Source: Pseudomonadales bacterium (GTDB lineage Bacteria; Pseudomonadota; Gammaproteobacteria; Pseudomonadales; GM7GCV1). From it: a stretch of 64,000 bases of DNA. The position numbers and the translations under genes are program-made. This document shows, in pieces, positions 1 through 64,000 of the stretch (positions are counted from its first letter, which is position 1; each line of letters opens with the position of its first letter). The notes beneath the pieces were generated by a model. That model did no database searches and was not told where the DNA came from. It worked only from the letters and a program-made list of their open reading frames with translations. Location: contig CBFICI010000002.1 of the NCBI GenBank assembly GCA_965661125.1, positions 195,196 through 259,195 on the forward strand, in the 5' to 3' direction.

Positions 1-56
1 AAGAAAACAACCAGGACGAACCCACAACCGAAAACCAACCAGGCAAGCGCAGCTAG
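1..56 (+). CDS. 3-prime end of an upstream CDS (…ENNQDEPTTENQPGKRS*). Probably the preceding Pil-Chp gene, but 18 codons are not enough to identify it
   Basis: Open frame runs off the left edge. Stop TAG at 54-56 directly abuts the chpA ATG at 57. Confidence 0.3.
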   Translation, partial: ENNQDEPTTENQPGKRS

Positions 57-5641
<5,585 letters not shown>

Positions 5642-5645
<4 letters not shown>

Positions 5646-6112
5646 GCGACGACACCCTGAAGAGTTGCACAATCGGCATTTGTGACGGATTAAATCTGCT
5701 ATTGCCCGACAACCTGATTGGCGACGTGATTTCTGCCATTGGCATTACCGCACTGGAAAATCACGACCCCTGGTTTATTGGTGAGACCGAGTGGCGTGGG
5801 CTGCAGCTGCCAGTAATCAGCATCGAGCAATTGATTCGCAACGGCCCCGCTCGCATCCATGGTTCTCATATTGCCGTGTTTCGCGGTACCCATGACCCGG
5901 CGCGACTTCCTTTCTATGGGGTTCCCCTGCAGGCCGCACCGCACAGCTATCCCATCAGCCATGGCGGCGAACTGACCCTGCTGGAAGACGCCAAGTCGTT
6001 CGATTTTTGTCTACAGAAAGTGCGGGTGCGCGGAGTGTCTACACTTATTCCCGACCTTGAGGGCATTGAAGAACGTTTGCTGGAAACCCTGCCCGGAAAA
6101 GCGCAAAGCTAG
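5642..6112 (+). CDS. CheW-like coupling protein (ChpC-like)
   Basis: 156 aa. ATGA overlap with the chpA stop. Size and sequence pattern fit a single CheW domain, and the position downstream of chpA fits ChpC. Confidence 0.6.
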
Positions 6113-6849
6113 TTCAGGTCGCCCCAGAGAAACTGCGCCAGGCTGATAACCGCAACGGGCGCAGTCTCGGTTCTCATTACCCGCGGGCCAACGCCAGCCT
6201 CAACAAACCCAGACGAGCTCAGCAACTCGAGCTCGCTGTTTTCGAACCCACCCTCCGGGCCCACTACAAGCACCAGAGATGTCGGCATCTCGTTTCCGGC
6301 GATGGTTGCCAGTGATTGCGCGCCCGGCTGCAGCATCAGTCGCAGGTCGGCAGCCATCGGCTGCCAATCGGTCAACTTCAGCGGTGCATGCAGTTGAGGA
6401 ACAGAGCAGCGACCCGACTGCTCGGCAGCCGAAATCATCAGGCGCTGCCAGTGGCCGGTTTTCTTTTCTGCCCGCGCGGCGCTCCATTTTTCGGAGCGCA
6501 CCGTAATGAGTGGCTGAACCGAGTTGACCCCCAGTTCGGTGGCCTTCTGAAGCGCCCAGTCAAACCGGTCTGCGCGCGACAACCCCAAAGCCAGACACAG
6601 CTCAAGCGGTGAATCTTTTACTCCCTGGCGCTGCGAGACAAGCCGCACTCGTGCGCAGCGCGCATCGGCCAATTCAATTTCGCCCTGGTACTCACCACCA
6701 CTGCCATCAAACAGCACCAGCTCACGACCTAAACCCATGCGAAGTACCTTGCAGAGGTGGTTCGAGGCAAAGGAATCCAGCTCGACCGCCCGGCTCTGCT
6801 GCATGCTATCGGAAAGCGGCTGCGAGCTGTAAATGCGTGGGATTCGCAA
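6109..6849 (-). CDS. rsmE: 16S rRNA (uracil1498-N3)-methyltransferase RsmE
   Basis: 246 aa. N-terminal MRIPRIY… and C-terminal GPEGGF…LGPRVMRTETA motifs are typical of RsmE. Confidence 0.85.
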   Translation of the reverse strand: MRIPRIYSSQPLSDSMQQSRAVELDSFASNHLCKVLRMGLGRELVLFDGSGGEYQGEIELADARCARVRLVSQRQGVKDSPLELCLALGLSRADRFDWALQKATELGVNSVQPLITVRSEKWSAARAEKKTGHWQRLMISAAEQSGRCSVPQLHAPLKLTDWQPMAADLRLMLQPGAQSLATIAGNEMPTSLVLVVGPEGGFENSELELLSSSGFVEAGVGPRVMRTETAPVAVISLAQFLWGDLN

Positions 6850-6857
6850 GGTCGGGC

Positions 6858-7691
6858 TCAGCTATTGCCCAGACCGAGGCGCTGGCAAATACGGCTTACC
6901 GGGCCTGACTGGTTCATGCTGTAGAAGTGGAACGCTGGCACGCCTTCGCGAATCAGGCCCTCACACAAGCGGGTGACAACATCTTCGCCGAACGCTATCA
7001 GCGCCTCTTTGCTCGCCGCTCCCGCCATGCCCTTACGCAACCAGCGCGGAATATCGGCGCCGCAGTTTTCCGAGAAGCGCACCAGGTTCTCCATATTGGT
7101 GATGGGCATAATGCCCGGCACCAGGGGCTTATCGATGCCCTGACGCGAACAATGCTCACGAAAAACCAAAAAGGATTCCAGGTTATAGAAGTACTGGGTA
7201 ATTGCTTCATCGGCACCGGCAGCAAGCTTGTTGGCCAGGTAGGCCACATCTTCCTCGTAGCCTTTGGCTTGCGGATGAACCTCCGGGTAACAGGCTACGG
7301 CAATATGGAACCAGTCGCCAAACTCCTGACGCACAAACTGCACCAACTGGTTGGCATAAACCGGCCGAACCTGGCCCATGCCGGATGGCAAATCGCCACG
7401 CAGCGCTACCAGGCGCCTGATGCCCTGATCCTTGTAGTCTTGCAGCAGCGCGCGCACGCTTGCCTCGTCGTCGGCGCCAAATGACAGGTGTGGTGCTACC
7501 TCCAGCTGCCGGCCCGCCAACTCCACTACCACATCGCGCGTTTGGTGGCGGGTGGAACCACCGGCACCGTAGGTCACCGAATAGTATTCCGGCTGCAGAG
7601 GCTGCAAATCGTCAACCACTCTCTGCAGTTTTTGCTTTCCCTCTACCGTCTTCGGCGGGAAAAACTCCACACTGAATGGAGTCGCTGTCAT
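6858..7691 (-). CDS. metF: 5,10-methylenetetrahydrofolate reductase
   Basis: 277 aa. FSVEFFPPKT… N-terminus and YSVTYGAGGSTR motif. Lies 3 nt downstream of ahcY. Confidence 0.9.
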   Translation of the reverse strand: MTATPFSVEFFPPKTVEGKQKLQRVVDDLQPLQPEYYSVTYGAGGSTRHQTRDVVVELAGRQLEVAPHLSFGADDEASVRALLQDYKDQGIRRLVALRGDLPSGMGQVRPVYANQLVQFVRQEFGDWFHIAVACYPEVHPQAKGYEEDVAYLANKLAAGADEAITQYFYNLESFLVFREHCSRQGIDKPLVPGIMPITNMENLVRFSENCGADIPRWLRKGMAGAASKEALIAFGEDVVTRLCEGLIREGVPAFHFYSMNQSGPVSRICQRLGLGNS

Positions 7692-7694
7692 AAA

Positions 7695-9089
7695 TCAGTA
7701 CCGGTAGTGTTCGGGCTTGTAGGGGCCATCAACCCCCACACCAATGTAGTTGGCCTGCTGCTCGGTCAGGCGTGTCAGCACTCCACCAAAGCCTTCCACC
7801 ATGGCCGCCGCCACCTCTTCGTCCAGCTTGCGCGGCAATACTTCCACACGCAGCTTGCCGGCCTTCTCGGCGGCCGGTAAATCAGCAAACTTCTCGCCGT
7901 ACAGATGAATCTGCGCCAGCACCTGGTTGGCAAAGGAACCGTCCATGATGCGCGAGGGGTGGCCGGTGGCATTGCCCAGGTTCACCAGGCGGCCCTCGGA
8001 CAGCAGCAACAGAAAATCGCTGCCCGCTTCGTTGCGTATCACCTTGTGCACCTGGGGTTTTACTTCCTGCCAGGTCCAGTTTTTGCGCATGAAGGCGGTG
8101 TCGATCTCGTTGTCGAAGTGGCCAATGTTGCACACCACCGCGCCCGACTTGATCGCCTTGAGCATGTTGGCGTCGCACACGTTCACGTTGCCGGTGGTGG
8201 TCACCAGCAGTTCGGTTTTTTGCAGCAACTCGCGGTTAATGCTGGCTTCGGTTCCGTCGTTAATGCCGTCAATGTAGGGCGACACCAGCTCGAAACCGTC
8301 CATGCAGGCCTGCATGGCACAGATGGGGTCCACCTCGGCCACGCGCACAATCATGCCTTCCTGGCGCAGCGACTGGGCCGAGCCCTTGCCGACATCACCG
8401 TAACCAATCACCAGCGCGCGCTTGCCCGACAGCAGGTGGTCGGTGGCGCGCTTGATGGCATCGTTCAGCGAGTGGCGGCAACCGTACTTGTTGTCGTTTT
8501 TTGCCTTGGTCACCGAGTCGTTCACGTTGATCGCCGGCACTTTCAGGGTGCCATCGCGCAGCATCTCCTGCAGCCGGTGCACGCCGGTGGTGGTCTCCTC
8601 GGTGATGCCATGAATGGCATCCAGCATCTGCGGGAAGCGCTCGTGCAGCATGCCGGTCAGGTCGCCGCCATCGTCCAGAATCATGTTGGCATCCCAGGGG
8701 CGGCCGTCCTTCACAATGGTTTGCTCGATGCACCACTCGTACTCTTCCTCGGTCTCGCCTTTCCAGGCAAACACCGGCACACCCGCCGCGGCAATGGCCG
8801 CCGCCGCGTGGTCCTGGGTAGAGAAGATATTGCACGAGCTCCAGCGCACTTCGGCGCCCAGTGCCACCAGGGTTTCAATCAGCACGGCGGTTTGCACCGT
8901 CATGTGAATGCAGCCCAGAATTTTAGCGCCAGCCAGCGGCTGCTCGGCCCGGTACGACTCGCGCAGCGCCATCAGCGCTGGCATCTCCGTCTCGGCAATC
9001 TCGATCTCGCGGCGCCCGTAGTCGGCCAGGCCAATGTCGGCCACGCGGTAGTCGCTAAAGGGCAGTTTACTTACAGCAGGTACAGTCAT
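7695..9089 (-). CDS. ahcY: Adenosylhomocysteinase
   Basis: 464 aa. [28 protein letters not shown]… and the NAD-binding GYGDVGKG motif. Confidence 0.95.
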
Positions 9090-9106
9090 GATGTCTCCAG
9101 ATCCGG

Positions 9107-10260
<1,154 letters not shown>

Positions 10261-10264
<4 letters not shown>

Positions 10265-11232
10265 GTATTTGCTTCCTGTTGATTCTTGAATATCAGCAGT
10301 TGCACCCGAAAGCCGTTCCTCAGGGCAAGAAACTGTTCGGAGTGCAACCCAAGGCCTTCATAGCCGGCAAAATCCAGTAATTGTTCGCGTTCAAATCCCA
10401 ACCATAAATCACCGCAGCTGGTTCTGGCCCATTCCTGATCGTGGCTACACAAATCACACAGCAGGAGGTATCCGCCCGGCGCCAGTGCAGTGGCCATCTC
10501 GGAAATTAATTCAGCGGGAGAAGCCAGGTGGTGCAGCACCATGCTGCAGGTCACCAGCCCAAACTCTCCGGCACAGGCAGAACTATCCAGCTCCTTACAC
10601 CACCAATCCAGATGGGTTACCCCTGCCAATCGCTGCCGCGCCCGCTGCAGCAGCTCGGCCGATACATCCAGCGCAACAACCCGCTCGAAATTGCCCGCCA
10701 GTTCGCCCAGCAACTCACCCTCGCCACAACCCACTTCCAGCCAGCTGGATTGGGGCAATTCAAGACTGTCCACCATTTGCACAATGGCAGAGCCGTATTC
10801 GCCGTGGCCGGCAATTAAATCCTGCTGGTCGCGAAAACGCTCGGCGTTGCGAAGAAAAAAATCGCGCGACCTCTGCTCGCGCTGCTCCTGTAGGCTTCTC
10901 AGTTTTTGGTAAAGGGAGGTTGCGACGGGTTCGCGATCGATCAGCTGAAACAACTGCTGCAAGCTCTGTGTGCTAGCCGAGGGTTCGGGTAGTACGCGGC
11001 GGTAAAACAGCGAATTGCCCTCGCGCCGGCTGCAGAGAAACCCGGCTTCAACCAGCACTTTTAGGTGGTGGCTCATGGCCGGCTGGCGCACGTCAAACAG
11101 GCTGCATAGCTCGAGCACGCCAAACGAGTCGCGCTGCATAATGCGCACAATCTCGAAGCGCATGGGATCGCCGAGGGCCTTGAATGAATCGGCCAGACTA
11201 AAGGCCGAATTGTCTTGTGCTGCCAGTTCCAT
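10261..11232 (-). CDS. sahR: ArsR-family wHTH fused to a SAM-methyltransferase-fold domain (SahR-type regulator of the SAM/methionine cycle)
   Basis: 323 aa. N-terminal ArsR HTH ([13 protein letters not shown]…[20 protein letters not shown]) and a C-terminal class-I methyltransferase fold ([10 protein letters not shown]). ATGA overlap with metK. Confidence 0.75.
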
Positions 11233-11259
11233 GTCGGGCAGACTACCCGAGCTAAAAAT

Positions 11260-11283
11260 CTATATCAAATAATTTTGATATAG
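11260..11283. promoter_or_regulatory. Perfect 10-4-10 inverted repeat CTATATCAAA-TAAT-TTTGATATAG upstream of sahR. Candidate SahR operator
   Basis: Read directly from the sequence. Lies 28 nt upstream of the sahR ATG in an AT-rich 61-bp intergenic region. Confidence 0.6.
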
Positions 11284-11293
11284 TTAAGGCCAA

Positions 11294-12280
11294 TCAACGC
11301 GGTTCGATTGCCTTCAAGTGTTGCCGAACGCTCAGCCAGGCGCCCAACAACCCCAGCAAAGCACCACCGGCAGCCAACCTGAACAAAGGCACGTCCGGCT
11401 TTAACTGCAGGGCCTCGACGGCCTGGTAGGAATAAAACAAGCGTTCGACCGGGCCGGCAATCAACAGCGACACAAGGGCTACGATCAATCCAGCCAGCAG
11501 CCCTCCCAGCATGCCGTACCAGAAGCCGGTATAGAGCAGCGGCCGGGATACGTACCGATCGGTACCCCCTACCAACTTGATGACCAGAATTTCCGAGCGA
11601 CGATTTTCAATGGTCAGCCGAATGGTATTGCCCAGTATCAACACCACGCCCAGGGCCAGCAACAAACCAACAGCCACGGAAAAGCGACCCATGAACTGCA
11701 GGATGGCGTCGAGCCGTTCGAGCCACTGCAAATCCAGTTGAACTTCGGCCACTCCTCGCTCTTGCGCCATGGTTGCCCTGAGTATGTTCAGGTCTGCTGT
11801 GCGCCCGGCCATACCCGGGTCTGGCGCAATGCGGGCAGCCCAGGGCAGTGGGTTGCGATCAAAACTGTCCAACACGGCACCCAAACCGCTGTACTGTTCG
11901 AACTCCAGCAAGCCCTGCTCGGGGGATATCAGGCGTATCGACCCGATACGCGGATCGTCACGCCAGTCGAGAAAGAAACTATCCACCAGCTCTCGCTCAA
12001 CACCGGTTTCGAAGAACAGGTTGATATCCGAACTGCGATCAACGCTGTCTACCGCCCCGACAGCGAGGCGCTCCAGCTGCAACAGCAGGGTGGGAAGCCC
12101 CAGGGCGATGGCGATAACGGCCACCGTCATGCCGGTTTGCAGGGGAGTGGCTGCCAGTCGGCGCAGGCTGTCGCGGGCTGCGCCCAGGTGGTTGCGCAGC
12201 CAGGGCACAAATCGCGCTGGCGAGTTTTGCTCCAACCAGCGCCCCAACGGGCTAGACGACCTTCGGGTGCGCCGGTTCAC
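11294..12280 (-). CDS. ftsX: Cell-division ABC transporter permease FtsX
   Basis: 328 aa. Four predicted TM segments. GTGA overlap with the ftsE stop. ftsYEX gene order. Confidence 0.9.
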   Translation of the reverse strand: MNRRTRRSSSPLGRWLEQNSPARFVPWLRNHLGAARDSLRRLAATPLQTGMTVAVIAIALGLPTLLLQLERLAVGAVDSVDRSSDINLFFETGVERELVDSFFLDWRDDPRIGSIRLISPEQGLLEFEQYSGLGAVLDSFDRNPLPWAARIAPDPGMAGRTADLNILRATMAQERGVAEVQLDLQWLERLDAILQFMGRFSVAVGLLLALGVVLILGNTIRLTIENRRSEILVIKLVGGTDRYVSRPLLYTGFWYGMLGGLLAGLIVALVSLLIAGPVERLFYSYQAVEALQLKPDVPLFRLAAGGALLGLLGAWLSVRQHLKAIEPR

Positions 12281-12957
12281 AGTGCTTCCGGCTGAGGGAA
12301 AGCGCCCGAAACTACCCTGCCCTGATCAAGCTCCAGCCGGCGCTTTGAGTAATTGGCAATAAGCGGCAGGTCGTGGGTGGCCAACATAATGGTGACGCCC
12401 ACCCGGTTGAATTCGCAGAAAAGGTCGAGGATTTCGCGCGACAGCTCGGCATCCAGGTTGCCCGTAGGTTCATCGGCCAGCAACAGGTCTGGTTTATGAA
12501 CGACGGCCCTTGCAATGCCAACTCGCTGCTGTTCGCCGCCAGACAACACGATAGGGTTGAGGTGTTCCTTGTCGAGCAGGCCCACCTTGTCCAGCGCCGC
12601 TCGCACGCGCCGGGCGATCTCGCGCGGGTGCGCGCCGCTCACGGCAAGTGGCATGGCCACGTTGTCAAAGACCGAGCGATCGAATAACAGCTCGTGATTC
12701 TGGAAAACAAGCCCGATGCGACGGCGGTGAAACGGAATTTCGTGCTGCGAGAAACGATCCAGATTCTTGCCTTCGAATAGCAACTGGCCCTGGGTGGTTC
12801 GCTCCATCAGCATGACCAATTTCAGCAGGGTTGTTTTTCCCGCGCCAGAATGACCGGTCAGAAACAGCATTTCTCCCTGCGGCAATTCCAGGCTGATGCG
12901 CTTTAGCGCCTCATATCCGCCAGGATAACGCTTGCTGACATTGTCAAATCGAATCAT
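12277..12957 (-). CDS. ftsE: Cell-division ABC transporter ATPase FtsE
   Basis: Start set at MIRFDNVSKRY, one nt after the ftsY stop. Walker A GHSGAGKTT, signature LSGGEQQR, Walker B LLLADEP. The 41-codon extension in the ORF track overlaps ftsY. Confidence 0.9.
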   Translation of the reverse strand: MIRFDNVSKRYPGGYEALKRISLELPQGEMLFLTGHSGAGKTTLLKLVMLMERTTQGQLLFEGKNLDRFSQHEIPFHRRRIGLVFQNHELLFDRSVFDNVAMPLAVSGAHPREIARRVRAALDKVGLLDKEHLNPIVLSGGEQQRVGIARAVVHKPDLLLADEPTGNLDAELSREILDLFCEFNRVGVTIMLATHDLPLIANYSKRRLELDQGRVVSGAFPQPEAL

Positions 12958-12958
12958 T

Positions 12959-13930
12959 TCACGGGTTCCCGGATTCCTCCAGCAAGGCCTCGATGAAGGC
13001 TTCAGCGTCAAAGGGCTGCAGGTCTTCCATTGCCTCACCCAAGCCAATATAGCGAACCGGCAGCTGCAGCTGGTCGGCAAGGGCCAAAACCACGCCGCCG
13101 CGAGCTGTGCCGTCCAGTTTGGTAATCACCAGCCCGTCCAGCGGTGTTGCCTTGCTGAATTCGCGCGCCTGACTCAGAGCATTCTGGCCGGTACTGGCAT
13201 CCACTACCAGCAGAGTTTCGTGCGGCGCGGTTTCGTCCAGCTTGCGCATTACCCGCACCACCTTGGACAACTCTTCCATAAGGTGAGCCTTGTTGTGAAG
13301 CCTGCCCGCGGTATCGGCTATCAAGAGGTCGGCACCGCGGCGCTGGGCAGACTGCAACCCGTCATAAATCACTGATGCACTGTCGCTACCTGGCCTTTGT
13401 GCCACCACCGGAACCTGGTTGCGGTCGCCCCAAACCTGCAGTTGCTCGATTGCTGCCGCCCGGAAGGTATCCCCCGCAGCCAGAACGACCTGCTTGCCTT
13501 GCTGTTTCATGGCATGGGTGATTTTGCCAATACTGGTGGTTTTGCCCACCCCGTTAACTCCCACCACCATGATAACGAAGGGTGATGCACCGCTGACATC
13601 GAGCGGTTTGGCTATCGGGCGCAACAGATCGGCCAGAACCAGAGCCAACACCTCAAGCGCATCCTCTCCACCATCCCGCTGAAGTCGGGCATCGAGCTCA
13701 TCCAGAATGCGGGCGCTGGTATCAATGCCCACATCAGCCGAGAGCAACTGCATCTCAAGTTCGTCTCGCAGTTCGCCGTCCAATCCGCGCTTGCCGCCCA
13801 ACAAGCTGCGCAAGCCACTGCCCAACCCGCGGTTGGTTTTCTCAAGCCCGCTGCGCCAACGGATTTCCTGCTGCTGCGATTCGGGTTCTGCCGGGTTATC
13901 TTTGCCTCGGCGAAATAGCTTGCCAAACAA
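12959..13930 (-). CDS. ftsY: Signal-recognition-particle receptor FtsY (short A domain)
   Basis: NG domain motifs GVNGVGKTT, DTAGR and ITKLDGTARGG. Start placed at TTG 13930 (MFGKLFRRGK…), preceded by AGAGG. The ATG at 14059 would overlap divergent rsmD. The start is uncertain. Confidence 0.85.
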   Translation of the reverse strand: MFGKLFRRGKDNPAEPESQQQEIRWRSGLEKTNRGLGSGLRSLLGGKRGLDGELRDELEMQLLSADVGIDTSARILDELDARLQRDGGEDALEVLALVLADLLRPIAKPLDVSGASPFVIMVVGVNGVGKTTSIGKITHAMKQQGKQVVLAAGDTFRAAAIEQLQVWGDRNQVPVVAQRPGSDSASVIYDGLQSAQRRGADLLIADTAGRLHNKAHLMEELSKVVRVMRKLDETAPHETLLVVDASTGQNALSQAREFSKATPLDGLVITKLDGTARGGVVLALADQLQLPVRYIGLGEAMEDLQPFDAEAFIEALLEESGNP

Positions 13931-14002
13931 ATTCGGGCCTCTGTTTCGGTCTGGTTGTATCGAATGGGATATCCTACCATCGCCAAGGGGAAAGCCGACG
14001 AG

Positions 14003-14581
14003 ATGAAACGCCAAAAAACACCTGCTGCAACTTCCAGCATCCGCGTTATAGGCGGGCAATGGCGCGGGCGAAAACTTCCGGTAGTCGACCTTCCCGGTCT
14101 GCGGCCCACGGCCGACCGAGTGCGCGAGACCCTGTTCAACTGGCTGCAGCTGGATATTGCCGGGCGCAGCTGCCTGGATGCGTTCGCCGGAACCGGTGCG
14201 CTGGGAATTGAGGCGTTATCACGCGGCGCCAGCCACCTGGTGGCGCTGGAAATGGCGGCGCCCGCCTGTCGCCAGCTCGAAAGCAATTTCAAATTGTTGC
14301 AAGCGGGGGCCGAGCTGCACTGCGGCAATAGCCTCGACTGGCTGGACCGGCCTGCAACCGAGCAGTTTGATCTGGTGTTTCTCGACCCGCCCTTCGATGC
14401 CGACCTGTGGCAACCCAGCCTTGAACTGCTCACCCAGCGTGACTGGCTGCGCCCGGACTGCCTGATATACCTGGAACGGCCTGCCAGCCTGCCGCAACCG
14501 CCTCTGAAAGGCTTCGCCCTGAGGTGCGAAAAGAAAATATCCCGCGTCGGCTGTTACCTGTTCGAGCGACAACCGGCCTAG
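14003..14581 (+). CDS. rsmD: 16S rRNA (guanine966-N2)-methyltransferase RsmD
   Basis: IRVIGGQWRGRKL…RPT.DRVRETLFNWL…LDAFAGTGALGIEALSRGA…DPPF motifs. Start chosen at MKRQKT. An upstream ATG at 13955 is also possible. Confidence 0.85.
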   Translation: MKRQKTPAATSSIRVIGGQWRGRKLPVVDLPGLRPTADRVRETLFNWLQLDIAGRSCLDAFAGTGALGIEALSRGASHLVALEMAAPACRQLESNFKLLQAGAELHCGNSLDWLDRPATEQFDLVFLDPPFDADLWQPSLELLTQRDWLRPDCLIYLERPASLPQPPLKGFALRCEKKISRVGCYLFERQPA

Positions 14582-14623
14582 GTAGCTACATCTGCATTGG
14601 CTGGCAGCGGCTATTTAAAGTAG

Positions 14624-15960
<1,337 letters not shown>

Positions 15961-16102
15961 TTCAGCCGCCGCACTCCTGCTGTAACATGGGGGATCGGGT
16001 TAACGGATGCTTTTGAGGCGCCGACATGGTACCTTATCGCGCCTGTTTTGAAGTGTCAGGTATCAATGCTGACACGCTACGACGTTCGTTTGGGGAGTAG
16101 GA

Positions 16103-16528
16103 ATGGCGCGTCTTTTTAAGAAAAAAGTTTCCAATGAAGAGATGGAAGTTGACCTCACGCCAATGCTGGATGTGGTCTTCATCATGCTCATCTTTTTTAT
16201 CGTTACCGCATCTTTTGTTCAGGAAGACGGCTTTCTGGTAAACCGTCCGCCAGAGGCACCGCCCTCGGACGAAATTTCCGAAGACAAAAACGCCACCTTT
16301 ATTGTCACGGAAACGGACGAAATCTGGTTTGACGGCCGCCGCATTGATGTGCGCGCTGCACGGGCAAATATTGAACGTATCCTTGCCGAAAACCCCAATG
16401 CGATGGTTACTGTACGCGCTCACGAGCTCTCTACAGCAGCCACCTATATCGGCATTGTTGACCAGGCCTACGAGGCAGTGACCAACGACCCGGAATTTGC
16501 TGTTAACCTGGTTACCTATCGCGACTGA
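16103..16528 (+). CDS. ExbD/TolR-family biopolymer transport protein (orphan: no exbB or tonB nearby)
   Basis: 141 aa. The DLTPMLDVVFIMLIFFIV TM motif is typical of ExbD/TolR. Confidence 0.8.
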   Translation: MARLFKKKVSNEEMEVDLTPMLDVVFIMLIFFIVTASFVQEDGFLVNRPPEAPPSDEISEDKNATFIVTETDEIWFDGRRIDVRAARANIERILAENPNAMVTVRAHELSTAATYIGIVDQAYEAVTNDPEFAVNLVTYRD

Positions 16529-16592
16529 TACCCATGGGTGAGCCTTCGGGCCCACCCGGTTCAACCCGGGCGCCAAGCCCACCTGCATCCGC

Positions 16593-18593
16593 ATGAGTAA
16601 GCCGCAGCCGCGCCTGGGCATCGACACCGGGGGCACCTTCACCGATTTTGCCTACTTTGATGGCAGCAAACTGCATAGCTGCAAAGTACTCTCAACCCCC
16701 CAAGCACCGGAGCAGGCAATTCTGCAAGGCATACGGCTACTGGGCCTGGAACCGGCAGTAGCTGCGAGTGATATCCCCCTAATTCACGGAACCACCGTGG
16801 CCACCAACGCCGCGCTGGAACGCAAGGGTGCGCGTACCGCCTTCGTGACCAACGCCGGTTTTGAAGATTTGCTTACCATCGGTCGACAGAACCGTGCCGA
16901 ACTCTACAACCTGACACCGCAAAAGCCCTTGCCACCAGTACCCCGGCAGCTTTGCTTTGGTGTGGCGGGTCGTATCGACCGCCATGGTCGGCAACTGGAG
17001 CCTATCGATCAGGCCAGTTTCAAGGAACTGATTACAAAACTGCGCCACCTTGAGGTGGAGGCGGTGGCAATCTGCCTGTTGTTCAGCTGGCTGAACGATT
17101 CCCACGAGAAGGCCGTGGCCGAGGCAATCAGGTCCAGGCTTCCCGGTCTCAGTCTGCACCTTTCAAGTGAGGTTGCGCCGCGCACAGGGGAATATGAGCG
17201 GGGTATGGCTACCTGGTTGAATGCCAGCCTGTCGCCGCGGGTTCAGGGTTACCTCGAACGGCTAGAACTGGCGATTCCGCCCGAGCGCCTCACTATCATG
17301 CAGTCATCCGGCGGTACCCTTTCAGCAAAACTGGCCAGCAAGCGCGCAGTGCAGCTGTTGCTTTCCGGGCCGGCCGGTGGCCTGGCTGCAGCATCCTACC
17401 TGTGCCGGCAACTGCAGGAACCCGGCCTGCTCACTTTTGATATGGGCGGCACCTCGACCGATGTGGCACTGGTGCGCGGGCAACCGCGGCTTACTACCGA
17501 AGGTTCAATCGGCGGCTGGCCGGTGGTTGTGCCCATGGTAGATATGCACACCATAGGCGCCGGCGGAGGATCCATTGCACGAATTGATCCGGCCGGCATG
17601 CTGCATGTGGGCCCGGAATCGGCCGGTGCAACCCCGGGGCCGGCCTGCTATGGCCGCGAAGCCGGCCTGGTGACGGTCACCGACGCCCACTGCTTGCTGG
17701 GGCACCTGCCACAATCGAGCCTGGGCGATGGCGGCCCGCAACTTCAGCGCGCAGCAGCTGCCGCTGCCATTGAAAATCTGGACGCCTCGATACAACCCGA
17801 GGCTCTTGCGCTCGGTATCCTGGATTTGGCCGAAGAGCATATGGCCGGCGCCTTGCGCAAGATCTCCGAGCAGCGAGGCGAAGACCCGGCCGACTACCGC
17901 CTGTGCAGTTTTGGCGGCGCCGGTGGCCTTCATGTATGCAATTTGGCTGAAAAAATGGGTATGCAAAAAGCCATTGTGCCGGCTCATGCCGGAACTCTAT
18001 CGGCATTGGGTATGCTGGTTGCGCCGGGGCTACGCGAATTCACTCGCAGCCTGACCGAGACCGAACGGCACTCACCGCAGGCGCTGGCCTCGCTGGTGCA
18101 GCAACTGCAACATCAGGCCATACAGGAGCTCTCGGCCGAGGGGCATCCGGCAGAGGCCGCTGAAACCGATAGCTGGCTCGACTGCCGCTACGCCGGCCAA
18201 AGCTTTACCCTGCAGGTAGCCTGGAGCCCGGATACCAAATCCGACGAGGTGGTGCAGCGCTTTCACGAGCTGCACGAGCGCACATACGAATATGCAATGC
18301 AGCGCGAGGTTGAGCAGGTCAACCTGCGAGTTTCTGTTCGCGTTGACTCACCCTCACTGGATTTACCTGCCGAAAAGGGTGACATTGCCGGGCCGGCCGA
18401 CTCCTGCCGTGTTTTTCAACGAAACAGGGGTTGGCAGGAAGCACAGCTTTGGCAGCTGAAAAACATACCCGAAGGGCAGCCCATTTTCGGGCCGGCCCTG
18501 ATTGTTACCAACAGCGCTACCAGCCTGATCCAGCCTGGCTGGTCGGCCATTCGACTACCACAAGGGCACCTGCTGCTGGAAAGGCAAGGCTAG
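16593..18593 (+). CDS. Hydantoinase/oxoprolinase A-family protein (HyuA-like). No HyuB partner in the window
   Basis: 666 aa. N-terminal LGIDTGGTFTD, with later FDMGGTSTD and GAGGGS motifs. Confidence 0.8.
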   Translation: MSKPQPRLGIDTGGTFTDFAYFDGSKLHSCKVLSTPQAPEQAILQGIRLLGLEPAVAASDIPLIHGTTVATNAALERKGARTAFVTNAGFEDLLTIGRQNRAELYNLTPQKPLPPVPRQLCFGVAGRIDRHGRQLEPIDQASFKELITKLRHLEVEAVAICLLFSWLNDSHEKAVAEAIRSRLPGLSLHLSSEVAPRTGEYERGMATWLNASLSPRVQGYLERLELAIPPERLTIMQSSGGTLSAKLASKRAVQLLLSGPAGGLAAASYLCRQLQEPGLLTFDMGGTSTDVALVRGQPRLTTEGSIGGWPVVVPMVDMHTIGAGGGSIARIDPAGMLHVGPESAGATPGPACYGREAGLVTVTDAHCLLGHLPQSSLGDGGPQLQRAAAAAAIENLDASIQPEALALGILDLAEEHMAGALRKISEQRGEDPADYRLCSFGGAGGLHVCNLAEKMGMQKAIVPAHAGTLSALGMLVAPGLREFTRSLTETERHSPQALASLVQQLQHQAIQELSAEGHPAEAAETDSWLDCRYAGQSFTLQVAWSPDTKSDEVVQRFHELHERTYEYAMQREVEQVNLRVSVRVDSPSLDLPAEKGDIAGPADSCRVFQRNRGWQEAQLWQLKNIPEGQPIFGPALIVTNSATSLIQPGWSAIRLPQGHLLLERQG

Positions 18594-18801
18594 CCGCGCC
18601 CCGCTGACCGGCTTCAAGGTTACTTGCCGGCGCTTGCGCTGCAACGAGGGGTTGAGTGCACAAGGAAGTGCACAAAAACACCGCCGGGCAGGACGCCCGT
18701 CGGTGCGACCCCTAAGTGGCAAGCAAGCAAAGGGAAGCCGAAGGCCAAGTGACCAGCGCGGGCTGCGGGGGGCGGCTAGCTTGAGACATTCCATCAGCCA
18801 C

Positions 18802-18829
18802 AAAAAAGCCCGGACAGTGCCGGGCTTTT
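18802..18829. terminator. Bidirectional intrinsic terminator (AAAAAA-GCCCGG-acagtg-CCGGGC-TTTT) downstream of rpmG
   Basis: 6-bp GC stem flanked by an A-run and a T-run. Lies 20 nt beyond the rpmG stop. Confidence 0.7.
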
Positions 18830-18848
18830 GTTGCGCTGGAATCAAGAT

Positions 18849-19004
18849 TTACTTGATCTTGGCTTCCTTGTACATCACATGCTTGCGGGCAACCGGATCA
18901 AACTTTTTGATCTCCATTTTGCCAGGCATGTTGCGCTTGTTCTTTTCGGTGGTGTAAAAGTGGCCCGTACCGGCACTTGAATTCAATCGAATCTTCTCAC
19001 GCAT
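18849..19004 (-). CDS. rpmG: 50S ribosomal protein L33
   Basis: Hand translation gives [51 protein letters not shown] (51 aa). Too short for the ORF track. Confidence 0.95.
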
Positions 19005-19016
19005 CTGGGTAGCTCC

Positions 19017-19253
19017 TTAAACCTTTTCGCCGCGGGCACGCATATCGGCCAGCACGGAATCAATACCCAGCTTGTCGATAATGCGCTGGCCTTTGGTTGA
19101 AACACGAAGTCGTACAAATTTGCCTTCGGACTCTACCCAAAAGCGGCGGTTCTGCAGGTTGGGCAGAAAACGACGACGCGTACGGTTCTTGGCGTGCGAT
19201 ACGTTGTTTCCAGTTACCGGACGCTTACCGGTGACCTGACATACTCGGGACAT
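19017..19253 (-). CDS. rpmB: 50S ribosomal protein L28
   Basis: [34 protein letters not shown]… (78 aa). The upstream 26 codons in the ORF track are not part of L28. Confidence 0.95.
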
Positions 19254-19393
19254 GGGAAAAACCTCTTTTCCTGCGAAACTGTGGCACTGGGCCAAAATAG
19301 GTGCGCGATTCTGCCAGAAGCATAAGCACAACGCAACGCCAAAATGCCCTGAAGACGGCCTTTTTGGACAGCTGCGTACCGGCGGGCGCCAGC

Positions 19394-20068
19394 TTACAGT
19401 AATCCGCGCTCGGCCAGCGACTCTACCTGCGATTCTCCAACCACAAAATGGTCGAGCAGGCGCACATCAACCAGAGAAAGTGCCTCGGCGATGCGGCGGG
19501 TGATACGAATATCGGCAGCAGAGGGCTCGGCTACGCCGGATGGGTGATTGTGTGCCACGATGACGGCGGCGGCATTGCAGGCCAGGGCCGATTTGACGAT
19601 TTCGCGAATATGCACCGTGGCACTGCTAATGGTGCCCATAAAAAGGGGCTCCCGATGCAGGATGCGATGACGGTTATCCATAAAGACCGCATAGAAAATT
19701 TCCCGCTCGGCGCCTTTCAACTGCAGCGCAAGAAATTTTCGAATGGCAGCGGGGCTGGTAATTTCATCGCCGCGATCTACCTCTTCCAGCAGGTGGCGCC
19801 GAGCCAACTCAAGTACAGCGCTAAGCTGGGCGTATTTGGCCAGGCCAAGGCCATGACAACTTTCGAAGCGTCGCCGATCGGCTGTCAGTAATGCGCTGAT
19901 TGAGCCGAACTCGGCCTGTAAATCCATGGCCAGCTGCACGGCCGACTTTCCGCGCACCCCGGTGCGCAAAAATATGGCCAGCAGCTCGGCGTCGGTGAGC
20001 GACTCGGCTCCGTGGCGCACCAGTTTTTCGCGAGGTCGCTCGGTTTGTGGCATGGCCATCAAATTCAT
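19394..20068 (-). CDS. radC: RadC-family JAB-domain protein (UPF0758)
   Basis: 224 aa. PRE(K/R)L…GA.SL.D.ELLAI.LRTG and HNHPSG motifs. Confidence 0.9.
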
Positions 20069-20154
20069 GCATCTCTTCCTTGAGGTGGCTTTTCAGGTGA
20101 GTTTACCGGTCCATCTGGGCTAACATGTATCCCCCTTTTTGATCGGTACCTTAA

Positions 20155-21342
20155 ATGGGCACCCTGGCTGGAAAAAATCTGCTGCTTGGCATAACCGGAG
20201 GCATTGCCGCCTACAAGTGCGGCGAGCTAATTCGCCGCCTGAAAGACGAAGGCGCCGATGTGCGGGTCGTTATGACGCCGGCAGCACAGGCCTTTGTACA
20301 GCCCATGACATTCCAGGCCCTGTCGGGTAATCCGGTGCACACTCAGCTGCTCGACCCGCACGCCGAGGCCGGCATGGGTCACATTGAACTGGCCCGCTGG
20401 GCCGACAAGGTACTGGTCGCGCCGGTTACGGCAAGCTTTATGGCGCGCCTTGCCGCCGGAGACGCCTCCGACCTGCTTTCCACCCTTTGCCTGGCAACTT
20501 CGGCACCCATTAGCCTGGCGCCCGCGATGAACCAGCAAATGTGGCGAGCCGCAGCCACCCAGCGCAACCTGCGGCAGTTAGAGCAAAGCGGCTACCACAT
20601 ATTGGGCCCGGCCAGCGGAGACCAGGCCTGTGGCGATAACGGGCCGGGGCGTATGCTGGAACCCGCCGAGCTGCTGGCGCTGCTCGGTGGCGAGCCCAGC
20701 GGAGAATTGGCCGGCAAACAGGTGTTGATTACCGCCGGGCCCACCCTTGAAGCAATCGATCCGGTGCGATACATCAGTAATTTTAGCTCGGGGAAAATGG
20801 GGTTTGCCCTTGCAGCAACCTGCGCGCGCGCTGGAGCCAGCGTGACTCTGGTCAGTGGGCCGGTCAGCCTGGCCACACCGCGCGGGGTAAACCGCATCGA
20901 CGTGCAGAGCTGCCAGCAAATGCACGATGCGGTGATCGGCCAGAAAGACATCGACATCTTTATCGCAACGGCGGCGGTCGCCGACTACCGCCCAGCGGCC
21001 AGGTCGGCAGAAAAAATCAAAAAGAGTACCGACTCGCTAACCATTGAGCTGGTAAGAAATCCCGATATCCTGGCCGACATGTCGGCGCGCTCACCCCGGC
21101 CCGGGCTGGTCGTGGGCTTCGCAGCGGAATCTTCCGATCTGGCCGCGCAGGCACGCGCCAAACTGGAAACCAAGAAGCTCGACCTGGTGGTCGCCAACCT
21201 GGTTAACCAACCGGGCGGTGTTTTTGGCAGCGATGAAAATCAGGTCCTTTTGCTCGATCGCGTGTCGCAGACAGAACTGCCGCGAATCGAGAAAAGAGTG
21301 CTAGCCGAAAAGCTGGTGCAAGAAATTGCTAAACGGCTTTAA
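20155..21342 (+). CDS. coaBC: Bifunctional phosphopantothenoylcysteine decarboxylase / phosphopantothenate-cysteine ligase
   Basis: 395 aa. LLGITGGIAAYK flavoprotein N-terminus, PAMN motif and ISN.SSGKMG ligase motif. Confidence 0.95.
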   Translation: MGTLAGKNLLLGITGGIAAYKCGELIRRLKDEGADVRVVMTPAAQAFVQPMTFQALSGNPVHTQLLDPHAEAGMGHIELARWADKVLVAPVTASFMARLAAGDASDLLSTLCLATSAPISLAPAMNQQMWRAAATQRNLRQLEQSGYHILGPASGDQACGDNGPGRMLEPAELLALLGGEPSGELAGKQVLITAGPTLEAIDPVRYISNFSSGKMGFALAATCARAGASVTLVSGPVSLATPRGVNRIDVQSCQQMHDAVIGQKDIDIFIATAAVADYRPAARSAEKIKKSTDSLTIELVRNPDILADMSARSPRPGLVVGFAAESSDLAAQARAKLETKKLDLVVANLVNQPGGVFGSDENQVLLLDRVSQTELPRIEKRVLAEKLVQEIAKRL

Positions 21343-21411
21343 ACACAGTACTTTTGTATCTTATGTTGTAAGTAATGACTCGCTTATGGCACTGGCAGGG
21401 CAGCTGAATCC

Positions 21412-23757
21412 ATGAACCGAAGCCTGGTCCCCATCGCATTTTTTCTGGCCGTTAGTATGGCGGGCCTGTCCGCTTGGGTGCTTAATCAGTGGTCAGCCAC
21501 CCAAGACAATTCCGAAGCGGTGCGCATGGCGCTGGTTCACGAAGAGCAACAGCGCCTTACCGAAGCGCTGGACAGCTGGCGAGGGGATCTGGTCGATCAA
21601 CTTGTTGCCCGCGCCGAACAGCAGCTTGAACTGCTGCCACTTCCCCTTGCTGATCTTTCCGCGCTGAAATTGCGCCAGCTGGATACCGACCTGGCCCGGT
21701 GGCAGGAAGGGCCCGTAACGGGGCTGCTGGTCAACCTCGACCCGGCCAGTCACCAGTTCTATTTTGAAAACCGGGAGATGAAAACCAACTTCATGTTCCT
21801 GGTTGCCCAGGGCAACACCCAGGGCCCGACCGCCGTGGAATCTGCAGATGGCTTCTATTTCCTGGTCGCAGCACCGCTCTCGCAACCTGGCTGGGCCATG
21901 GTGGCCCAGGTCGACAGCCGTGTTGGTCAGGAATTTTTTGATCAACTGCGCCCCAAGGGATACGCTTCGCTCGAACAGCGCAGCGGGGCCCAGGAAAGCA
22001 TGCGCCTGGCACGCTATGGAGAACTCACCGGCACTCCCGAGACTCTGATTCATCCCAAATTCCCCGAGTGGCGGCTGCGATTTCACCCTTCGAGCACGTT
22101 GCTTCAGTACGCGGTGGAGGCCGACCCGGCCTTGCGCACTGTTGGCTGGGCGTTGGCCGGCTTCGCGCTGGCCAGCCTGTTGGCGGCGATAAGCCTGCTG
22201 GTCTACCAGCATCGAACGGCCCAGGCCGAAGACGATCAGGTCAGTGAAGCTGCACCAAAAAAACCGGCTTTTAACCCCTCGGCAACACAGAACTTCTCGG
22301 TTGCCGGGGCGGAGAGTAAAAAACAGCCGAAGCCAGAACCCGCATCCACACCTGTCTCACCCTTTTCCCCGCTGGCGCAGGAAGCCATTGCACCTCATCT
22401 GTTTCGCGCCAACGACGTTCGCGGAATTGTCGGCGAAGAACTCACCGCGGAATTTGCGCGCCACCTGGGCAGAGCCTTTGCCAAGTACTGTGGAGAGAAA
22501 AACCAGCAGACCATTTTTGTTTGCCGCGACGCGCGCAACAGCAGCGAAGAGTTCGCCAGCGCTCTAATCCAGGGCATCGTAGAGACCGGATGCGATGTGG
22601 TTGATATGGGGCTGGGGCCCACGCCACTGCTTATCCACCTGCTGGCTACACAGTCGCCGCAAGGCAGTGGCGTAATGGTTACTGGCAGCCACAACCCTCC
22701 CGAATATAACGGTTTCAAGCTGGTTCGAGGCGGCAAGTCGGTAAGCGGCAAAAGGCTGCAAAAACTGCGCAGTATCATGCTGGGGGGCAACTTTGAAGAT
22801 GCCGAGGGGAAAATCTCCAAGCGCGACTTCAGCCAGGGCTACCTCAAAGCAATTCGCTCAGACCTGCCCAGCATCCCAGCCTTGAGGGTAGTGGTTGACG
22901 GTGCCAACGGCTCGGCTGGCCCTCTCTGCGTAAGTGCATTTCGCAGCCTGGAGTGCACCGCCAAACCGCTTTTTTGCGAGCCCGATGGCAATTTCCCCAA
23001 CCATGGGCCAGACCCGGGCATTGCAGAAAACCTGAACGCACTGCGCGAAGCTGTGCGCAAGGAAGACGCCGACTTCGGCGTGGCTCTTGATGGAGACGGT
23101 GACCGCGTGGTTATTGTGGATGATCGGGGCAAACCGGTGCCGCCCGATCAACTCTTTATGCTGTTTGCACGTGAAACCCTGATCGAAAATCCCGGCAGCA
23201 GCCTGGTATTCGATGTGAAGGCATCGCGCCGATTACCGGAACTGATTTTGCAATGGGGCGGCTTGCCTCTGATGGAGCGCGCTGGTCGAACCTTTATACA
23301 GGCGCGAGTGGTCAAGGAAAACGCCTGCCTGGGCGGCGAGCTCAGCAGCCACTACTTCTTTGGCGACCGCTGGCATGCGGCCGACGACGGCATCTATGCA
23401 GCCTGTCGACTTGCCGCTATCCTGCTGCTGCACAATTGCGCGCTCAGCGAATTGCTGGACGAGTTTGACCTGCCGGCTTCGACCCCCGAGATCAGCCTGA
23501 AGGTGGGGGAGGCAGAAAAAACCGAACTGCTCGAGCGTTTCAAGCAGACCGCCCGGTTTGAGGGGGCAGAGCTGGTAGAAATCGATGGGCTTCGCGTTGA
23601 ATACCCTGACGGCTGGGGCCTTATCCGGGTCAGCAATACCGGGCCCAACCTGTCCCTGCGATTTGAAGCGAACAGCGAAGAGGCGTTGCAGCGCATCCAG
23701 AATGAATTCCGGCAGCCGTTAAAAGAGCTGCTCAACCTACAGGAACTGAACTTTTAA
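21412..23757 (+). CDS. algC: Phosphomannomutase/phosphoglucomutase with a ~330-aa N-terminal two-TM periplasmic extension
   Basis: 781 aa. The C-terminal ~450 aa carry FRANDVRG, active-site TGSHNPPEYNGFK and metal loop ALDGDGDR. The N-terminus has two hydrophobic segments flanking ~215 aa. Confidence 0.85.
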   Translation: MNRSLVPIAFFLAVSMAGLSAWVLNQWSATQDNSEAVRMALVHEEQQRLTEALDSWRGDLVDQLVARAEQQLELLPLPLADLSALKLRQLDTDLARWQEGPVTGLLVNLDPASHQFYFENREMKTNFMFLVAQGNTQGPTAVESADGFYFLVAAPLSQPGWAMVAQVDSRVGQEFFDQLRPKGYASLEQRSGAQESMRLARYGELTGTPETLIHPKFPEWRLRFHPSSTLLQYAVEADPALRTVGWALAGFALASLLAAISLLVYQHRTAQAEDDQVSEAAPKKPAFNPSATQNFSVAGAESKKQPKPEPASTPVSPFSPLAQEAIAPHLFRANDVRGIVGEELTAEFARHLGRAFAKYCGEKNQQTIFVCRDARNSSEEFASALIQGIVETGCDVVDMGLGPTPLLIHLLATQSPQGSGVMVTGSHNPPEYNGFKLVRGGKSVSGKRLQKLRSIMLGGNFEDAEGKISKRDFSQGYLKAIRSDLPSIPALRVVVDGANGSAGPLCVSAFRSLECTAKPLFCEPDGNFPNHGPDPGIAENLNALREAVRKEDADFGVALDGDGDRVVIVDDRGKPVPPDQLFMLFARETLIENPGSSLVFDVKASRRLPELILQWGGLPLMERAGRTFIQARVVKENACLGGELSSHYFFGDRWHAADDGIYAACRLAAILLLHNCALSELLDEFDLPASTPEISLKVGEAEKTELLERFKQTARFEGAELVEIDGLRVEYPDGWGLIRVSNTGPNLSLRFEANSEEALQRIQNEFRQPLKELLNLQELNF

Positions 23758-25281
<1,524 letters not shown>

Positions 25282-25298
<17 letters not shown>

Positions 25299-25866
25299 GT
25301 AGTTGGAAACGCTCTACCCTGGCATCGAATTCCTGCCGTGTTGTCTGGAACTCTTGCAGCCTTCGCTGTAACTGCTGATCGAGAAATACCAGAGTCGCCT
25401 CAAGGTCGTTGCGGCTCTGCGCCAGCGCATCTGGAATCTCCCGTTCGCGCTCTACCAGCTCGGCATACTCGGCATTAACCTGCTCGAACTCACCACCCAT
25501 CACGCGCTGGCCTGACTCGATAATGCTGATTTCCCGCTCGATGGCTTCCAACTTGCGCTGCCGGTGGGCTTCAATTTCTGCCACGCTGGAGTAGCTGGAT
25601 AACAGCATCTGGTCCTGTGCCTGGGCTTCGGCCTGCAGGCTTTCATCGGCCGCAGATGAACCCGGCACAGCAGCCTGCTGTGCCAGTACCCGCCTTACCA
25701 ACTGGCCACGGGCATCCAGAATATCGTAGCCATTTGCCACAAATTGCGCCGGAATAGTGCTGTCCATCACGGTTTGGCCCTGCTCGTTCTTGTATCGGTA
25801 GAACTCCTGCGAAAACGCGGAAAAACAACAACTCTAGGTCAGTAACAGCACCAGGATTTTCTTCAT
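25282..25866 (-). pseudogene. DUF4124-type secreted coiled-coil protein interrupted by an in-frame TAG at codon 11 (25834-25836)
   Basis: The ATG at 25866, one nt after the pyrE stop, opens MKKILVLLLT*SCCFSAFSQEFYRYKNEQGQTVMDSTIPAQ…, in frame with the 162-aa ORF 25282..25770 (GTG start). The signal peptide and DUF4124-like YRYKNEQGQ hairpin lie upstream of that GTG. Confidence 0.6.
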
Positions 25867-25867
25867 C

Positions 25868-26524
25868 TCAAGACTCCACGCCATAGCGTTGGCGGTATTG
25901 ATCAATCGCTTCCAGCAGGGCTGAATCAGCCGCCGAAGCCAGGTAAGTGCGAATATCCGCCAGGCTGATGATTGCCCGTACCGGAATATTCTCTGCCTGC
26001 TGCAGCTGCATTACCGCTGACAGCTGCGAGTCGGGGGCGCGCTCCTGACGGTCAAGCCCGATTAGCACGCCGGCCACCCCGGCACCTGCATCGCGCAGCA
26101 GGCTGATGGCACCGCGAATTGCGGTACCGGCCGTAATCAGGTCGTCCAGCACCAGCGCCTTGCCCTGCGGCACACAGCCGACAAAGTTACCGCCTTCGCC
26201 GTGATCTTTGGCTTCCTTGCGGTTAAAACACCAGGGTACATCAAGCCCGTGGTGCTGATGCAAGGCGGCCGCGGTCACCGCCACCAGCGGAATACCCTTG
26301 TAGGCCGGGCCAAACAGAAAGTCGTACTGCAAACCCGAATCGACAATGGCATCGGCGTAGCACTTGCCCAGGGTATTGAGGGCGAGACCCGAGTCGAATT
26401 TGCCAAAATTAAAGAAGTATGGACTTAGCCTGCCCGATTTCAGTTCAAACTCACCGAAACACAGGGCCTGGCTACTCTGGGCCAGCTCGATGAAATCGGT
26501 TTTCCAGGCCTGCAGTTCACTCAT
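25868..26524 (-). CDS. pyrE: Orotate phosphoribosyltransferase
   Basis: 218 aa. The PRPP-binding [11 protein letters not shown] motif is present. Confidence 0.95.
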
Positions 26525-27246
26525 GTGGTTTGCGCCAGCGCCATCTTCTGAATTTGCGTAATCTGGCCGATACCCTGCCGCGCCAGGCCCAGCATCTGCT
26601 GCAATTCATCCATCGAGTAGGTGCCATCCTCTGCGGTACCCTGCACCTCGATAAAGCCGTCGTTATCCGTCATTACCACATTCATGTCTGTACCGGCGCT
26701 GGAGTCTTCGGCGTAATCCAGGTCCAGTACCGGGCTGCCCTGATATACGCCAACCGATACCGCCGCCACCATATGCTGAAGCGGGCTTTGTTTAAGTTTG
26801 CCCTTTTCTACCAGGCCTTCAATGGCATCAACAAGCGCAACACAGGCCCCGGTGATGGATGCGGTTCGGGTTCCGCCATCGGCCTGAATCACGTCGCAAT
26901 CGATCGTAATGCTGCGCTCGCCCAACGCCTTCAGGTCAACCGCTGCACGCAATGAACGCCCGATCAGCCGCTGAATTTCCTGGGTGCGACCGGATTGCTT
27001 GCCGCGGGCGGCCTCGCGTTGCATGCGACCGCCAGTAGAGCGGGGCAGCATGCCGTATTCGGCCGTTACCCAGCCCTGCCCTGCCCCGCGCAAAAATCGG
27101 GGCACAGACTCTTCTACCGATGCGGTGCAAATAACCTTGGTGTCGCCAAACTCTACCAGCACAGACCCCTCGGCATGGCAGGTATAGCCTCGGGTTAAAC
27201 GAACGTTGCGAAGTTGCTCGGGGCGGCGCCCACTGGGACGGGACAT
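26521..27246 (-). CDS. rph: Ribonuclease PH
   Basis: 241 aa. [25 protein letters not shown] and [19 protein letters not shown] motifs. Confidence 0.95.
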
Positions 27247-27356
27247 GAGTAAACCTTTGCGGGGAACGGAGCGCCATTATAGCCATTCGGGCGCGCCTGT
27301 CCGACAGTTCATTGGCTGTTGGGTATACTTCGGGCTGAATTATCAGGGGATATCCC

Positions 27357-28223
27357 ATGCCAAAAAGTATGACCGGCTTCGCGCGCGTTGATCAGGTGGC
27401 CGATTGGGGCAATCTGGTTTGCGAGTTGAAATCAGTAAATCACCGTTTTCTGGATCTGAGCTTCCGCCTGCCGGACAGCTTGCGCGCCTGCGAGCACCAG
27501 CTGCGCGAGCGAATCCGCAAACAGTTGGCACGCGGCAAGGTGGAATGCAGCATGAGCGTGCGCGTCAATCCCGACTTCGAGGCCAATAGCAATTTGGACA
27601 TTAATTGCTTGCAGCAGTACCTGTCGTCACTGCAGCAAATTCAGCAGCAAGCGCCGGAGGCCGGCGGCTACAGCAGTGTTGACCTGCTGAAGTTGCCGGG
27701 CGTGTTGCGCAGCAGCGAAGTGAGCAGCGAGGAGCTGCAAGAACTGGCCTTTGAAGCGCTGCAGGCGGCCCTGCAAAAGTTGATGGAGTCCCGCGCCGGT
27801 GAAGGCCAGGAAATGGCCGCCGAAATTGTAAAACGCACCGCGCGCATCGCAGAAATCACCGAAGAGCTTCGCACCATGGTGCCCCGCCTGCTGGAAGCGC
27901 AGGAACAGAAACTGCGCCAGCGCATCGCCGATCTGGACATTGATGCCAATGCGGAACGCCTGGAAACCGAGCTGGTCATCATGGCCCAGCGCATGGATGT
28001 TGATGAGGAGGTCGATCGCCTGGCCGCCCATCTGAAAAAACTCGAGCAACTGGCCGGCAGCAGCAAACCGGTAGGCCGGGAAATGGACTTTCTGATGCAA
28101 GAGCTAAACCGCGAAGCCAACACATTGGGGTCAAAATCCCAGGGGCTGCAGCAAACCAACTTCTCGATCGAGCTGAAGGTGCTGATCGAGCAGATGCGCG
28201 AACAAATCCAGAATCTGGAGTAA
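27357..28223 (+). CDS. yicC: YicC-family stress-induced protein
   Basis: 288 aa. MTGFAR…KSVNHRFLD N-terminus and DV.EE..RL..H…REANT..SK C-terminus. Confidence 0.9.
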   Translation: MPKSMTGFARVDQVADWGNLVCELKSVNHRFLDLSFRLPDSLRACEHQLRERIRKQLARGKVECSMSVRVNPDFEANSNLDINCLQQYLSSLQQIQQQAPEAGGYSSVDLLKLPGVLRSSEVSSEELQELAFEALQAALQKLMESRAGEGQEMAAEIVKRTARIAEITEELRTMVPRLLEAQEQKLRQRIADLDIDANAERLETELVIMAQRMDVDEEVDRLAAHLKKLEQLAGSSKPVGREMDFLMQELNREANTLGSKSQGLQQTNFSIELKVLIEQMREQIQNLE

Positions 28224-28226
28224 TCC

Positions 28227-28790
28227 ATGGACGCAACCGGTCACCAATCGCTGGAGCAACTGCTCGGCCACACCGATCATATTCAACAGTCACCGAAGCA
28301 AAGAGGCACATTAGAGCTTATTGTGCGTCGCCCGCAGACCGACCTGCGCGAAGTGGTACAGTCAGCCGAGCTTGACCTTCAACAAGGCCTGGTGGGCGAC
28401 AACTGGCTGGCAAGGGGCAGCAAAAAAACCGGCGATGGCAGTGCCCACCCCGACATGCAGCTAAATCTGATGAACAGCCGCAGCATTGCCGCCATCGCCG
28501 GCGACCCCGGCAACTGGCCCCTGGCCGGAGACCAGCTGTTTGTCGACCTAGACCTTTCGGACAACAACCTGCCGCCGGGCACCCGGCTGAGCATTGGCAG
28601 CGCCCGGATTGAGATCACCGCCATGCCGCACCTGGGCTGCCTGAAATTTTCCCGGCGTTTCGGCGCCGATGCGGTTCGTTTCGTCAATTCTGACCTGGGC
28701 AAACTGCTCAACCTGCGCGGCGTCAACGCCAGGGTAGTGCAGCCCGGTTCGATAACCCGCGGCGATGCGGTAGAAAAAGTAGCGCCCTAG
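28227..28790 (+). CDS. MOSC-domain protein
   Basis: 187 aa. Size and the G..L.IG.A.IE.T..P…C pattern fit a beta-barrel MOSC domain. Confidence 0.6.
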   Translation: MDATGHQSLEQLLGHTDHIQQSPKQRGTLELIVRRPQTDLREVVQSAELDLQQGLVGDNWLARGSKKTGDGSAHPDMQLNLMNSRSIAAIAGDPGNWPLAGDQLFVDLDLSDNNLPPGTRLSIGSARIEITAMPHLGCLKFSRRFGADAVRFVNSDLGKLLNLRGVNARVVQPGSITRGDAVEKVAP

Positions 28791-29443
28791 TCCAGCAGGT
28801 CGGGATTTTCGCGCATGAATCGCTCGATTAGCGGCGCTATGAAAGAATCCTTGTCAGTGCGGAACTGCAGGTAACCCGCCGCACCGAAGCACAGCGCACC
28901 TATCAGGTTAACGATCATGTCTTCCATGGTGTCGTGCAATCCACCCTTTTGCATATTCAGCCCGAACAGCTGGTCCATGCTGTATTCAAATATTTCCCAC
29001 AATCCGCCACTTGCCACGGCAAAACTCACGGTAAACAGCGCCACAAAAGGAGGGGACAGATTCAGGCTGGAACGCGGTGAGCGGTTGAGCACAAATACCA
29101 GGATGTAGGCAAACAGGCCCAGCATGAAACCCGAACTGGTGTGAAGCGCCAAATCCCACCACCAGAATCGCTCGTAAAAATCACCAATCTCGCCCAGAAA
29201 CAGGCTGGAATAGAGAAACAGAATGGCCAGCAGTTCGGCCTCGGGCGGCAGGTGGATTTCCAGCCAGCGACTCAGCCAGATCGGCGAAAGCGTCGCAGCC
29301 ATGATCAACAGCACCATTCCGGCCAGGCCAAATCGACCCTGGAACAGAGCCCAAATCATGCCGATTAACATGGTCAGTTGAAGCGTCAACCGGATACCCA
29401 GCATGAGCGCCGTTGCCGGTTTGAAGTCTGGCAATTTTCCCAT
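28787..29443 (-). CDS. Multi-pass inner-membrane protein of unknown function
   Basis: 218 aa with about six hydrophobic segments. No family recognised with confidence. Confidence 0.6.
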   Translation of the reverse strand: MGKLPDFKPATALMLGIRLTLQLTMLIGMIWALFQGRFGLAGMVLLIMAATLSPIWLSRWLEIHLPPEAELLAILFLYSSLFLGEIGDFYERFWWWDLALHTSSGFMLGLFAYILVFVLNRSPRSSLNLSPPFVALFTVSFAVASGGLWEIFEYSMDQLFGLNMQKGGLHDTMEDMIVNLIGALCFGAAGYLQFRTDKDSFIAPLIERFMRENPDLLD

Positions 29444-29542
29444 ATCAGTCCATTTTCCCTCGCGCCGTCAGCCTTTGGCAGGTGCCACAAAGCGCACACT
29501 AATGATATTCTGCATTGCCTCAATACCCATATAAATATGTGA

Positions 29543-30163
<621 letters not shown>

Positions 30164-30280
30164 CGGTGCCCAATTGGGTAGAATTCTCTCCCTTTTTTCG
30201 CTTTCTGCCGCATACTCTGCCCAAGCGGGCAATACTTTGAGTTACCGCGGCGCTGAAGCTTACTGAAATACGGATTCAAA

Positions 30281-30640
30281 ATGGCACGAATTACCGTTGA
30301 AGATTGTCTGGAAAATGTAGACAACCGATTTGAACTTGTTCTGGTGGCTGCCAAGCGCGCCCGCCAGTTGTTGTCCGGCACACGCGAGCCCCTGGTACCC
30401 TGGGAAAACGACAAACCCACCGTGGTTGCATTGCGTGAAATCGAAGAAGGGCTGGTGGACGCTTCCATCCTCACCGAAGAAACCCCGGACGAGCTGTTTG
30501 ACACCGAGTTAACCTCCGATGTACCTGCTGATGTGCTGGTCGAGGGCAGCACGACAAACATGGTTCGCGGCACCGCTGCTATCCTGGAAGAAACGCCCCC
30601 CAGCAGCTTCAATCCCAACCCGGACGGCGAGGAGGAGTAA
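30281..30640 (+). CDS. rpoZ: DNA-directed RNA polymerase omega subunit
   Basis: 119 aa. The [27 protein letters not shown]-terminus is characteristic. Confidence 0.95.
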
Positions 30641-30678
30641 TTACTCCCGCAACCGGAGCCACAATTCTTCGGAGGTAA

Positions 30679-32799
30679 GTGTTGAGCGGCATCGACGAGC
30701 TGTGTGAGCGGCTCAGCTCTTACCTTGAGCCTGAACAAATAAAGAAGGTTCGCAAAGCCTATACCTTTGCCGAGCAGGCCCACGAGGGCCAATACCGCAA
30801 AAGCGGTGAACCCTACGTTACCCATCCACTGGCAGCAGCCAATGTGCTTGCAGATATGCACATGGATCATCAGTGCCTGATGGCCTGCCTGTTGCACGAT
30901 GTCATAGAAGATACCCCCGCCACCAAGCAGGGCCTGCAGAAAAAATTCGGTGCCACTGTGGCCAACCTGGTCGATGGTGTAAGCAAGCTGAACAAAATGG
31001 AATACGCCGGCGACACGCGCGAAGAACAGCAGGCGGAAAACTTTTTGAAAATGGTGCTTGCCATGTCGCGCGATATTCGTGTGATTCTGGTGAAGCTGGC
31101 CGATCGGCTGCATAACATGCGCACCCTCGAGGCACTTGAGCCAAACAAGCGCCGTCGAATTGCCAAGGAAACTCTGGAAATCTATGCGCCCATCGCCCAG
31201 CGCCTGGGCATTAACGACATGCGTCTGGAATTTGAAGACCGGGGGTTTGCCGCCTACCACCCCATGCGCGCCCGGCGCCTTGCCGTTGCACTGGAAAAAT
31301 CGCGCAAGCGGCGGCGCGATCTGGTGATGGAAATTCAGCAGGCTATCGAGATACGACTTGAGCGCGAAGAATTCCATTGCCAGGTGATGGGCCGCGAAAA
31401 GCACCTTTACAGTATCTACCGCAAGATGCGCGACAAACACCTGCCATTCAAACAGATTATGGACGTGTTCGCTTTCCGCATTGTTGTAGATACGGTGGAT
31501 GAGTGTTACCGGGTGCTGGGCGTGGTACACAACCTCTTCAAGCCGGTGTCGTCCGAATTCAACGATTACATTGCCATACCCAAGGCCAACGGCTACCAGT
31601 CGCTGCATACCGGGCTAATCGGCAGTCACGGTGTGCCTATCGAAATCCAGATTCGCACTAGAGAAATGGACGACATGGCCAACTACGGCATTGCGGCACA
31701 CTGGTTTTACAAATCCCAGGGCGATAGCCAGGCTGTTTCCACACGTGCCACCGACTGGATTAAGGGGCTGTTGGAAATCCAGCAGCAGGCCGGCAACCCG
31801 CTGGAGTTCATCGAGCACGTCAAAACTGACCTCTTCCCCGACGAAATTTACGTCTTCACACCCAAAGGAAAAATCATCACTCTGCCGGGCGGAGCCACGC
31901 CGGTCGACTTTGCCTATACGGTGCATACTGACGTGGGCAACAGTTGTGTAGGTGCTCGTATCAACAACCGCCTGGCGGCACTGTCAGAAAAACTGCAAAG
32001 CGGCCAACGCATTGAAGTACTCACCGCCAGCAAGGCCCAGCCGCACCCGGGCTGGCTGGATTTTGTGGTAACCGCCAAGGCGCGCAGTGCCATTCGCCAC
32101 GACCTCAAGAACCGCCAGCATGACGACTCGGTTCGTCTGGGCAGGCGCCTGCTGAACAAGGTACTTTCCGAGATCAACCTGAGCCTTGATGACATCACCC
32201 AGGAACATATCGATCAGTGTGTGAGTCAGTACCAGGTAGACTCCTTTGAAGCCGTGCTGGAACAGGTTGGAATGGGAGACCGTCAGGCCTGGTCAGTGGC
32301 CAAGCAGCTGGCGCAGGAAGACCTGGGCGAGGGACTTTCGAAACAACTGGATACGCCGGTGGTGATCGATTCGGCAGATACCCACATTATCAGCTTCGCC
32401 GGCTGCTGCCGGCCCATTCCCGGCGACCCCATTATTGGTCACTTCAGCGCCGGCCGCGGCATGGTGATTCATCAGGACAACTGCAAGAATATTGCCGATG
32501 CCAGAAAAGACCCTGAAAAAATCGCACGCGTCAGTTGGGCAGCCGAGGTGCAGGGCGAGTTTCAAACCGAGCTTTGGGTTGAAGTAGAGATGTTCCGCGG
32601 CATTGTGGCCGAGCTGGCCTCTCGTATTTCATCCTGCAATGCCGGAATCGACCACATCAGTATTGAGGAGCGCGGTTCGGCTCTCAGCGTGTTGAAGCTT
32701 TATATTCGCGTGCGCGACCGGGTGCATCTGGCTAACATCATCAAACGTATCCGGCTGATCCCTGCCGTAACAAGGGTGCGCCGCGGTCGCAACGTGTGA
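30679..32799 (+). CDS. spoT: Bifunctional (p)ppGpp synthetase/hydrolase SpoT
   Basis: 706 aa. Intact HD hydrolase motif (LLHDVIEDT). Synthetase, TGS and ACT regions present. Follows rpoZ. GTG start at 30679; TTG at 30682 is equally possible. Confidence 0.92.
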   Translation: MLSGIDELCERLSSYLEPEQIKKVRKAYTFAEQAHEGQYRKSGEPYVTHPLAAANVLADMHMDHQCLMACLLHDVIEDTPATKQGLQKKFGATVANLVDGVSKLNKMEYAGDTREEQQAENFLKMVLAMSRDIRVILVKLADRLHNMRTLEALEPNKRRRIAKETLEIYAPIAQRLGINDMRLEFEDRGFAAYHPMRARRLAVALEKSRKRRRDLVMEIQQAIEIRLEREEFHCQVMGREKHLYSIYRKMRDKHLPFKQIMDVFAFRIVVDTVDECYRVLGVVHNLFKPVSSEFNDYIAIPKANGYQSLHTGLIGSHGVPIEIQIRTREMDDMANYGIAAHWFYKSQGDSQAVSTRATDWIKGLLEIQQQAGNPLEFIEHVKTDLFPDEIYVFTPKGKIITLPGGATPVDFAYTVHTDVGNSCVGARINNRLAALSEKLQSGQRIEVLTASKAQPHPGWLDFVVTAKARSAIRHDLKNRQHDDSVRLGRRLLNKVLSEINLSLDDITQEHIDQCVSQYQVDSFEAVLEQVGMGDRQAWSVAKQLAQEDLGEGLSKQLDTPVVIDSADTHIISFAGCCRPIPGDPIIGHFSAGRGMVIHQDNCKNIADARKDPEKIARVSWAAEVQGEFQTELWVEVEMFRGIVAELASRISSCNAGIDHISIEERGSALSVLKLYIRVRDRVHLANIIKRIRLIPAVTRVRRGRNV

Positions 32800-32813
32800 C
32801 GCAGGGCAGTAAG

Positions 32814-32902
32814 CATCTGACCCCTGCGGGGTCAGACACTTGGCAACCATCGGAACTTGTGAGGCTTTGATGCCAGCATCTGACCCCTGCGGGGTCAGAC
32901 AC
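32814..32902. repeat. REP-like palindromic elements, cluster A (2 direct copies of GCATCTGACCCCTGCGGGGTCAGACAC)
   Basis: Copies at 32814-32840 and 32876-32902, in the spoT / BCCT convergent intergenic region. Confidence 0.9.
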
Positions 32903-32905
32903 TGT

Positions 32906-34894
32906 TTATCGGAAGCTGGTGTAAAACTGCAGGTGCTGCGAATACTGGGCCATAATATCCGCCAGAATATGTTCTTCACTCCAACCCATCACGCAATAAT
33001 CCTGGCCGCCTTCGCTTAAATGCACCTCGGCGCGATAGTACTTTTCATCCGCTTCGAGCTGTTCCATGGGCTTGCCGGTACCCTCAATTTGAGGGTGCAC
33101 ATGGGGCCTGCAAATTACCTCGTACAGAAAATCGCGCTCGCCGCCGTGAAATACCTCCAACCGGGCCGAATCGCTTGAATCCACCTCGTCGTTTACCTTT
33201 GCGTCTACATCATGGCCACGCAGCTCCTCGGCAAATTTGCGCATGGCGGGCAACACCACTTCCTTTTGATACTTCAGCACCTTGCGCCGCGCCGGGTACT
33301 CCAGAAGCCGGTGCAGGCGCTGTTTCCAGTCGGTATCCAGTTGCGAGGTGTGTTGCGTGGTGGCGAGCAATTGCCGTTTGTTGGCATCCAGCCGAAGCGC
33401 CTTGCTGAAGCCCCAGATCGCCCACATCAGGGCAAAGGAAAAAGGCAGAGCGCCGGCAATGGCGGCCGCCTGAAGCGAGGCCAACCCACCGCCCACCAAC
33501 AACGCCATCGTGATCAGCGCAATAGCAACCGTCCAGTACACGCGCTGCAGCGCCGGCGTGTTGTCGCAACCGTCCGATGACAGCATATTCAGTACCATGG
33601 CCCCGCTGTCGGCAGAGGTCACAAAAAACACCACAACCATGAAAATACTGACAGTAGAAAGCACTTCGGCCATTGGCCAAAACTCGAAAAACCGGAACAG
33701 GGCAACCGCCTGATTTTCCTGCACCGCCGCGCCAAACTCTGTGGCACCGCCGTGCAATATCATTTCTATCGCCGCGTTACCGAATACGCTCATCCAGAAC
33801 AGGTTGAACAGGCAGGGCACCAGCATGGCACCCAGCACAAACTCGCGAATGGTGCGGCCGCGCGAAATACGGGCAATAAACAACCCCACAAAGGGTGACC
33901 AGCTAAGCCACCAGCCCCAGTAGAAAATAGTCCAGCCACCCAGCCAGTCGGTGGGATTGTAGGCATACAGGTTGAATGTTTTTGGAATCACTTCGCCCAG
34001 ATAAGTGCCAATATTTTGCATAAAGCCCTGCAAAATAAGCACGGTGGGACCTGTAATCAGAACACCCACCAACAGAATAACCGCAAGCGCTATATTAATT
34101 TCGCTAAGCCGCTTGATGCCAGCATCCAGCCCCATCACAACCGATATGGTCGCCAAACCCATGGTGGCAACGATTAAAACAAGCTGCACGCCCACGCCAA
34201 TGGGGATGCCCAGCAAGTAGTTCAGCCCGGTATTGATTTGCACCACACCCAGGCCGAGGCTGGTACCAACGCCCAGAGTGGTACTGAGGATGGCAAATAC
34301 ATCGACCGCAGTGCCAATGGGCCCATAGATGCGCTCGCCAATCAGCGGGTACAGCGCCGAGCGCAGCGTAAGCGGCAGGCCCTGACGATGCGCAAAATAG
34401 GCCAGAATCAACGCCACAATGGCGTATATCGACCAGGCGTGCACACCCCAGTGGAAGAAAGTCAGCGAAAAGGCCTCGTTGGCTGCGGCAGGCGTGCCGC
34501 CCTCGCCGTGCGGCGGCGACAAAAAGTGCATAACCGGCTCGGCCACGCCGTAAAACATCAAACCAATGCCCATACCGGCGGCGAACATCATGGCGAACCA
34601 GGAAACAAAACTGTATTCCGGTTCGGAGTGATCGGGGCCCAGCTTGATGTCACCTACGCGGGTAAAACCGAACAGCATCACACTGACGAGAATAATGGCT
34701 ACCACCAGCACGTAATACCAACTGGCATATTCGATGATGCCGCCAAGCATGCCGGCAAAAAAGGCCTGGCTGGAATCCGGTGCCAGGGCCGCAAAGGCTA
34801 CCAGGGCAAGAAGCAAACCGGTGGCGGTGAAAAACACCGGCCGGTTCACGTAAAAGGCATTTTTGCTTTGGTTTTCGCTGATTTCCTGATTCAT
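32906..34894 (-). CDS. BCCT-family transporter, BetT-like (choline / quaternary-ammonium) with a long hydrophilic C-terminal tail
   Basis: Start set at MNQEISENQSK (GGAAGG SD; ATGA overlap with the upstream gene). 12 TM segments with the Trp-rich WTIFYWGWWLSWSPFVG BCCT signature. A ~155-aa cytoplasmic tail ends …YYRAEVHLSEGGQDYCVMGW…. Confidence 0.88.
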   Translation of the reverse strand: MNQEISENQSKNAFYVNRPVFFTATGLLLALVAFAALAPDSSQAFFAGMLGGIIEYASWYYVLVVAIILVSVMLFGFTRVGDIKLGPDHSEPEYSFVSWFAMMFAAGMGIGLMFYGVAEPVMHFLSPPHGEGGTPAAANEAFSLTFFHWGVHAWSIYAIVALILAYFAHRQGLPLTLRSALYPLIGERIYGPIGTAVDVFAILSTTLGVGTSLGLGVVQINTGLNYLLGIPIGVGVQLVLIVATMGLATISVVMGLDAGIKRLSEINIALAVILLVGVLITGPTVLILQGFMQNIGTYLGEVIPKTFNLYAYNPTDWLGGWTIFYWGWWLSWSPFVGLFIARISRGRTIREFVLGAMLVPCLFNLFWMSVFGNAAIEMILHGGATEFGAAVQENQAVALFRFFEFWPMAEVLSTVSIFMVVVFFVTSADSGAMVLNMLSSDGCDNTPALQRVYWTVAIALITMALLVGGGLASLQAAAIAGALPFSFALMWAIWGFSKALRLDANKRQLLATTQHTSQLDTDWKQRLHRLLEYPARRKVLKYQKEVVLPAMRKFAEELRGHDVDAKVNDEVDSSDSARLEVFHGGERDFLYEVICRPHVHPQIEGTGKPMEQLEADEKYYRAEVHLSEGGQDYCVMGWSEEHILADIMAQYSQHLQFYTSFR

Positions 34895-36906
34895 TGGCCT
34901 TCCGGGTTTTCGGGAGTGGGATAAGACTCGAGAGCCGGCGTCAAAGCTTGCTTCAAAGGCCCCAACCAGGGTTCGAAACTGCGCCACTGGTTGACGCCGG
35001 TTTGATAAATGGGCTGCCGTACCTGTTCCGAGCTGGCCGTTCTGACGGCCCGCTCTGTCTTGTAAAACTCCAGGCATGACCGCTCAAAGGGAAGCTCGCA
35101 GTAATCGAGAATGCGCTTCACCTGATTCTCGAGGTCGACGGTAACCTCTTCGTAGCACACCTTCAATACCGCACCAGGTATGACCTCATCCCAATAATCC
35201 ATCAGAGTGACATAGTCGTTGTAGTAACGGGCAATGTCATCAAGGCTATAGGAGAACTCCTGCCCTTCGGCAAAAAGTTGTTTGAAACCACTGAAACAGC
35301 AAGCAATCGGATGCCTGCGCGCATCAATAATTTTTGCGTTGGGCAGAATGGCTTTTATCAGGCCGATGTGCCTGAAATTGTTCGGCATTTTGTCGATAAA
35401 ATAGGGGGCCGAACCGCGGTGTATCCTGGTTTCGTCAATGTATTGCTGGCCCAGTTTATGCAGCTCTTCGGGCGGCAATGACCCAATCAGGTCAGGGTAT
35501 TTGCCAGCGCCCTCTTGACCGTGCCCTTTGCGACGCAGTTTCTGCGCTATGGAGAGCATGTTGGGCAGCTCGAGCGTTCCGTCGACCATGCTGTGGGACG
35601 AGAGAATTTGCTCCAGCAGAGTCGAACCGGCGCGGGGCAAACCGACAATAAAAATCGGGGCGGGGTCGGGGCAGCCCGATGCCGCCAGCCTCTTGATAGT
35701 TTCGCCACTGAAAAATGCGCGCTGTGACAGCAGCTCTTCGGTCATTTGTTCTGCCGTGTAGCGGCTTTGCTGCTTTTTGTAGCGGTTGCCCTCTTGATAG
35801 TAGGCAAATGAACGCGACCAGTCTTGCCTGTCTTCGAAGGCCTTGCCCAGGGCGAAATGGATATAAACGCGGCCGGCAGAGGTCACCGAGTCCCTCTCGA
35901 CCAGCTCGAGCATGGCCTGCACCTCATCATCCGAAAACTCGTAGGTTTTCAGGTTGGACAGCGAATAGTAGGCCTCGCCATGGTCTGGTTTGTGTGCGAT
36001 TGCGGCCCGATAGCTTTCAATCGCTTCGCTTTGTTTGCCCCAGGTTTTCAGGGCATGCCCCTTGCCCGTGTGGGTCAGGGCATCATGGGGTATGCGCTCG
36101 AGCACCCGGTTAAACATAGCCACGGCTTCAGCGTAATCGCCAATTTGCATTTTCTCGATGGCATAAACAGACTGAAACTGCGGGTTCTGCGGATCACTGC
36201 GGTACAAGGCTTCGGCCGCCTTCAACGAGGCTTCAAACTTCTGCCTCCTGCGCAACACGGCAATGTGGTCGATTCTGATCTGGCTATTGTCGGGCGCAAA
36301 GGTGCTGGCACTATCCAGCAGGAACTCGGCTTCTTCCATGGCGCCCAGTTGCATGGCAATGTCTGCCAGTAATCGCATGGCCTCAGGGTGTGTGGCATTT
36401 TGCTGCAAAAACTTTTTGCACAGGGCTTCGGCCTTCACCAGCTTGCCCTGGGCGATCAGGTCGGTTACCGAAACCAGTGTCTTCGGCAATGCATGCAAAC
36501 GCTGAATTTGGGCAATGGCCTGCTGGCAAGCCATGGCATTGCCTTGCAACTGGTGAAGCTCAGCCTGATTTTGCCAACTTGAAATAAGTGCCGGGTTCAT
36601 CTGACAGGCGGTTTGAAAAGCGGCAAGAGCCTGAGGCATTTGCTTGCGGGCGCGATAGAGATACCCCTGCTCTTGGTATACCCGCCCCTTGTCTGCCGCC
36701 AGGTCCTTGATGGCATTCAGGTGTTTCTGGGCCTGGTCAAAGCTGTTTGTGTAGCGGCAGCAAACCGCCGCCATGTAGTTGGCGTCCGCATGAGGCTCCT
36801 GCAACTGCAACATCGGCTGCAAATCGTCCAGCGCGGCGTCAAACTGCCCCGCTGCAATTTTTTTCTGAATGTCGGTGATATCGAAGTTCATACTGTTTTC
36901 TGTCAT
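34891..36906 (-). CDS. TPR-repeat protein fused to a PAPS-dependent sulfotransferase domain
   Basis: 671 aa. The N-terminal ~380 aa are TPR-like helical repeats. The C-terminal domain has a 5-prime-PSB loop GLPRAGSTLLEQIL and RRHPIACCFS (3-prime-PB-like). Confidence 0.8.
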   Translation of the reverse strand: MTENSMNFDITDIQKKIAAGQFDAALDDLQPMLQLQEPHADANYMAAVCCRYTNSFDQAQKHLNAIKDLAADKGRVYQEQGYLYRARKQMPQALAAFQTACQMNPALISSWQNQAELHQLQGNAMACQQAIAQIQRLHALPKTLVSVTDLIAQGKLVKAEALCKKFLQQNATHPEAMRLLADIAMQLGAMEEAEFLLDSASTFAPDNSQIRIDHIAVLRRRQKFEASLKAAEALYRSDPQNPQFQSVYAIEKMQIGDYAEAVAMFNRVLERIPHDALTHTGKGHALKTWGKQSEAIESYRAAIAHKPDHGEAYYSLSNLKTYEFSDDEVQAMLELVERDSVTSAGRVYIHFALGKAFEDRQDWSRSFAYYQEGNRYKKQQSRYTAEQMTEELLSQRAFFSGETIKRLAASGCPDPAPIFIVGLPRAGSTLLEQILSSHSMVDGTLELPNMLSIAQKLRRKGHGQEGAGKYPDLIGSLPPEELHKLGQQYIDETRIHRGSAPYFIDKMPNNFRHIGLIKAILPNAKIIDARRHPIACCFSGFKQLFAEGQEFSYSLDDIARYYNDYVTLMDYWDEVIPGAVLKVCYEEVTVDLENQVKRILDYCELPFERSCLEFYKTERAVRTASSEQVRQPIYQTGVNQWRSFEPWLGPLKQALTPALESYPTPENPEGQ

Positions 36907-36967
36907 AAATTGGCTGCTACAAGCTAAATGGAAACAGGTAGGACGTCACCCCTGTACGGGAAAGCCA

Positions 36968-37000
36968 ATAAAAAGGCCCCACCAAAAAACAGGTGAGGCC
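36968..37000 (-). terminator. Intrinsic terminator downstream of the TonB-dependent receptor
   Basis: On the minus strand: GGCCTCACC-loop-GGTGGGGCC followed by TTTTTATT. Confidence 0.65.
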
Positions 37001-37024
37001 TCTTAGGGTGGGCATCTGTGTCAA

Positions 37025-39421
37025 TTAGAAGTCGAAAGACACACGCACTCCCATGGTTCTGGGGCGCGCCACGGTAACGCGCTCTACCGCATACTGGAAG
37101 GTGCCAGAAATTTCCGCACGCTCGTCAGTCAGGTTGTCCACAAAGAGCTCGGCGCTCCAGGTATCGGTGGTCAAGCCTGCGGTGACACCCAGCAGCATCC
37201 AGCTATCCAATTCCATGCTGTTGGCCGCAACGATGTCTGTTTTTGACCCATCGGAATAGCTCAGGTGTGGCATAACATGCGCCGTACCGGCATCCACATC
37301 CCACTCGTAGCGAGCCTGGGCGTTGGCCTGAAACTCCGGAGCAAACGCCAGGTCTGACCCTTCCACCACGAAGTTGGTCACAAAGCTGTCGGTAATTTCC
37401 GTGTCGAGGAACGAGAAACCACTGCTAACCGACAAACCGCGCACGGCTTCGGGTTGCCAGATGATTTCGCCTTCCAAGCCGGTAATTTGCGCGTCTGCCG
37501 CGTTGTCGGAGAAAAACAGATTAGCAATGCTGGCATCAAAAATGCCGATCTGCATGTCGGTTACGTCAACCCGGAAAATGTCACCATTGAATCGCAGGTT
37601 GTTGTAGTCGAGCTTCCAACCCAACTCGAAGTTGGTGACGGTGTCGGTATCCATTCCGGCTGGCACCGTGTACACACCGTTAGTAGCTCCAAACGGACGG
37701 TTCAGCAGGCCCGGCCGGAAACCTTCAGACCAGGTGGCATAAAACAGCTTGCTGTCCGAAGGTGTCCAAGCCAGGCTGACTTTGCCAATCACACCGTCGG
37801 TAGAGGCCGTGTCGTTTGCACCGCTGAACAGGGTATCCAGGTTGTTACCCGGATTGTTGTCTACCAGCTGACCCTTGTTGCCAAACGATCCCGCAGCACT
37901 GCCCAACAGGTCGACCTCAACGTCGTACCAGCGCGCGCCAAGGATAACGGCAAACTGATCAGAAAGATCGAAGGTTGCTTCACCGAACACACCGCGTTGC
38001 TCATCCGTTCGCAACACGTCATTACGCCAAAGCACGCCTTCCGGATAGGGCCCAGGATCACTCACAGTGGCACCCTGAGCCGGGAAGTTTGGCCCAAAGC
38101 TTTCGGCACCCAGCAGCTCGGAACCCGTGTAGGTGAAATCGTTGCGCTCGCGCAAATCCAGGTCGCTGTAAAACACGCCGAAAGTTGCGCGCATGGCGGC
38201 GTCCGGGTCGGTCGAAAAGCGCAATTCGTGGGTCTGAACTTCAGTGTCTACCGAGCTATTTACAAACAAATATGGCGCCTGACAGGTACCACCCGTTTGA
38301 ACTGCCGAGCCATAAACCACCTGGTTATCGCAAATGTAGTAAGGCATATAGGCAGACACATAGAGGTAGTCTACGTAGTCAACCAGCTGGTTCGACTCGC
38401 GGTTTGTGAAGGCGCCTGTGTAAATGGCATCCAATGCACCAAGCCGACCTTCCAGCGTCCAGTTGAAATTGGTGAAGTCGTCTTCGAGTCGATTCTCTTC
38501 GTAGCGCTGAATTTCCAGATCGTCGAGCGCCGGGTCCTGGAAAAATACCCCTTCCGAGTCGATTGACTGCTGAGAGGCCGCAACCAGCAGGCTCCAATCA
38601 CTGTTGGGCGCCCAAAGCGCGCTGAGGCGCGAGCCCGCGTAGGTTGCTTCGTTGAAGTTGTCTTCTACCCTGCCCCCGTTATCTGCCGGGATAAAGGTAA
38701 TGGGTGCCAGGTTGGCGCCATCGGGGAATCCCGCACCGTCCGCTACGGTAACCGTGCCGGCCACGTTATCGATGTAACCACCCTGGTTGTCGACATATAC
38801 AACGCCGCGCAATGTCAGCGCATCGCTGACAGGAAGGTTGATCATTGCCTCGGCATTGTTGCTGGGCTCACCCCCGGCTGTAGCCGCCGTGCCAAACTTC
38901 ACACTGCCGTATACGCCGGTGGGGTCCGGCTTATTGGTGATCAAGCGCACCGTGCCGGCTTGCGAGCTCGCTCCAAAGAGTGTGCCCTGAGGCCCTTTCA
39001 ACACTTCGACCCGGCTCAGGTCGGCCGCGTAGACATCCAGGTTTCGCCCTGGCTGCGCAAGCGGTTGCTCGTCCAGATAAAAGGCCACGTTGGGCGCAAG
39101 ACCGGCCACACCGGAAGTGCCGGTGGCAGGGGTGGTAGAAGCCAGCCCCCGGATATAAATCGTATTTTGACCCGGGCCAACGCCGCCGGCTGTGACACCT
39201 GGCAGCTGAACCAGGTAGTCGGAAAAGTCGCTAACACCCAGTTGATCCAGCTTTTCTTGAGACATCGCGCTTACGGCGATGGGAATGTCCTGGATGGATT
39301 CAGTGCGCTTGGTTGCCGTAACCAGAATTTCTTCAATTTGCCCCTGGGCAAAAAGCTCCGGCGCGGCCATAGCGGCCGAGGCGGCAATAACAGCCGTGGT
39401 GAGTTTGGTCTTGCGAAACAT
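37025..39421 (-). CDS. TonB-dependent outer-membrane receptor
   Basis: Start at the second ATG (AAGGGGA SD). Signal peptide …ELFAQG. Plug motifs (IEEILVTATKR, DIPIAVSA). C-terminal …RVSFDF. Confidence 0.9.
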   Translation of the reverse strand: MFRKTKLTTAVIAASAAMAAPELFAQGQIEEILVTATKRTESIQDIPIAVSAMSQEKLDQLGVSDFSDYLVQLPGVTAGGVGPGQNTIYIRGLASTTPATGTSGVAGLAPNVAFYLDEQPLAQPGRNLDVYAADLSRVEVLKGPQGTLFGASSQAGTVRLITNKPDPTGVYGSVKFGTAATAGGEPSNNAEAMINLPVSDALTLRGVVYVDNQGGYIDNVAGTVTVADGAGFPDGANLAPITFIPADNGGRVEDNFNEATYAGSRLSALWAPNSDWSLLVAASQQSIDSEGVFFQDPALDDLEIQRYEENRLEDDFTNFNWTLEGRLGALDAIYTGAFTNRESNQLVDYVDYLYVSAYMPYYICDNQVVYGSAVQTGGTCQAPYLFVNSSVDTEVQTHELRFSTDPDAAMRATFGVFYSDLDLRERNDFTYTGSELLGAESFGPNFPAQGATVSDPGPYPEGVLWRNDVLRTDEQRGVFGEATFDLSDQFAVILGARWYDVEVDLLGSAAGSFGNKGQLVDNNPGNNLDTLFSGANDTASTDGVIGKVSLAWTPSDSKLFYATWSEGFRPGLLNRPFGATNGVYTVPAGMDTDTVTNFELGWKLDYNNLRFNGDIFRVDVTDMQIGIFDASIANLFFSDNAADAQITGLEGEIIWQPEAVRGLSVSSGFSFLDTEITDSFVTNFVVEGSDLAFAPEFQANAQARYEWDVDAGTAHVMPHLSYSDGSKTDIVAANSMELDSWMLLGVTAGLTTDTWSAELFVDNLTDERAEISGTFQYAVERVTVARPRTMGVRVSFDF

Positions 39422-39664
39422 GATTTCCCCTTGCATGTGTTTATCGGTACTAGTTTAAAGCATATAGAGATGTATGCAATTTATTAAGCCGCAAATCAGT
39501 GATTTAGCCCAGTATTGCATCAATATCGACTAACTCCAGACCAGAAACGGCCGAAGAGGGGAAAATTATTACTATGTGCTCTATGCATTTAACTGCCTGG
39601 CATCCTCTGGTTGCCCTTGGGTCTGGTGCTAAACTGCCCCTTTACATCAGGAGATAGCTCTCAA

Positions 39665-40048
39665 ATGCCCAACAAAGCCATTATCGATACCGCGAACGCA
39701 CCGGCGGCCATTGGCACCTATTCGCAGGCAGTGAAGGTCAATAACACCGTCTACCTGTCGGGGCAGATACCCCTGGACGCGGACAGTATGGAGCTGGTGG
39801 GCGAAGACGCGGGCGAGCAAATCGAGCAGGTTTTCAAAAACCTGTCAGCCGTATGTGCTGCTTCAGGTGGCGGGCTGGGCGATATCGTCAAGCTGAATAT
39901 TTACCTCACCGACCTGGGCAACTTCGCCAGGGTAAACGAGATCATGGCAACCCACTTCAACGAACCCTACCCGGCGCGGGCTGCCATTGGTGTAAGCGAA
40001 CTGCCGCGCGGCGCCCTGGTTGAAATGGACGCCGTCATGGTGGTGTAG
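39665..40048 (+). CDS. ridA: RidA/YjgF-family reactive enamine/imine deaminase
   Basis: 127 aa from MPNKAII… (AGGAGA SD). [19 protein letters not shown] and [15 protein letters not shown] motifs. Confidence 0.9.
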
Positions 40049-40172
40049 ACTTATTTGACTGCCCGCAGCGGGGCAGCAGTAACACAAAGGTGGCAAACTA
40101 AAGCGAAAATCCGTATCGCTGGGGCGGCTAACCCCCTATAATGCCGCCGCATTTCTCAAGCCGCCCCCTCTC

Positions 40173-41993
40173 ATGATCGAAAAACTACGCAACATCGCCA
40201 TCGTGGCCCACGTGGACCACGGTAAAACCACCCTCGTGGACAAATTGCTGCAGCAGTCCGGCACGCTGGACCGCAAAAACCGTGATGTTGAACGCATCAT
40301 GGATTCGAACGACCAGGAGAAAGAACGCGGTATTACTATCCTGGCCAAAAACACGGCGATCGAGTGGCAGGATTACCGCATCAACATTGTGGATACCCCG
40401 GGGCACGCCGACTTTGGCGGCGAGGTTGAGCGCGTGCTGTCGATGGTCGACTCGGTGTGCCTGTTGGTAGACGCGGTCGACGGCCCCATGCCGCAAACCC
40501 GCTTTGTGACACAGAAAGCCTTCGAGCGCGGCTTGAAGCCGATCCTGGTTATCAACAAGGTCGACCGCGAAGGTGCGCGCCCTCACTGGGTGCTGGACCA
40601 GGTTTTCGATCTGTTCGACCGGCTCGGCGCTACCGACGAGCAACTGGATTTTCCGGTTATCTACGCTTCAGCCATCAACGGCGTGGCCGGCAACGAGGCC
40701 GACGAACTGGCCGACGACATGACGCCGCTTTTTCAACTTATTACCGAGCATGTTCCGCCGCCTCCGGTCGACCCCGAAGGCGCTTTCCAGATGCAAATCT
40801 CGGCACTTGACTACAGCAGCTATGTGGGCGTTATCGGTATCGGTCGTATTGCCCGCGGCAGCCTGAAAACCAACCAGCAGGTTGTGGTGGTTCCGCCGGA
40901 AGGAAAGCAGCGCAAAGCAAAAGTACTTCAGGTAATGGGGTACCACGGCCTGGAACGGCGCGAGACCAGTCTGGCCAGCGCCGGTGACATTGTGTGCATT
41001 ACCGGCATTGAAGGGCTGGGTATTTCCGACACCCTGTGCGACCCGGAATCCGTTGAGGCCCTGCCGCCACTGAGCGTGGACGAGCCCACCGTGAGCATGA
41101 CCTTTCAGGTAAACGATTCGCCCTTCGCCGGGCGTGAAGGCAAGTTTGTTACTTCGCGAAATATCAAGGAACGGCTCGACCAGGAGCTGATTCACAACGT
41201 GGCCCTGCGAGTAAAACAGGGAGACACACCCGATAAGTTCCGCGTTTCCGGCCGCGGCGAGCTGCACCTGTCGGTGCTAATTGAAACCATGCGCCGGGAA
41301 GGTTTCGAGCTGGGCGTATCGCGCCCGGAAGTTGTGCAGAAGGAAGTGGATGGCGAAATTCACGAGCCCTTCGAGCAGGTCATTATCGACATTGAAGAGC
41401 AGCACCAGGGTGCCGTGATGGAAGCCATGGGCCTGCGCCGCGGCGACCTGAAAAACATGGAACCCGACGGCAAAGGCCGGGTGAAGCTGGAATACCTGAT
41501 TCCCTCGCGTGGCCTGATTGGTTTCCGCGGCGAGTTCCTCACCCTCACCTCGGGTGGCGGCATTATGACCAGCGTATTTGACCACTACGGCCCGGTAAAA
41601 ATGGGCGAAGTGGCAAGCCGCATCAACGGCGTGCTGGTGTCCATGGTGAAGGGCAAAACTCTGGCCTACGCATTGTTTGCTCTCCAGGATCGCGGCCGCC
41701 TGTTCCTTGGCCACGGCGAAGACATTTACGAGGGGCAGATTGTCGGCCTACACTCCCGCGGTAACGACCTGGTCGTTAACCCGACCAAGGCCAAGCAACT
41801 CACCAACATTCGCGCCGCCGGCACCGACGAGGCACTTACCCTGTCGCCGCCGGTGAAATTCACCCTGGAGCAGGCACTGGAGTTCATCGAAGACGATGAG
41901 CTGGTTGAGGTAACACCCCAGTCTATTCGCCTGCGCAAGAAACTATTGACAGAAAACGAGCGCAAGCGCGCCGGTCGCAGCAAAGAAGGCTAG
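40173..41993 (+). CDS. typA: Translational GTPase TypA/BipA
   Basis: 606 aa. [18 protein letters not shown] and [14 protein letters not shown] motifs. Confidence 0.95.
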
Positions 41994-42101
41994 GCCGGTA
42001 GTTAACCATTGGGAAATTCGGTGGTAATGATCGACAAAGCGGGCTGAATCCAACGCCCGCTCGGCGATAAACTGGCAATCTGTTCAGTAGCCGGAATTCC
42101 C

Positions 42102-42887
42102 ATGGCCAAAGCACTCTTTATCTCCCACGGCGGCGGTCCGCTACCCCTTCTGGGCGAACCCTCTCATCGACAGATGGTCGATCTTCTGGGGAAACTGGGT
42201 CGCGAGTTGCCTCGCCCCAAAAATATTCTTCTGGTCAGCGCCCACTGGGAGGCCAACCCGGTGGCGGTATTGGCTGCTCCACGCCATCCCTTGTATTTCG
42301 ACTATTACAACTTTCCACCAGAAACCTATCGGCTCGAATACCCGGCAAGCGGGAACCCTCTGCTGGCCGGTGATGTTCGACAGAAGTTGATCGCGTCCGG
42401 TATCCATTGCGATGAAGAGTTCGAACGCGGGTACGACCATGGCATGTTCATCCCACTAATGCTGATGTATCCACTGGCGGATATTCCCACTATTCAGCTG
42501 TCCCTGAACCCTTCGCTCGACCCCGAACTGCACCTTCGCATGGGCGAAGCGCTGGCCGACCTGGACAAGGATACCCTTATTATCGGCTCCGGCTTTTCAT
42601 TCCATAACCAGCCTGCCTTTAGAACCAACGACGCCCGCATGAACGAGGTAAACCAGCGATTCGAGCGCTGGCTGGTGGAAACCTGCAATTCAGACGAACT
42701 GGACGAATCCAGTCTGCGCGAACGATTAAGGATGTGGGAGCTGGCACCCGGCGCCCTGCAATGTCATCCCCGCGAGGAGCACCTTCTACCACTTCATCTT
42801 TGCTATGGCGCAGCTGGCAAAGCCTGTAGCGACTATTGGCAGATAGAAATTATGGGCAAGCAGGGAAGTTGTTATTATTGGGCCTGA
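42102..42887 (+). CDS. Class III extradiol ring-cleavage dioxygenase (LigB / YgiD / DODA family)
   Basis: 261 aa. ALFISHGGGPLP N-terminus, SAHW and YDHG motifs. Confidence 0.75.
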   Translation: MAKALFISHGGGPLPLLGEPSHRQMVDLLGKLGRELPRPKNILLVSAHWEANPVAVLAAPRHPLYFDYYNFPPETYRLEYPASGNPLLAGDVRQKLIASGIHCDEEFERGYDHGMFIPLMLMYPLADIPTIQLSLNPSLDPELHLRMGEALADLDKDTLIIGSGFSFHNQPAFRTNDARMNEVNQRFERWLVETCNSDELDESSLRERLRMWELAPGALQCHPREEHLLPLHLCYGAAGKACSDYWQIEIMGKQGSCYYWA

Positions 42888-42908
42888 CCCGTTTTTTAAG
42901 GTGATCTC

Positions 42909-43319
42909 ATGAAACAAATCGCTGGCCTGCTGCTAACCGCCCTGTTCGCTTCGGCCTGCCTGGCCCAACCTGCCTTTGAAGACTATCCGGTCGATGAGGT
43001 TTACGACGGGTTTCTGGCAACCATGCGAATGAATTCGCACGAATTGGCCCCGCAATACGCTGACGAAGCCAATCGACAGACCGATATAGGCCCCAATTTC
43101 GCGGGCGTGCACACGCTCTTTACCTTCGACTGCGGCGCCAATTGCGACGAGCTGGTTGTAATGAATACCGAAAGCGGCTGGATGTTGGCTCATTTCAAAA
43201 CCTGCGGCAGTCACGAGTTTCATCTCGAAAGCCGCCTGTTGGTAATCAATCCGGATAGCGAGCGCTGCGAAACCTCCTATTATCTGGCCAGCGCCTGGGC
43301 CGTAGAGCCGCTGGAATAA
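42909..43319 (+). CDS. Secreted Cys-containing hypothetical protein
   Basis: 136 aa. Signal peptide MKQIAGLLLTALFASACLA|QP. No family recognised. Confidence 0.55.
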   Translation: MKQIAGLLLTALFASACLAQPAFEDYPVDEVYDGFLATMRMNSHELAPQYADEANRQTDIGPNFAGVHTLFTFDCGANCDELVVMNTESGWMLAHFKTCGSHEFHLESRLLVINPDSERCETSYYLASAWAVEPLE

Positions 43320-43352
43320 ACCTGGCTCCGACGACCTGAACTGGTATTCCGC

Positions 43353-43856
43353 ATGCTTCCCCTGACTCCTGAAACCCTCGCCCAAAAATTGCTCGGGCTG
43401 GCCGCCAGCCTGCTGCTAATCACCTGCGTCGGGGCACTCGGCGCCTGGGCGAGCATCAGCGCTGCAGACTTCTATGGCAGCCTTAACCAGCCAATCTGGG
43501 CACCTCCTGCAGGCGTTTTCGGGCCAGCCTGGACCAGTCTGTTTATTCTTATGGCGGTCGCCGCCTGGCGGGTTTGGGTAGCCGGTGCCGCCAGAAACCA
43601 CCCGGCAGCACTAGTCATTTACGCACTGCAGCTGGTATTCAATGTGCTCTGGAGTTGGCTATTCTTCGCCTGGCACCTGGGTGGCGCGGCCTTCCTGAAT
43701 ATTTTGCTGCTCTGGTCGCTAATTCTTTTTTGCCTGATCAGTTTTTACAGCATCAATCGGGTGGCCGGGCTCCTGTTGGTGCCCTACCTCGCCTGGGTCA
43801 CCTTCGCCGCCTTTCTCAACTACCATATCTGGCAGCTGAACCCGGCATTGCTCTGA
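43353..43856 (+). CDS. tspO: Tryptophan-rich sensory protein TspO/MBR
   Basis: 167 aa. Five TM segments. WAPP…FGP.WT.L and W..LF motifs. Confidence 0.85.
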   Translation: MLPLTPETLAQKLLGLAASLLLITCVGALGAWASISAADFYGSLNQPIWAPPAGVFGPAWTSLFILMAVAAWRVWVAGAARNHPAALVIYALQLVFNVLWSWLFFAWHLGGAAFLNILLLWSLILFCLISFYSINRVAGLLLVPYLAWVTFAAFLNYHIWQLNPALL

Positions 43857-43867
43857 CTGCCAATGCC

Positions 43868-44203
43868 ATGAAACCTGCGCAACTCGAAATATACCGCCAA
43901 CGCCTGCTGGCCATGCGTCAGGAATTACAGCAAATGGACGAGGATTCGGCCGAAGCGCGCGGCACGGTGACGCTTGACCAACAAAGTGTCAGGCGTCTAT
44001 CGCGCATGGACGCCATGCAGGGTCAGCAAATGGCGTTGGAAACCGAACGTCGGCGCAAACGCCAACTGCTGGAAATTGAAGCCGCCCTGCGCCGCATTAA
44101 TGCCGACGAGTACGGAGAATGCCTGGAATGCGGTGAGGAAATTGCCAGCGGCAGACTGGATATCAACCCGGCTGTGACCTGTTGCATCGGGTGCAGCGAC
44201 TAA
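43868..44203 (+). CDS. DksA/TraR-family C4 zinc-finger protein
   Basis: 111 aa from MKPAQLEIYR… CLECGEEI-N13-CCIGC zinc finger. The longer 209-aa ORF overlaps tspO. Confidence 0.8.
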   Translation: MKPAQLEIYRQRLLAMRQELQQMDEDSAEARGTVTLDQQSVRRLSRMDAMQGQQMALETERRRKRQLLEIEAALRRINADEYGECLECGEEIASGRLDINPAVTCCIGCSD

Positions 44204-44616
44204 AAGCGGTCGCGACCCGATACCTGCAGGTTATTGATGCGACTTACGCCCATCAGTTTAAGCAGCAAACCGCGGCAGGCCCGCAAAATGGGGTAAAAAA
44301 AGCGGGCGCGGCCCTTCGAGCGAAACAACCAGTAATTCAGACGGTTGAACAAACCCGAGCGTGAACTCATCAGCGACAACGCATGAATGGCATCGCTGCC
44401 GTAGTAGAGCTGGTCGCCAGCCACCAGCACCATGCCCTCGTCGATATCCCAGCCGCGGCGGTTGATCTCGGCCATTACCGGAGGGTTTGTGCGCGCATCC
44501 ACCAGCTCAAGCTCGCCCACCGATTCACCCAGGCGAACCAGATTGCAGTAAACATCGCAGGCCGGGCACTGGGTATCGTAAACAAGTTCTATTTTTTGTG
44601 ATCTGGTGCCATTCAT
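44200..44616 (-). CDS. DCC-family thiol-disulfide oxidoreductase (DUF393)
   Basis: 138 aa. N-terminal YDTQCPACD CxxC motif and matching size. Confidence 0.65.
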   Translation of the reverse strand: MNGTRSQKIELVYDTQCPACDVYCNLVRLGESVGELELVDARTNPPVMAEINRRGWDIDEGMVLVAGDQLYYGSDAIHALSLMSSRSGLFNRLNYWLFRSKGRARFFYPILRACRGLLLKLMGVSRINNLQVSGRDRF

Positions 44617-44705
44617 TGCAGCATTCGTTACCCATTTGTGGTCTAGTCTAACAAGCGGGCACCGTTGGGAACTGCCCGGTTGAAATATTTTCCAAGGAGC
44701 CCTTT

Positions 44706-45377
44706 ATGCGTTTTCCCTTTGCCTTGATTCTACTCATTCCATTTTTTACAGGTTGCGCCACCACCGATGAAGGTGAACCCAACCGGCAGGCCACCGGAAC
44801 TCTGATAGGCGCCGTTGTGGGCGGTCTACTGGGTGCCCAGGTTGACGACGATGATGGAAACAATCGTGACGGCATTCTGATTGGTGCGGTTGCCGGTGCG
44901 GCAGCCGGAAACGCCATCGGCGCGCATATGGACCGGCAACAGGCCGAGTTTGAAGAGCAGCTGGCTGCCGAGCAGGCCGCCAATGAAATTGAAATCCAGA
45001 GGGTTCGCGAAGACCTGCTGCAAATTACCTTCGACAACGAAGTGACCTTTGACTATGACAGCGCCGCGGTAAAAGAGAATTTTCGCGACTCGTTGGGCAA
45101 GGTGGCCAACGTGCTGGTGAAGTACGATTCGCAAGCCACTGTTGTGGGGCATACCGACTCAACCGGCAGCGAAGCCTACAACCAGTCGCTGTCCGAGCGG
45201 CGCGCCGATGAAGTGCGCAGCTATCTGGTAAGCCGCGGCGTGACGGCATCGCAAATTGAGGCCTACGGCCGCGGTGAAATGCAACCGCGATCCAGCAACG
45301 AAACCGAAACCGGGCGACAACTGAATCGCCGTGTTGAGGTATTTGTAAGGCCCGGGCAGCAGGTGTCAGCCAACTGA
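44706..45377 (+). CDS. OmpA-family lipoprotein (glycine-zipper N-domain plus OmpA_C peptidoglycan-binding domain)
   Basis: Lipobox FFTGC. GAVVGGLLGA…GAVAGAAAGNAIGA. The C-terminus has F..DSA.V, GHTDSTGS..YNQ.LSERRA and NRRVE. Confidence 0.85.
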   Translation: MRFPFALILLIPFFTGCATTDEGEPNRQATGTLIGAVVGGLLGAQVDDDDGNNRDGILIGAVAGAAAGNAIGAHMDRQQAEFEEQLAAEQAANEIEIQRVREDLLQITFDNEVTFDYDSAAVKENFRDSLGKVANVLVKYDSQATVVGHTDSTGSEAYNQSLSERRADEVRSYLVSRGVTASQIEAYGRGEMQPRSSNETETGRQLNRRVEVFVRPGQQVSAN

Positions 45378-45814
45378 TGCGAGCCCTGGTTCAACGCGTC
45401 AGCCATGCCGCGGTTCATATTGATGGCGAGCTGGAATCGGAAATTGGCATGGGCAGCCTGGTGTTGCTGGGTATAGCGAGCGGCGATAGTGAAACCGATG
45501 CACAGAAACTTGGGCAACGGGTTTTAAACTACCGTATATTCCCTGACGACAGCGGCCGCATGAATTGCAGCCTGCTCGAAGCGCAAGCCGACCTGCTGGT
45601 AGTGTCCCAATTTACCCTTTGCGCCGACACCTCCAGCGGCAGACGGCCGGGGTTTTCCGCTGCCGCTGAACCGCAGCAGGCCGAGGCGCTGTACCTGGAA
45701 TTTATCAAGGCCTGCAAGGCTGAGCAGGTAAAGGTTTCAACCGGGGTATTCGGCGCCAACATGCAGGTTAGTCTGGTGAACGATGGGCCCGTAACCTTCC
45801 TGCTGGAAAGCTGA
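45377..45814 (+). CDS. dtd: D-aminoacyl-tRNA deacylase
   Basis: 145 aa. MRALVQRV…SQFTL.ADT..G.RP.F…NDGPVT motifs. Confidence 0.95.
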   Translation: MRALVQRVSHAAVHIDGELESEIGMGSLVLLGIASGDSETDAQKLGQRVLNYRIFPDDSGRMNCSLLEAQADLLVVSQFTLCADTSSGRRPGFSAAAEPQQAEALYLEFIKACKAEQVKVSTGVFGANMQVSLVNDGPVTFLLES

Positions 45815-45824
45815 ATCTCTGGGG

Positions 45825-45998
45825 CTATTCGTCGAACAGTTCCTCGGTGGAAGCAACGGCCAACCCCTTGGCGGCCTTTTCCCGCATCAAGGCATAGTAG
45901 AGCGAATCGCCCGGGCAGTCTTGCTCAAGCTGCGCAAAGCCTGTGCCGGCCCCAGAGTAAGCAATAAGAAACCACAGAAGCGCATTATTTCGGGCCAA
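45825..45998 (-). CDS. Possible 57-aa small membrane protein (TTG start). Speculative
   Basis: Hand translation: (M)ARNNALLWFLIAYSGAGTGFAQLEQDCPGDSLYYALMREKAAKGLAVASTEELFDE*. One hydrophobic helix. Third-position GC is similar to neighbouring genes. No SD or homolog verified. Confidence 0.25.
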   Translation of the reverse strand: MARNNALLWFLIAYSGAGTGFAQLEQDCPGDSLYYALMREKAAKGLAVASTEELFDE

Positions 45999-46247
45999 AA
46001 AACCGCGTTAAACCATAGCATAACCCCATGCTTGCCCGCGTGAAACCGGGGCTGAACCGCAACCAGCCTCTTTGCAACCAGGCTATCCAAGCTCAACCGT
46101 GTCACTTGCCTTGCTCGATAAATCAGCATTGCGGTTGTTGGAAAACCCACGCGGCCCGCTGGAAGCTGCCATAGCTTGGGCCAGGCCGGAAACTGCGCGA
46201 CGGGGGCCAGGCTGGAAGTCGCGTCTCGACGGGCGAACTGCGACCGC

Positions 46248-46275
46248 AAAAAAAAGGGCGCCGAAGCGCCCTTTT
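46248..46275 (-). terminator. Intrinsic terminator of the acidic-repeat gene (GGGCGC-ttcg-GCGCCC followed by T8 on the minus strand)
   Basis: Read directly. Lies 18 nt downstream of the stop at 46293. Confidence 0.8.
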
Positions 46276-46292
46276 CATTGAGGCCAAGAAAA

Positions 46293-46700
46293 CTACTTTT
46301 TGTCTTCTTCCTCGGCCGGGGCTTCTTCCTCGGCCGGGGCTTCTTCCTCGGCCGGGGCTTCTTCCTCGGCCGGGGCTTCTTCCTCGGCCGGAGCTTCTTC
46401 CTCGGCTGGAGCTTCTTCCTCGGCTGGAGCTTCTTCCTCGGCTGGAGCTTCTTCCTCGGCTGGAGCTTCTTCTTCGGCTGCAGCTTCTTCCGCTGCAGCT
46501 TCTTCCGCTGCGGCCTCTTCCGCCGGCGCTTCTTCTACCGGCTCAGGCTTGGGTTCCGGCGCTGTAATCAGGCCTTCGGCGGCAAGAACAGAAATCTTGT
46601 CTTCGGCATTTACCGGTTGGCCCTTGCGGGTTTTAACGGCAAATCGGCCATCGCGGCGTTTGTAAATTTTGTGGCTGTCTGTGGTTTTAACCAGTTCCAT
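46293..46700 (-). CDS. Small protein: basic ~45-aa N-terminal domain plus an acidic (APAEEE)n repeat tail. Unknown function
   Basis: Start at ATG 46700 (AAGGTGA SD). MELVKTTDSHKIYKRRDGRFAVKTRKGQPVN…, then PEPKPEPVEE, (EEAAA)3, 9x APAEEE and DKK. Confidence 0.7.
   Translation of the reverse strand: MELVKTTDSHKIYKRRDGRFAVKTRKGQPVNAEDKISVLAAEGLITAPEPKPEPVEEAPAEEAAAEEAAAEEAAAEEEAPAEEEAPAEEEAPAEEEAPAEEEAPAEEEAPAEEEAPAEEEAPAEEEAPAEEEDKK
46304..46483. repeat. 18-bp coding tandem repeat, ~10 units, two sequence subtypes (…ggccgggg x4, …ggctggag x4)
   Basis: cttcttcctcggccgggg / cttcttcctcggctggag units read directly. Confidence 0.95.
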
Positions 46701-46832
46701 GCTACTCACCTTTGTTTTCACGGGTTGAAAGGAGCGCGCACATTACTGCCTGACGCGATAGTTGGCAAGCATCGAGGCACTGGCTTCTGGTACCATGCGC
46801 GCCCTGCTTACAACTGCAATTGCTGCCCGCCC

Positions 46833-48749
46833 ATGACCCTGGTCCGCTGCGATCAACTCTCCATCGAATTTGGCGACAACCCCATTCTCAAGGAAGTGGA
46901 TCTCACCATTGAGAATCACGAGCGCATTGCGCTTATCGGGCGCAATGGCGCCGGCAAAAGCACCCTGCTGAAAATTCTGGCCGGATGGATACAGCCCGAT
47001 CAGGGCGAGTTGCTGTACAAGCGCGATCTGCGAATCAGCAAACTGGATCAGCAGTTGCCCGGCGACCTCAACCGCACCACCTTCGAGGTAGTGCAGGAGG
47101 GGCTATCTCACCAGATCGAACTCATCGAAGAATATCGCTGCATGGCGAATCAGAACAGCAGCGACGAAAGCCACCTGCGCGACATGGAAAAGCTGCAAGC
47201 GCGAATAGACGCGGGTGGTGGTTGGCAACCCGACGTGCAGGTTGAGCGCATCGTTTCCCAATTGGAACTGCCCGCAAATAGCCGGTTATGCGACCTCTCT
47301 GGCGGATGGCAGCGCCGCGTGGCGCTGGGCAAGGCGCTGGTATCCAACCCCGAGCTGCTGTTGCTGGACGAACCCACCAACCACCTGGACATTGCCACCA
47401 TCGAGTGGTTGGAAGGCCGTATTCGCAGCTATCCCGGTAGCGTGGTATTCGTCACCCACGACCGCAACTTTCTGCACAACCTCTGTACGCGCATTATTGA
47501 GGTAGACCGCGCCAAGCTGAAAGAGTGGCCAGGCGATTATAGAAAGTACCTGCGCCTGAAAGCGGCGGCGAATAAGGAAGAAGACGAGGCCAACGCCCTG
47601 TTCGACAAACGGCTGGCCGAAGAAGAGGCCTGGATTCGCCAGGGTGTGAAAGCACGCCGCACCCGCAACGAGGGGCGTGTGCGCTCGCTTGAAGCAATGC
47701 GCGAAGAGGCCGACGCGCGGGTAAAGCGCCAACGCAAGGCGCGCATACAGATTGAAACCGCCGACACGGCGGGCCGCAAACTGATCGAAATTCGCAACAT
47801 TGGCCACGGCTTCAGCGACCGAAAGCTAATCGACAAATTCAGCCTGCGCGTAATGCGCGGCGACCGCATTGGCCTGATCGGCAACAACGGGGTGGGCAAA
47901 AGCACCCTGCTAAAAATACTGCTGGGGCAGCTGGAACCCGAAGAGGGCTCGGTAAAAATGGGGCCTTTCCTGGAGGTGGGTTATTTCGACCAGGTGCGGC
48001 GCGAACTGAACCCGGAAAAAACCGTGGCCGAAAACGTTGGCAACGGTAAGGAATACATCAAGCTAAACGGTAAAGAGCGCCATATTGTGGGCTACCTGCG
48101 CAACTTTCTCTTCACCGCCACCCGCGCCATGACGCCGGTGAAATATCTTTCCGGCGGCGAGTGCAACCGTGCCCTGCTGGCCAAGATGTTTACCCAACCC
48201 AACAACCTGTTGGTACTGGATGAGCCCACCAACGACCTGGACGTGGAAATGCTGGAAGTGCTGGAAGAGCAGCTGGTGCAGTACGAAGGCACCCTCATTA
48301 TCGTTAGTCACGACCGCACCTTCCTGGACAATGTGGTGACCTCCATCCTGGTTTTCGAGGACGACGGCAAGGTGGTGCAGTACGGTGGCGGCTATTCAGA
48401 CTGGGCCAAGCGTGGCAAAAAGCTGCTGGAAATGGACAAACCCACCGGCACAAGCAGAACGGAAAACCCCGCTTCAGCAACTTCCGCAAGCGCAACCAAT
48501 GCCAGCAAGAAGAAGGGCAAGCTTTCTTACAAGCTGCAGCGCGAGCTGGACATGCTGCCCGGCGAAATTGAAAAACTGGAAGCTCGCGTCGCCCAGCTGA
48601 CCGGGCAAACTTCTAATCCGGGCTTCTACGACCAACCCTTCGAAAAAACCCAACCGGTAATGGACGAGTTGGCCGACACCCAGGGAAAACTGAACCAGGC
48701 CGAAGCGCGATGGCTGGAGCTGGAAGAGTTAAAAGAAGGCTCGGCGTAG
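46833..48749 (+). CDS. uup: ABC-F family ATPase (Uup-like)
   Basis: 638 aa from MTLVRCDQLSIEFG. Two ABC cassettes (GRNGAGKST / LSGGWQRR / LLLDEPTNHLD, and GNNGVGKST / LSGGECNR / LVLDEPTNDLD). C-terminal coiled coil. The upstream 219 codons in the ORF track are antisense to the acidic-repeat gene. Confidence 0.88.
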   Translation: MTLVRCDQLSIEFGDNPILKEVDLTIENHERIALIGRNGAGKSTLLKILAGWIQPDQGELLYKRDLRISKLDQQLPGDLNRTTFEVVQEGLSHQIELIEEYRCMANQNSSDESHLRDMEKLQARIDAGGGWQPDVQVERIVSQLELPANSRLCDLSGGWQRRVALGKALVSNPELLLLDEPTNHLDIATIEWLEGRIRSYPGSVVFVTHDRNFLHNLCTRIIEVDRAKLKEWPGDYRKYLRLKAAANKEEDEANALFDKRLAEEEAWIRQGVKARRTRNEGRVRSLEAMREEADARVKRQRKARIQIETADTAGRKLIEIRNIGHGFSDRKLIDKFSLRVMRGDRIGLIGNNGVGKSTLLKILLGQLEPEEGSVKMGPFLEVGYFDQVRRELNPEKTVAENVGNGKEYIKLNGKERHIVGYLRNFLFTATRAMTPVKYLSGGECNRALLAKMFTQPNNLLVLDEPTNDLDVEMLEVLEEQLVQYEGTLIIVSHDRTFLDNVVTSILVFEDDGKVVQYGGGYSDWAKRGKKLLEMDKPTGTSRTENPASATSASATNASKKKGKLSYKLQRELDMLPGEIEKLEARVAQLTGQTSNPGFYDQPFEKTQPVMDELADTQGKLNQAEARWLELEELKEGSA

Positions 48750-48768
48750 ACGCCGTCATTCACCGACC

Positions 48769-48792
48769 AAAAAAAAGGCGCCTTTCGGCGCC
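48769..48792. terminator. Hairpin GGCGCC-tttc-GGCGCC with an A8 run on its 5-prime side. Reads as a strong intrinsic terminator on the minus strand and a weak one for uup
   Basis: Read directly. There is no T-run on the plus-strand 3-prime side (TAATGG). Confidence 0.55.
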
Positions 48793-49106
48793 TAATGGAG
48801 AGATTTCACAGGAGGGGGGAAGTGAAACCTGTCAGGGGAGTGGCCAGACTATTCCCAAAACGGGTTTGGAAACGGAACCAGGTCACATTCCCAATCGAAA
48901 TTGCGCGTGGAATCAAAAGCGAAGCTTAAAAAACGTGACTTACCACAAACTTTCGGGTTTTCCGCAAAATCATTGACTTAGCTGCTGTTATCGAACGTTG
49001 TTCAACTGTTAACTTGAGTTAGAAGGTGCAAATAGCCGTAAACCCTTTAGTAGTATGCTCATCCACAACTATTTACTGTAACTACAAACAAAAACGGGGT
49101 ATCACC

Positions 49107-49409
49107 ATGAAAAAGTTGATCGCATTCGCCAGCTTGCTGGCAGCCAGCTCAGCTTTCGCACACACACCACTGTTTGACTGCTTTGACAACGGCGACGGCA
49201 CCGCACTATGCGAAGGCGCCTTTTCTGACGGTGGCAGCGCTTCTGGCGTTGGCATTCGCATAGAGCTGGCCAGCGGCCGGGTGCTGGCCAAAGGCGAACT
49301 GGATGAAGCCAGCAGCTACAGCTTCAGTATTCCCGAGCAGGAGTACCAGGTGGTATTTGAGGCCGGCGACGGCCACGAAATCGTGCTGCTCGGCGACGAA
49401 ATCTACTAA
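49107..49409 (+). CDS. 100-aa secreted protein whose mature N-terminus is His (AFA|HTPLFDC…). First gene of the metal cluster
   Basis: Start at MKKLIAF (the upstream 27 codons lack signal-peptide character). Two Cys near the N-terminus. Beta-rich C-terminal part resembles the C-terminal fold region of DUF4198 proteins. Confidence 0.7.
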   Translation: MKKLIAFASLLAASSAFAHTPLFDCFDNGDGTALCEGAFSDGGSASGVGIRIELASGRVLAKGELDEASSYSFSIPEQEYQVVFEAGDGHEIVLLGDEIY

Positions 49410-49430
49410 CCAAACCATTAGGAACTGACG

Positions 49431-50264
49431 ATGATATCTGTTAAATCAGTGGCTTCGTTCGCCCTGACGGCGGCGCTCGGTCTGGCGACTTCAGCCCAAG
49501 CCCACTTTTTGGTAGTACACACCGACGAAATGGTTTTGGCGCGCAGCAGCGACTTTGAATTTGGCATTGTTTTCACCCATGCCTTCGACGGTGGGCCCAA
49601 CATGCACCTGACAGGCATCGAAGAGTTCTATGCCATGCAGACTCGCGCCGGCGCAGACGAAATGAACCGCATCGATCTGATGGAGTACCTTCAGCCCCTC
49701 GACTGGCAGCAGGAAGACCAAACCGTGCAGGCATTCCGGGCCGCTATTCCCCGCATCACCATGCGCTCGCTGGGCGACTATCAGGTGGTGGTTCAGCCCG
49801 AACCCTATTACGAGGGCGATGAGGACATTTATATTCAGCAGGTCACCAAAGTCATCATGAACGTAGGCGGCGCGCCCACCAACTGGGACCAAACCCTGAA
49901 CTTGCCGGCCGAAATACGTCCCCTGAACAAACCCTATGTGAACTGGGAAGGCGGGCTGTTTACCGGGCAGGTACTGTCCCATGGCAAGCCGGTTGCCGGC
50001 GCTGAAATTGAGGTGGAGTACCTGAACTATCACCCCGACCTGGACGCAGGCGCTTTTACCGGCGAGCCGGTCATCACGGCGCCTCTGCCCGGCTACGAGT
50101 ACGTTAGCCTGCGTTCAGACGAAAACGGCTACTTCAGCCTGACCCTGCCCAAGGCCGGCTGGTGGGGCATTGGCGCACTGGGCGTTGGCAGCGACACCGA
50201 ACATGAAGGCAAAGAACTGTCACAAGACGCGGTTTTGTGGGTTCAGGCCAAAGCGATAGACTAG
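49431..50264 (+). CDS. DUF4198 / COG5266 (CbiK-NikK-like) periplasmic metal-uptake accessory protein, paralog A
   Basis: 277 aa. Signal peptide …TSAQA|HFLVVH. Family-typical blocks FTHAFDGGP, EPYYEG.EDIYIQQ.TKVI.NVGG, EI.PL..PY, GQVL..GKPV.GAEIEVEY, D.NGYF…PKAGWWG and LWV. Confidence 0.8.
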   Translation: MISVKSVASFALTAALGLATSAQAHFLVVHTDEMVLARSSDFEFGIVFTHAFDGGPNMHLTGIEEFYAMQTRAGADEMNRIDLMEYLQPLDWQQEDQTVQAFRAAIPRITMRSLGDYQVVVQPEPYYEGDEDIYIQQVTKVIMNVGGAPTNWDQTLNLPAEIRPLNKPYVNWEGGLFTGQVLSHGKPVAGAEIEVEYLNYHPDLDAGAFTGEPVITAPLPGYEYVSLRSDENGYFSLTLPKAGWWGIGALGVGSDTEHEGKELSQDAVLWVQAKAID

Positions 50265-50292
50265 GCTGCACAAACTCAATTGAGGTAGGTAT

Positions 50293-51138
50293 ATGAGATT
50301 ATCATTCGGGCTCGCGGCCGCAATGTTTCTGGCCGCCCAGGTTCAGGCCCACACCGTGGTGATGCACGCGCCGGAAATGGCGGTCGAACGCGCCACTGAC
50401 ATGCAAATGCCCCTGGTATTTACCCATGCCACCGACGGCGGCCCCACTATGCCGATGGAAATTGAGTCCTTCAGCCTGCACACCGGTCGGCAGTTTTTCA
50501 TGGAAGAGATAGACCTGATGGACACGCTGGAGCCGGTACAGTGGCTGAACCGGGTGAACGAAGACGGCAGTGAAGACCGGGTAGACGCCTTTGTAGCCAA
50601 CATTCCCCGCGATACCATTCGTTCGCTGGGCGACCATCAGTTTATGCTGGTTACCAAGCCCTACTACGACCCCAACGATGAGATCTATATTCAGCAGTTT
50701 GTGAAGATGATCTACAACGTGGGCGGCGCCCAGACCAACTGGCACAGCAGCCTGGGCGTTGATACGGAGATTCATCTGTTCAAAACACCCTACGCCAACT
50801 GGGTAGGGGAAACCGTCAAGGGCGTGGTGTATTCCGACGGCGAACCTATGCCCTATTCGCGTCTGGAAATTGACTACCTGAACTACCAACCCGATATGGA
50901 AAATCTTCGCTTCGCCGAGGAACCCCGCATCGAACACAGCCACCCCAGCTACAACTACATTTCCATCATGACCGACAAGGACGGCGAGTTTGTGTTTGGT
51001 ATTCCTCATGCAGGCTGGTGGGCACTCAGCGCCCTGGGCGTGGGGCCCGAATACAACATTGACGGCACCTACCTGTCGCAGGATGCCATTCTGTGGATTT
51101 ATGCAGAGGATGTGCCGGTTGGAGCGGGAAGCCTGTGA
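50293..51138 (+). CDS. DUF4198 / COG5266 periplasmic protein, paralog B
   Basis: 281 aa. Signal peptide …AQVQA|HTVVMH. Shares FTHA.DGGP, RSLGD, PYY, EIYIQQ, NVGGA.TNW, YLNY.PD, AGWW, ALGVG and LSQDA.LW blocks with paralog A. Confidence 0.8.
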   Translation: MRLSFGLAAAMFLAAQVQAHTVVMHAPEMAVERATDMQMPLVFTHATDGGPTMPMEIESFSLHTGRQFFMEEIDLMDTLEPVQWLNRVNEDGSEDRVDAFVANIPRDTIRSLGDHQFMLVTKPYYDPNDEIYIQQFVKMIYNVGGAQTNWHSSLGVDTEIHLFKTPYANWVGETVKGVVYSDGEPMPYSRLEIDYLNYQPDMENLRFAEEPRIEHSHPSYNYISIMTDKDGEFVFGIPHAGWWALSALGVGPEYNIDGTYLSQDAILWIYAEDVPVGAGSL

Positions 51139-51746
51139 GCCAGGCGACTACGGTAAAGGCCAGCAATAGCCGCTGGGAAGTTGCGCTGCTGATTGCCGGC
51201 GTGGTGGGCATGCTGGCAGCCACCGGATTCTACGTGCTGAAATATGGCCGCAGCGAGCAGGTGCAGGAAATTCAGCCCTGGCAGGTCAGCGCCTATTCCG
51301 ATCTAGGCGTCACCGACCAGGCCATTTATAACGCGCTGGTAACAGCTCAGGAAGACATTGCCTGGATTCAGTACGCCGAAGGCCCCTGGCCCAATATCGC
51401 TACGCTGGAAGACTTTCTGGTGGCGCCTTTTGCCCGGGACTTTTTCTGGGAAAACAACGGGCAGCTGGAATGGGGTTTTCGCGATGTGGTGCAGGAAGGC
51501 GAGATGCAGGGTTACACCATGTACCACGGCAACAACGGAACCATTGAGGGCCAAAGCGCCTACATACTGGTGATCGGTCACCTGCATGCCGGCAACAACA
51601 TGGCCAACCACAACACCATCTGGGTGCATGACAACCCCCAGCAAGGCATGCCCAAAACGTCCACCCAGCAGTCTCTGATTCTGGAAGGCTGGAAAAATGT
51701 GGTGCCCTACACTGGCAAGAACGAGATGGAACGGTTGCAGGATTAG
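51135..51746 (+). CDS. N-terminally membrane-anchored protein of unknown family with a His-rich C-terminal patch
   Basis: GTG start overlapping the preceding stop (GTGA). One TM (WEVALLIAGVVGMLAATGFYVL). The ~160-aa extracytoplasmic domain contains GHLHAGNNMANHNTIWVHD. Confidence 0.65.
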   Translation: MSQATTVKASNSRWEVALLIAGVVGMLAATGFYVLKYGRSEQVQEIQPWQVSAYSDLGVTDQAIYNALVTAQEDIAWIQYAEGPWPNIATLEDFLVAPFARDFFWENNGQLEWGFRDVVQEGEMQGYTMYHGNNGTIEGQSAYILVIGHLHAGNNMANHNTIWVHDNPQQGMPKTSTQQSLILEGWKNVVPYTGKNEMERLQD

Positions 51747-51773
51747 CTGCACCGAACCAACAACGAGGTACCT

Positions 51774-52688
51774 ATGAATAGATTGATTGCTTCATTGCTA
51801 ATTGCTTTAACTGCGCCACTGGCAGCGGCCCAGAGCGCCGACCGCCTGACGGTGGGGATTACACTGCACCCCTATTACAGCTTTGTCGCCAATATTGTGC
51901 AGGATCGCGCAGATATTCTGCCGCTGATTCAGGCCGGCTATAACCCACACGGCTACAGCGCCCAGCCAGAAGACATCAAGCGCGCCATGGACATGGACGT
52001 GATTGTGATGAACGGCATTGGCCACGACAGCTGGGCCGACGAGGTGCTGCAGGCAGCCGGGCGAGACGAGCGTGACCTGCCGCGCATTTACGCCAACAGC
52101 GCCGTGGCTTTGATGCCGGTTTCAGGCAAAGACCAAACGGTGAACTCGCACACCTTTATTTCCACCACGGCGGCCATTGCGCAAATCTACGAGATTGCCA
52201 AGCAGCTGGGTGTTTACGACCCGCAAAATGCCGATTTCTACCGTGCCAATGCACGTGAATACGCCACTAACCTGCGACGTATCAAGGCCGAATATATGCC
52301 AGAGATTGCCAGCATCGACGCCAGCAACTTCCGCGCAGCCACCATGCACGGCGCCTACGGCTACCTGATGCAGGAATTTGGCCTGCAAATTACCGCCGTG
52401 GTAGAGCCGCGCCACGGAGTAGAACCTACCGCCCGCCAGCTGGCCGAAACCGTCGATGAAATTAATGCGTCGGGCGTGAATATTCTGTTCGCCGAGCGCT
52501 TCTTCGCCAGCAAGCTGGCCGACACCCTGGAGGCGGAAACCAATGTGCGCATTTTCAGCTTTTCTCATATTTCCGACGGTGAATATAACGCTGACCATTT
52601 CGAAGAAGAGATGCGCTACAACATTGAAGAACTTCGTGCAGCGCTGGAATACAGCGTGGCTCAACCCCTGGCACAGGCGACAAATTAA
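51774..52688 (+). CDS. Cluster A-I (ZnuA/TroA-type) metal ABC transporter substrate-binding protein
   Basis: 304 aa. Signal peptide …PLAAAQS. Ligand-position histidines in GITLHPYY, YNPHGY and TMHGAYGY. No His-rich loop. Confidence 0.85.
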   Translation: MNRLIASLLIALTAPLAAAQSADRLTVGITLHPYYSFVANIVQDRADILPLIQAGYNPHGYSAQPEDIKRAMDMDVIVMNGIGHDSWADEVLQAAGRDERDLPRIYANSAVALMPVSGKDQTVNSHTFISTTAAIAQIYEIAKQLGVYDPQNADFYRANAREYATNLRRIKAEYMPEIASIDASNFRAATMHGAYGYLMQEFGLQITAVVEPRHGVEPTARQLAETVDEINASGVNILFAERFFASKLADTLEAETNVRIFSFSHISDGEYNADHFEEEMRYNIEELRAALEYSVAQPLAQATN

Positions 52689-53398
52689 TGGGCCCGAAAA
52701 TTAGCGTAAAAAATCTCAACCTGACACTTGGTACCACCCGGGTTCTGGACAGCGTTGACCTTGAAGCAAAGCCGGGCGAGGTGCACTGCATTATCGGCCC
52801 CAATGGCGGCGGCAAAACCTCTACCCTGCGTTGCATCCTCGGGCAAATGCCGCACACCGGCGACATCGAGTTCGAATGGGAAGTGAACGAAACCATCGGT
52901 TACATTCCCCAGGTACTGGAGTTCGACCGTTTTCTGCCGGTCACCGTGAACAACTTTATGGCCATGACCGTGCAAACCACCCCGGCCTTTTTCGGCCTGC
53001 GCGGAATTTTTAAGGATGAGGTGCACAACGCGCTGAAACGCCTGGGCCTTGAAGGCAAAGAAAAACGCATGATGGGCAGCCTGTCTGGCGGCGAAAAACA
53101 GCGCTTGCTGTTTGCCCAAGCACTGGTGCCCGAGCCCTCCCTGATTATTCTCGACGAACCTATGACCGCCCTCGACGAAGCCGGCATGACGGTTTTTGAA
53201 GAGCTGATCATCGAGCTGAAAAACGAGGGCAAAACCATCTTGTGGGTAAACCACGACATGGAACAGGTAGGCCGCCTGTCCGACACCATCACGGTGGTAG
53301 ACACCCAGGTGATCGCTCATGGCCCAACCCAAACCACACTCACCGAATCGATGCGCCACGGCAATTTCCGCGGCGACCTGAAAGGAGTGGCAGCATAA
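52688..53398 (+). CDS. Metal ABC transporter ATP-binding protein (ZnuC-like)
   Basis: 236 aa. GPNGGGKTS Walker A, LSGGEKQR, IILDEP. TAATG overlap on both sides. Confidence 0.9.
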   Translation: MGPKISVKNLNLTLGTTRVLDSVDLEAKPGEVHCIIGPNGGGKTSTLRCILGQMPHTGDIEFEWEVNETIGYIPQVLEFDRFLPVTVNNFMAMTVQTTPAFFGLRGIFKDEVHNALKRLGLEGKEKRMMGSLSGGEKQRLLFAQALVPEPSLIILDEPMTALDEAGMTVFEELIIELKNEGKTILWVNHDMEQVGRLSDTITVVDTQVIAHGPTQTTLTESMRHGNFRGDLKGVAA

Positions 53399-54279
53399 TG
53401 GGTATGGAAGCACTGCAAATGGAACTGCAGATGATGGGTTACCGGCTGAACTATGCCTTTGTGATTAACGCCATCATTTGCGCCCTCATTATTGGCCCGC
53501 TGCTGGGCGCCCTGGGCACCATGGTGGTGGCCAAACGCATGGCCTTTTTCTCGCAGGCCGTGGGCAACGCGGCGCTAACCGGCGTTGGCATTGGTGTACT
53601 AATCGGTGAGTCTTACACCTCGCCCTATGTCTCTATGTTCAGCTTCTGTATTTTGTTTGCGCTGCTGCTGAACTTCACCCGCAACCACACCAAGATGTCG
53701 TCCGACACACTGATTGGTGTGTTCCTGTCGATATCCCTGGCGTTGGGCGCTTCCCTGCTGCTGTTTATTTCGGCCAAGGTGAATACGCACATACTGCAAA
53801 CCATTCTGTTCGGTTCAATTCTTACAGTCAGCAAGACAGACATTGCCGTGCTTAGCGTGGTGGCCGTTATTCTGCTGGCCGTGGGTATTCCGCTGTTCAA
53901 CAAAATGCTGTTGGCCAGCCTGAACCCGGCGCTTGCCCACGTGCGCGGCGTGCGGGTTCAGCTGATGGAGTACATTTTTGTGCTGATGATTACCATCATC
54001 ACCGTGGCCTGCGTGAAAATTATCGGCGCGGTGCTGGTGGAAGCGCTGCTGCTGATTCCCGCTGCGGCTGCACGCAACCTGAACAAATCGCTGGGCGGCT
54101 TTGTGCTGTGGAGCATGATTTTCTCCCTCAGCAGCTGCCTGCTGGGTATCACCATACCCATGCTGTTCGATATTCCGGTTCCGTCCGGCGGCGCCATCAT
54201 TCTGGTGGCAGCAACCTTCTTCCTCATTACCAGCCTGATGCGCGGACTGCTGCCCCAGTTCAAGGAAGCCAAAATATGA
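53398..54279 (+). CDS. Metal ABC transporter permease (ZnuB-like, ABC-3 family)
   Basis: 293 aa from MGMEALQ… 8-9 TM segments. Typical AFV.NA……G..G..VV..RM.F.S.A pattern. Confidence 0.88.
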   Translation: MGMEALQMELQMMGYRLNYAFVINAIICALIIGPLLGALGTMVVAKRMAFFSQAVGNAALTGVGIGVLIGESYTSPYVSMFSFCILFALLLNFTRNHTKMSSDTLIGVFLSISLALGASLLLFISAKVNTHILQTILFGSILTVSKTDIAVLSVVAVILLAVGIPLFNKMLLASLNPALAHVRGVRVQLMEYIFVLMITIITVACVKIIGAVLVEALLLIPAAAARNLNKSLGGFVLWSMIFSLSSCLLGITIPMLFDIPVPSGGAIILVAATFFLITSLMRGLLPQFKEAKI

Positions 54280-55196
54280 TGCGTTTTCGCCCGCTTCTGC
54301 TGATACCGGTACTTTTTCTGCTGGCCGCCTGTGGCAGCAATCCGGCCATGCAGTCCGAACCGATAGCCGAAAGCACACCTCTGGTGCTTACTTCAGTGGC
54401 GCCCATTTACAGCATGACGGCCGCCCTGCTGGCAGACACCCCTGTTGAGGTGCAAAACGTTCCCGAACGCGCCCGCAGCATGGGATCGCAGCCCACCTGG
54501 TTTCGCACCCAGGGCGAAACCTTTGAGGCCCAGTTCGAACAGGCAGATGCGGTGGTTAGCATGGATCACCTGTGGCATCAGGACCCGCTTTACGTGGCCA
54601 CTCGCGAGCGCAATGTGCGGGTTGTTCAAATAGACGCCACCCTGCCCTTTTCGTCCCAGGCCACAGGCGTATCGGTTGTAAATTCGGGCGCCGATGGATT
54701 TGCCCTGCCCATGTTCTGGTTGAGCCCGGCCAATGTGATTCGCTCTACCAAATTGATAGCAACCGACCTTCAACGGCTGTACCCCGAGCAAGCCGAACAA
54801 ATTCGCGCCAATGCACAGGCCATCACTTCGGCTTTGCTGGCTGAAAAGGCCAGGGGCGAAGCGCAATTGCTGCAAGTGGCCGACCCATTTGTTTATGCCC
54901 TGGCCGATGAATTCGATTACGTCACCAATGAATTCGGCATCTTTGTAGATGGCTACTTTATCAAGCAGGACTTGGACTGGACCGAAGAAGACCTGGCCAA
55001 CCTCAGCCAGCATTTGCAGGACTGGGACATTCCCGTGGTGATTCACAAGTGGGAACCGTCTGATGCCATCAAGCAGGCCATTGCCGACGGCGGCGCCGAA
55101 TTGGTGATTCTGGATACCTACGAAACCGCCAGCACCTCGCTGCAGGACCTGTCCATGGGCAACATCAACAAGCTTCTGGCGGCGCTGGCCGAGTAG
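54276..55196 (+). CDS. Second ZnuA-fold binding-protein paralog: a lipoprotein lacking the canonical His ligands
   Basis: 306 aa. Lipobox LLAAC. ATGA overlap with the permease. Collinear with the first SBP, but the ligand positions read SVAPIY, GSQPTW and DPFVYA. Confidence 0.7.
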   Translation: MMRFRPLLLIPVLFLLAACGSNPAMQSEPIAESTPLVLTSVAPIYSMTAALLADTPVEVQNVPERARSMGSQPTWFRTQGETFEAQFEQADAVVSMDHLWHQDPLYVATRERNVRVVQIDATLPFSSQATGVSVVNSGADGFALPMFWLSPANVIRSTKLIATDLQRLYPEQAEQIRANAQAITSALLAEKARGEAQLLQVADPFVYALADEFDYVTNEFGIFVDGYFIKQDLDWTEEDLANLSQHLQDWDIPVVIHKWEPSDAIKQAIADGGAELVILDTYETASTSLQDLSMGNINKLLAALAE

Positions 55197-55209
55197 CGAC
55201 CCAAATTAA

Positions 55210-55476
55210 GTGTCAGACTCCCTGCGAAGCAGGGGTCTGATGCTGAGCGACGAAGTATGGGCTGCCAGCATCTGACCCCTGCCGGGGTCAGACACTTCCG
55301 GTGCTGAACGACGAAGTACGGGCTGCCAGCATCTGACCCCTGAAGGGGTCAGACACTTCCCGTACGGAGTCAAAAGCTATCTCGATTGAAGTGTCAGACT
55401 CCCTGCGAAGCAGGGGTCTGATGCTGAAATACGAAGTGCGAGCTACCAGCATCTGACCCCTGCCGGGGTCAGACAC
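55210..55476. repeat. REP-like mosaic, cluster B (5 elements of two subtypes in alternating orientation)
   Basis: Subtype 1, GTGTCAGACTCCCTGCGAAGCAGGGGTCTGATGCTG, at 55210-55245 and 55391-55426. Subtype 2, CAGCATCTGACCCCTG(CC/AA)GGGGTCAGACAC, at 55266-55295, 55327-55356 and 55447-55476. The spacers are themselves related (…ACGAAGT.CG.GCT.C). Confidence 0.92.
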
Positions 55477-55497
55477 TTCTCACATTCGCATCAGGCA

Positions 55498-56343
55498 TTA
55501 GGCAGCGAAGGGTTTCAGCGCCTCGCGCAGTTCATCGCACTTGGGCTGCGCTCGTTTGAACACCTGTTCGGCCCTGAAAAACTCCAGCATCTCGAAACCG
55601 CCCAGGTCGGGGTGAAGGTATAGATCAGGCGGGTCTGCCTTGCGACGCATTTCGCCAATCTGGTGGCTCATAATTTCGATGGCACCAATCAGGGTGTCGG
55701 TCATGCCAATCTTGTTTGGCTTCTTGCGCTGCGGCAGGTCTTTCACATCAATGGCAATGCGATAAAGCGACTTGTCCAGCAGGTCGTGCGGCACCAGGTT
55801 TACGCACCCGCCATCTACCAACACTTTGCCGTCTATCTCGGTTGGCGTGAATATGCCGGGCAATGCCATGGTGGCGCGTATCGCCGGCATCAGCGGGCCG
55901 CTGTCGAACACCACCTGTTCGCCGGTGAAGAAATCGGTGGCAACAACGGTAACGGGGATATTCAAATCCTCGAACGTTTCTACCCCAATAATCTCGCCCA
56001 GAAACTCGGCTACCTTGTCGCCCTTGAATACTCCTCCGCGTACAAACTTGGGGTCAAACAGGTCGAACCAGCGCAGCAGGCCGCGTTTCTTGAATATTTC
56101 TTTTAAGCCTTCGCCCTCTTTGATAATCATGCCTTCAACCAGCTCGCGCAGGTCACCGGGAGACGTACCGGAAGCGTAGATTGTGCCCAGAATAGCCCCC
56201 ATGCTGGTGCCACCGATATGGGCAGGGGTAACTTTCATTTCTTCGAACACCTGCAGCATGGGAATATGCGCAAGCCCGCGCGCTCCGCCACCGCCCAGAG
56301 CCAAACCGATTTTTTTCTTGCCGCGTAGTTTGTCTATCACCAT
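55498..56343 (-). CDS. Patatin-like phospholipase (RssA-like)
   Basis: GLALGGGGARG oxyanion motif, GTSMG nucleophile elbow and DGG motif. First ATG used as start; a TTG at 56394 is possible. Confidence 0.85.
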   Translation of the reverse strand: MVIDKLRGKKKIGLALGGGGARGLAHIPMLQVFEEMKVTPAHIGGTSMGAILGTIYASGTSPGDLRELVEGMIIKEGEGLKEIFKKRGLLRWFDLFDPKFVRGGVFKGDKVAEFLGEIIGVETFEDLNIPVTVVATDFFTGEQVVFDSGPLMPAIRATMALPGIFTPTEIDGKVLVDGGCVNLVPHDLLDKSLYRIAIDVKDLPQRKKPNKIGMTDTLIGAIEIMSHQIGEMRRKADPPDLYLHPDLGGFEMLEFFRAEQVFKRAQPKCDELREALKPFAA

Positions 56344-56431
56344 GGGGGAATCATACAGCCAAGTACGCAAAGGAAAGAACAGCAGATCAACCAACGCGAA
56401 AGGTTAAAATAGCGCCACAGCGGAGATTTTT

Positions 56432-56638
56432 ATGAGCCAAGAAAAACTGGATGACCTGGAGGCCAAACTGGCCTTCCAGGAGCACGAACTAAATCAGTTG
56501 CACGACTCGCTGTACGAAAGCCAGCGGCGCATTGATGTGCTGGAGCGCCAGATGACCCAGCTGGTGAAGCGATATCAGCAGATGTCGGAAAAGCTGGACG
56601 ACGACATGCCGGCCGACCAAAAACCGCCGCACTATTGA
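56432..56638 (+). CDS. slyX: SlyX-family coiled-coil protein
   Basis: 68 aa. LE.KLAFQE…L………Q…I..L pattern. Confidence 0.8.
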   Translation: MSQEKLDDLEAKLAFQEHELNQLHDSLYESQRRIDVLERQMTQLVKRYQQMSEKLDDDMPADQKPPHY

Positions 56639-56672
56639 CCTTGAGTAAGCCTTGAGTAGTTCAGCAGGGAAA

Positions 56673-56758
56673 GTGTCTGACCCCGTCAGGGGTCAGATGC
56701 TGGTGGCCCGGTGCATATAGCCCAGCATCAGACCCCCGCTTCGCGGGGAGTCAGACAC
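56673..56758. repeat. REP-like elements, cluster C (one of each subtype, inverted)
   Basis: GTGTCTGACCCCGTCAGGGGTCAGATGCTG at 56673-56702. CAGCATCAGACCCCCGCTTCGCGGGGAGTCAGACAC at 56723-56758. Confidence 0.92.
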
Positions 56759-56783
56759 TTGAGGTGAAGCATCAGGGCAAGTG

Positions 56784-57299
56784 TCAGTCTTCCAGCAGCT
56801 GCACTTCTTCAGCTGATGCGCCACGGTCGACCTTGACCACCACCTTCTGCAAAAAAAGGTTGTTCGGGAAAGTCGCCAGGTCGCCATTTTCCTGTCGCAC
56901 CTGCACAGTGAACAGCGAAATCTCCTCGATCAACCCCTCAACCGTGTCGTCCTTGTCCAGCACGCGAATGCGATCGCCAATGCGGTACGGAAAACCAAAA
57001 AAGATAACCAGGCTGGCGGTAAGGTTGCTAAGAATAGACCACTGGGCAAACAGGGCCACACCCAGCACGGCAATGGCCGATGACAAAAAGATGGCTACCT
57101 CGCCGTAGTTCAGGCCAAGCACCAACCCCAGCAATACAAAATAAATAATGGCCAACACAATGCTGATGGTCTTGCGCACGTATTGAATGCGCGTGGGCAC
57201 CGAGCGGGAGGCCGCCCCCGAACCCACCACCAGCTTCCCCAGCCAATGATGAAGCAGGCCATAGCCAAGCGTCAGAACAAGTAGGTATACCAATTTCAT
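56784..57299 (-). CDS. Short MscS-family mechanosensitive-channel-like protein (171 aa)
   Basis: Three hydrophobic segments, then the MscS pore-helix/beta-domain pattern (…LSNL.AS..I.F..P.RIGD.I…G.I.EI.L..T…). No room for the C-terminal alpha/beta vestibule domain. Confidence 0.65.
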   Translation of the reverse strand: MKLVYLLVLTLGYGLLHHWLGKLVVGSGAASRSVPTRIQYVRKTISIVLAIIYFVLLGLVLGLNYGEVAIFLSSAIAVLGVALFAQWSILSNLTASLVIFFGFPYRIGDRIRVLDKDDTVEGLIEEISLFTVQVRQENGDLATFPNNLFLQKVVVKVDRGASAEEVQLLED

Positions 57300-57304
57300 G
57301 TGGT

Positions 57305-58060
57305 TCAGCTCTCCCTTGCTGCATCGTCGTCCGCCTGCTCGGCCGGCGGTCGCGCAAACACCCGGCTAAACAACAGGCCCAGTTCAAACAGGGCGTACAT
57401 TGGTATGGCTAACAGCGTTTGCGAAAAAATATCCGGCGGGGTCATCAGCATGCCCACCACAAAACAACAGATCAGCACGTAGGGGCGCTTTTGCGCCATC
57501 GACTCGGCGCTAACAATGCCAGCGCGAATCAGCAGGAAGGTCGCTACCGGAATTTCGAAAGCCAGACCAAAGGCAAAAAACAGCTTCATCGCAAAGTTGA
57601 GATAGCTGTTGATGTCGGTCATTACCGCCACCGACTCCGGCGCCACGCTGGTAAAGAAGCCAAAGATAAGGGGGAAAACCACAAAGTAGGCAAAGGCGAT
57701 GCCGGAATAAAACAGAATTACACTGCTGAAAAATACTGGCAGCGCCACCGCCTTCTCGTTCTTGTAAAGCGCCGGCGCAATGAATGCCCACAGCTGGTAG
57801 AGCAGAAATGGCATTGAAGCAAACACCGCAAGTATCAGCGCCAGCTTCAAGGGGGCCAGAAAGGGCGATGCCACGTCGGTGGCGATCATGGAGGTGCCCT
57901 CGGGCATCATCTGCCGCAGCGGCTCCGACATGAATTCATACAGGGGGTTTGCCACAGCGAACAACGCCAGGAATACCACCAATACAAATACCAGGCCGCG
58001 CAATACCCGAGTGCGCAGCTCAAGCAGGTGTTCAATCAGGCTTTGTTCCTTGTCGCTCAT
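57305..58060 (-). CDS. tatC: Twin-arginine translocase subunit TatC
   Basis: 251 aa. HL.ELR.R… and six TM segments. tatABC gene order. Confidence 0.95.
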   Translation of the reverse strand: MSDKEQSLIEHLLELRTRVLRGLVFVLVVFLALFAVANPLYEFMSEPLRQMMPEGTSMIATDVASPFLAPLKLALILAVFASMPFLLYQLWAFIAPALYKNEKAVALPVFFSSVILFYSGIAFAYFVVFPLIFGFFTSVAPESVAVMTDINSYLNFAMKLFFAFGLAFEIPVATFLLIRAGIVSAESMAQKRPYVLICCFVVGMLMTPPDIFSQTLLAIPMYALFELGLLFSRVFARPPAEQADDDAARES

Positions 58061-58527
58061 GCGGGCTTGTCCGAATCTCCGGCTGGCGGCGAATCGGGCG
58101 GTTCGACTTCGCTGTTACCGGAGGGCTCTACCGGTGCTTTTTCATCGGGTGGCAGTATGCTGTTGCGCGACAGCTCTTCCACCGCGTCCGACTCCTCCTG
58201 CGCCGCCTGGCGCGCTGCCGGCGTAATGGGTGGGGTTACCTCACGGCTTCGCGGAGCGCGTTTTTGCGCCTCTTCTTCCAGCGGGTTGTTGAGCATCTTC
58301 TGGGTTTCTTTCAGGTGCTCAAGCACCTCGGCGTTGTGAATTTCGCGGCGCAGGTCGTCAAGCCCCAGTTCGCTTTCCAGGTCGCGCTTGGTGCGCGCCC
58401 AATAGCGACGAAACTTGGCCATATTCAGGCTGATGGTTTTAATGGTTTCGGGCAGACGCTCGGGGCCTACCACCACAAGCATTACCAGGGCCAGCAGCAG
58501 AATTTCAGCAAAGCCAATGGAGAACAT
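58057..58527 (-). CDS. tatB: Twin-arginine translocase subunit TatB
   Basis: 156 aa. MFSIGFAEILLLALVMLVVVGPERLPE N-terminus. Confidence 0.9.
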   Translation of the reverse strand: MFSIGFAEILLLALVMLVVVGPERLPETIKTISLNMAKFRRYWARTKRDLESELGLDDLRREIHNAEVLEHLKETQKMLNNPLEEEAQKRAPRSREVTPPITPAARQAAQEESDAVEELSRNSILPPDEKAPVEPSGNSEVEPPDSPPAGDSDKPA

Positions 58528-58535
58528 GGCCCGGC

Positions 58536-58772
58536 TCAGGCCGACTTGTCGGTTTCTTTTTCCCGCTCGGCTTGCTCGACTTGCTCGCCTTCAATTACGC
58601 GTTCCTGGTCGGCGCTTTCTTCTTTTTTGTCGTCGCCCATGGAGTCTTTGAAGCCCTTGATGGCGCCGCCCAGGTCAGACCCGATGTTGCGCATTTTCTT
58701 GGTGCCGAAGATCAGCATGACAATCACCAGAATGATTATCAGCTGCCAAATGCTAATTCCACCCAAACCCAT
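58536..58772 (-). CDS. tatA: Twin-arginine translocase subunit TatA
   Basis: 78 aa. [23 protein letters not shown] motif. Confidence 0.93.
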
Positions 58773-58777
58773 TTCAG

Positions 58778-59104
58778 TTACCTCTTTGTTCGGGACGCTT
58801 TTTCGTCCAAACCTGACAAACCGAACCGTCGATCCAGCTCGGTCATAATATGCTCAACCGACAAACCCTCGTAGCAAAGCATCACCATGGTGTGAAACCA
58901 GAGGTCGGAAACTTCCGCCACCAGCGCATCCTTGTCGCCATCTTTCGCGGCAAGAATAGTTTCGGTGGCCTCTTCGCCCACCTTTTCCAGAATTTTGTTC
59001 AACCCCTTGTGGTAAAGCGAGGCCACATAGGACGAATCGGCGCTGGCGCCCTTGCGCTGCTCAAGCACCAGTTCCAGCGCATCCAGTGTGTCAGTTCTTG
59101 CCAT
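58778..59104 (-). CDS. hisE: Phosphoribosyl-ATP pyrophosphatase
   Basis: Start at [15 protein letters not shown]…G..KI..KVGEEA.E motif. The longer ORF overlaps hisI. Confidence 0.9.
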
Positions 59105-59489
59105 ACATCTGTTCCGGCGATTTAAGCACCGGCTCCACTTCGCGCCAGCCCTGTTCGGCCGGCTGACGATAGAAACAGGATTCTCTGCCGGTATGGCAGG
59201 CAATTCCACCCTTCTGTTCTACCATTAACAACAGAGTATCGCCATCACAATCCAGTGATACCGACTTCACCAACTGCTGGTTGCCGCTGCTTTCACCCTT
59301 GCGCCATAGCGAGTGGCGCGAACGCGACCAGTAGCATGCCCGCCCGGTTTCCAGGGTTTCGCGCAGTGAATCGGCGTTCATCCAGGCCATCATCAGCACA
59401 CGCCCCGACTCCGCGTCCTGGGCGATGGCCGGCACCAGCCCCTGCTCGTTAAAACAGATGGCATCGAATAAGGTGTCGCTATTCTTCAT
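59091..59489 (-). CDS. hisI: Phosphoribosyl-AMP cyclohydrolase
   Basis: 132 aa. GLVPAIAQD……VLM.AWMN and CH.G..SCF motifs. Confidence 0.93.
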
Positions 59490-59510
59490 AGGCTGCGCAT
59501 TATCCGCTGC

Positions 59511-61100
59511 TCAGCGAGAGCGAACAAGCAACCACAGGCCGGTAACTGCCAGCACCGGCACCGTCCAAACGGGGAAAGCGGCCACCTGGGCTGCCGAGCC
59601 CAGCCATAATCCCAGGCCAGAACCCATAAAAAGTGCACCGCCGGCCTGCTGCCAGTTGAAGCGCGTCGGCTCGGCCAATTCATGCTCGGCGGCACGCTCC
59701 TGCTCCAGCTTTTCTCGCAGCAGTTCGGGCAGGGCCGCCAGATCTTCCAGGTAGTCGGGTGCTTTCTGTTTGAACTCGCTGATCAGCTTGCGCGGTGAAT
59801 GCTGCTCTTTCCACCACTGCTCAAGGAAGGGCTGCGCGGTAGACCAAAGATCAAGCTCGGGATATAGCTGACGCCCCAGCCCCTCAATATTGATAATGGT
59901 TTTCTCCAGCAAAACCAGCGAGGGCATTACCTGCATATCGAATTCGCGCGCGGTGCGGAACAGGCTAACCAGCATGTCGGCAAAAGAGATTTCACTCAGC
60001 GGCTTGGCAAAGATAGGCTCGCATACCTTGCGAATTTCAGCGGCAAAATCGCCTACTGGCGTATCGGCCGCCACCCAGCCGTACTTTATTTGCACCTCGG
60101 CCACGCGGCGATAGTCGCGCCTGAATACGGCAATTAGCATCTGTGCCAGGCTGCGGCGCTCGTCATCGGTAAGCGACCCGCAGATGGCGCAATCCACCGA
60201 GATGTATTGCGGCTTGTCGATATTATTCGAGGACACAAAGATATTACCCGGGTGCATGTCGGCATGGAAAAAGTTGTGCTCGAACACCTGAGTAAAAAAT
60301 ATTTCCACCCCAATTTCGGCCAGCCGCTGAAGGTCGGTTCCCTGGGCCTGTACCGCCTCGCGATCGTTCACCGGAATACCGCGAATACGCTCGCTAACCA
60401 TAACGTTGTGGCGCACATAGTCCCAGTAAACCTGGGGCGTATAGTTCACCGGGTTTTGCAGGAAATTGTCGCGAACTTGCTGGGTGTTGGCCGCTTCGTG
60501 CTGCAGGTCGAGCTCGCGGCGTATGGTGCGCGCGTAATCGGCCACCACCTCCGGTGCGCGCAGGCGTTTGCCTTCGCGGCCCATACGATCAACCAGGGCG
60601 GCCAACCTGCGCATCAGCTTCAGGTCTTGCTCTACTTTCTTTTGCACACCCGGGCGCAGCGCCTTGATAACAACCTCTTCACCACTCGGCAGCGTTGCGC
60701 TATGCACCTGCGCCAGAGAGGCCGAAGCCAATGGCTGGGGGTCGAAACTGGCAAAGAGGTTATCGAGGCTGTCGCCCAGGCTGGCCTCGACGATCTCCTT
60801 GAAAATTTCCACATCGAAGGGTGGCACCCGGTCCTGAAGCGTGGCCAGCTCCATGGCAACATCTTCGGGCAGCAGGTCGGGGCGAGTCGACAGCAATTGG
60901 CCAAACTTGACGAAAATGGGGCCCTGCTGGTGCAGAAATTCACGCAGGCGCTCGGCGCGACCACCAGACCGGCGGCCTACAATAAAGGCAGGCCAGAAAA
61001 ACAAACGCGCCAGCCAGGGCGCATCTGCCGGTAACAGTTCGTTCAGCCGGAAGCGACACACCTTCCACCAGATGGCCACAAGGCGAAAAAGGCTGGTCAC
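59511..61100 (-). CDS. ubiB: Ubiquinone biosynthesis regulatory kinase-like protein UbiB
   Basis: 529 aa. ABC1/aarF kinase-like motifs (GPIFVKFGQ.LSTR.DL, ASLAQVH, HADMHPGNIF). C-terminal TM segments. Confidence 0.93.
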   Translation of the reverse strand: MTSLFRLVAIWWKVCRFRLNELLPADAPWLARLFFWPAFIVGRRSGGRAERLREFLHQQGPIFVKFGQLLSTRPDLLPEDVAMELATLQDRVPPFDVEIFKEIVEASLGDSLDNLFASFDPQPLASASLAQVHSATLPSGEEVVIKALRPGVQKKVEQDLKLMRRLAALVDRMGREGKRLRAPEVVADYARTIRRELDLQHEAANTQQVRDNFLQNPVNYTPQVYWDYVRHNVMVSERIRGIPVNDREAVQAQGTDLQRLAEIGVEIFFTQVFEHNFFHADMHPGNIFVSSNNIDKPQYISVDCAICGSLTDDERRSLAQMLIAVFRRDYRRVAEVQIKYGWVAADTPVGDFAAEIRKVCEPIFAKPLSEISFADMLVSLFRTAREFDMQVMPSLVLLEKTIINIEGLGRQLYPELDLWSTAQPFLEQWWKEQHSPRKLISEFKQKAPDYLEDLAALPELLREKLEQERAAEHELAEPTRFNWQQAGGALFMGSGLGLWLGSAAQVAAFPVWTVPVLAVTGLWLLVRSR

Positions 61101-61708
61101 TGGTTTTGCTCCAAATTCTTGAGGCGGGCCTGAACCCGGTCAATGCGGTACTGCAGCTCGCGTACCTGTTGTTGCACCGGCTCGATATCGGCGTTGCGCA
61201 GCAGCCCCAGCTGGCTGACCAGTTCGGAGCCCATTTCACGCCCGCGCGCCTGCACCTGCGGTGCCACTTTGCGGGCCTCGGCCAGCCCCATAAAGGCAAA
61301 GCGCGCCGGCTTTTCGCCCACCAGTTGGCCCAGCAGGTATTCCCAGTCGATATCCAGCCGCGAAAAGGCGCGGCTAATTCCCAGCAACACACCCACATCG
61401 CCTTCCACGCTTACCCCGGAAGCAGAAAAATCGGCACTGCCCTGGTCGGCAATTTGCATACCCATGCGCATCAGGCTGGTGGCCTTACCGCTAATGGAGA
61501 CCTGGGGCGTATCGTCGCTTCCTTCCTGCCACCTTGCCAGGCGAACCTGGCCACCTTCCAGCTGCAGCCAAAGGCTGAGTGGCGGCACCAGGCAGTGAAT
61601 ACCCAGGCTGGCGCCCTGCAGCGATTTCAGGCTGTCCGTGGCTGTTTCGTCGGTAGCCAGGGCCTGGTTCAGAAGCGATTCGGCCAACTTGAGTGAGGAA
61701 TCAATCAT
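61097..61708 (-). CDS. ubiJ: Ubiquinone biosynthesis accessory factor UbiJ (SCP2 domain)
   Basis: 203 aa. Lies between ubiE and ubiB with overlapping stop/start codons. SCP2-like N-terminal half. Confidence 0.8.
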
Positions 61709-62457
61709 GCCAGCCGATAACCCCGGTGCAGGGCAACAATACCGCCGGTCAGGTTGGTATAACCCACTTCCTCGAACCCGGCCTGACGCATCATGCCAGC
61801 CAGACTTTCCTGATCGGGGTGCTTGCGAATGGATTCAGCCAGATAACGGTAACTGTCGGCGTCGCCGGTAACCCACTCGCCCATGCGGGGCAGCAAGTTG
61901 AAAGAGTAGCCGTCATACAGTCTGGCAAGCGAGGAATGCACCGGTTTGGAGAATTCCAGCACCAGCAAGCGGCCACCCGGTTTCAGCACCCGGAAAATCG
62001 ACTGCAATGCTTTTTCCTTGCGCGTGACATTGCGCAGGCCAAAAGCGATGGTCACGCAATCGAAACTCTTGTCGGCGAAGGGTAAGGCCTCGGCATCCAA
62101 CTGGGTCCAGCGCACATTGTTGGCCGCGCCGCGGTCAATCAGCTTTTCACGCCCTACCTTCAGCATGGAGGCATTGATATCGCCCAGCACTACCCTGCCC
62201 TCACTGCCCACGCGCTTGCTGAAGGCATTGGCCAGGTCGCCGGTTCCGCCGGCCAGATCGAGCACCGACTGCCCCGGACGCACGCCGCTGCTTTCAATGG
62301 TAATTTGCTTCCACACCCGGTGAATGCCAAAGGACATCAGGTCGTTCATCAGGTCGTAGCGGCCCGCCACGGAATCGAACACACTGGCCACCAGGCGGGC
62401 CTTGTCGTTTACGTCGACAGTTTTGAACCCAAAATGGGTTTGCTCGGGATTGCTCAT
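61705..62457 (-). CDS. ubiE: Demethylmenaquinone/ubiquinone C-methyltransferase UbiE
   Basis: 250 aa. HFGF..V……V..VF.SVA..YD.MND.MS.G.HR.WK and LD.AGGTGD motifs. Confidence 0.95.
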
Positions 62458-62478
62458 CGGGTTACTCCCACACCGAAC

Positions 62479-63036
62479 TCAGTTTAGCCTGACGGCTTCG
62501 GCATTCAGAATTTGTTGCTTGCGCGCGGAGCCGGCACCGAAGCCACCCAGGCTGCCGTCCGACTTGATCACACGGTGGCAGGGCACCAGCAGGCAAACCG
62601 GGTTGGCGCCAATGGCATTGGCCACAGCGCGCACGGCAGAAGGTTGACCAATACGGTCGGCCACATCCTGGTAGCTTACGGTTTCGCCGCTTGGTATTTT
62701 TACCAGCGCTTTCCACACTTCCAGCTGGAAGGGCGTGCCTTTCAACAGCAGGTCGACCCGCTGGCATGTGCCGGTAAACAGCTCTTCGGCAAATTCCTTG
62801 ATCGCCTCTTTCGACTCGCGCACTTTGGACCCCTTCCACTCGCGCTCAAGCTGGGCCACTACTCGCGCGCGGTCGGTGGTGAGAAGCAGGTTAACCACAC
62901 GGCCACCCGACTTGGCCAGGCAAGCCGGGCCGGTTGGAGTTTCCACCCGCGCATACTCAATCAGAAAGTTGCCAGCCGAATCGGTGTGCACTTCCGGAGA
63001 GAGGGTAAATACGCGAACTTCCAGCTTTTTTTTCAT
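62479..63036 (-). CDS. ogt: Methylated-DNA-protein-cysteine S-methyltransferase
   Basis: 185 aa. Active-site PCHRV. TPFQ..VW..L..IP.G.T.SY motif. Confidence 0.9.
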   Translation of the reverse strand: MKKKLEVRVFTLSPEVHTDSAGNFLIEYARVETPTGPACLAKSGGRVVNLLLTTDRARVVAQLEREWKGSKVRESKEAIKEFAEELFTGTCQRVDLLLKGTPFQLEVWKALVKIPSGETVSYQDVADRIGQPSAVRAVANAIGANPVCLLVPCHRVIKSDGSLGGFGAGSARKQQILNAEAVRLN

Positions 63037-63116
63037 TCGCCACGATATCGCAGGATGGGGGCGGGATTATGCCATAGCCGGCAACGGGATTACCCCTTTG
63101 CCGCAGCCCATAATGA

Positions 63117-63346
63117 GTGTCTGACCCCGCAGCGGTTCAACACGAGATTAAACGCACACCGAGGAGGAAGTGTCTGACCCCGTCACTGGAGAAGTGTCTG
63201 ACCCCGCAGGGGTCAGATGCTGACAACCCGGCATTCTTCCCAGCATCAGACCCCCGCTGCGCGGGGAGTCTGACACTTTGGCTCCGAGGGAAGTGTCTGA
63301 CCCCGCCACCGTAGAAGTGTCTGACCCCGTCAGGGGTCAGATGCTG
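63117..63346. repeat. REP-like elements, cluster D (3 full palindromes plus 3 truncated left-arm copies)
   Basis: Full copies at 63194-63222, 63241-63276 and 63317-63346. Half copies GTGTCTGACCCCG… start at 63117, 63170 and 63293. Confidence 0.92.
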
Positions 63347-63475
63347 ACAAAACGCCTTATCAGGCTTAAAACATCGCGCTTCACGCCCTCTGTCAAATTG
63401 CTGTAACCCAACCGTCTTAAGATTTTTTCAGCTAAATAGGGCATTTCACTGCGCGGAGGCCTAAACTTGCACCCC

Positions 63476-64000
63476 ATGACCGAACCAAGGCGCTCGCCGC
63501 TGAAAACAGTCGCTAACCTGGACGCCCGGTTGTACCTTCTTATGGGTGAACTGGAGCGGCGGCTGAAGCTTTACAAGATAGCCCGTGCGGTGTCATTCAC
63601 CGGCGACGGCTACGCCTACCTGCTGCTGGCCGCCATGCTTTTGATGATCTCGCCTGCGGCAGGCTTGGCCGTTACCATGGCCGGCTTTCTGGCCTTTGCC
63701 TTCGAACTGCCAACCTATGTTGTGCTGAAAAAAACCTTCAAGCGCCGGCGCCCCTATGTGGTGGTTGACAGCCTTGAACGCATTCACGAACCCAGCGACG
63801 AATTCAGCTTTCCCAGCGGTCATACCGCCGGCGGCTTCCTGATGGCGTTTGTGGTAAGTCACATGTTTCCGGCGGCAACCCTGCCCATGTACCTTTGGGC
63901 CAGCAGCATTGGCCTGTCGCGTATTTTCTTGCGGGTGCACTTCGTGAGTGACGTGATTGCCGGCGCACTGCTTGGCACCGCTTTCGCGATGCTCAGCCTT
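63476..64000 (+). CDS. PAP2-family membrane phosphatase (5-prime partial; runs off the window)
   Basis: Hand translation from ATG 63476 stays open to the window end. Acid-phosphatase motifs KKTFKRRRP, PSGH and SRIFLRVHFVSD. Confidence 0.8.
   Translation, partial: MTEPRRSPLKTVANLDARLYLLMGELERRLKLYKIARAVSFTGDGYAYLLLAAMLLMISPAAGLAVTMAGFLAFAFELPTYVVLKKTFKRRRPYVVVDSLERIHEPSDEFSFPSGHTAGGFLMAFVVSHMFPAATLPMYLWASSIGLSRIFLRVHFVSDVIAGALLGTAFAMLSL

Follow-up and report, generated by a model that had tools for sequence, protein, structure and literature searches.

A TonB-dependent receptor, a TPR-sulfotransferase and a BetT-like carrier as a putative two-membrane module for onium compounds in a Pseudomonadales bacterium

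Three adjacent minus-strand genes in the window analysed here, a 64,000-nucleotide stretch of the genome of a Pseudomonadales bacterium (G000), very probably form one functional module. They encode a TonB-dependent receptor (TBDR), a sulfotransferase with a TPR array, and a carrier of the BCCT family. Our overall reading, held tentatively and at slightly less than an even chance, is that of an accessory uptake module for a quaternary-ammonium (onium) compound, in which the sulfotransferase probably has a protein acceptor, the receptor precursor being the likeliest. We infer the identity of both the transported compound and the sulfate acceptor. An earlier note on this DNA described a two-gene operon of sulfotransferase and carrier. 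The coupled unit stands, but as part of a TBDR-sulfotransferase(-BCCT) module: the pair makes up two-thirds of a widespread three-gene unit, and the constant core of this unit is the outer-membrane receptor together with an enzyme resembling tyrosylprotein sulfotransferases (TPSTs).

The sulfotransferase gene (34891..36906, minus strand) encodes a cytoplasmic protein of 671 aa that lacks a signal peptide, with TPRs over residues ~20-375 and a PAPS-type sulfotransferase domain over ~415-640. The carrier gene (32906..34894, minus strand) encodes 662 aa, including a cytoplasmic C-terminal tail of ~160 aa. Reading of the open reading frames confirmed the coordinates of both genes and of the ATGA stop/start overlap that joins them (34891..34894, minus strand), in which the sulfotransferase TGA occupies 34893..34891 and the carrier ATG 34894..34892. 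A Shine-Dalgarno-like run, GGAAGG, ends 3 nt upstream of this ATG. Overlaps of 4 nt between the two genes occur in six other loci (L032, L051, L052, L054, L057, and L078), as inferred from longest-ORF coordinates rather than from the bases themselves. A 723-aa reading of the carrier (start 35077) is unlikely because orthologue alignments begin at residue 9-15 of the 662-aa form.

Immediately upstream, in the same orientation, lies the TBDR gene (37025..39421, minus strand), which the earlier note had omitted. The start of its 798-aa product is an ATG with a Shine-Dalgarno-like run (AAGGGGA), while the longest open reading frame runs from 39436. The protein carries a signal peptide followed by the TonB box IEEILVTA, a plug, a 22-strand barrel, and a C-terminal Phe, and thus shows the features that define TonB-dependent transporters (plug and 22-strand barrel, TonB box, C-terminal aromatic residue); Pfam scores are 66.7 bits for the plug and 103.3 bits for the barrel. 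The AF2 model (pLDDT 85.2) gives fold matches that are generic for such transporters, namely FyuA, FptA, and PiuA. Strands beta7 and beta8 span residues 330-348 and 385-403 in model numbering, and extracellular loop 4 holds the invariant motif D-Y-x-D-Y ... YYxC ... C (residues 353-385 of P0004), with D-Y-x-x-Y placed by the model at the start of the loop. The D-Y-x-x-Y element is invariant in sulfotransferase-adjacent receptors down to ~32% identity, and it was absent from the other TBDRs of G000 and from unrelated TBDRs at the same loci. The motif may simply be structural.

Between the TBDR stop and the sulfotransferase start lies a terminator-like hairpin with a 13 bp stem and a T-run (36971..37004, minus strand), after which 64 nt remain before the sulfotransferase ATG. 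An equivalent hairpin and T-run is found in 52 of 73 TBDR-sulfotransferase spacers of related loci. The terminator is presumably leaky, and its position fits a catalytic partner required in small amounts. The same hairpin, taken together with the coupling of the enzyme to the carrier, fits an "import then modify" scheme at least as well.

The three genes occupy a 6.8 kb accessory insertion (32800..39600) between spoT, which ends at 32799, and ridA, whose open reading frame runs from 39611. In three congeners (G001, G002, and G003), spoT, ridA, and typA are contiguous, and in G001 the module sits on another contig. The genes were thus inserted as one block, and the module moves as a unit. At the left edge of the insertion, a GC-rich hairpin between the convergent spoT and carrier genes (32879..32899) is a candidate bidirectional terminator.

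Across 84 related loci, the TBDR family stands beside the sulfotransferase in 79, and a BCCT gene lies within 10 kb in 42. The gene pair whose conservation the earlier note had proposed to check is therefore kept elsewhere. Linked BCCTs fall into at least three subtypes and five arrangements and are spread over both Alpha- and Gammaproteobacteria. One fully supported clade (100%) comprises 41 sulfotransferases, and for 32 of them a BCCT gene lies no more than 6 kb away. In the nearest kin of the window's enzyme, the BCCT is of another subtype and is placed differently. The receptor follows the enzyme still more closely. Among 41 relatives, its family (E<=1e-80) occurs in exactly the eight genomes with strong sulfotransferase matches; among 300 evenly sampled gammaproteobacterial genomes, it lies within ~1.1 kb at seven of the nine sulfotransferase places outside G000. 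The receptor-enzyme spacer measures 14-230 nt in most loci. The sulfotransferase also occurs with MFS carriers or without any carrier, and no BCCT was found in G052 and G246, both of which carry it. In G023 the module is split, with a BCCT kept by each half. The constant partner of the enzyme in these neighbourhoods is thus the receptor rather than the carrier. Recurrent neighbours include genes for MarR, MFS, GMC oxidoreductase, ALDH, MttB plus corrinoid protein, PurU, DAO/FAO_M, and M19/DUF3726 proteins, and those of choline or betaine type suggest an onium theme. We found no paper on the pairing of sulfotransferase and BCCT genes.

The carrier matches the BCCT family (Pfam PF02028) with 612.2 bits against a cut-off of 27 over residues 20-501. 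The Trp-rich signature and the long BetT-like hydrophilic tail that had been read from the sequence both hold: GWTIFYWGWW in P0003 agrees with the family pattern [GSDN]-W-T-[LIVM]-x-[FY]-W-x-W-W, and the ~160-aa tail aligns with the NCBIfam BetT model. This model (NF007399) is the best-scoring one for the carrier and aligns over positions 4-659 of 675 with residues 9-658, tail included. Because its score of 666.6 bits falls just below the cut-off of 695, the protein is best described as BetT-like rather than as a certified member of the BetT subfamily, and choline transport is putative. All module-linked BCCTs score under the NCBIfam equivalog or BetT cut-offs. The likeness to the BetT of the E. 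coli-type bet regulon thus lies in the BCCT core, the signature, and a long C-terminal domain alignable over the whole model; unlike that system, the module lacks betIBA and couples its carrier gene to a sulfotransferase and a receptor. The carrier gene is the only BCCT gene found in G000. Genes for betA, mttB, and FAO_M-type dehydrogenases were not found in this 99%-complete genome, and imported choline would therefore have no known route of oxidation or demethylation.

Profile searches confirmed the domain architecture that the earlier note had assigned to the sulfotransferase, with many TPR families over residues ~20-375 and Sulfotransfer_3 (PF13469) over 417-608. The HMM assignment proposed as a check thus returned both expected families, with 164.5 bits for Sulfotransfer_3 (cut-off 27) and 612 bits for BCCT. 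The motifs previously quoted, GLPRAGSTLLEQIL and RRHPIACCFS, are present and invariant or nearly so in 50 homologues. The same holds for PRAGST, DKMP, and RR..S, whereas SSEQV is invariant except for its first Ser; a TPR array of ~380 aa is kept in all homologues. An AF2 model of the catalytic domain (pLDDT 91.6) was compared with the PDB by Foldseek. Ranks 1-10 were all TPST1/2 (TM 0.67-0.72) vs values below 0.5 for small-molecule SULTs, and the next-best matches were the CurM/OLS sulfotransferases, whose acceptors are non-protein hydroxyls. TPST is also the best sequence match, at an identity of only ~20%. The 5'-PSB loop PR(A/S)G(S/T)T, the Lys of DKMP/NKDP, the 3'-PB motif RR..S/R..S, and the Ser of SSEQV/STDQV all align with human TPST1 and TPST2. 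The catalytic Arg, Glu, Lys, and Ser of TPST2 we take to be R78, E99, K158, and S285; equivalents of the Arg, Lys, and Ser align and are conserved in the family. The catalytic Glu has no unambiguous counterpart, with a Gly opposite it in a phmmer alignment at ~20% identity and an invariant Glu three residues downstream. Another difference is the N-terminal TPR array of ~400 aa, which TPSTs lack. Sulfotransferase activity is plausible, given intact PAPS motifs and an APS kinase gene (G000:C2:134372-134830, 231.7 bits) that would supply PAPS. In its domain logic only, with a TPR superhelix preceding a transferase domain, the enzyme recalls OGT and SPINDLY, whose TPRs rank with the best sequence matches over residues 65-320; their chemistry involves sugars, in contrast to sulfate here.

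Taken together, the TPR array and the modelled TPST-like fold favour a protein or peptide over choline as the acceptor. Since the constant core consists of a receptor and a tyrosine-sulfotransferase-like enzyme, its acceptor may be a protein, possibly the receptor itself, instead of choline. We give a protein acceptor, as opposed to a small molecule, an even chance; that this protein is the receptor is possible, with the balance leaning mildly against it. In the proposed mechanism, the TBDR would capture an onium compound, or a larger molecule bearing such a head group, at the outer membrane, and the BetT-like carrier would move the onium compound over the inner membrane. The cytoplasmic enzyme would use PAPS, with the TPRs as a substrate-binding array beside the TPST-like catalytic domain. 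The best candidate acceptor is the receptor encoded beside it, which would be sulfated as a precursor, ahead of Sec export, on the invariant loop-4 D-Y-x-x-Y tyrosines; this would place a fixed negative charge at the ligand site. The sulfated precursor would still have to pass Sec and BAM. The receptor gene stands first, and the enzyme and carrier would follow past the leaky terminator as a translationally coupled pair at a lower level. A broader version, in which cytoplasmic sulfation of TBDR tyrosines by a TPR-guided TPST-like enzyme is common to many Proteobacteria of the sea and of fresh water and gives their receptors an anionic, aromatic binding site for quaternary-ammonium nutrients, is conceivable and somewhat doubtful. 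We know of no TBDR in which sulfotyrosine has been shown.

Parts of this scheme have precedents. RaxST of Xanthomonas is likewise cytoplasmic, with RaxX exported after sulfation (PMC4892823, PMC4646787), and it was reported to sulfate the outer-membrane protein Omp1X (PMC4892823). The raxST gene is tied to peptide and type I secretion genes, unlike the window's gene with its receptor. The CciT-CciO system of Caulobacter (Fiu-YbiX, PiuA-PiuC) pairs a TonB-dependent transporter gene with an adjacent cytoplasmic enzyme gene, co-conserved across Proteobacteria as are the window's receptor and enzyme genes, and in Caulobacter CciT function strictly requires CciO; its authors favour small-molecule models, and the receptor is still made without the enzyme (PMC12004947). 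CciO, however, is an Fe(II)/2OG dioxygenase of Fur-controlled iron uptake, whereas the enzyme here is a PAPS sulfotransferase with TPRs, and the neighbours of its module are onium carriers and betaine/choline catabolic genes, with no Fur link seen. "TonB loci" of SAR86 combine esterases with a choline/carnitine/betaine transporter, for which uptake of betaine-lipid head groups was proposed (Dupont et al. 2012, PMC3358033). They are a published case of a BCCT carrier gene within TBDR loci of marine Gammaproteobacteria, and such a substrate would explain why an onium compound requires a TBDR. The SAR86 paper mentions no sulfotransferase, and the window's module has no esterase.

In a different use of the same parts, which develops a hypothesis of the earlier note, choline or another onium compound with a hydroxyl group would enter through the carrier, with the receptor assisting when external concentrations are low. 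The enzyme would then O-sulfate it with PAPS, and the zwitterionic product, choline-O-sulfate for instance, would serve in osmoprotection, trapping, or storage. We regard this as rather unlikely. It draws on the ATGA coupling of enzyme and carrier in the window, together with the overlaps called elsewhere from longest ORFs, and on the G023 locus where the sulfotransferase-BCCT pair persists without a receptor. The missing betA, mttB, and FAO_M-type genes of G000 agree with it, as do the APS kinase gene and the sulfatases present in the genome; sulfate is plentiful in seawater. Yet it is hard to see what a TPR array of ~380 aa would do for an acceptor of 104 Da, and the nearest folds are protein-tyrosine sulfotransferases with small-molecule SULTs distant. 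The enzyme is also linked more closely with the receptor than with any carrier of the inner membrane, as is illustrated by the loci with MFS or no carrier and by genomes G052 and G246, where no BCCT was found. In sphingomonads the sulfotransferase sits among GMC oxidoreductase and ALDH genes of choline-oxidation type, where sulfation of the substrate would compete with its catabolism. Neither a sequence model nor a bacterial gene for choline sulfotransferase (EC 2.8.2.6) was found in the libraries and papers searched, nor any paper on such bacterial genes.

It is improbable that the acceptor is a different pathway protein or peptide (the cytoplasmic carrier tail, a regulator such as MarR, or an unannotated small peptide), or that the enzyme makes or alters the receptor ligand as in the CciO models (PMC12004947). 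The TPR and TPST-like domains would suit such acceptors, and a MarR gene lies beside the BCCT gene in 14 loci; carrier and MarR are nevertheless often absent while the enzyme stays, the BetT tail is common to BetT proteins in genomes with no detected enzyme orthologue, and the receptor-enzyme spacer is mostly too short and too hairpin-rich for a conserved peptide gene. The earlier note also allowed for a chance linkage, in which the sulfotransferase would modify some unrelated macromolecule and only happen to adjoin the carrier. The module in the window does contain neither a regulator nor a catabolic gene by which the three functions would be connected, and a TPR-sulfotransferase paralogue in G000 sits among housekeeping genes. 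Chance, however, would place a BCCT gene within 10 kb in only an estimated ~1-2% of loci (1-3 BCCT genes in a 3-Mb genome), as against half of those found here, and BCCT type and position are reshuffled inside one sulfotransferase clade and across two classes, with the three genes inserted as one block. Because receptor and BCCT are conserved across loci, arrangements, subtypes, and both classes, we consider fortuitous linkage very improbable and set it aside.

As marine currencies of carbon, nitrogen, and osmolytes, choline, betaines, and betaine lipids are of major importance, and to our knowledge the crossing of the outer membrane by choline and betaine compounds in oligotrophs has barely been studied. 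In many abundant marine lineages, among them Halieaceae, Porticoccaceae, Woeseiaceae, and Sphingomonadales, the module described here joins betaine-type carriers with a dedicated receptor family, and its enzyme has no place in any known onium pathway. Cultured bacteria with the receptor include Halioglobus, Marinobacter nauticus, Glaciecola punicea, and Sphingorhabdus. Bacterial tyrosine sulfation is, as far as we know, essentially known from RaxST. If the solute is sulfated, the enzyme gene would be the first in bacteria to account for synthesis of choline-O-sulfate or a related compound. If instead the receptor is sulfated, tyrosine sulfation would extend to nutrient uptake; no bacterial nutrient receptor with sulfated tyrosines would have been described before, and outer-membrane transport would be tuned in a new way.

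The module lies on the minus strand and consists of three genes encoding a TonB-dependent receptor (TBDR), a TPR-sulfotransferase, and a BCCT carrier. The longest receptor reading frame spans 39436 to 37025; translation probably begins at 39421, at an ATG preceded by an AAGGGGA run. The 671-aa enzyme (36906 to 34891) carries a Pfam Sulfotransfer_3 domain (164.5 bits, residues 417–608) C-terminal to matches to many TPR families. The 662-aa carrier (34894 to 32906) contains a BCCT domain (612 bits, residues 20–501) with the tryptophan signature of that family; a 723-aa reading was rejected. Its 160-aa tail matches the NCBIfam BetT model almost to the end of the model, at a score (666.6 bits) slightly below the cut-off of 695, and the NCBIfam models assign no substrate. 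The enzyme stop and carrier start overlap as ATGA at 34891–34894, with GGAAGG just 5' on the same strand. Reading frames, Pfam, and NCBIfam thus bear out the overlap, the TPR and sulfotransferase domains, the BCCT signature, and the long tail described in the earlier note. The coupling of the overlapping pair proposed there holds, but the TBDR gene upstream went unmentioned, and the pair is part of a larger unit rather than a two-gene operon.

Housekeeping genes flank the module, namely gmk, rpoZ, and spoT on one side and ridA and typA on the other. Three genomes of the genus have an uninterrupted spoT-ridA-typA run, so the three genes of the window represent a 6.8-kb insertion. One of these congeners (G001) carries the same three genes at another location, and neither an enzyme orthologue nor the carrier was found in the remaining two. 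The insert does not differ from its flanks in GC content (approximately 0.53–0.58) and thus carries no compositional mark of recent foreign origin. A 524-aa reading frame antisense to spoT (30034–31608, minus strand) has no Pfam match and is most likely spurious.

Among 41 related genomes, the three closest orthologues of the sulfotransferase (53–55% identity) all have a BetT-like BCCT gene directly downstream, and two have the receptor upstream. At an E-value of 1e-80 or lower, the receptor family occurs in exactly the eight of these relatives with strong enzyme matches. A scan of one genome per species returned at least 576 relatives of the enzyme, and the best 80, together with the four of the preceding comparison, were analyzed as loci (n = 84). 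Cultured carriers among these loci include Halioglobus sp. Uisw_031, Marinobacter nauticus DP3N21-5, Glaciecola punicea ACAM 611, Halioxenophilus aromaticivorans KU68F, and Sphingorhabdus contaminans. In 79 of the 84, a family receptor stands beside the enzyme, in nearly all cases as the next gene upstream in the same orientation; contig ends truncate most of the others. A BCCT gene occurs in 42/84, compared with a chance expectation estimated at 1–2% for one to three BCCT genes in a 3-Mb genome. The pair is therefore conserved elsewhere, but within a larger unit.

The placement of the carrier varies. BCCT genes lie downstream in the same orientation (often overlapping by 4 nt, as in the window), downstream and convergent, upstream and divergent from the receptor, upstream and co-directional, or a few kilobases away inside a catalytic gene cluster. 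At least three subtypes are represented (BetT-like long, short, and CaiT-like), none exceeding an NCBIfam equivalog or BetT cut-off. On the enzyme tree, a clade with 100% SH-aLRT support unites 41 entries from Alpha- and Gammaproteobacteria, 32 of which have a BCCT gene within 6 kb. In the four nearest kin of the window enzyme, the carrier is a short BCCT that diverges from the receptor; in the window it is of the long BetT-like type and lies downstream. In the related genome G023 the module is split: the receptor on contig 13 adjoins, convergently, one BetT-like BCCT gene (L136:3301–8300), and the enzyme on contig 5 is followed by a second (L031:8015–12033). Such retention of the association while the carrier changes in type and place is the pattern expected of selection for a functional link, and the fortuitous linkage raised as an alternative in the earlier note is very improbable.

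An even sample of 300 gammaproteobacterial genomes yielded five further genomes carrying the enzyme, with nine enzyme genes. A family receptor lies within approximately 1.1 kb of seven of the nine, but a BCCT gene is near only one, and no BCCT was found in two of the five genomes. In Sphingomonadales, an MFS carrier takes the place of the BCCT. The constant core of the module is the receptor and the enzyme. One receptor-sulfotransferase pair on a contig labelled Flavobacteriales (L086) is nearly identical to that of a Paraglaciecola MAG (L083), with tree branch lengths of 0.03–0.04; misbinning, not transfer to Bacteroidota, probably explains the label.

Within the window, a 13-bp hairpin followed by a T-run (37004 to 36971, minus strand) separates the receptor stop from the enzyme start, and another hairpin (32879–32899) lies between the convergent carrier and spoT genes. 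A GC-rich hairpin with a T-run occurs between receptor and enzyme genes in 52 of 73 loci as a raw rate. The spacers are short, and the hairpins have no sequence in common. This recurrence suggests attenuation after the receptor gene, that is, a highly expressed receptor followed by an attenuated enzyme and, in the window, its coupled carrier. A promoter scan of 32500–39800 found no sigma-70-like promoter. The spacer 5' of the receptor gene (39437–39610) likewise yielded neither a strict sigma-70 match nor an assignable regulator site, and it contains a short dyad, GCATA-N8-TATGC.

Recurrent neighbors in other loci include a MarR regulator next to the BCCT gene, a GMC oxidoreductase, an aldehyde dehydrogenase, an enolase-superfamily enzyme, LysR, an M19 dipeptidase with DUF3726, Ldh_2, an MttB-family methyltransferase with a corrinoid protein, PurU, and a DAO/FAO_M dehydrogenase. 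These gene types belong to the catabolism of choline, betaine, and other quaternary amines; hence, the theme of the neighborhood is onium compounds. The MarR-family regulator (approximately 168 aa) stands beside the BCCT or sulfotransferase gene in 14/84 loci (among them L044, L046, L057, L060, L061, L078, L079, and L101), and the window module has no regulator gene. In the window's own genome, the only BCCT gene found is that of the module, and betA, mttB, and FAO_M-type genes were not found at 99% completeness. A comparative study of Pontixanthobacter lists a TBDR, BCCT, sulfotransferase, and MarR cluster among genes co-occurring with halotolerance, without giving adjacency (PMC10040529), and is therefore not counted as evidence here.

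The enzyme has no signal peptide. Across 50 homologues, its motifs for PAPS binding and most of its catalytic positions vary little or not at all, and the same genome encodes an APS kinase, which together make the predicted sulfotransferase activity plausible. Among proteins of solved structure, TPST1/2 match the catalytic part best in sequence, ahead of the CurM and olefin-synthase (OLS) sulfotransferases. A Foldseek search with the AF2 model of this domain (pLDDT 91.6) places TPST1/2 at ranks 1–10 (TM 0.67–0.72), with CurM/OLS at 0.61–0.63 and small-molecule SULTs below 0.5. The match to the catalytic Glu of TPST is ambiguous, since the alignment sets Gly opposite it and an invariant Glu stands three positions further along. 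TPR repeats make up the N-terminal 380 aa; OGT and SPINDLY are among their best matches, and TPR-fused enzymes usually act on proteins. The 1.95-Mb genome holds four Sulfotransfer_3 genes in all. One encodes a shorter TPR-Sulfotransfer_3 paralogue (496 aa, 29% identity; G000:C3:258110–259438, L127:7970–9460) between ComM-like Mg-chelatase and Rep/UvrD helicase genes, with no receptor nearby.

Pfam, an AF2 model (pLDDT 85.2), and fold search agree on a standard 22-strand TBDT for the receptor (P0004). No characterized close relative emerged from PDB sequence and fold searches, which returned generic siderophore-type TBDTs at 12–18% identity. Every receptor adjacent to the enzyme, even at approximately 32% identity, has an invariant D-Y-x-x-Y and after it YYxC...C (P0004 residues 353–385). 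D-Y-x-x-Y is absent from the genome's other TBDRs and from the unrelated TBDRs that occur in these loci. In the model it opens extracellular loop 4, which joins strands 7 and 8. Because an acidic residue precedes the Tyr, D-Y-x-x-Y is an obvious candidate sulfation site; it may just as well be a family signature of purely structural meaning. Outside the window in the same small genome, L128:4803–8837 (G000:C2:454802–458836) holds a second TBDR of 772 aa, matched by P0004 in tblastn at 26% identity, and 45 nt after it a 556-aa sulfatase; the two may form an uptake pair for a sulfated compound.

What the enzyme sulfates may tentatively be read as the receptor precursor, a protein acceptor in its simplest form. 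Pointing this way are the TPR repeats, the resemblance of the fold to TPST, the motif conserved in the loop, and the fact that the enzyme is paired strictly one-to-one with a single receptor family, irrespective of carrier and catabolic surroundings. CciT-CciO offers a precedent for a receptor-enzyme pair (PMC12004947), and RaxST is reported to sulfate Omp1X (PMC4892823). A small-molecule acceptor, the choline-O-sulfate idea of the earlier note, is somewhat unlikely; in its favor, the enzyme is translationally coupled to the carrier and set apart from the receptor gene by the terminator-like hairpin, the G023 sulfotransferase-BCCT pair stands without a receptor, and no other choline-handling enzyme was found in the window's genome. 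Another protein or a ligand-related role is an unlikely third reading. The BetT tail was set aside as a target, since the same tail is present on BetT-like carriers of genomes that yielded no enzyme orthologue.

The component families are known, and our literature search found no paper that describes the receptor and sulfotransferase as a pair, and none on genes for choline sulfotransferase in bacteria. Together, the three genes very probably constitute one functional module for quaternary-ammonium uptake across both membranes. SAR86 TBDR loci with BCCT genes have been proposed to take up betaine-lipid head groups (Dupont et al., PMC3358033), and uptake of this kind would account for the need for a receptor.

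What the first reader, a model, noticed from the sequence alone, without database searches (positions are those of the whole stretch)
49107..55196. Eight-gene metal-capture cluster joining DUF4198 (CbiK/NikK-like) proteins and two unknown proteins to a ZnuABC-type importer with two binding proteins
Eight same-strand genes have 0-30 nt gaps or overlapping stop/start codons (GTGA at 51135, TAATG at 52688 and 53398, ATGA at 54276). In order:
1. A 100-aa secreted protein.
2..3. Two paralogous DUF4198/COG5266 periplasmic proteins.
4. A membrane-anchored protein with a His-rich patch and no family I can recognise.
5. A ZnuA/TroA-type binding protein.
6. An ATPase.
7. A permease.
8. A second, lipoprotein-type ZnuA-fold protein.

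From established knowledge, DUF4198/COG5266 proteins are accessory periplasmic components found next to CbiMQO/NikMNQO-type Ni/Co transporters or TonB-dependent receptors. Having them in one apparent operon with a cluster A-I (Znu/Tro/Mnt-type) ABC importer plus two further unknown proteins is not a described system to my knowledge.

The cluster encodes no regulator and no outer-membrane receptor. The block lies between uup and a REP mosaic, outside the Pseudomonas-like core synteny of the rest of the window.

Inference: this is a periplasmic metal relay (Ni/Co/Zn, possibly Cu) feeding an ABC importer.
Basis: partly seen in the sequence, partly recalled or inferred. Interest (0 to 1): 0.75.

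Follow-up and report, generated by a model that had tools for sequence, protein, structure and literature searches.

The report
Fpv-like metal importer with DUF4198 partners
This eight-gene operon is a relative of the Pseudomonas FpvJKCDEF iron-import machinery in which two DUF4198 metal-binding proteins replace the usual reductase; the arrangement recurs in many uncultured bacteria, does not appear in the literature I could search, and probably hands a metal ion from protein to protein in the periplasm before pumping it into the cell.

Summary
Eight same-strand genes lie at 49107-55196 with the stated overlaps and Pfam families.

The claim that this is not a described system is only half right. 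Six of the eight genes are collinear homologues of P. aeruginosa fpvJ, fpvK, fpvC, fpvD, fpvE and fpvF.
- The first binding protein matches solved FpvC at E 3e-82 and keeps all seven histidines it shares with FpvC.
- The "unknown" membrane protein is DUF6162, the same family as FpvK.
- The 100-aa protein is an FpvJ homologue and also resembles the N-terminal half of NikL.

What differs is that the FpvG/FpvH reductase pair is absent and DUF4198 proteins sit between the fpvJ-like and fpvK-like genes. About 40 loci from uncultured Gammaproteobacteria show the same order with no exception. DUF4198 is duplicated only in the window's clade.

A palindrome, TTAAC-N-GTTAA, precedes the operon in most loci. 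No Fur, Zur, NikR, DtxR or MntR consensus and no riboswitch was found.

Best reading: a periplasmic relay of histidine-based metal sites feeds a hexa-histidine binding protein and its ABC importer. The metal is unresolved (Ni/Co, Fe(II) or Zn).

Verdict: a new variant of a known kind, of moderate interest.

The parts
48776..48793 (.). GC-rich hairpin flanked by an A-run and a T-run, just after the uup stop (48749). It is the likely uup terminator and marks the upstream boundary of the unit.
   Evidence: Terminator scan and direct reading of the sequence.
49002..49022 (.). Putative operator. It contains TCAACTGTTAA (49002-49012), a one-mismatch copy of the 11-bp palindrome TTAAC-N-GTTAA, and overlaps the block AACTGTTAACTTG(A/C)GTTA (49004-49022), in which every position but one is invariant in the window's clade. 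The regulator is unknown.
   Evidence: It is the best hit of the derived matrix in the whole 64-kb window. TTAAC-N1-GTTAA with at most one mismatch occurs in 22 of 34 upstream regions, against 0.22 in shuffles. TAACnGTTA occurs in 9 of 11 loci that were not used to derive the motif. All 11 perfect copies in 587 kb of held sequence lie in loci of this cluster; those I checked lie before the g1-like gene. Clade footprint.
49051..49056 (+). TAGTAT, a -10-like hexamer inside the conserved block T.TAGTAG.AT. The promoter assignment is an inference.
   Evidence: Alignment of five upstream regions from the window's clade. The consensus sigma-70 scan itself found no promoter.
49107..49409 (+). g1: secreted 100-aa FpvJ homologue. 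Its domain also resembles the N-terminal half of NikL. The predicted mature N-terminus is His (AFA|HTP). Two Cys and a GDGH motif are invariant.
   Evidence: 35% identity to P. aeruginosa FpvJ, E 4e-14. Invariant H19, C25, C35 and H90. All 9 family members, FpvJ included, hit NF058648 positions 2-87 of 180, below the cut-off. The single-sequence model is a 7-strand beta sandwich with pLDDT 58.
49431..50264 (+). g2: periplasmic DUF4198 protein. The predicted mature N-terminus is His (AQA|HFL). A second His (H50) is invariant.
   Evidence: Pfam PF10670, E 5e-46. Invariant H25, H50 and M58 in 13 sequences. A family profile reaches the solved 274-aa chains 9mhi/9mhk at E 1e-5.
50293..51138 (+). 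g3: second DUF4198 protein, 45% identical to g2 (VQA|HTV). This duplication is found only in the window's clade.
   Evidence: Pfam, E 3e-32. A second copy is present only in L001-L003, L025-L027 and L054.
51135..51746 (+). g4: DUF6162 protein and FpvK homologue. It has one N-terminal membrane helix followed by an alpha/beta domain that carries EGEMQG and an HxH motif (H149, H151).
   Evidence: Pfam PF19659. 25% identity to FpvK over the full length, E 3e-11. A fused P. aeruginosa gene call carries PF19659 plus PF01297. Model pLDDT 80, helix 13-37, no fold match in the PDB. An H-x-H pattern is present in 48 of 108 full-length family representatives and absent from FpvK.
51774..52688 (+). g5: FpvC-type cluster A-I binding protein with a predicted hexa-histidine metal site.
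   Evidence: E 3e-82 to PDB 6R3Z, 6R44, 6R5S and 6RU4. These are P. aeruginosa FpvC, because the PDB sequence retrieves a 100%-identical P. aeruginosa protein. 46% identity, E 4e-93. H32, 59, 84, 126, 192, 214 and 265 are conserved with FpvC and with all orthologues sampled. The six-His site of 6R3Z is described in bioRxiv 10.1101/2025.10.04.680417.
52688..53398 (+). g6: ABC ATPase, FpvD homologue.
   Evidence: Pfam ABC_tran. 49% identity to FpvD, E 3e-83.
53398..54279 (+). g7: ABC-3 permease, FpvE homologue.
   Evidence: Pfam ABC-3, E 2e-49. 55% identity to FpvE, E 4e-99.
54276..55196 (+). g8: FpvF-type second binding protein. It has the ZnuA fold but none of the metal-ligand histidines. It carries a lipobox (LLAAC|GS) here, but not in most orthologues.
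   Evidence: 32% identity to FpvF, E 4e-35. Pfam ZnuA, 58 bits. None of the seven His columns of g5/FpvC is a His in g8, FpvF or six orthologues. N-termini compared.
55208..55479 (.). Repeat mosaic: three copies of a 91-nt unit built from 17-22-nt inverted repeats. It marks the downstream boundary of the unit.

Best explanation
The block is one operon. It encodes a variant of the FpvJKCDEF machinery in which the FpvG/FpvH membrane reductase pair is missing and DUF4198 proteins have been inserted.

Proposed mechanism:
1. A free divalent transition-metal ion in the periplasm is captured by secreted proteins whose mature N-terminus is a histidine. These are the two DUF4198 proteins g2 and g3 and the small FpvJ/NikL-like protein g1.
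2. The ion is passed to the hexa-histidine binding protein g5 (FpvC type).
3. g5 docks on the permease g7, which is driven by the ATPase g6.
4. g4 (DUF6162/FpvK type, with an HxH motif) is a membrane-anchored member of the relay.
5. g8 (FpvF type, no metal ligands) partners g5, as FpvF partners FpvC.
6. Expression is set by an unidentified regulator that binds TTAAC-N-GTTAA in front of g1.

Shown here: the homologies, the conserved gene order, the conserved candidate ligand residues and the operator.

Inferred: the direction of transfer, the roles of g1, g4 and g8, and the metal. My ranking of the metal is Ni(II)/Co(II) about 0.35, Fe(II) about 0.3 and Zn(II) about 0.2.
For: Homology and collinearity with fpvJ, K, C, D, E and F:
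- E-values are 4e-14, 3e-11, 4e-93, 3e-83, 4e-99 and 4e-35, against the P. aeruginosa locus L024.
- g5 matches solved FpvC at E 3e-82 and keeps all seven shared His.
- g8 and FpvF keep none of them.
- In P. aeruginosa, FpvJ, FpvC and FpvF form a periplasmic complex, and FpvC is proposed to carry Fe2+ to FpvDE (PMC6954188).

Operon status:
- Overlapping stop and start codons.
- The same order g1, DUF4198, DUF6162, C, D, E, F in about 40 loci, down to 35-43% DUF6162 identity.

Candidate metal sites:
- A predicted mature N-terminal His is invariant in the g1/FpvJ and DUF4198 alignments.
- DUF4198 proteins have been shown to bind Zn (Zcp, PMC12663993) and Ni, the latter through an N-terminal His with Kd 18 nM (PMC12537917).
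- The pairing of g1 with DUF4198 mirrors the NikL plus NikK accessory pair of NikKMLQO nickel transporters.
- The HxH motif of DUF6162 was seen in every DUF4198-linked member inspected and is missing from FpvK.

Regulation:
- The operator is specific and conserved.
- No Fur or Zur consensus was found. This argues against classical iron or zinc control and fits a different metal or sensor.
Against: - No metal binding, transport or expression was measured.
[quoted passage not shown] DUF4198 need not feed an importer.
- FpvK showed no interaction in two-hybrid screens.
- The g1 model has low confidence (pLDDT 58) and neither g1 nor g4 has a structural match, so their roles rest on conserved residues and gene context alone.
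- The membrane orientation of g4 was not determined.
- The Fur, Zur and NikR checks used consensus strings recalled from memory, not taxon-specific matrices.
- A TonB-dependent receptor or a reductase encoded elsewhere in the genome cannot be excluded.
Confidence: 0.5

Rival explanations
1. The job is the same as in Pseudomonas: unloading of iron from a ferric siderophore, followed by Fe(II) import. g8 would bind the (xeno)siderophore as FpvF binds pyoverdine, and g5 would take the Fe(II). Reduction would be done by a PepSY-type reductase, and outer-membrane entry by a TonB-dependent receptor, both encoded elsewhere. DUF4198 and g1 would assist the hand-over.
For: - FpvC binds ferrous iron and FpvF binds pyoverdine.
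- g5 and g8 are their homologues.
- DUF4198 genes are induced by iron limitation next to TonB receptors and PepSY proteins in Alteromonas (PMC7190382) and in other bacteria.
- In L028 a site resembling the operator lies about 150 nt upstream of a TonB-dependent receptor 3 kb from the cluster.
- Another locus has a receptor about 4 kb away.
Against: - There is no FpvG or FpvH homologue in the window or in any of the cluster flanks inspected.
- There are no siderophore genes nearby.
- No Fur-box signal was found in 23 upstream regions.
- The flanking genes differ from locus to locus, and no receptor recurs.
Confidence: 0.2
2. It is a zinc-starvation importer. DUF4198 would act like Zcp as a periplasmic zinc-capture protein, here coupled to a ZnuABC-like pump. 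A MarR-type zinc sensor related to AdcR/ZitR would repress it.
For: - Zcp is a zinc-binding DUF4198 protein induced by zinc limitation.
- The nearest NCBIfam models for g5-g7 are AztC, AztA and AztB.
- The operator arms TTAAC and GTTAA are the same as in the AdcR/ZitR operator TTAACYRGTTAA (PMC6372160).
- 5 of 34 loci also have a copy with the two-base spacer.
Against: - All Znu and Azt model scores are far below their cut-offs. ZnuA scores 66.8 against a cut-off of 268, and AztC 120 against 350.
- No Zur-box signal was found.
- The main operator spacer is one base, not two.
- AdcR/ZitR is described as specific to Streptococcaceae.
- From my own knowledge, an octahedral six-His site is unusual for zinc.
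- Only two His are invariant in g2/g3, against three zinc ligands in Zcp.
Confidence: 0.15
3. g1 to g4 do not feed the importer. They would buffer or distribute periplasmic metal to envelope proteins, as proposed for Zcp, and would simply be co-expressed with an independent FpvCDEF-type importer.
For: - Zcp is dispensable for uptake and associates with envelope proteins.
- Orphan NikK and NikL homologues exist without NikMQO (PMC2667541).
Against: - The order is strict and there are translational overlaps across the g3/g4 and g4/g5 region.
- About 40 loci show no case of g1, DUF4198 and DUF6162 separated from C, D, E and F.
- FpvJ, the g1 homologue, binds FpvC and FpvF physically.
- The HxH motif of DUF6162 tracks the presence of DUF4198.
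Confidence: 0.1

Closest known systems
P. aeruginosa FpvGHJKCDEF (PA2403-PA2410): periplasmic iron release from pyoverdine, plus the FpvCDEF ABC importer with two binding proteins
   Same: - Six collinear homologues are shared: fpvJ, K, C, D, E and F.
- The first binding protein keeps the histidines of the FpvC hexa-His protein.
- The second binding protein has the ZnuA fold but no metal ligands, and lies after the permease.
- A small secreted protein and a single-pass DUF6162 membrane protein are encoded upstream.
   Different: - There is no FpvG (PepSY_TM reductase) and no FpvH (PF27732).
- One or two DUF4198 genes are inserted between the J-like and K-like genes.
- The DUF6162 protein carries EGEMQG and HxH motifs that FpvK lacks.
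- The cluster is not in a pyoverdine locus.
- A different upstream operator is present, and the derived matrix finds no site in the Pseudomonas locus.
- g8 is a lipoprotein in this clade.
DUF4198 proteins: Zcp of N. gonorrhoeae, IsDUF4198 of Ideonella sakaiensis, and NikK of NikKMLQO transporters
   Same: - Pfam family membership is clear.
- They are secreted, with a histidine at the predicted mature N-terminus.
- They are linked to transition-metal handling.
   Different: - Zcp is a stand-alone Zur-regulated gene that is not needed for uptake.
- IsDUF4198 neighbours TonB receptors and NikR.
- NikK works with an ECF-type NikMQO transporter.
- Here DUF4198 is embedded in an operon for a cluster A-I ABC importer, which none of the 17 papers that mention DUF4198 appears to describe (four of them read).
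NikL (HI1622 family, NF058648), accessory subunit of NikKMLQO nickel/cobalt ECF transporters
   Same: - g1 and FpvJ align to positions 2-87 of the 180-position model.
- g1 is paired with a NikK-like DUF4198 protein, as NikL is paired with NikK.
   Different: - g1 is only 100 aa and lacks the C-terminal half of NikL.
- It scores 40 bits against a cut-off of 100.
- No NikM, NikQ or NikO is present.
Chaperone-assisted zinc importers: AztABCD of Paracoccus (AztD to AztC) and ZinT-ZnuA
   Same: The concept is the same: an accessory periplasmic metal-binding protein hands the ion to a cluster A-I binding protein. The nearest NCBIfam models for g5-g7 are AztC, AztA and AztB.
   Different: - All scores are below the cut-offs.
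- No AztD or ZinT homologue is present.
- The ligand set differs (six His).
- There are additional partners: g1, g4 and g8.
AdcR/ZitR operator TTAACYRGTTAA (MarR-type zinc repressors of Streptococcaceae)
   Same: - The 5-bp inverted arms are identical.
- One or two copies lie in front of an operon for a cluster A-I metal importer.
   Different: - The spacer is one base in most loci (22 of 34) and two bases in only 5 of 34.
- The host bacteria are Gammaproteobacteria.
- No regulator gene is linked to the cluster.

Membership tests
FpvCDEF-type two-binding-protein ABC importer with FpvJ/FpvK accessories | A cluster A-I binding protein homologous to FpvC that has the hexa-histidine site | tested here: met
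   E 3e-82 to PDB 6R3Z. 46% identity. All seven His shared with FpvC are conserved in g5 and its orthologues. Which six of them ligate the metal was not mapped on the structure.
FpvCDEF-type two-binding-protein ABC importer with FpvJ/FpvK accessories | A second ZnuA-fold binding protein (FpvF type) without metal ligands, encoded after the permease | tested here: met
   32% identity to FpvF, E 4e-35. No His at any of the seven ligand-candidate columns.
FpvCDEF-type two-binding-protein ABC importer with FpvJ/FpvK accessories | FpvD ATPase and FpvE ABC-3 permease lying between the two binding-protein genes | tested here: met
   49% and 55% identity, in the same order.
FpvCDEF-type two-binding-protein ABC importer with FpvJ/FpvK accessories | FpvJ (small secreted protein) and FpvK (DUF6162, single-pass) encoded upstream | tested here: met
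   g1 to FpvJ, E 4e-14. g4 to FpvK, E 3e-11. Both g4 and FpvK are PF19659.
FpvGHJKCDEF pyoverdine iron-release machinery | FpvG (PepSY_TM inner-membrane reductase) and FpvH (PF27732) in the operon | tested here: not met
   tblastn finds no meaningful hit in the 64-kb window: FpvG gives none, and FpvH gives only a 25-residue match at E 0.009. Neither was seen in any related locus annotated or searched.
FpvGHJKCDEF pyoverdine iron-release machinery | Functional link to pyoverdine: location in a pvd locus, FpvF binding pyoverdine, iron-dependent control | tested here: not met
   The P. aeruginosa locus has pvd-type neighbours (thioesterase, MbtH, aminotransferase). The window has uup and patatin/slyX/tatC as neighbours instead. 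No Fur consensus was found. Ligand binding by g8 cannot be tested with these tools.
DUF4198 (PF10670) | Pfam model match above the gathering score | tested here: met
   157.8 and 112.9 bits against a cut-off of 34.
DUF4198 (PF10670) | Signal peptide followed by an N-terminal histidine; the N-terminal histidine is a metal ligand in IsDUF4198 | tested here: met
   AQA|H and VQA|H. H25 is invariant in 13 sequences. The cleavage site is predicted from the A-x-A pattern, not measured.
DUF4198 (PF10670) | The three-histidine zinc site of Zcp | tested here: inconclusive
   Only two His are invariant, H25 and H50. The family profile aligns to the solved chains only over positions 125-196, so the Zcp ligands could not be mapped.
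NikL (NF058648) / NikKMLQO ECF nickel transporter | Full-length match above the curated cut-off, and presence of NikM, NikQ and NikO | tested here: not met
   40.4 bits against a cut-off of 100, covering only positions 2-87 of 180. No ECF components are present in the cluster. The similarity is at domain level only.
ZnuABC / AztABCD zinc importers | Equivalog-level model scores, a Zur box, and AztD or ZinT as partner | tested here: not met
   ZnuA scores 66.8 against 268, AztC 120.4 against 350, AztA 144.6 against 220 and AztB 116.5 against 280. There is no Zur consensus above shuffles. No AztD or ZinT is present in the cluster.
AdcR/ZitR-controlled operons | Operator TTAACYRGTTAA (two-base spacer) and a MarR-type zinc repressor | tested here: not met
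   The dominant spacer is one base (22 of 34 loci), with two bases in 5 of 34. No regulator is linked to the cluster. Whether a MarR-type protein binds the site cannot be tested here.

The most novel reading that the evidence does not exclude
The trio of FpvJ/NikL-like protein, DUF4198 and HxH-bearing DUF6162 is a self-contained cascade of periplasmic metal chaperones built on N-terminal histidine sites. It loads a hexa-histidine binding protein directly, without a siderophore or a reductase. This would define a distinct, widespread class of chaperone-assisted cluster A-I importers in environmental Gammaproteobacteria, controlled by a new metal-sensing regulator that binds TTAAC-N-GTTAA. It would also imply that FpvJ and FpvK in Pseudomonas are metal-transfer components rather than helpers of the reductase.
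Probability: 0.35. Interest if true: 0.7.

Novelty: new variant of a known kind. Interest (0 to 1): 0.55.

Why it matters
FpvJ and FpvK have had no assigned function since they were named (PMC6954188). DUF4198 has more than 9,000 members. It was first characterised only in 2025, and that work concluded it is not needed for uptake (PMC12663993).

This cluster ties all three to one importer in a reductase-free setting. It also points to specific residues that can be tested:
- the N-terminal His of g1, g2 and g3
- the HxH motif of g4
- the shared histidines of g5

It therefore gives a simple system for asking how metal ions are handed between periplasmic proteins. It also gives a candidate uptake route for a scarce trace metal in marine and soil Gammaproteobacteria that are known mostly from metagenomes. 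The conserved operator is a handle for finding the regulator, and through it the metal.

Tried and rejected
- **Riboswitch or leader RNA in the 357-nt uup-g1 spacer.** No Rfam hit at the gathering threshold or at E up to 5.
- **Known metal-regulator boxes.** I compared Fur, Zur (three forms), DtxR, E. coli NikR, MntR and Irr consensus strings with 23 upstream regions. None exceeded shuffled controls. The consensus strings came from memory.
- **Reading the operator as a response-regulator box.** I first read it as direct repeats TTAAC-N6-TTAAC, like the BqsR box TTAAG-N6-TTAAG, or like ArcA and PmrA boxes recalled from memory. The spacer analysis fits an 11-bp palindrome better, so I dropped this as the leading reading. 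It is not excluded.
- **The 22-column matrix.** It missed the sites of L028 and L029, which have a different arrangement of the same arms. The simple palindrome count is the better descriptor.
- **Solved structures related to g1.** The sequence-profile search gave nothing significant; CopC scored E 0.24. The fold search of the low-confidence model returned only generic Ig-like sandwiches.
- **Fold search for g4.** No match; the best E was 0.3.
- **phmmer of g2 against the PDB.** It found nothing. Only a family profile reached the DUF4198 structures.
- **The FpvC structure paper (FEBS J 2020).** It is not held in the library. The six-His site is cited from a secondary source and from memory.
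- **Metagenome scans with broad DUF6162 alignments.** A three-sequence alignment worked.
- **Recent horizontal acquisition.** Rejected: the composition is unremarkable and the chromosomal position is conserved in a relative.
- **Literature search for the operator sequence.** It returned only primers and vectors.

Full report
**1. Observation**

The eight + strand ORFs exist at the stated coordinates. The four overlapping junctions were read directly from the sequence: GTGA at 51135, TAATG at 52686 and 53396, and ATGA at 54276. The other gaps are 21-28 nt. Gene callers working on metagenomic contigs that encode the identical DUF6162 protein give the same eight products of 100, 277, 281, 203, 304, 236, 293 and 306 aa.

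Pfam confirms DUF4198 twice, ZnuA twice, ABC_tran and ABC-3. It also places g4 in DUF6162 (PF19659), so g4 is not without a family. NCBIfam scores for g5-g7 fall well below every equivalog cut-off. The nearest models are AztC, AztA and AztB.

The unit is bounded upstream by a terminator-like hairpin after uup at 48776-48793. It is bounded downstream by a repeat mosaic at 55208-55479. No riboswitch or other Rfam family is present.

**2. What it is**

The decisive result came from searching solved structures. g5 matches PDB 6R3Z, 6R44, 6R5S and 6RU4 ("probable adhesion protein") at E 3e-82. That PDB sequence retrieves a 100%-identical P. aeruginosa protein. One fused P. aeruginosa gene call carries DUF6162 and ZnuA together, which shows that the gene upstream of fpvC encodes a DUF6162 protein.

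The P. aeruginosa locus (L024) reads, in order:
- PepSY_TM protein, 403 aa (FpvG)
- PF27732 protein, 179 aa (FpvH)
- a 109-aa protein with no Pfam match (FpvJ)
- DUF6162 protein, 186 aa (FpvK)
- ZnuA (FpvC)
- ABC_tran (FpvD)
- ABC-3 (FpvE)
- ZnuA (FpvF)

BLASTP of the window proteins against these gives:

| Window protein | Fpv homologue | Identity | E-value |
|---|---|---|---|
| g1 | FpvJ | 35% | 4e-14 |
| g4 | FpvK | 25% (full length) | 3e-11 |
| g5 | FpvC | 46% | 4e-93 |
| g6 | FpvD | 49% | 3e-83 |
| g7 | FpvE | 55% | 4e-99 |
| g8 | FpvF | 32% | 4e-35 |

There is no FpvG or FpvH homologue anywhere in the window. The cluster is therefore fpvJ-like, DUF4198, DUF4198, then fpvK-, C-, D-, E- and F-like.

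The FpvCDEF importer with two binding proteins, and the FpvJ-FpvC-FpvF periplasmic complex, are described for pyoverdine-iron uptake (PMC6954188; PMC9569983).

**3. Conservation**

A scan of one genome per species, using a DUF6162 alignment, returned 23 loci. All are metagenome-assembled genomes. Their labels are Cellvibrionales, Porticoccaceae, Spongiibacteraceae, Pseudomonadales, Steroidobacteraceae, Ca. Rariloculaceae, unclassified Gammaproteobacteria and three labelled Rhodospirillaceae.

In every locus long enough, the order is g1, DUF4198, DUF6162, FpvC-like, ATPase, permease, FpvF-like. This holds even where DUF6162 identity is only 37-43%. Further examples came from contig look-ups. 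Twelve more came from a metagenome scan seeded with a DUF6162 subgroup that lacks the EGEMQG motif. In total this is roughly 40 loci with no exception, although some may be the same organism sampled twice.

DUF4198 is duplicated only in the window's clade (L001-L003, L025-L027, L054). In a relative with 66% DUF6162 identity the cluster sits at the same chromosomal position: uup, cluster, patatin, slyX, tatCBA, hisIE, ubiB. G+C content is unremarkable. The cluster is therefore not a recent island.

DUF6162 as a whole is a small family. It has 233 clusters at 50% identity among 1.84 billion representatives.

**4. Residues**

- **g5.** It shares seven histidines with FpvC: H32, 59, 84, 126, 192, 214 and 265. 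All are conserved in the orthologues sampled. FpvC has a six-His metal site (on 6R3Z). From my own recollection of Vigouroux et al. 2020, that site stabilises Fe2+ and binds a broad range of divalent ions reversibly.
- **g8, FpvF and six orthologues.** None has a histidine at any of these columns.
- **g1 and FpvJ.** They share an invariant histidine at the predicted mature N-terminus (A-x-A|H), two invariant cysteines, and a G-x-G-H motif near the C-terminus.
- **NikL link.** All nine members of that alignment, FpvJ included, match the N-terminal half of the NikL model NF058648. The best E is 4e-14 and all scores are below the cut-off.
- **g2 and g3.** They also begin with a histidine after the signal peptide and share an invariant second histidine, H50. 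This fits the report that 79% of DUF4198 proteins have an N-terminal His, which ligates Ni in IsDUF4198 (PMC12537917).
- **g4.** The model (pLDDT 80) has a membrane helix at 13-37 and an alpha/beta domain with no structural relative. In the alignment of 26 close relatives H149 and H151 are invariant and the EGEMQG residues invariant or nearly so. Across the wider family an H-x-H pattern occurs in 48 of 108 full-length representatives, but not in FpvK. The HxH-bearing subgroup I could trace to genomes is always in the DUF4198-type operon.

**5. Regulation**

Motif search in the 23 upstream regions found a recurrent element. It is best described as the 11-bp palindrome TTAAC-N-GTTAA, often in two adjacent copies.

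- It occurs with at most one mismatch in 22 of 34 upstream regions, against 0.22 expected from shuffles.
- TAACnGTTA occurs in 9 of 11 loci that were not used to find the motif, against 0.03 expected.
- All 11 perfect copies in 587 kb of held sequence fall in loci of this cluster, and those I checked lie before the g1-like gene, against about 0.6 expected by chance.
- In the window, the best matrix hit of all 64 kb is here. The copy TCAACTGTTAA at 49002-49012 overlaps a block that is all but invariant in the clade (49004-49022). A conserved -10-like TAGTAT follows at 49051-49056.

No Fur, Zur, DtxR, NikR, MntR or Irr consensus stands out.

The arms equal those of the AdcR/ZitR operator TTAACYRGTTAA (PMC6372160), but the spacer is one base rather than two. 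No paper in the library mentions the palindrome as a regulatory site. The regulator is unknown and is not encoded next to the cluster.

**6. Mechanism**

I propose a periplasmic relay:
1. The N-terminal-His proteins g2/g3 and g1 capture a divalent metal ion.
2. They pass it to the hexa-His protein g5, which delivers it to g7/g6.
3. g4 is the membrane-anchored member of the relay.
4. g8 is a ligand-free partner of g5.

Homology, gene order, conserved residues and the operator are shown here. The transfer steps and the roles of g1, g4 and g8 are inferred from the Fpv interaction data and from gene context.

The metal is unresolved:
- **Ni/Co.** Favoured by the NikK/NikL-like pair, by the nanomolar Ni affinity of IsDUF4198, by the all-nitrogen octahedral site, and by the lack of Fur and Zur signals.
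- **Fe(II).** Favoured by FpvC itself and by the iron-limitation induction of DUF4198 genes.
- **Zn.** Favoured by Zcp and by the AdcR-like operator arms.

The main caution is that Zcp, the one DUF4198 protein tested in vivo, is not needed for uptake.

**7. Comparison and novelty**

The importer and its J and K accessories belong to the Fpv family by homology and gene order. The cluster fails the defining features of the pyoverdine machinery proper, because it has no FpvG/FpvH and no pvd context. It is not a ZnuABC, an AztABCD or a NikKMLQO system by their own criteria.

None of the 17 library papers that mention DUF4198 appears to link it to this importer (I read four of them), and no paper mentions DUF6162.

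I therefore rate it a new variant of a known kind. It is of moderate interest because it offers concrete, testable roles for FpvJ, FpvK and DUF4198.

Noticed in passing
window 48806-49106: Besides the palindrome, the uup-g1 spacer holds several other blocks that are invariant across the window's clade: CGGAAC..GG.TC.C near 48873-48888, AAAA..GTGA at 48927-48937, AATCA at 48969-48973 and TACTG at 49073-49077. There is no Rfam match. They could be promoter parts, a second operator or a leader RNA.
   Followed up: partly
L028:13832-13853: In this related locus the best hit of the operator matrix lies about 150 nt upstream of a TonB-dependent receptor gene, 3 kb downstream of the cluster. This could be a co-regulated outer-membrane partner. 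It is a single case.
   Followed up: no
window 46293-46721 (- strand): A 142-aa ORF upstream of uup. Its C-terminal two thirds is an acidic repeat (EEAPAE)n, encoded by an 18-nt tandem array (46304-46506, 11.4 copies, 95% matches). The listed 857-aa uup ORF overlaps it only through a spurious N-terminal extension. The 638-aa uup gene call on related contigs implies that uup starts near 46833.
   Followed up: partly
window 32906-39436: Between spoT (30679-32799) and bipA (40173-41993) lie three - strand genes: a BCCT transporter, a TPR-sulfotransferase protein and a TonB-dependent receptor. In the relative L025, spoT, ridA and bipA are adjacent. This about 7-kb stretch therefore looks like an insertion specific to the window's lineage.
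   Followed up: partly
window 55208-55479: Repeat mosaic between g8 and the patatin gene: three copies of a 91-nt unit (71-92% identity) built from 17-22-nt inverted repeats such as TCTGACCCCTGCCGGGGTCAGA.
   Followed up: yes
window 57-5645: A 1862-aa hybrid CheA-like kinase with Hpt domains, HATPase_c, CheW and a receiver domain, and a Pro/Glu-rich linker. From my own knowledge this architecture resembles ChpA.
   Followed up: no
L024:3566-3895 (P. aeruginosa fpvJ): FpvJ, whose function is unknown in the literature, has a predicted mature N-terminal histidine (ALA|HNP) and matches the N-terminal half of the NikL nickel-transporter subunit model. This suggests that it is itself a metal-binding protein.
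   Followed up: partly
PDB 9mhi, 9mhk and five further entries: The solved 274-aa chains reached by the DUF4198 profile are labelled 'Phosphoribosylglycinamide formyltransferase' by their depositors. That name does not fit a DUF4198 protein. They may be the gonococcal Zcp structures.
   Followed up: no
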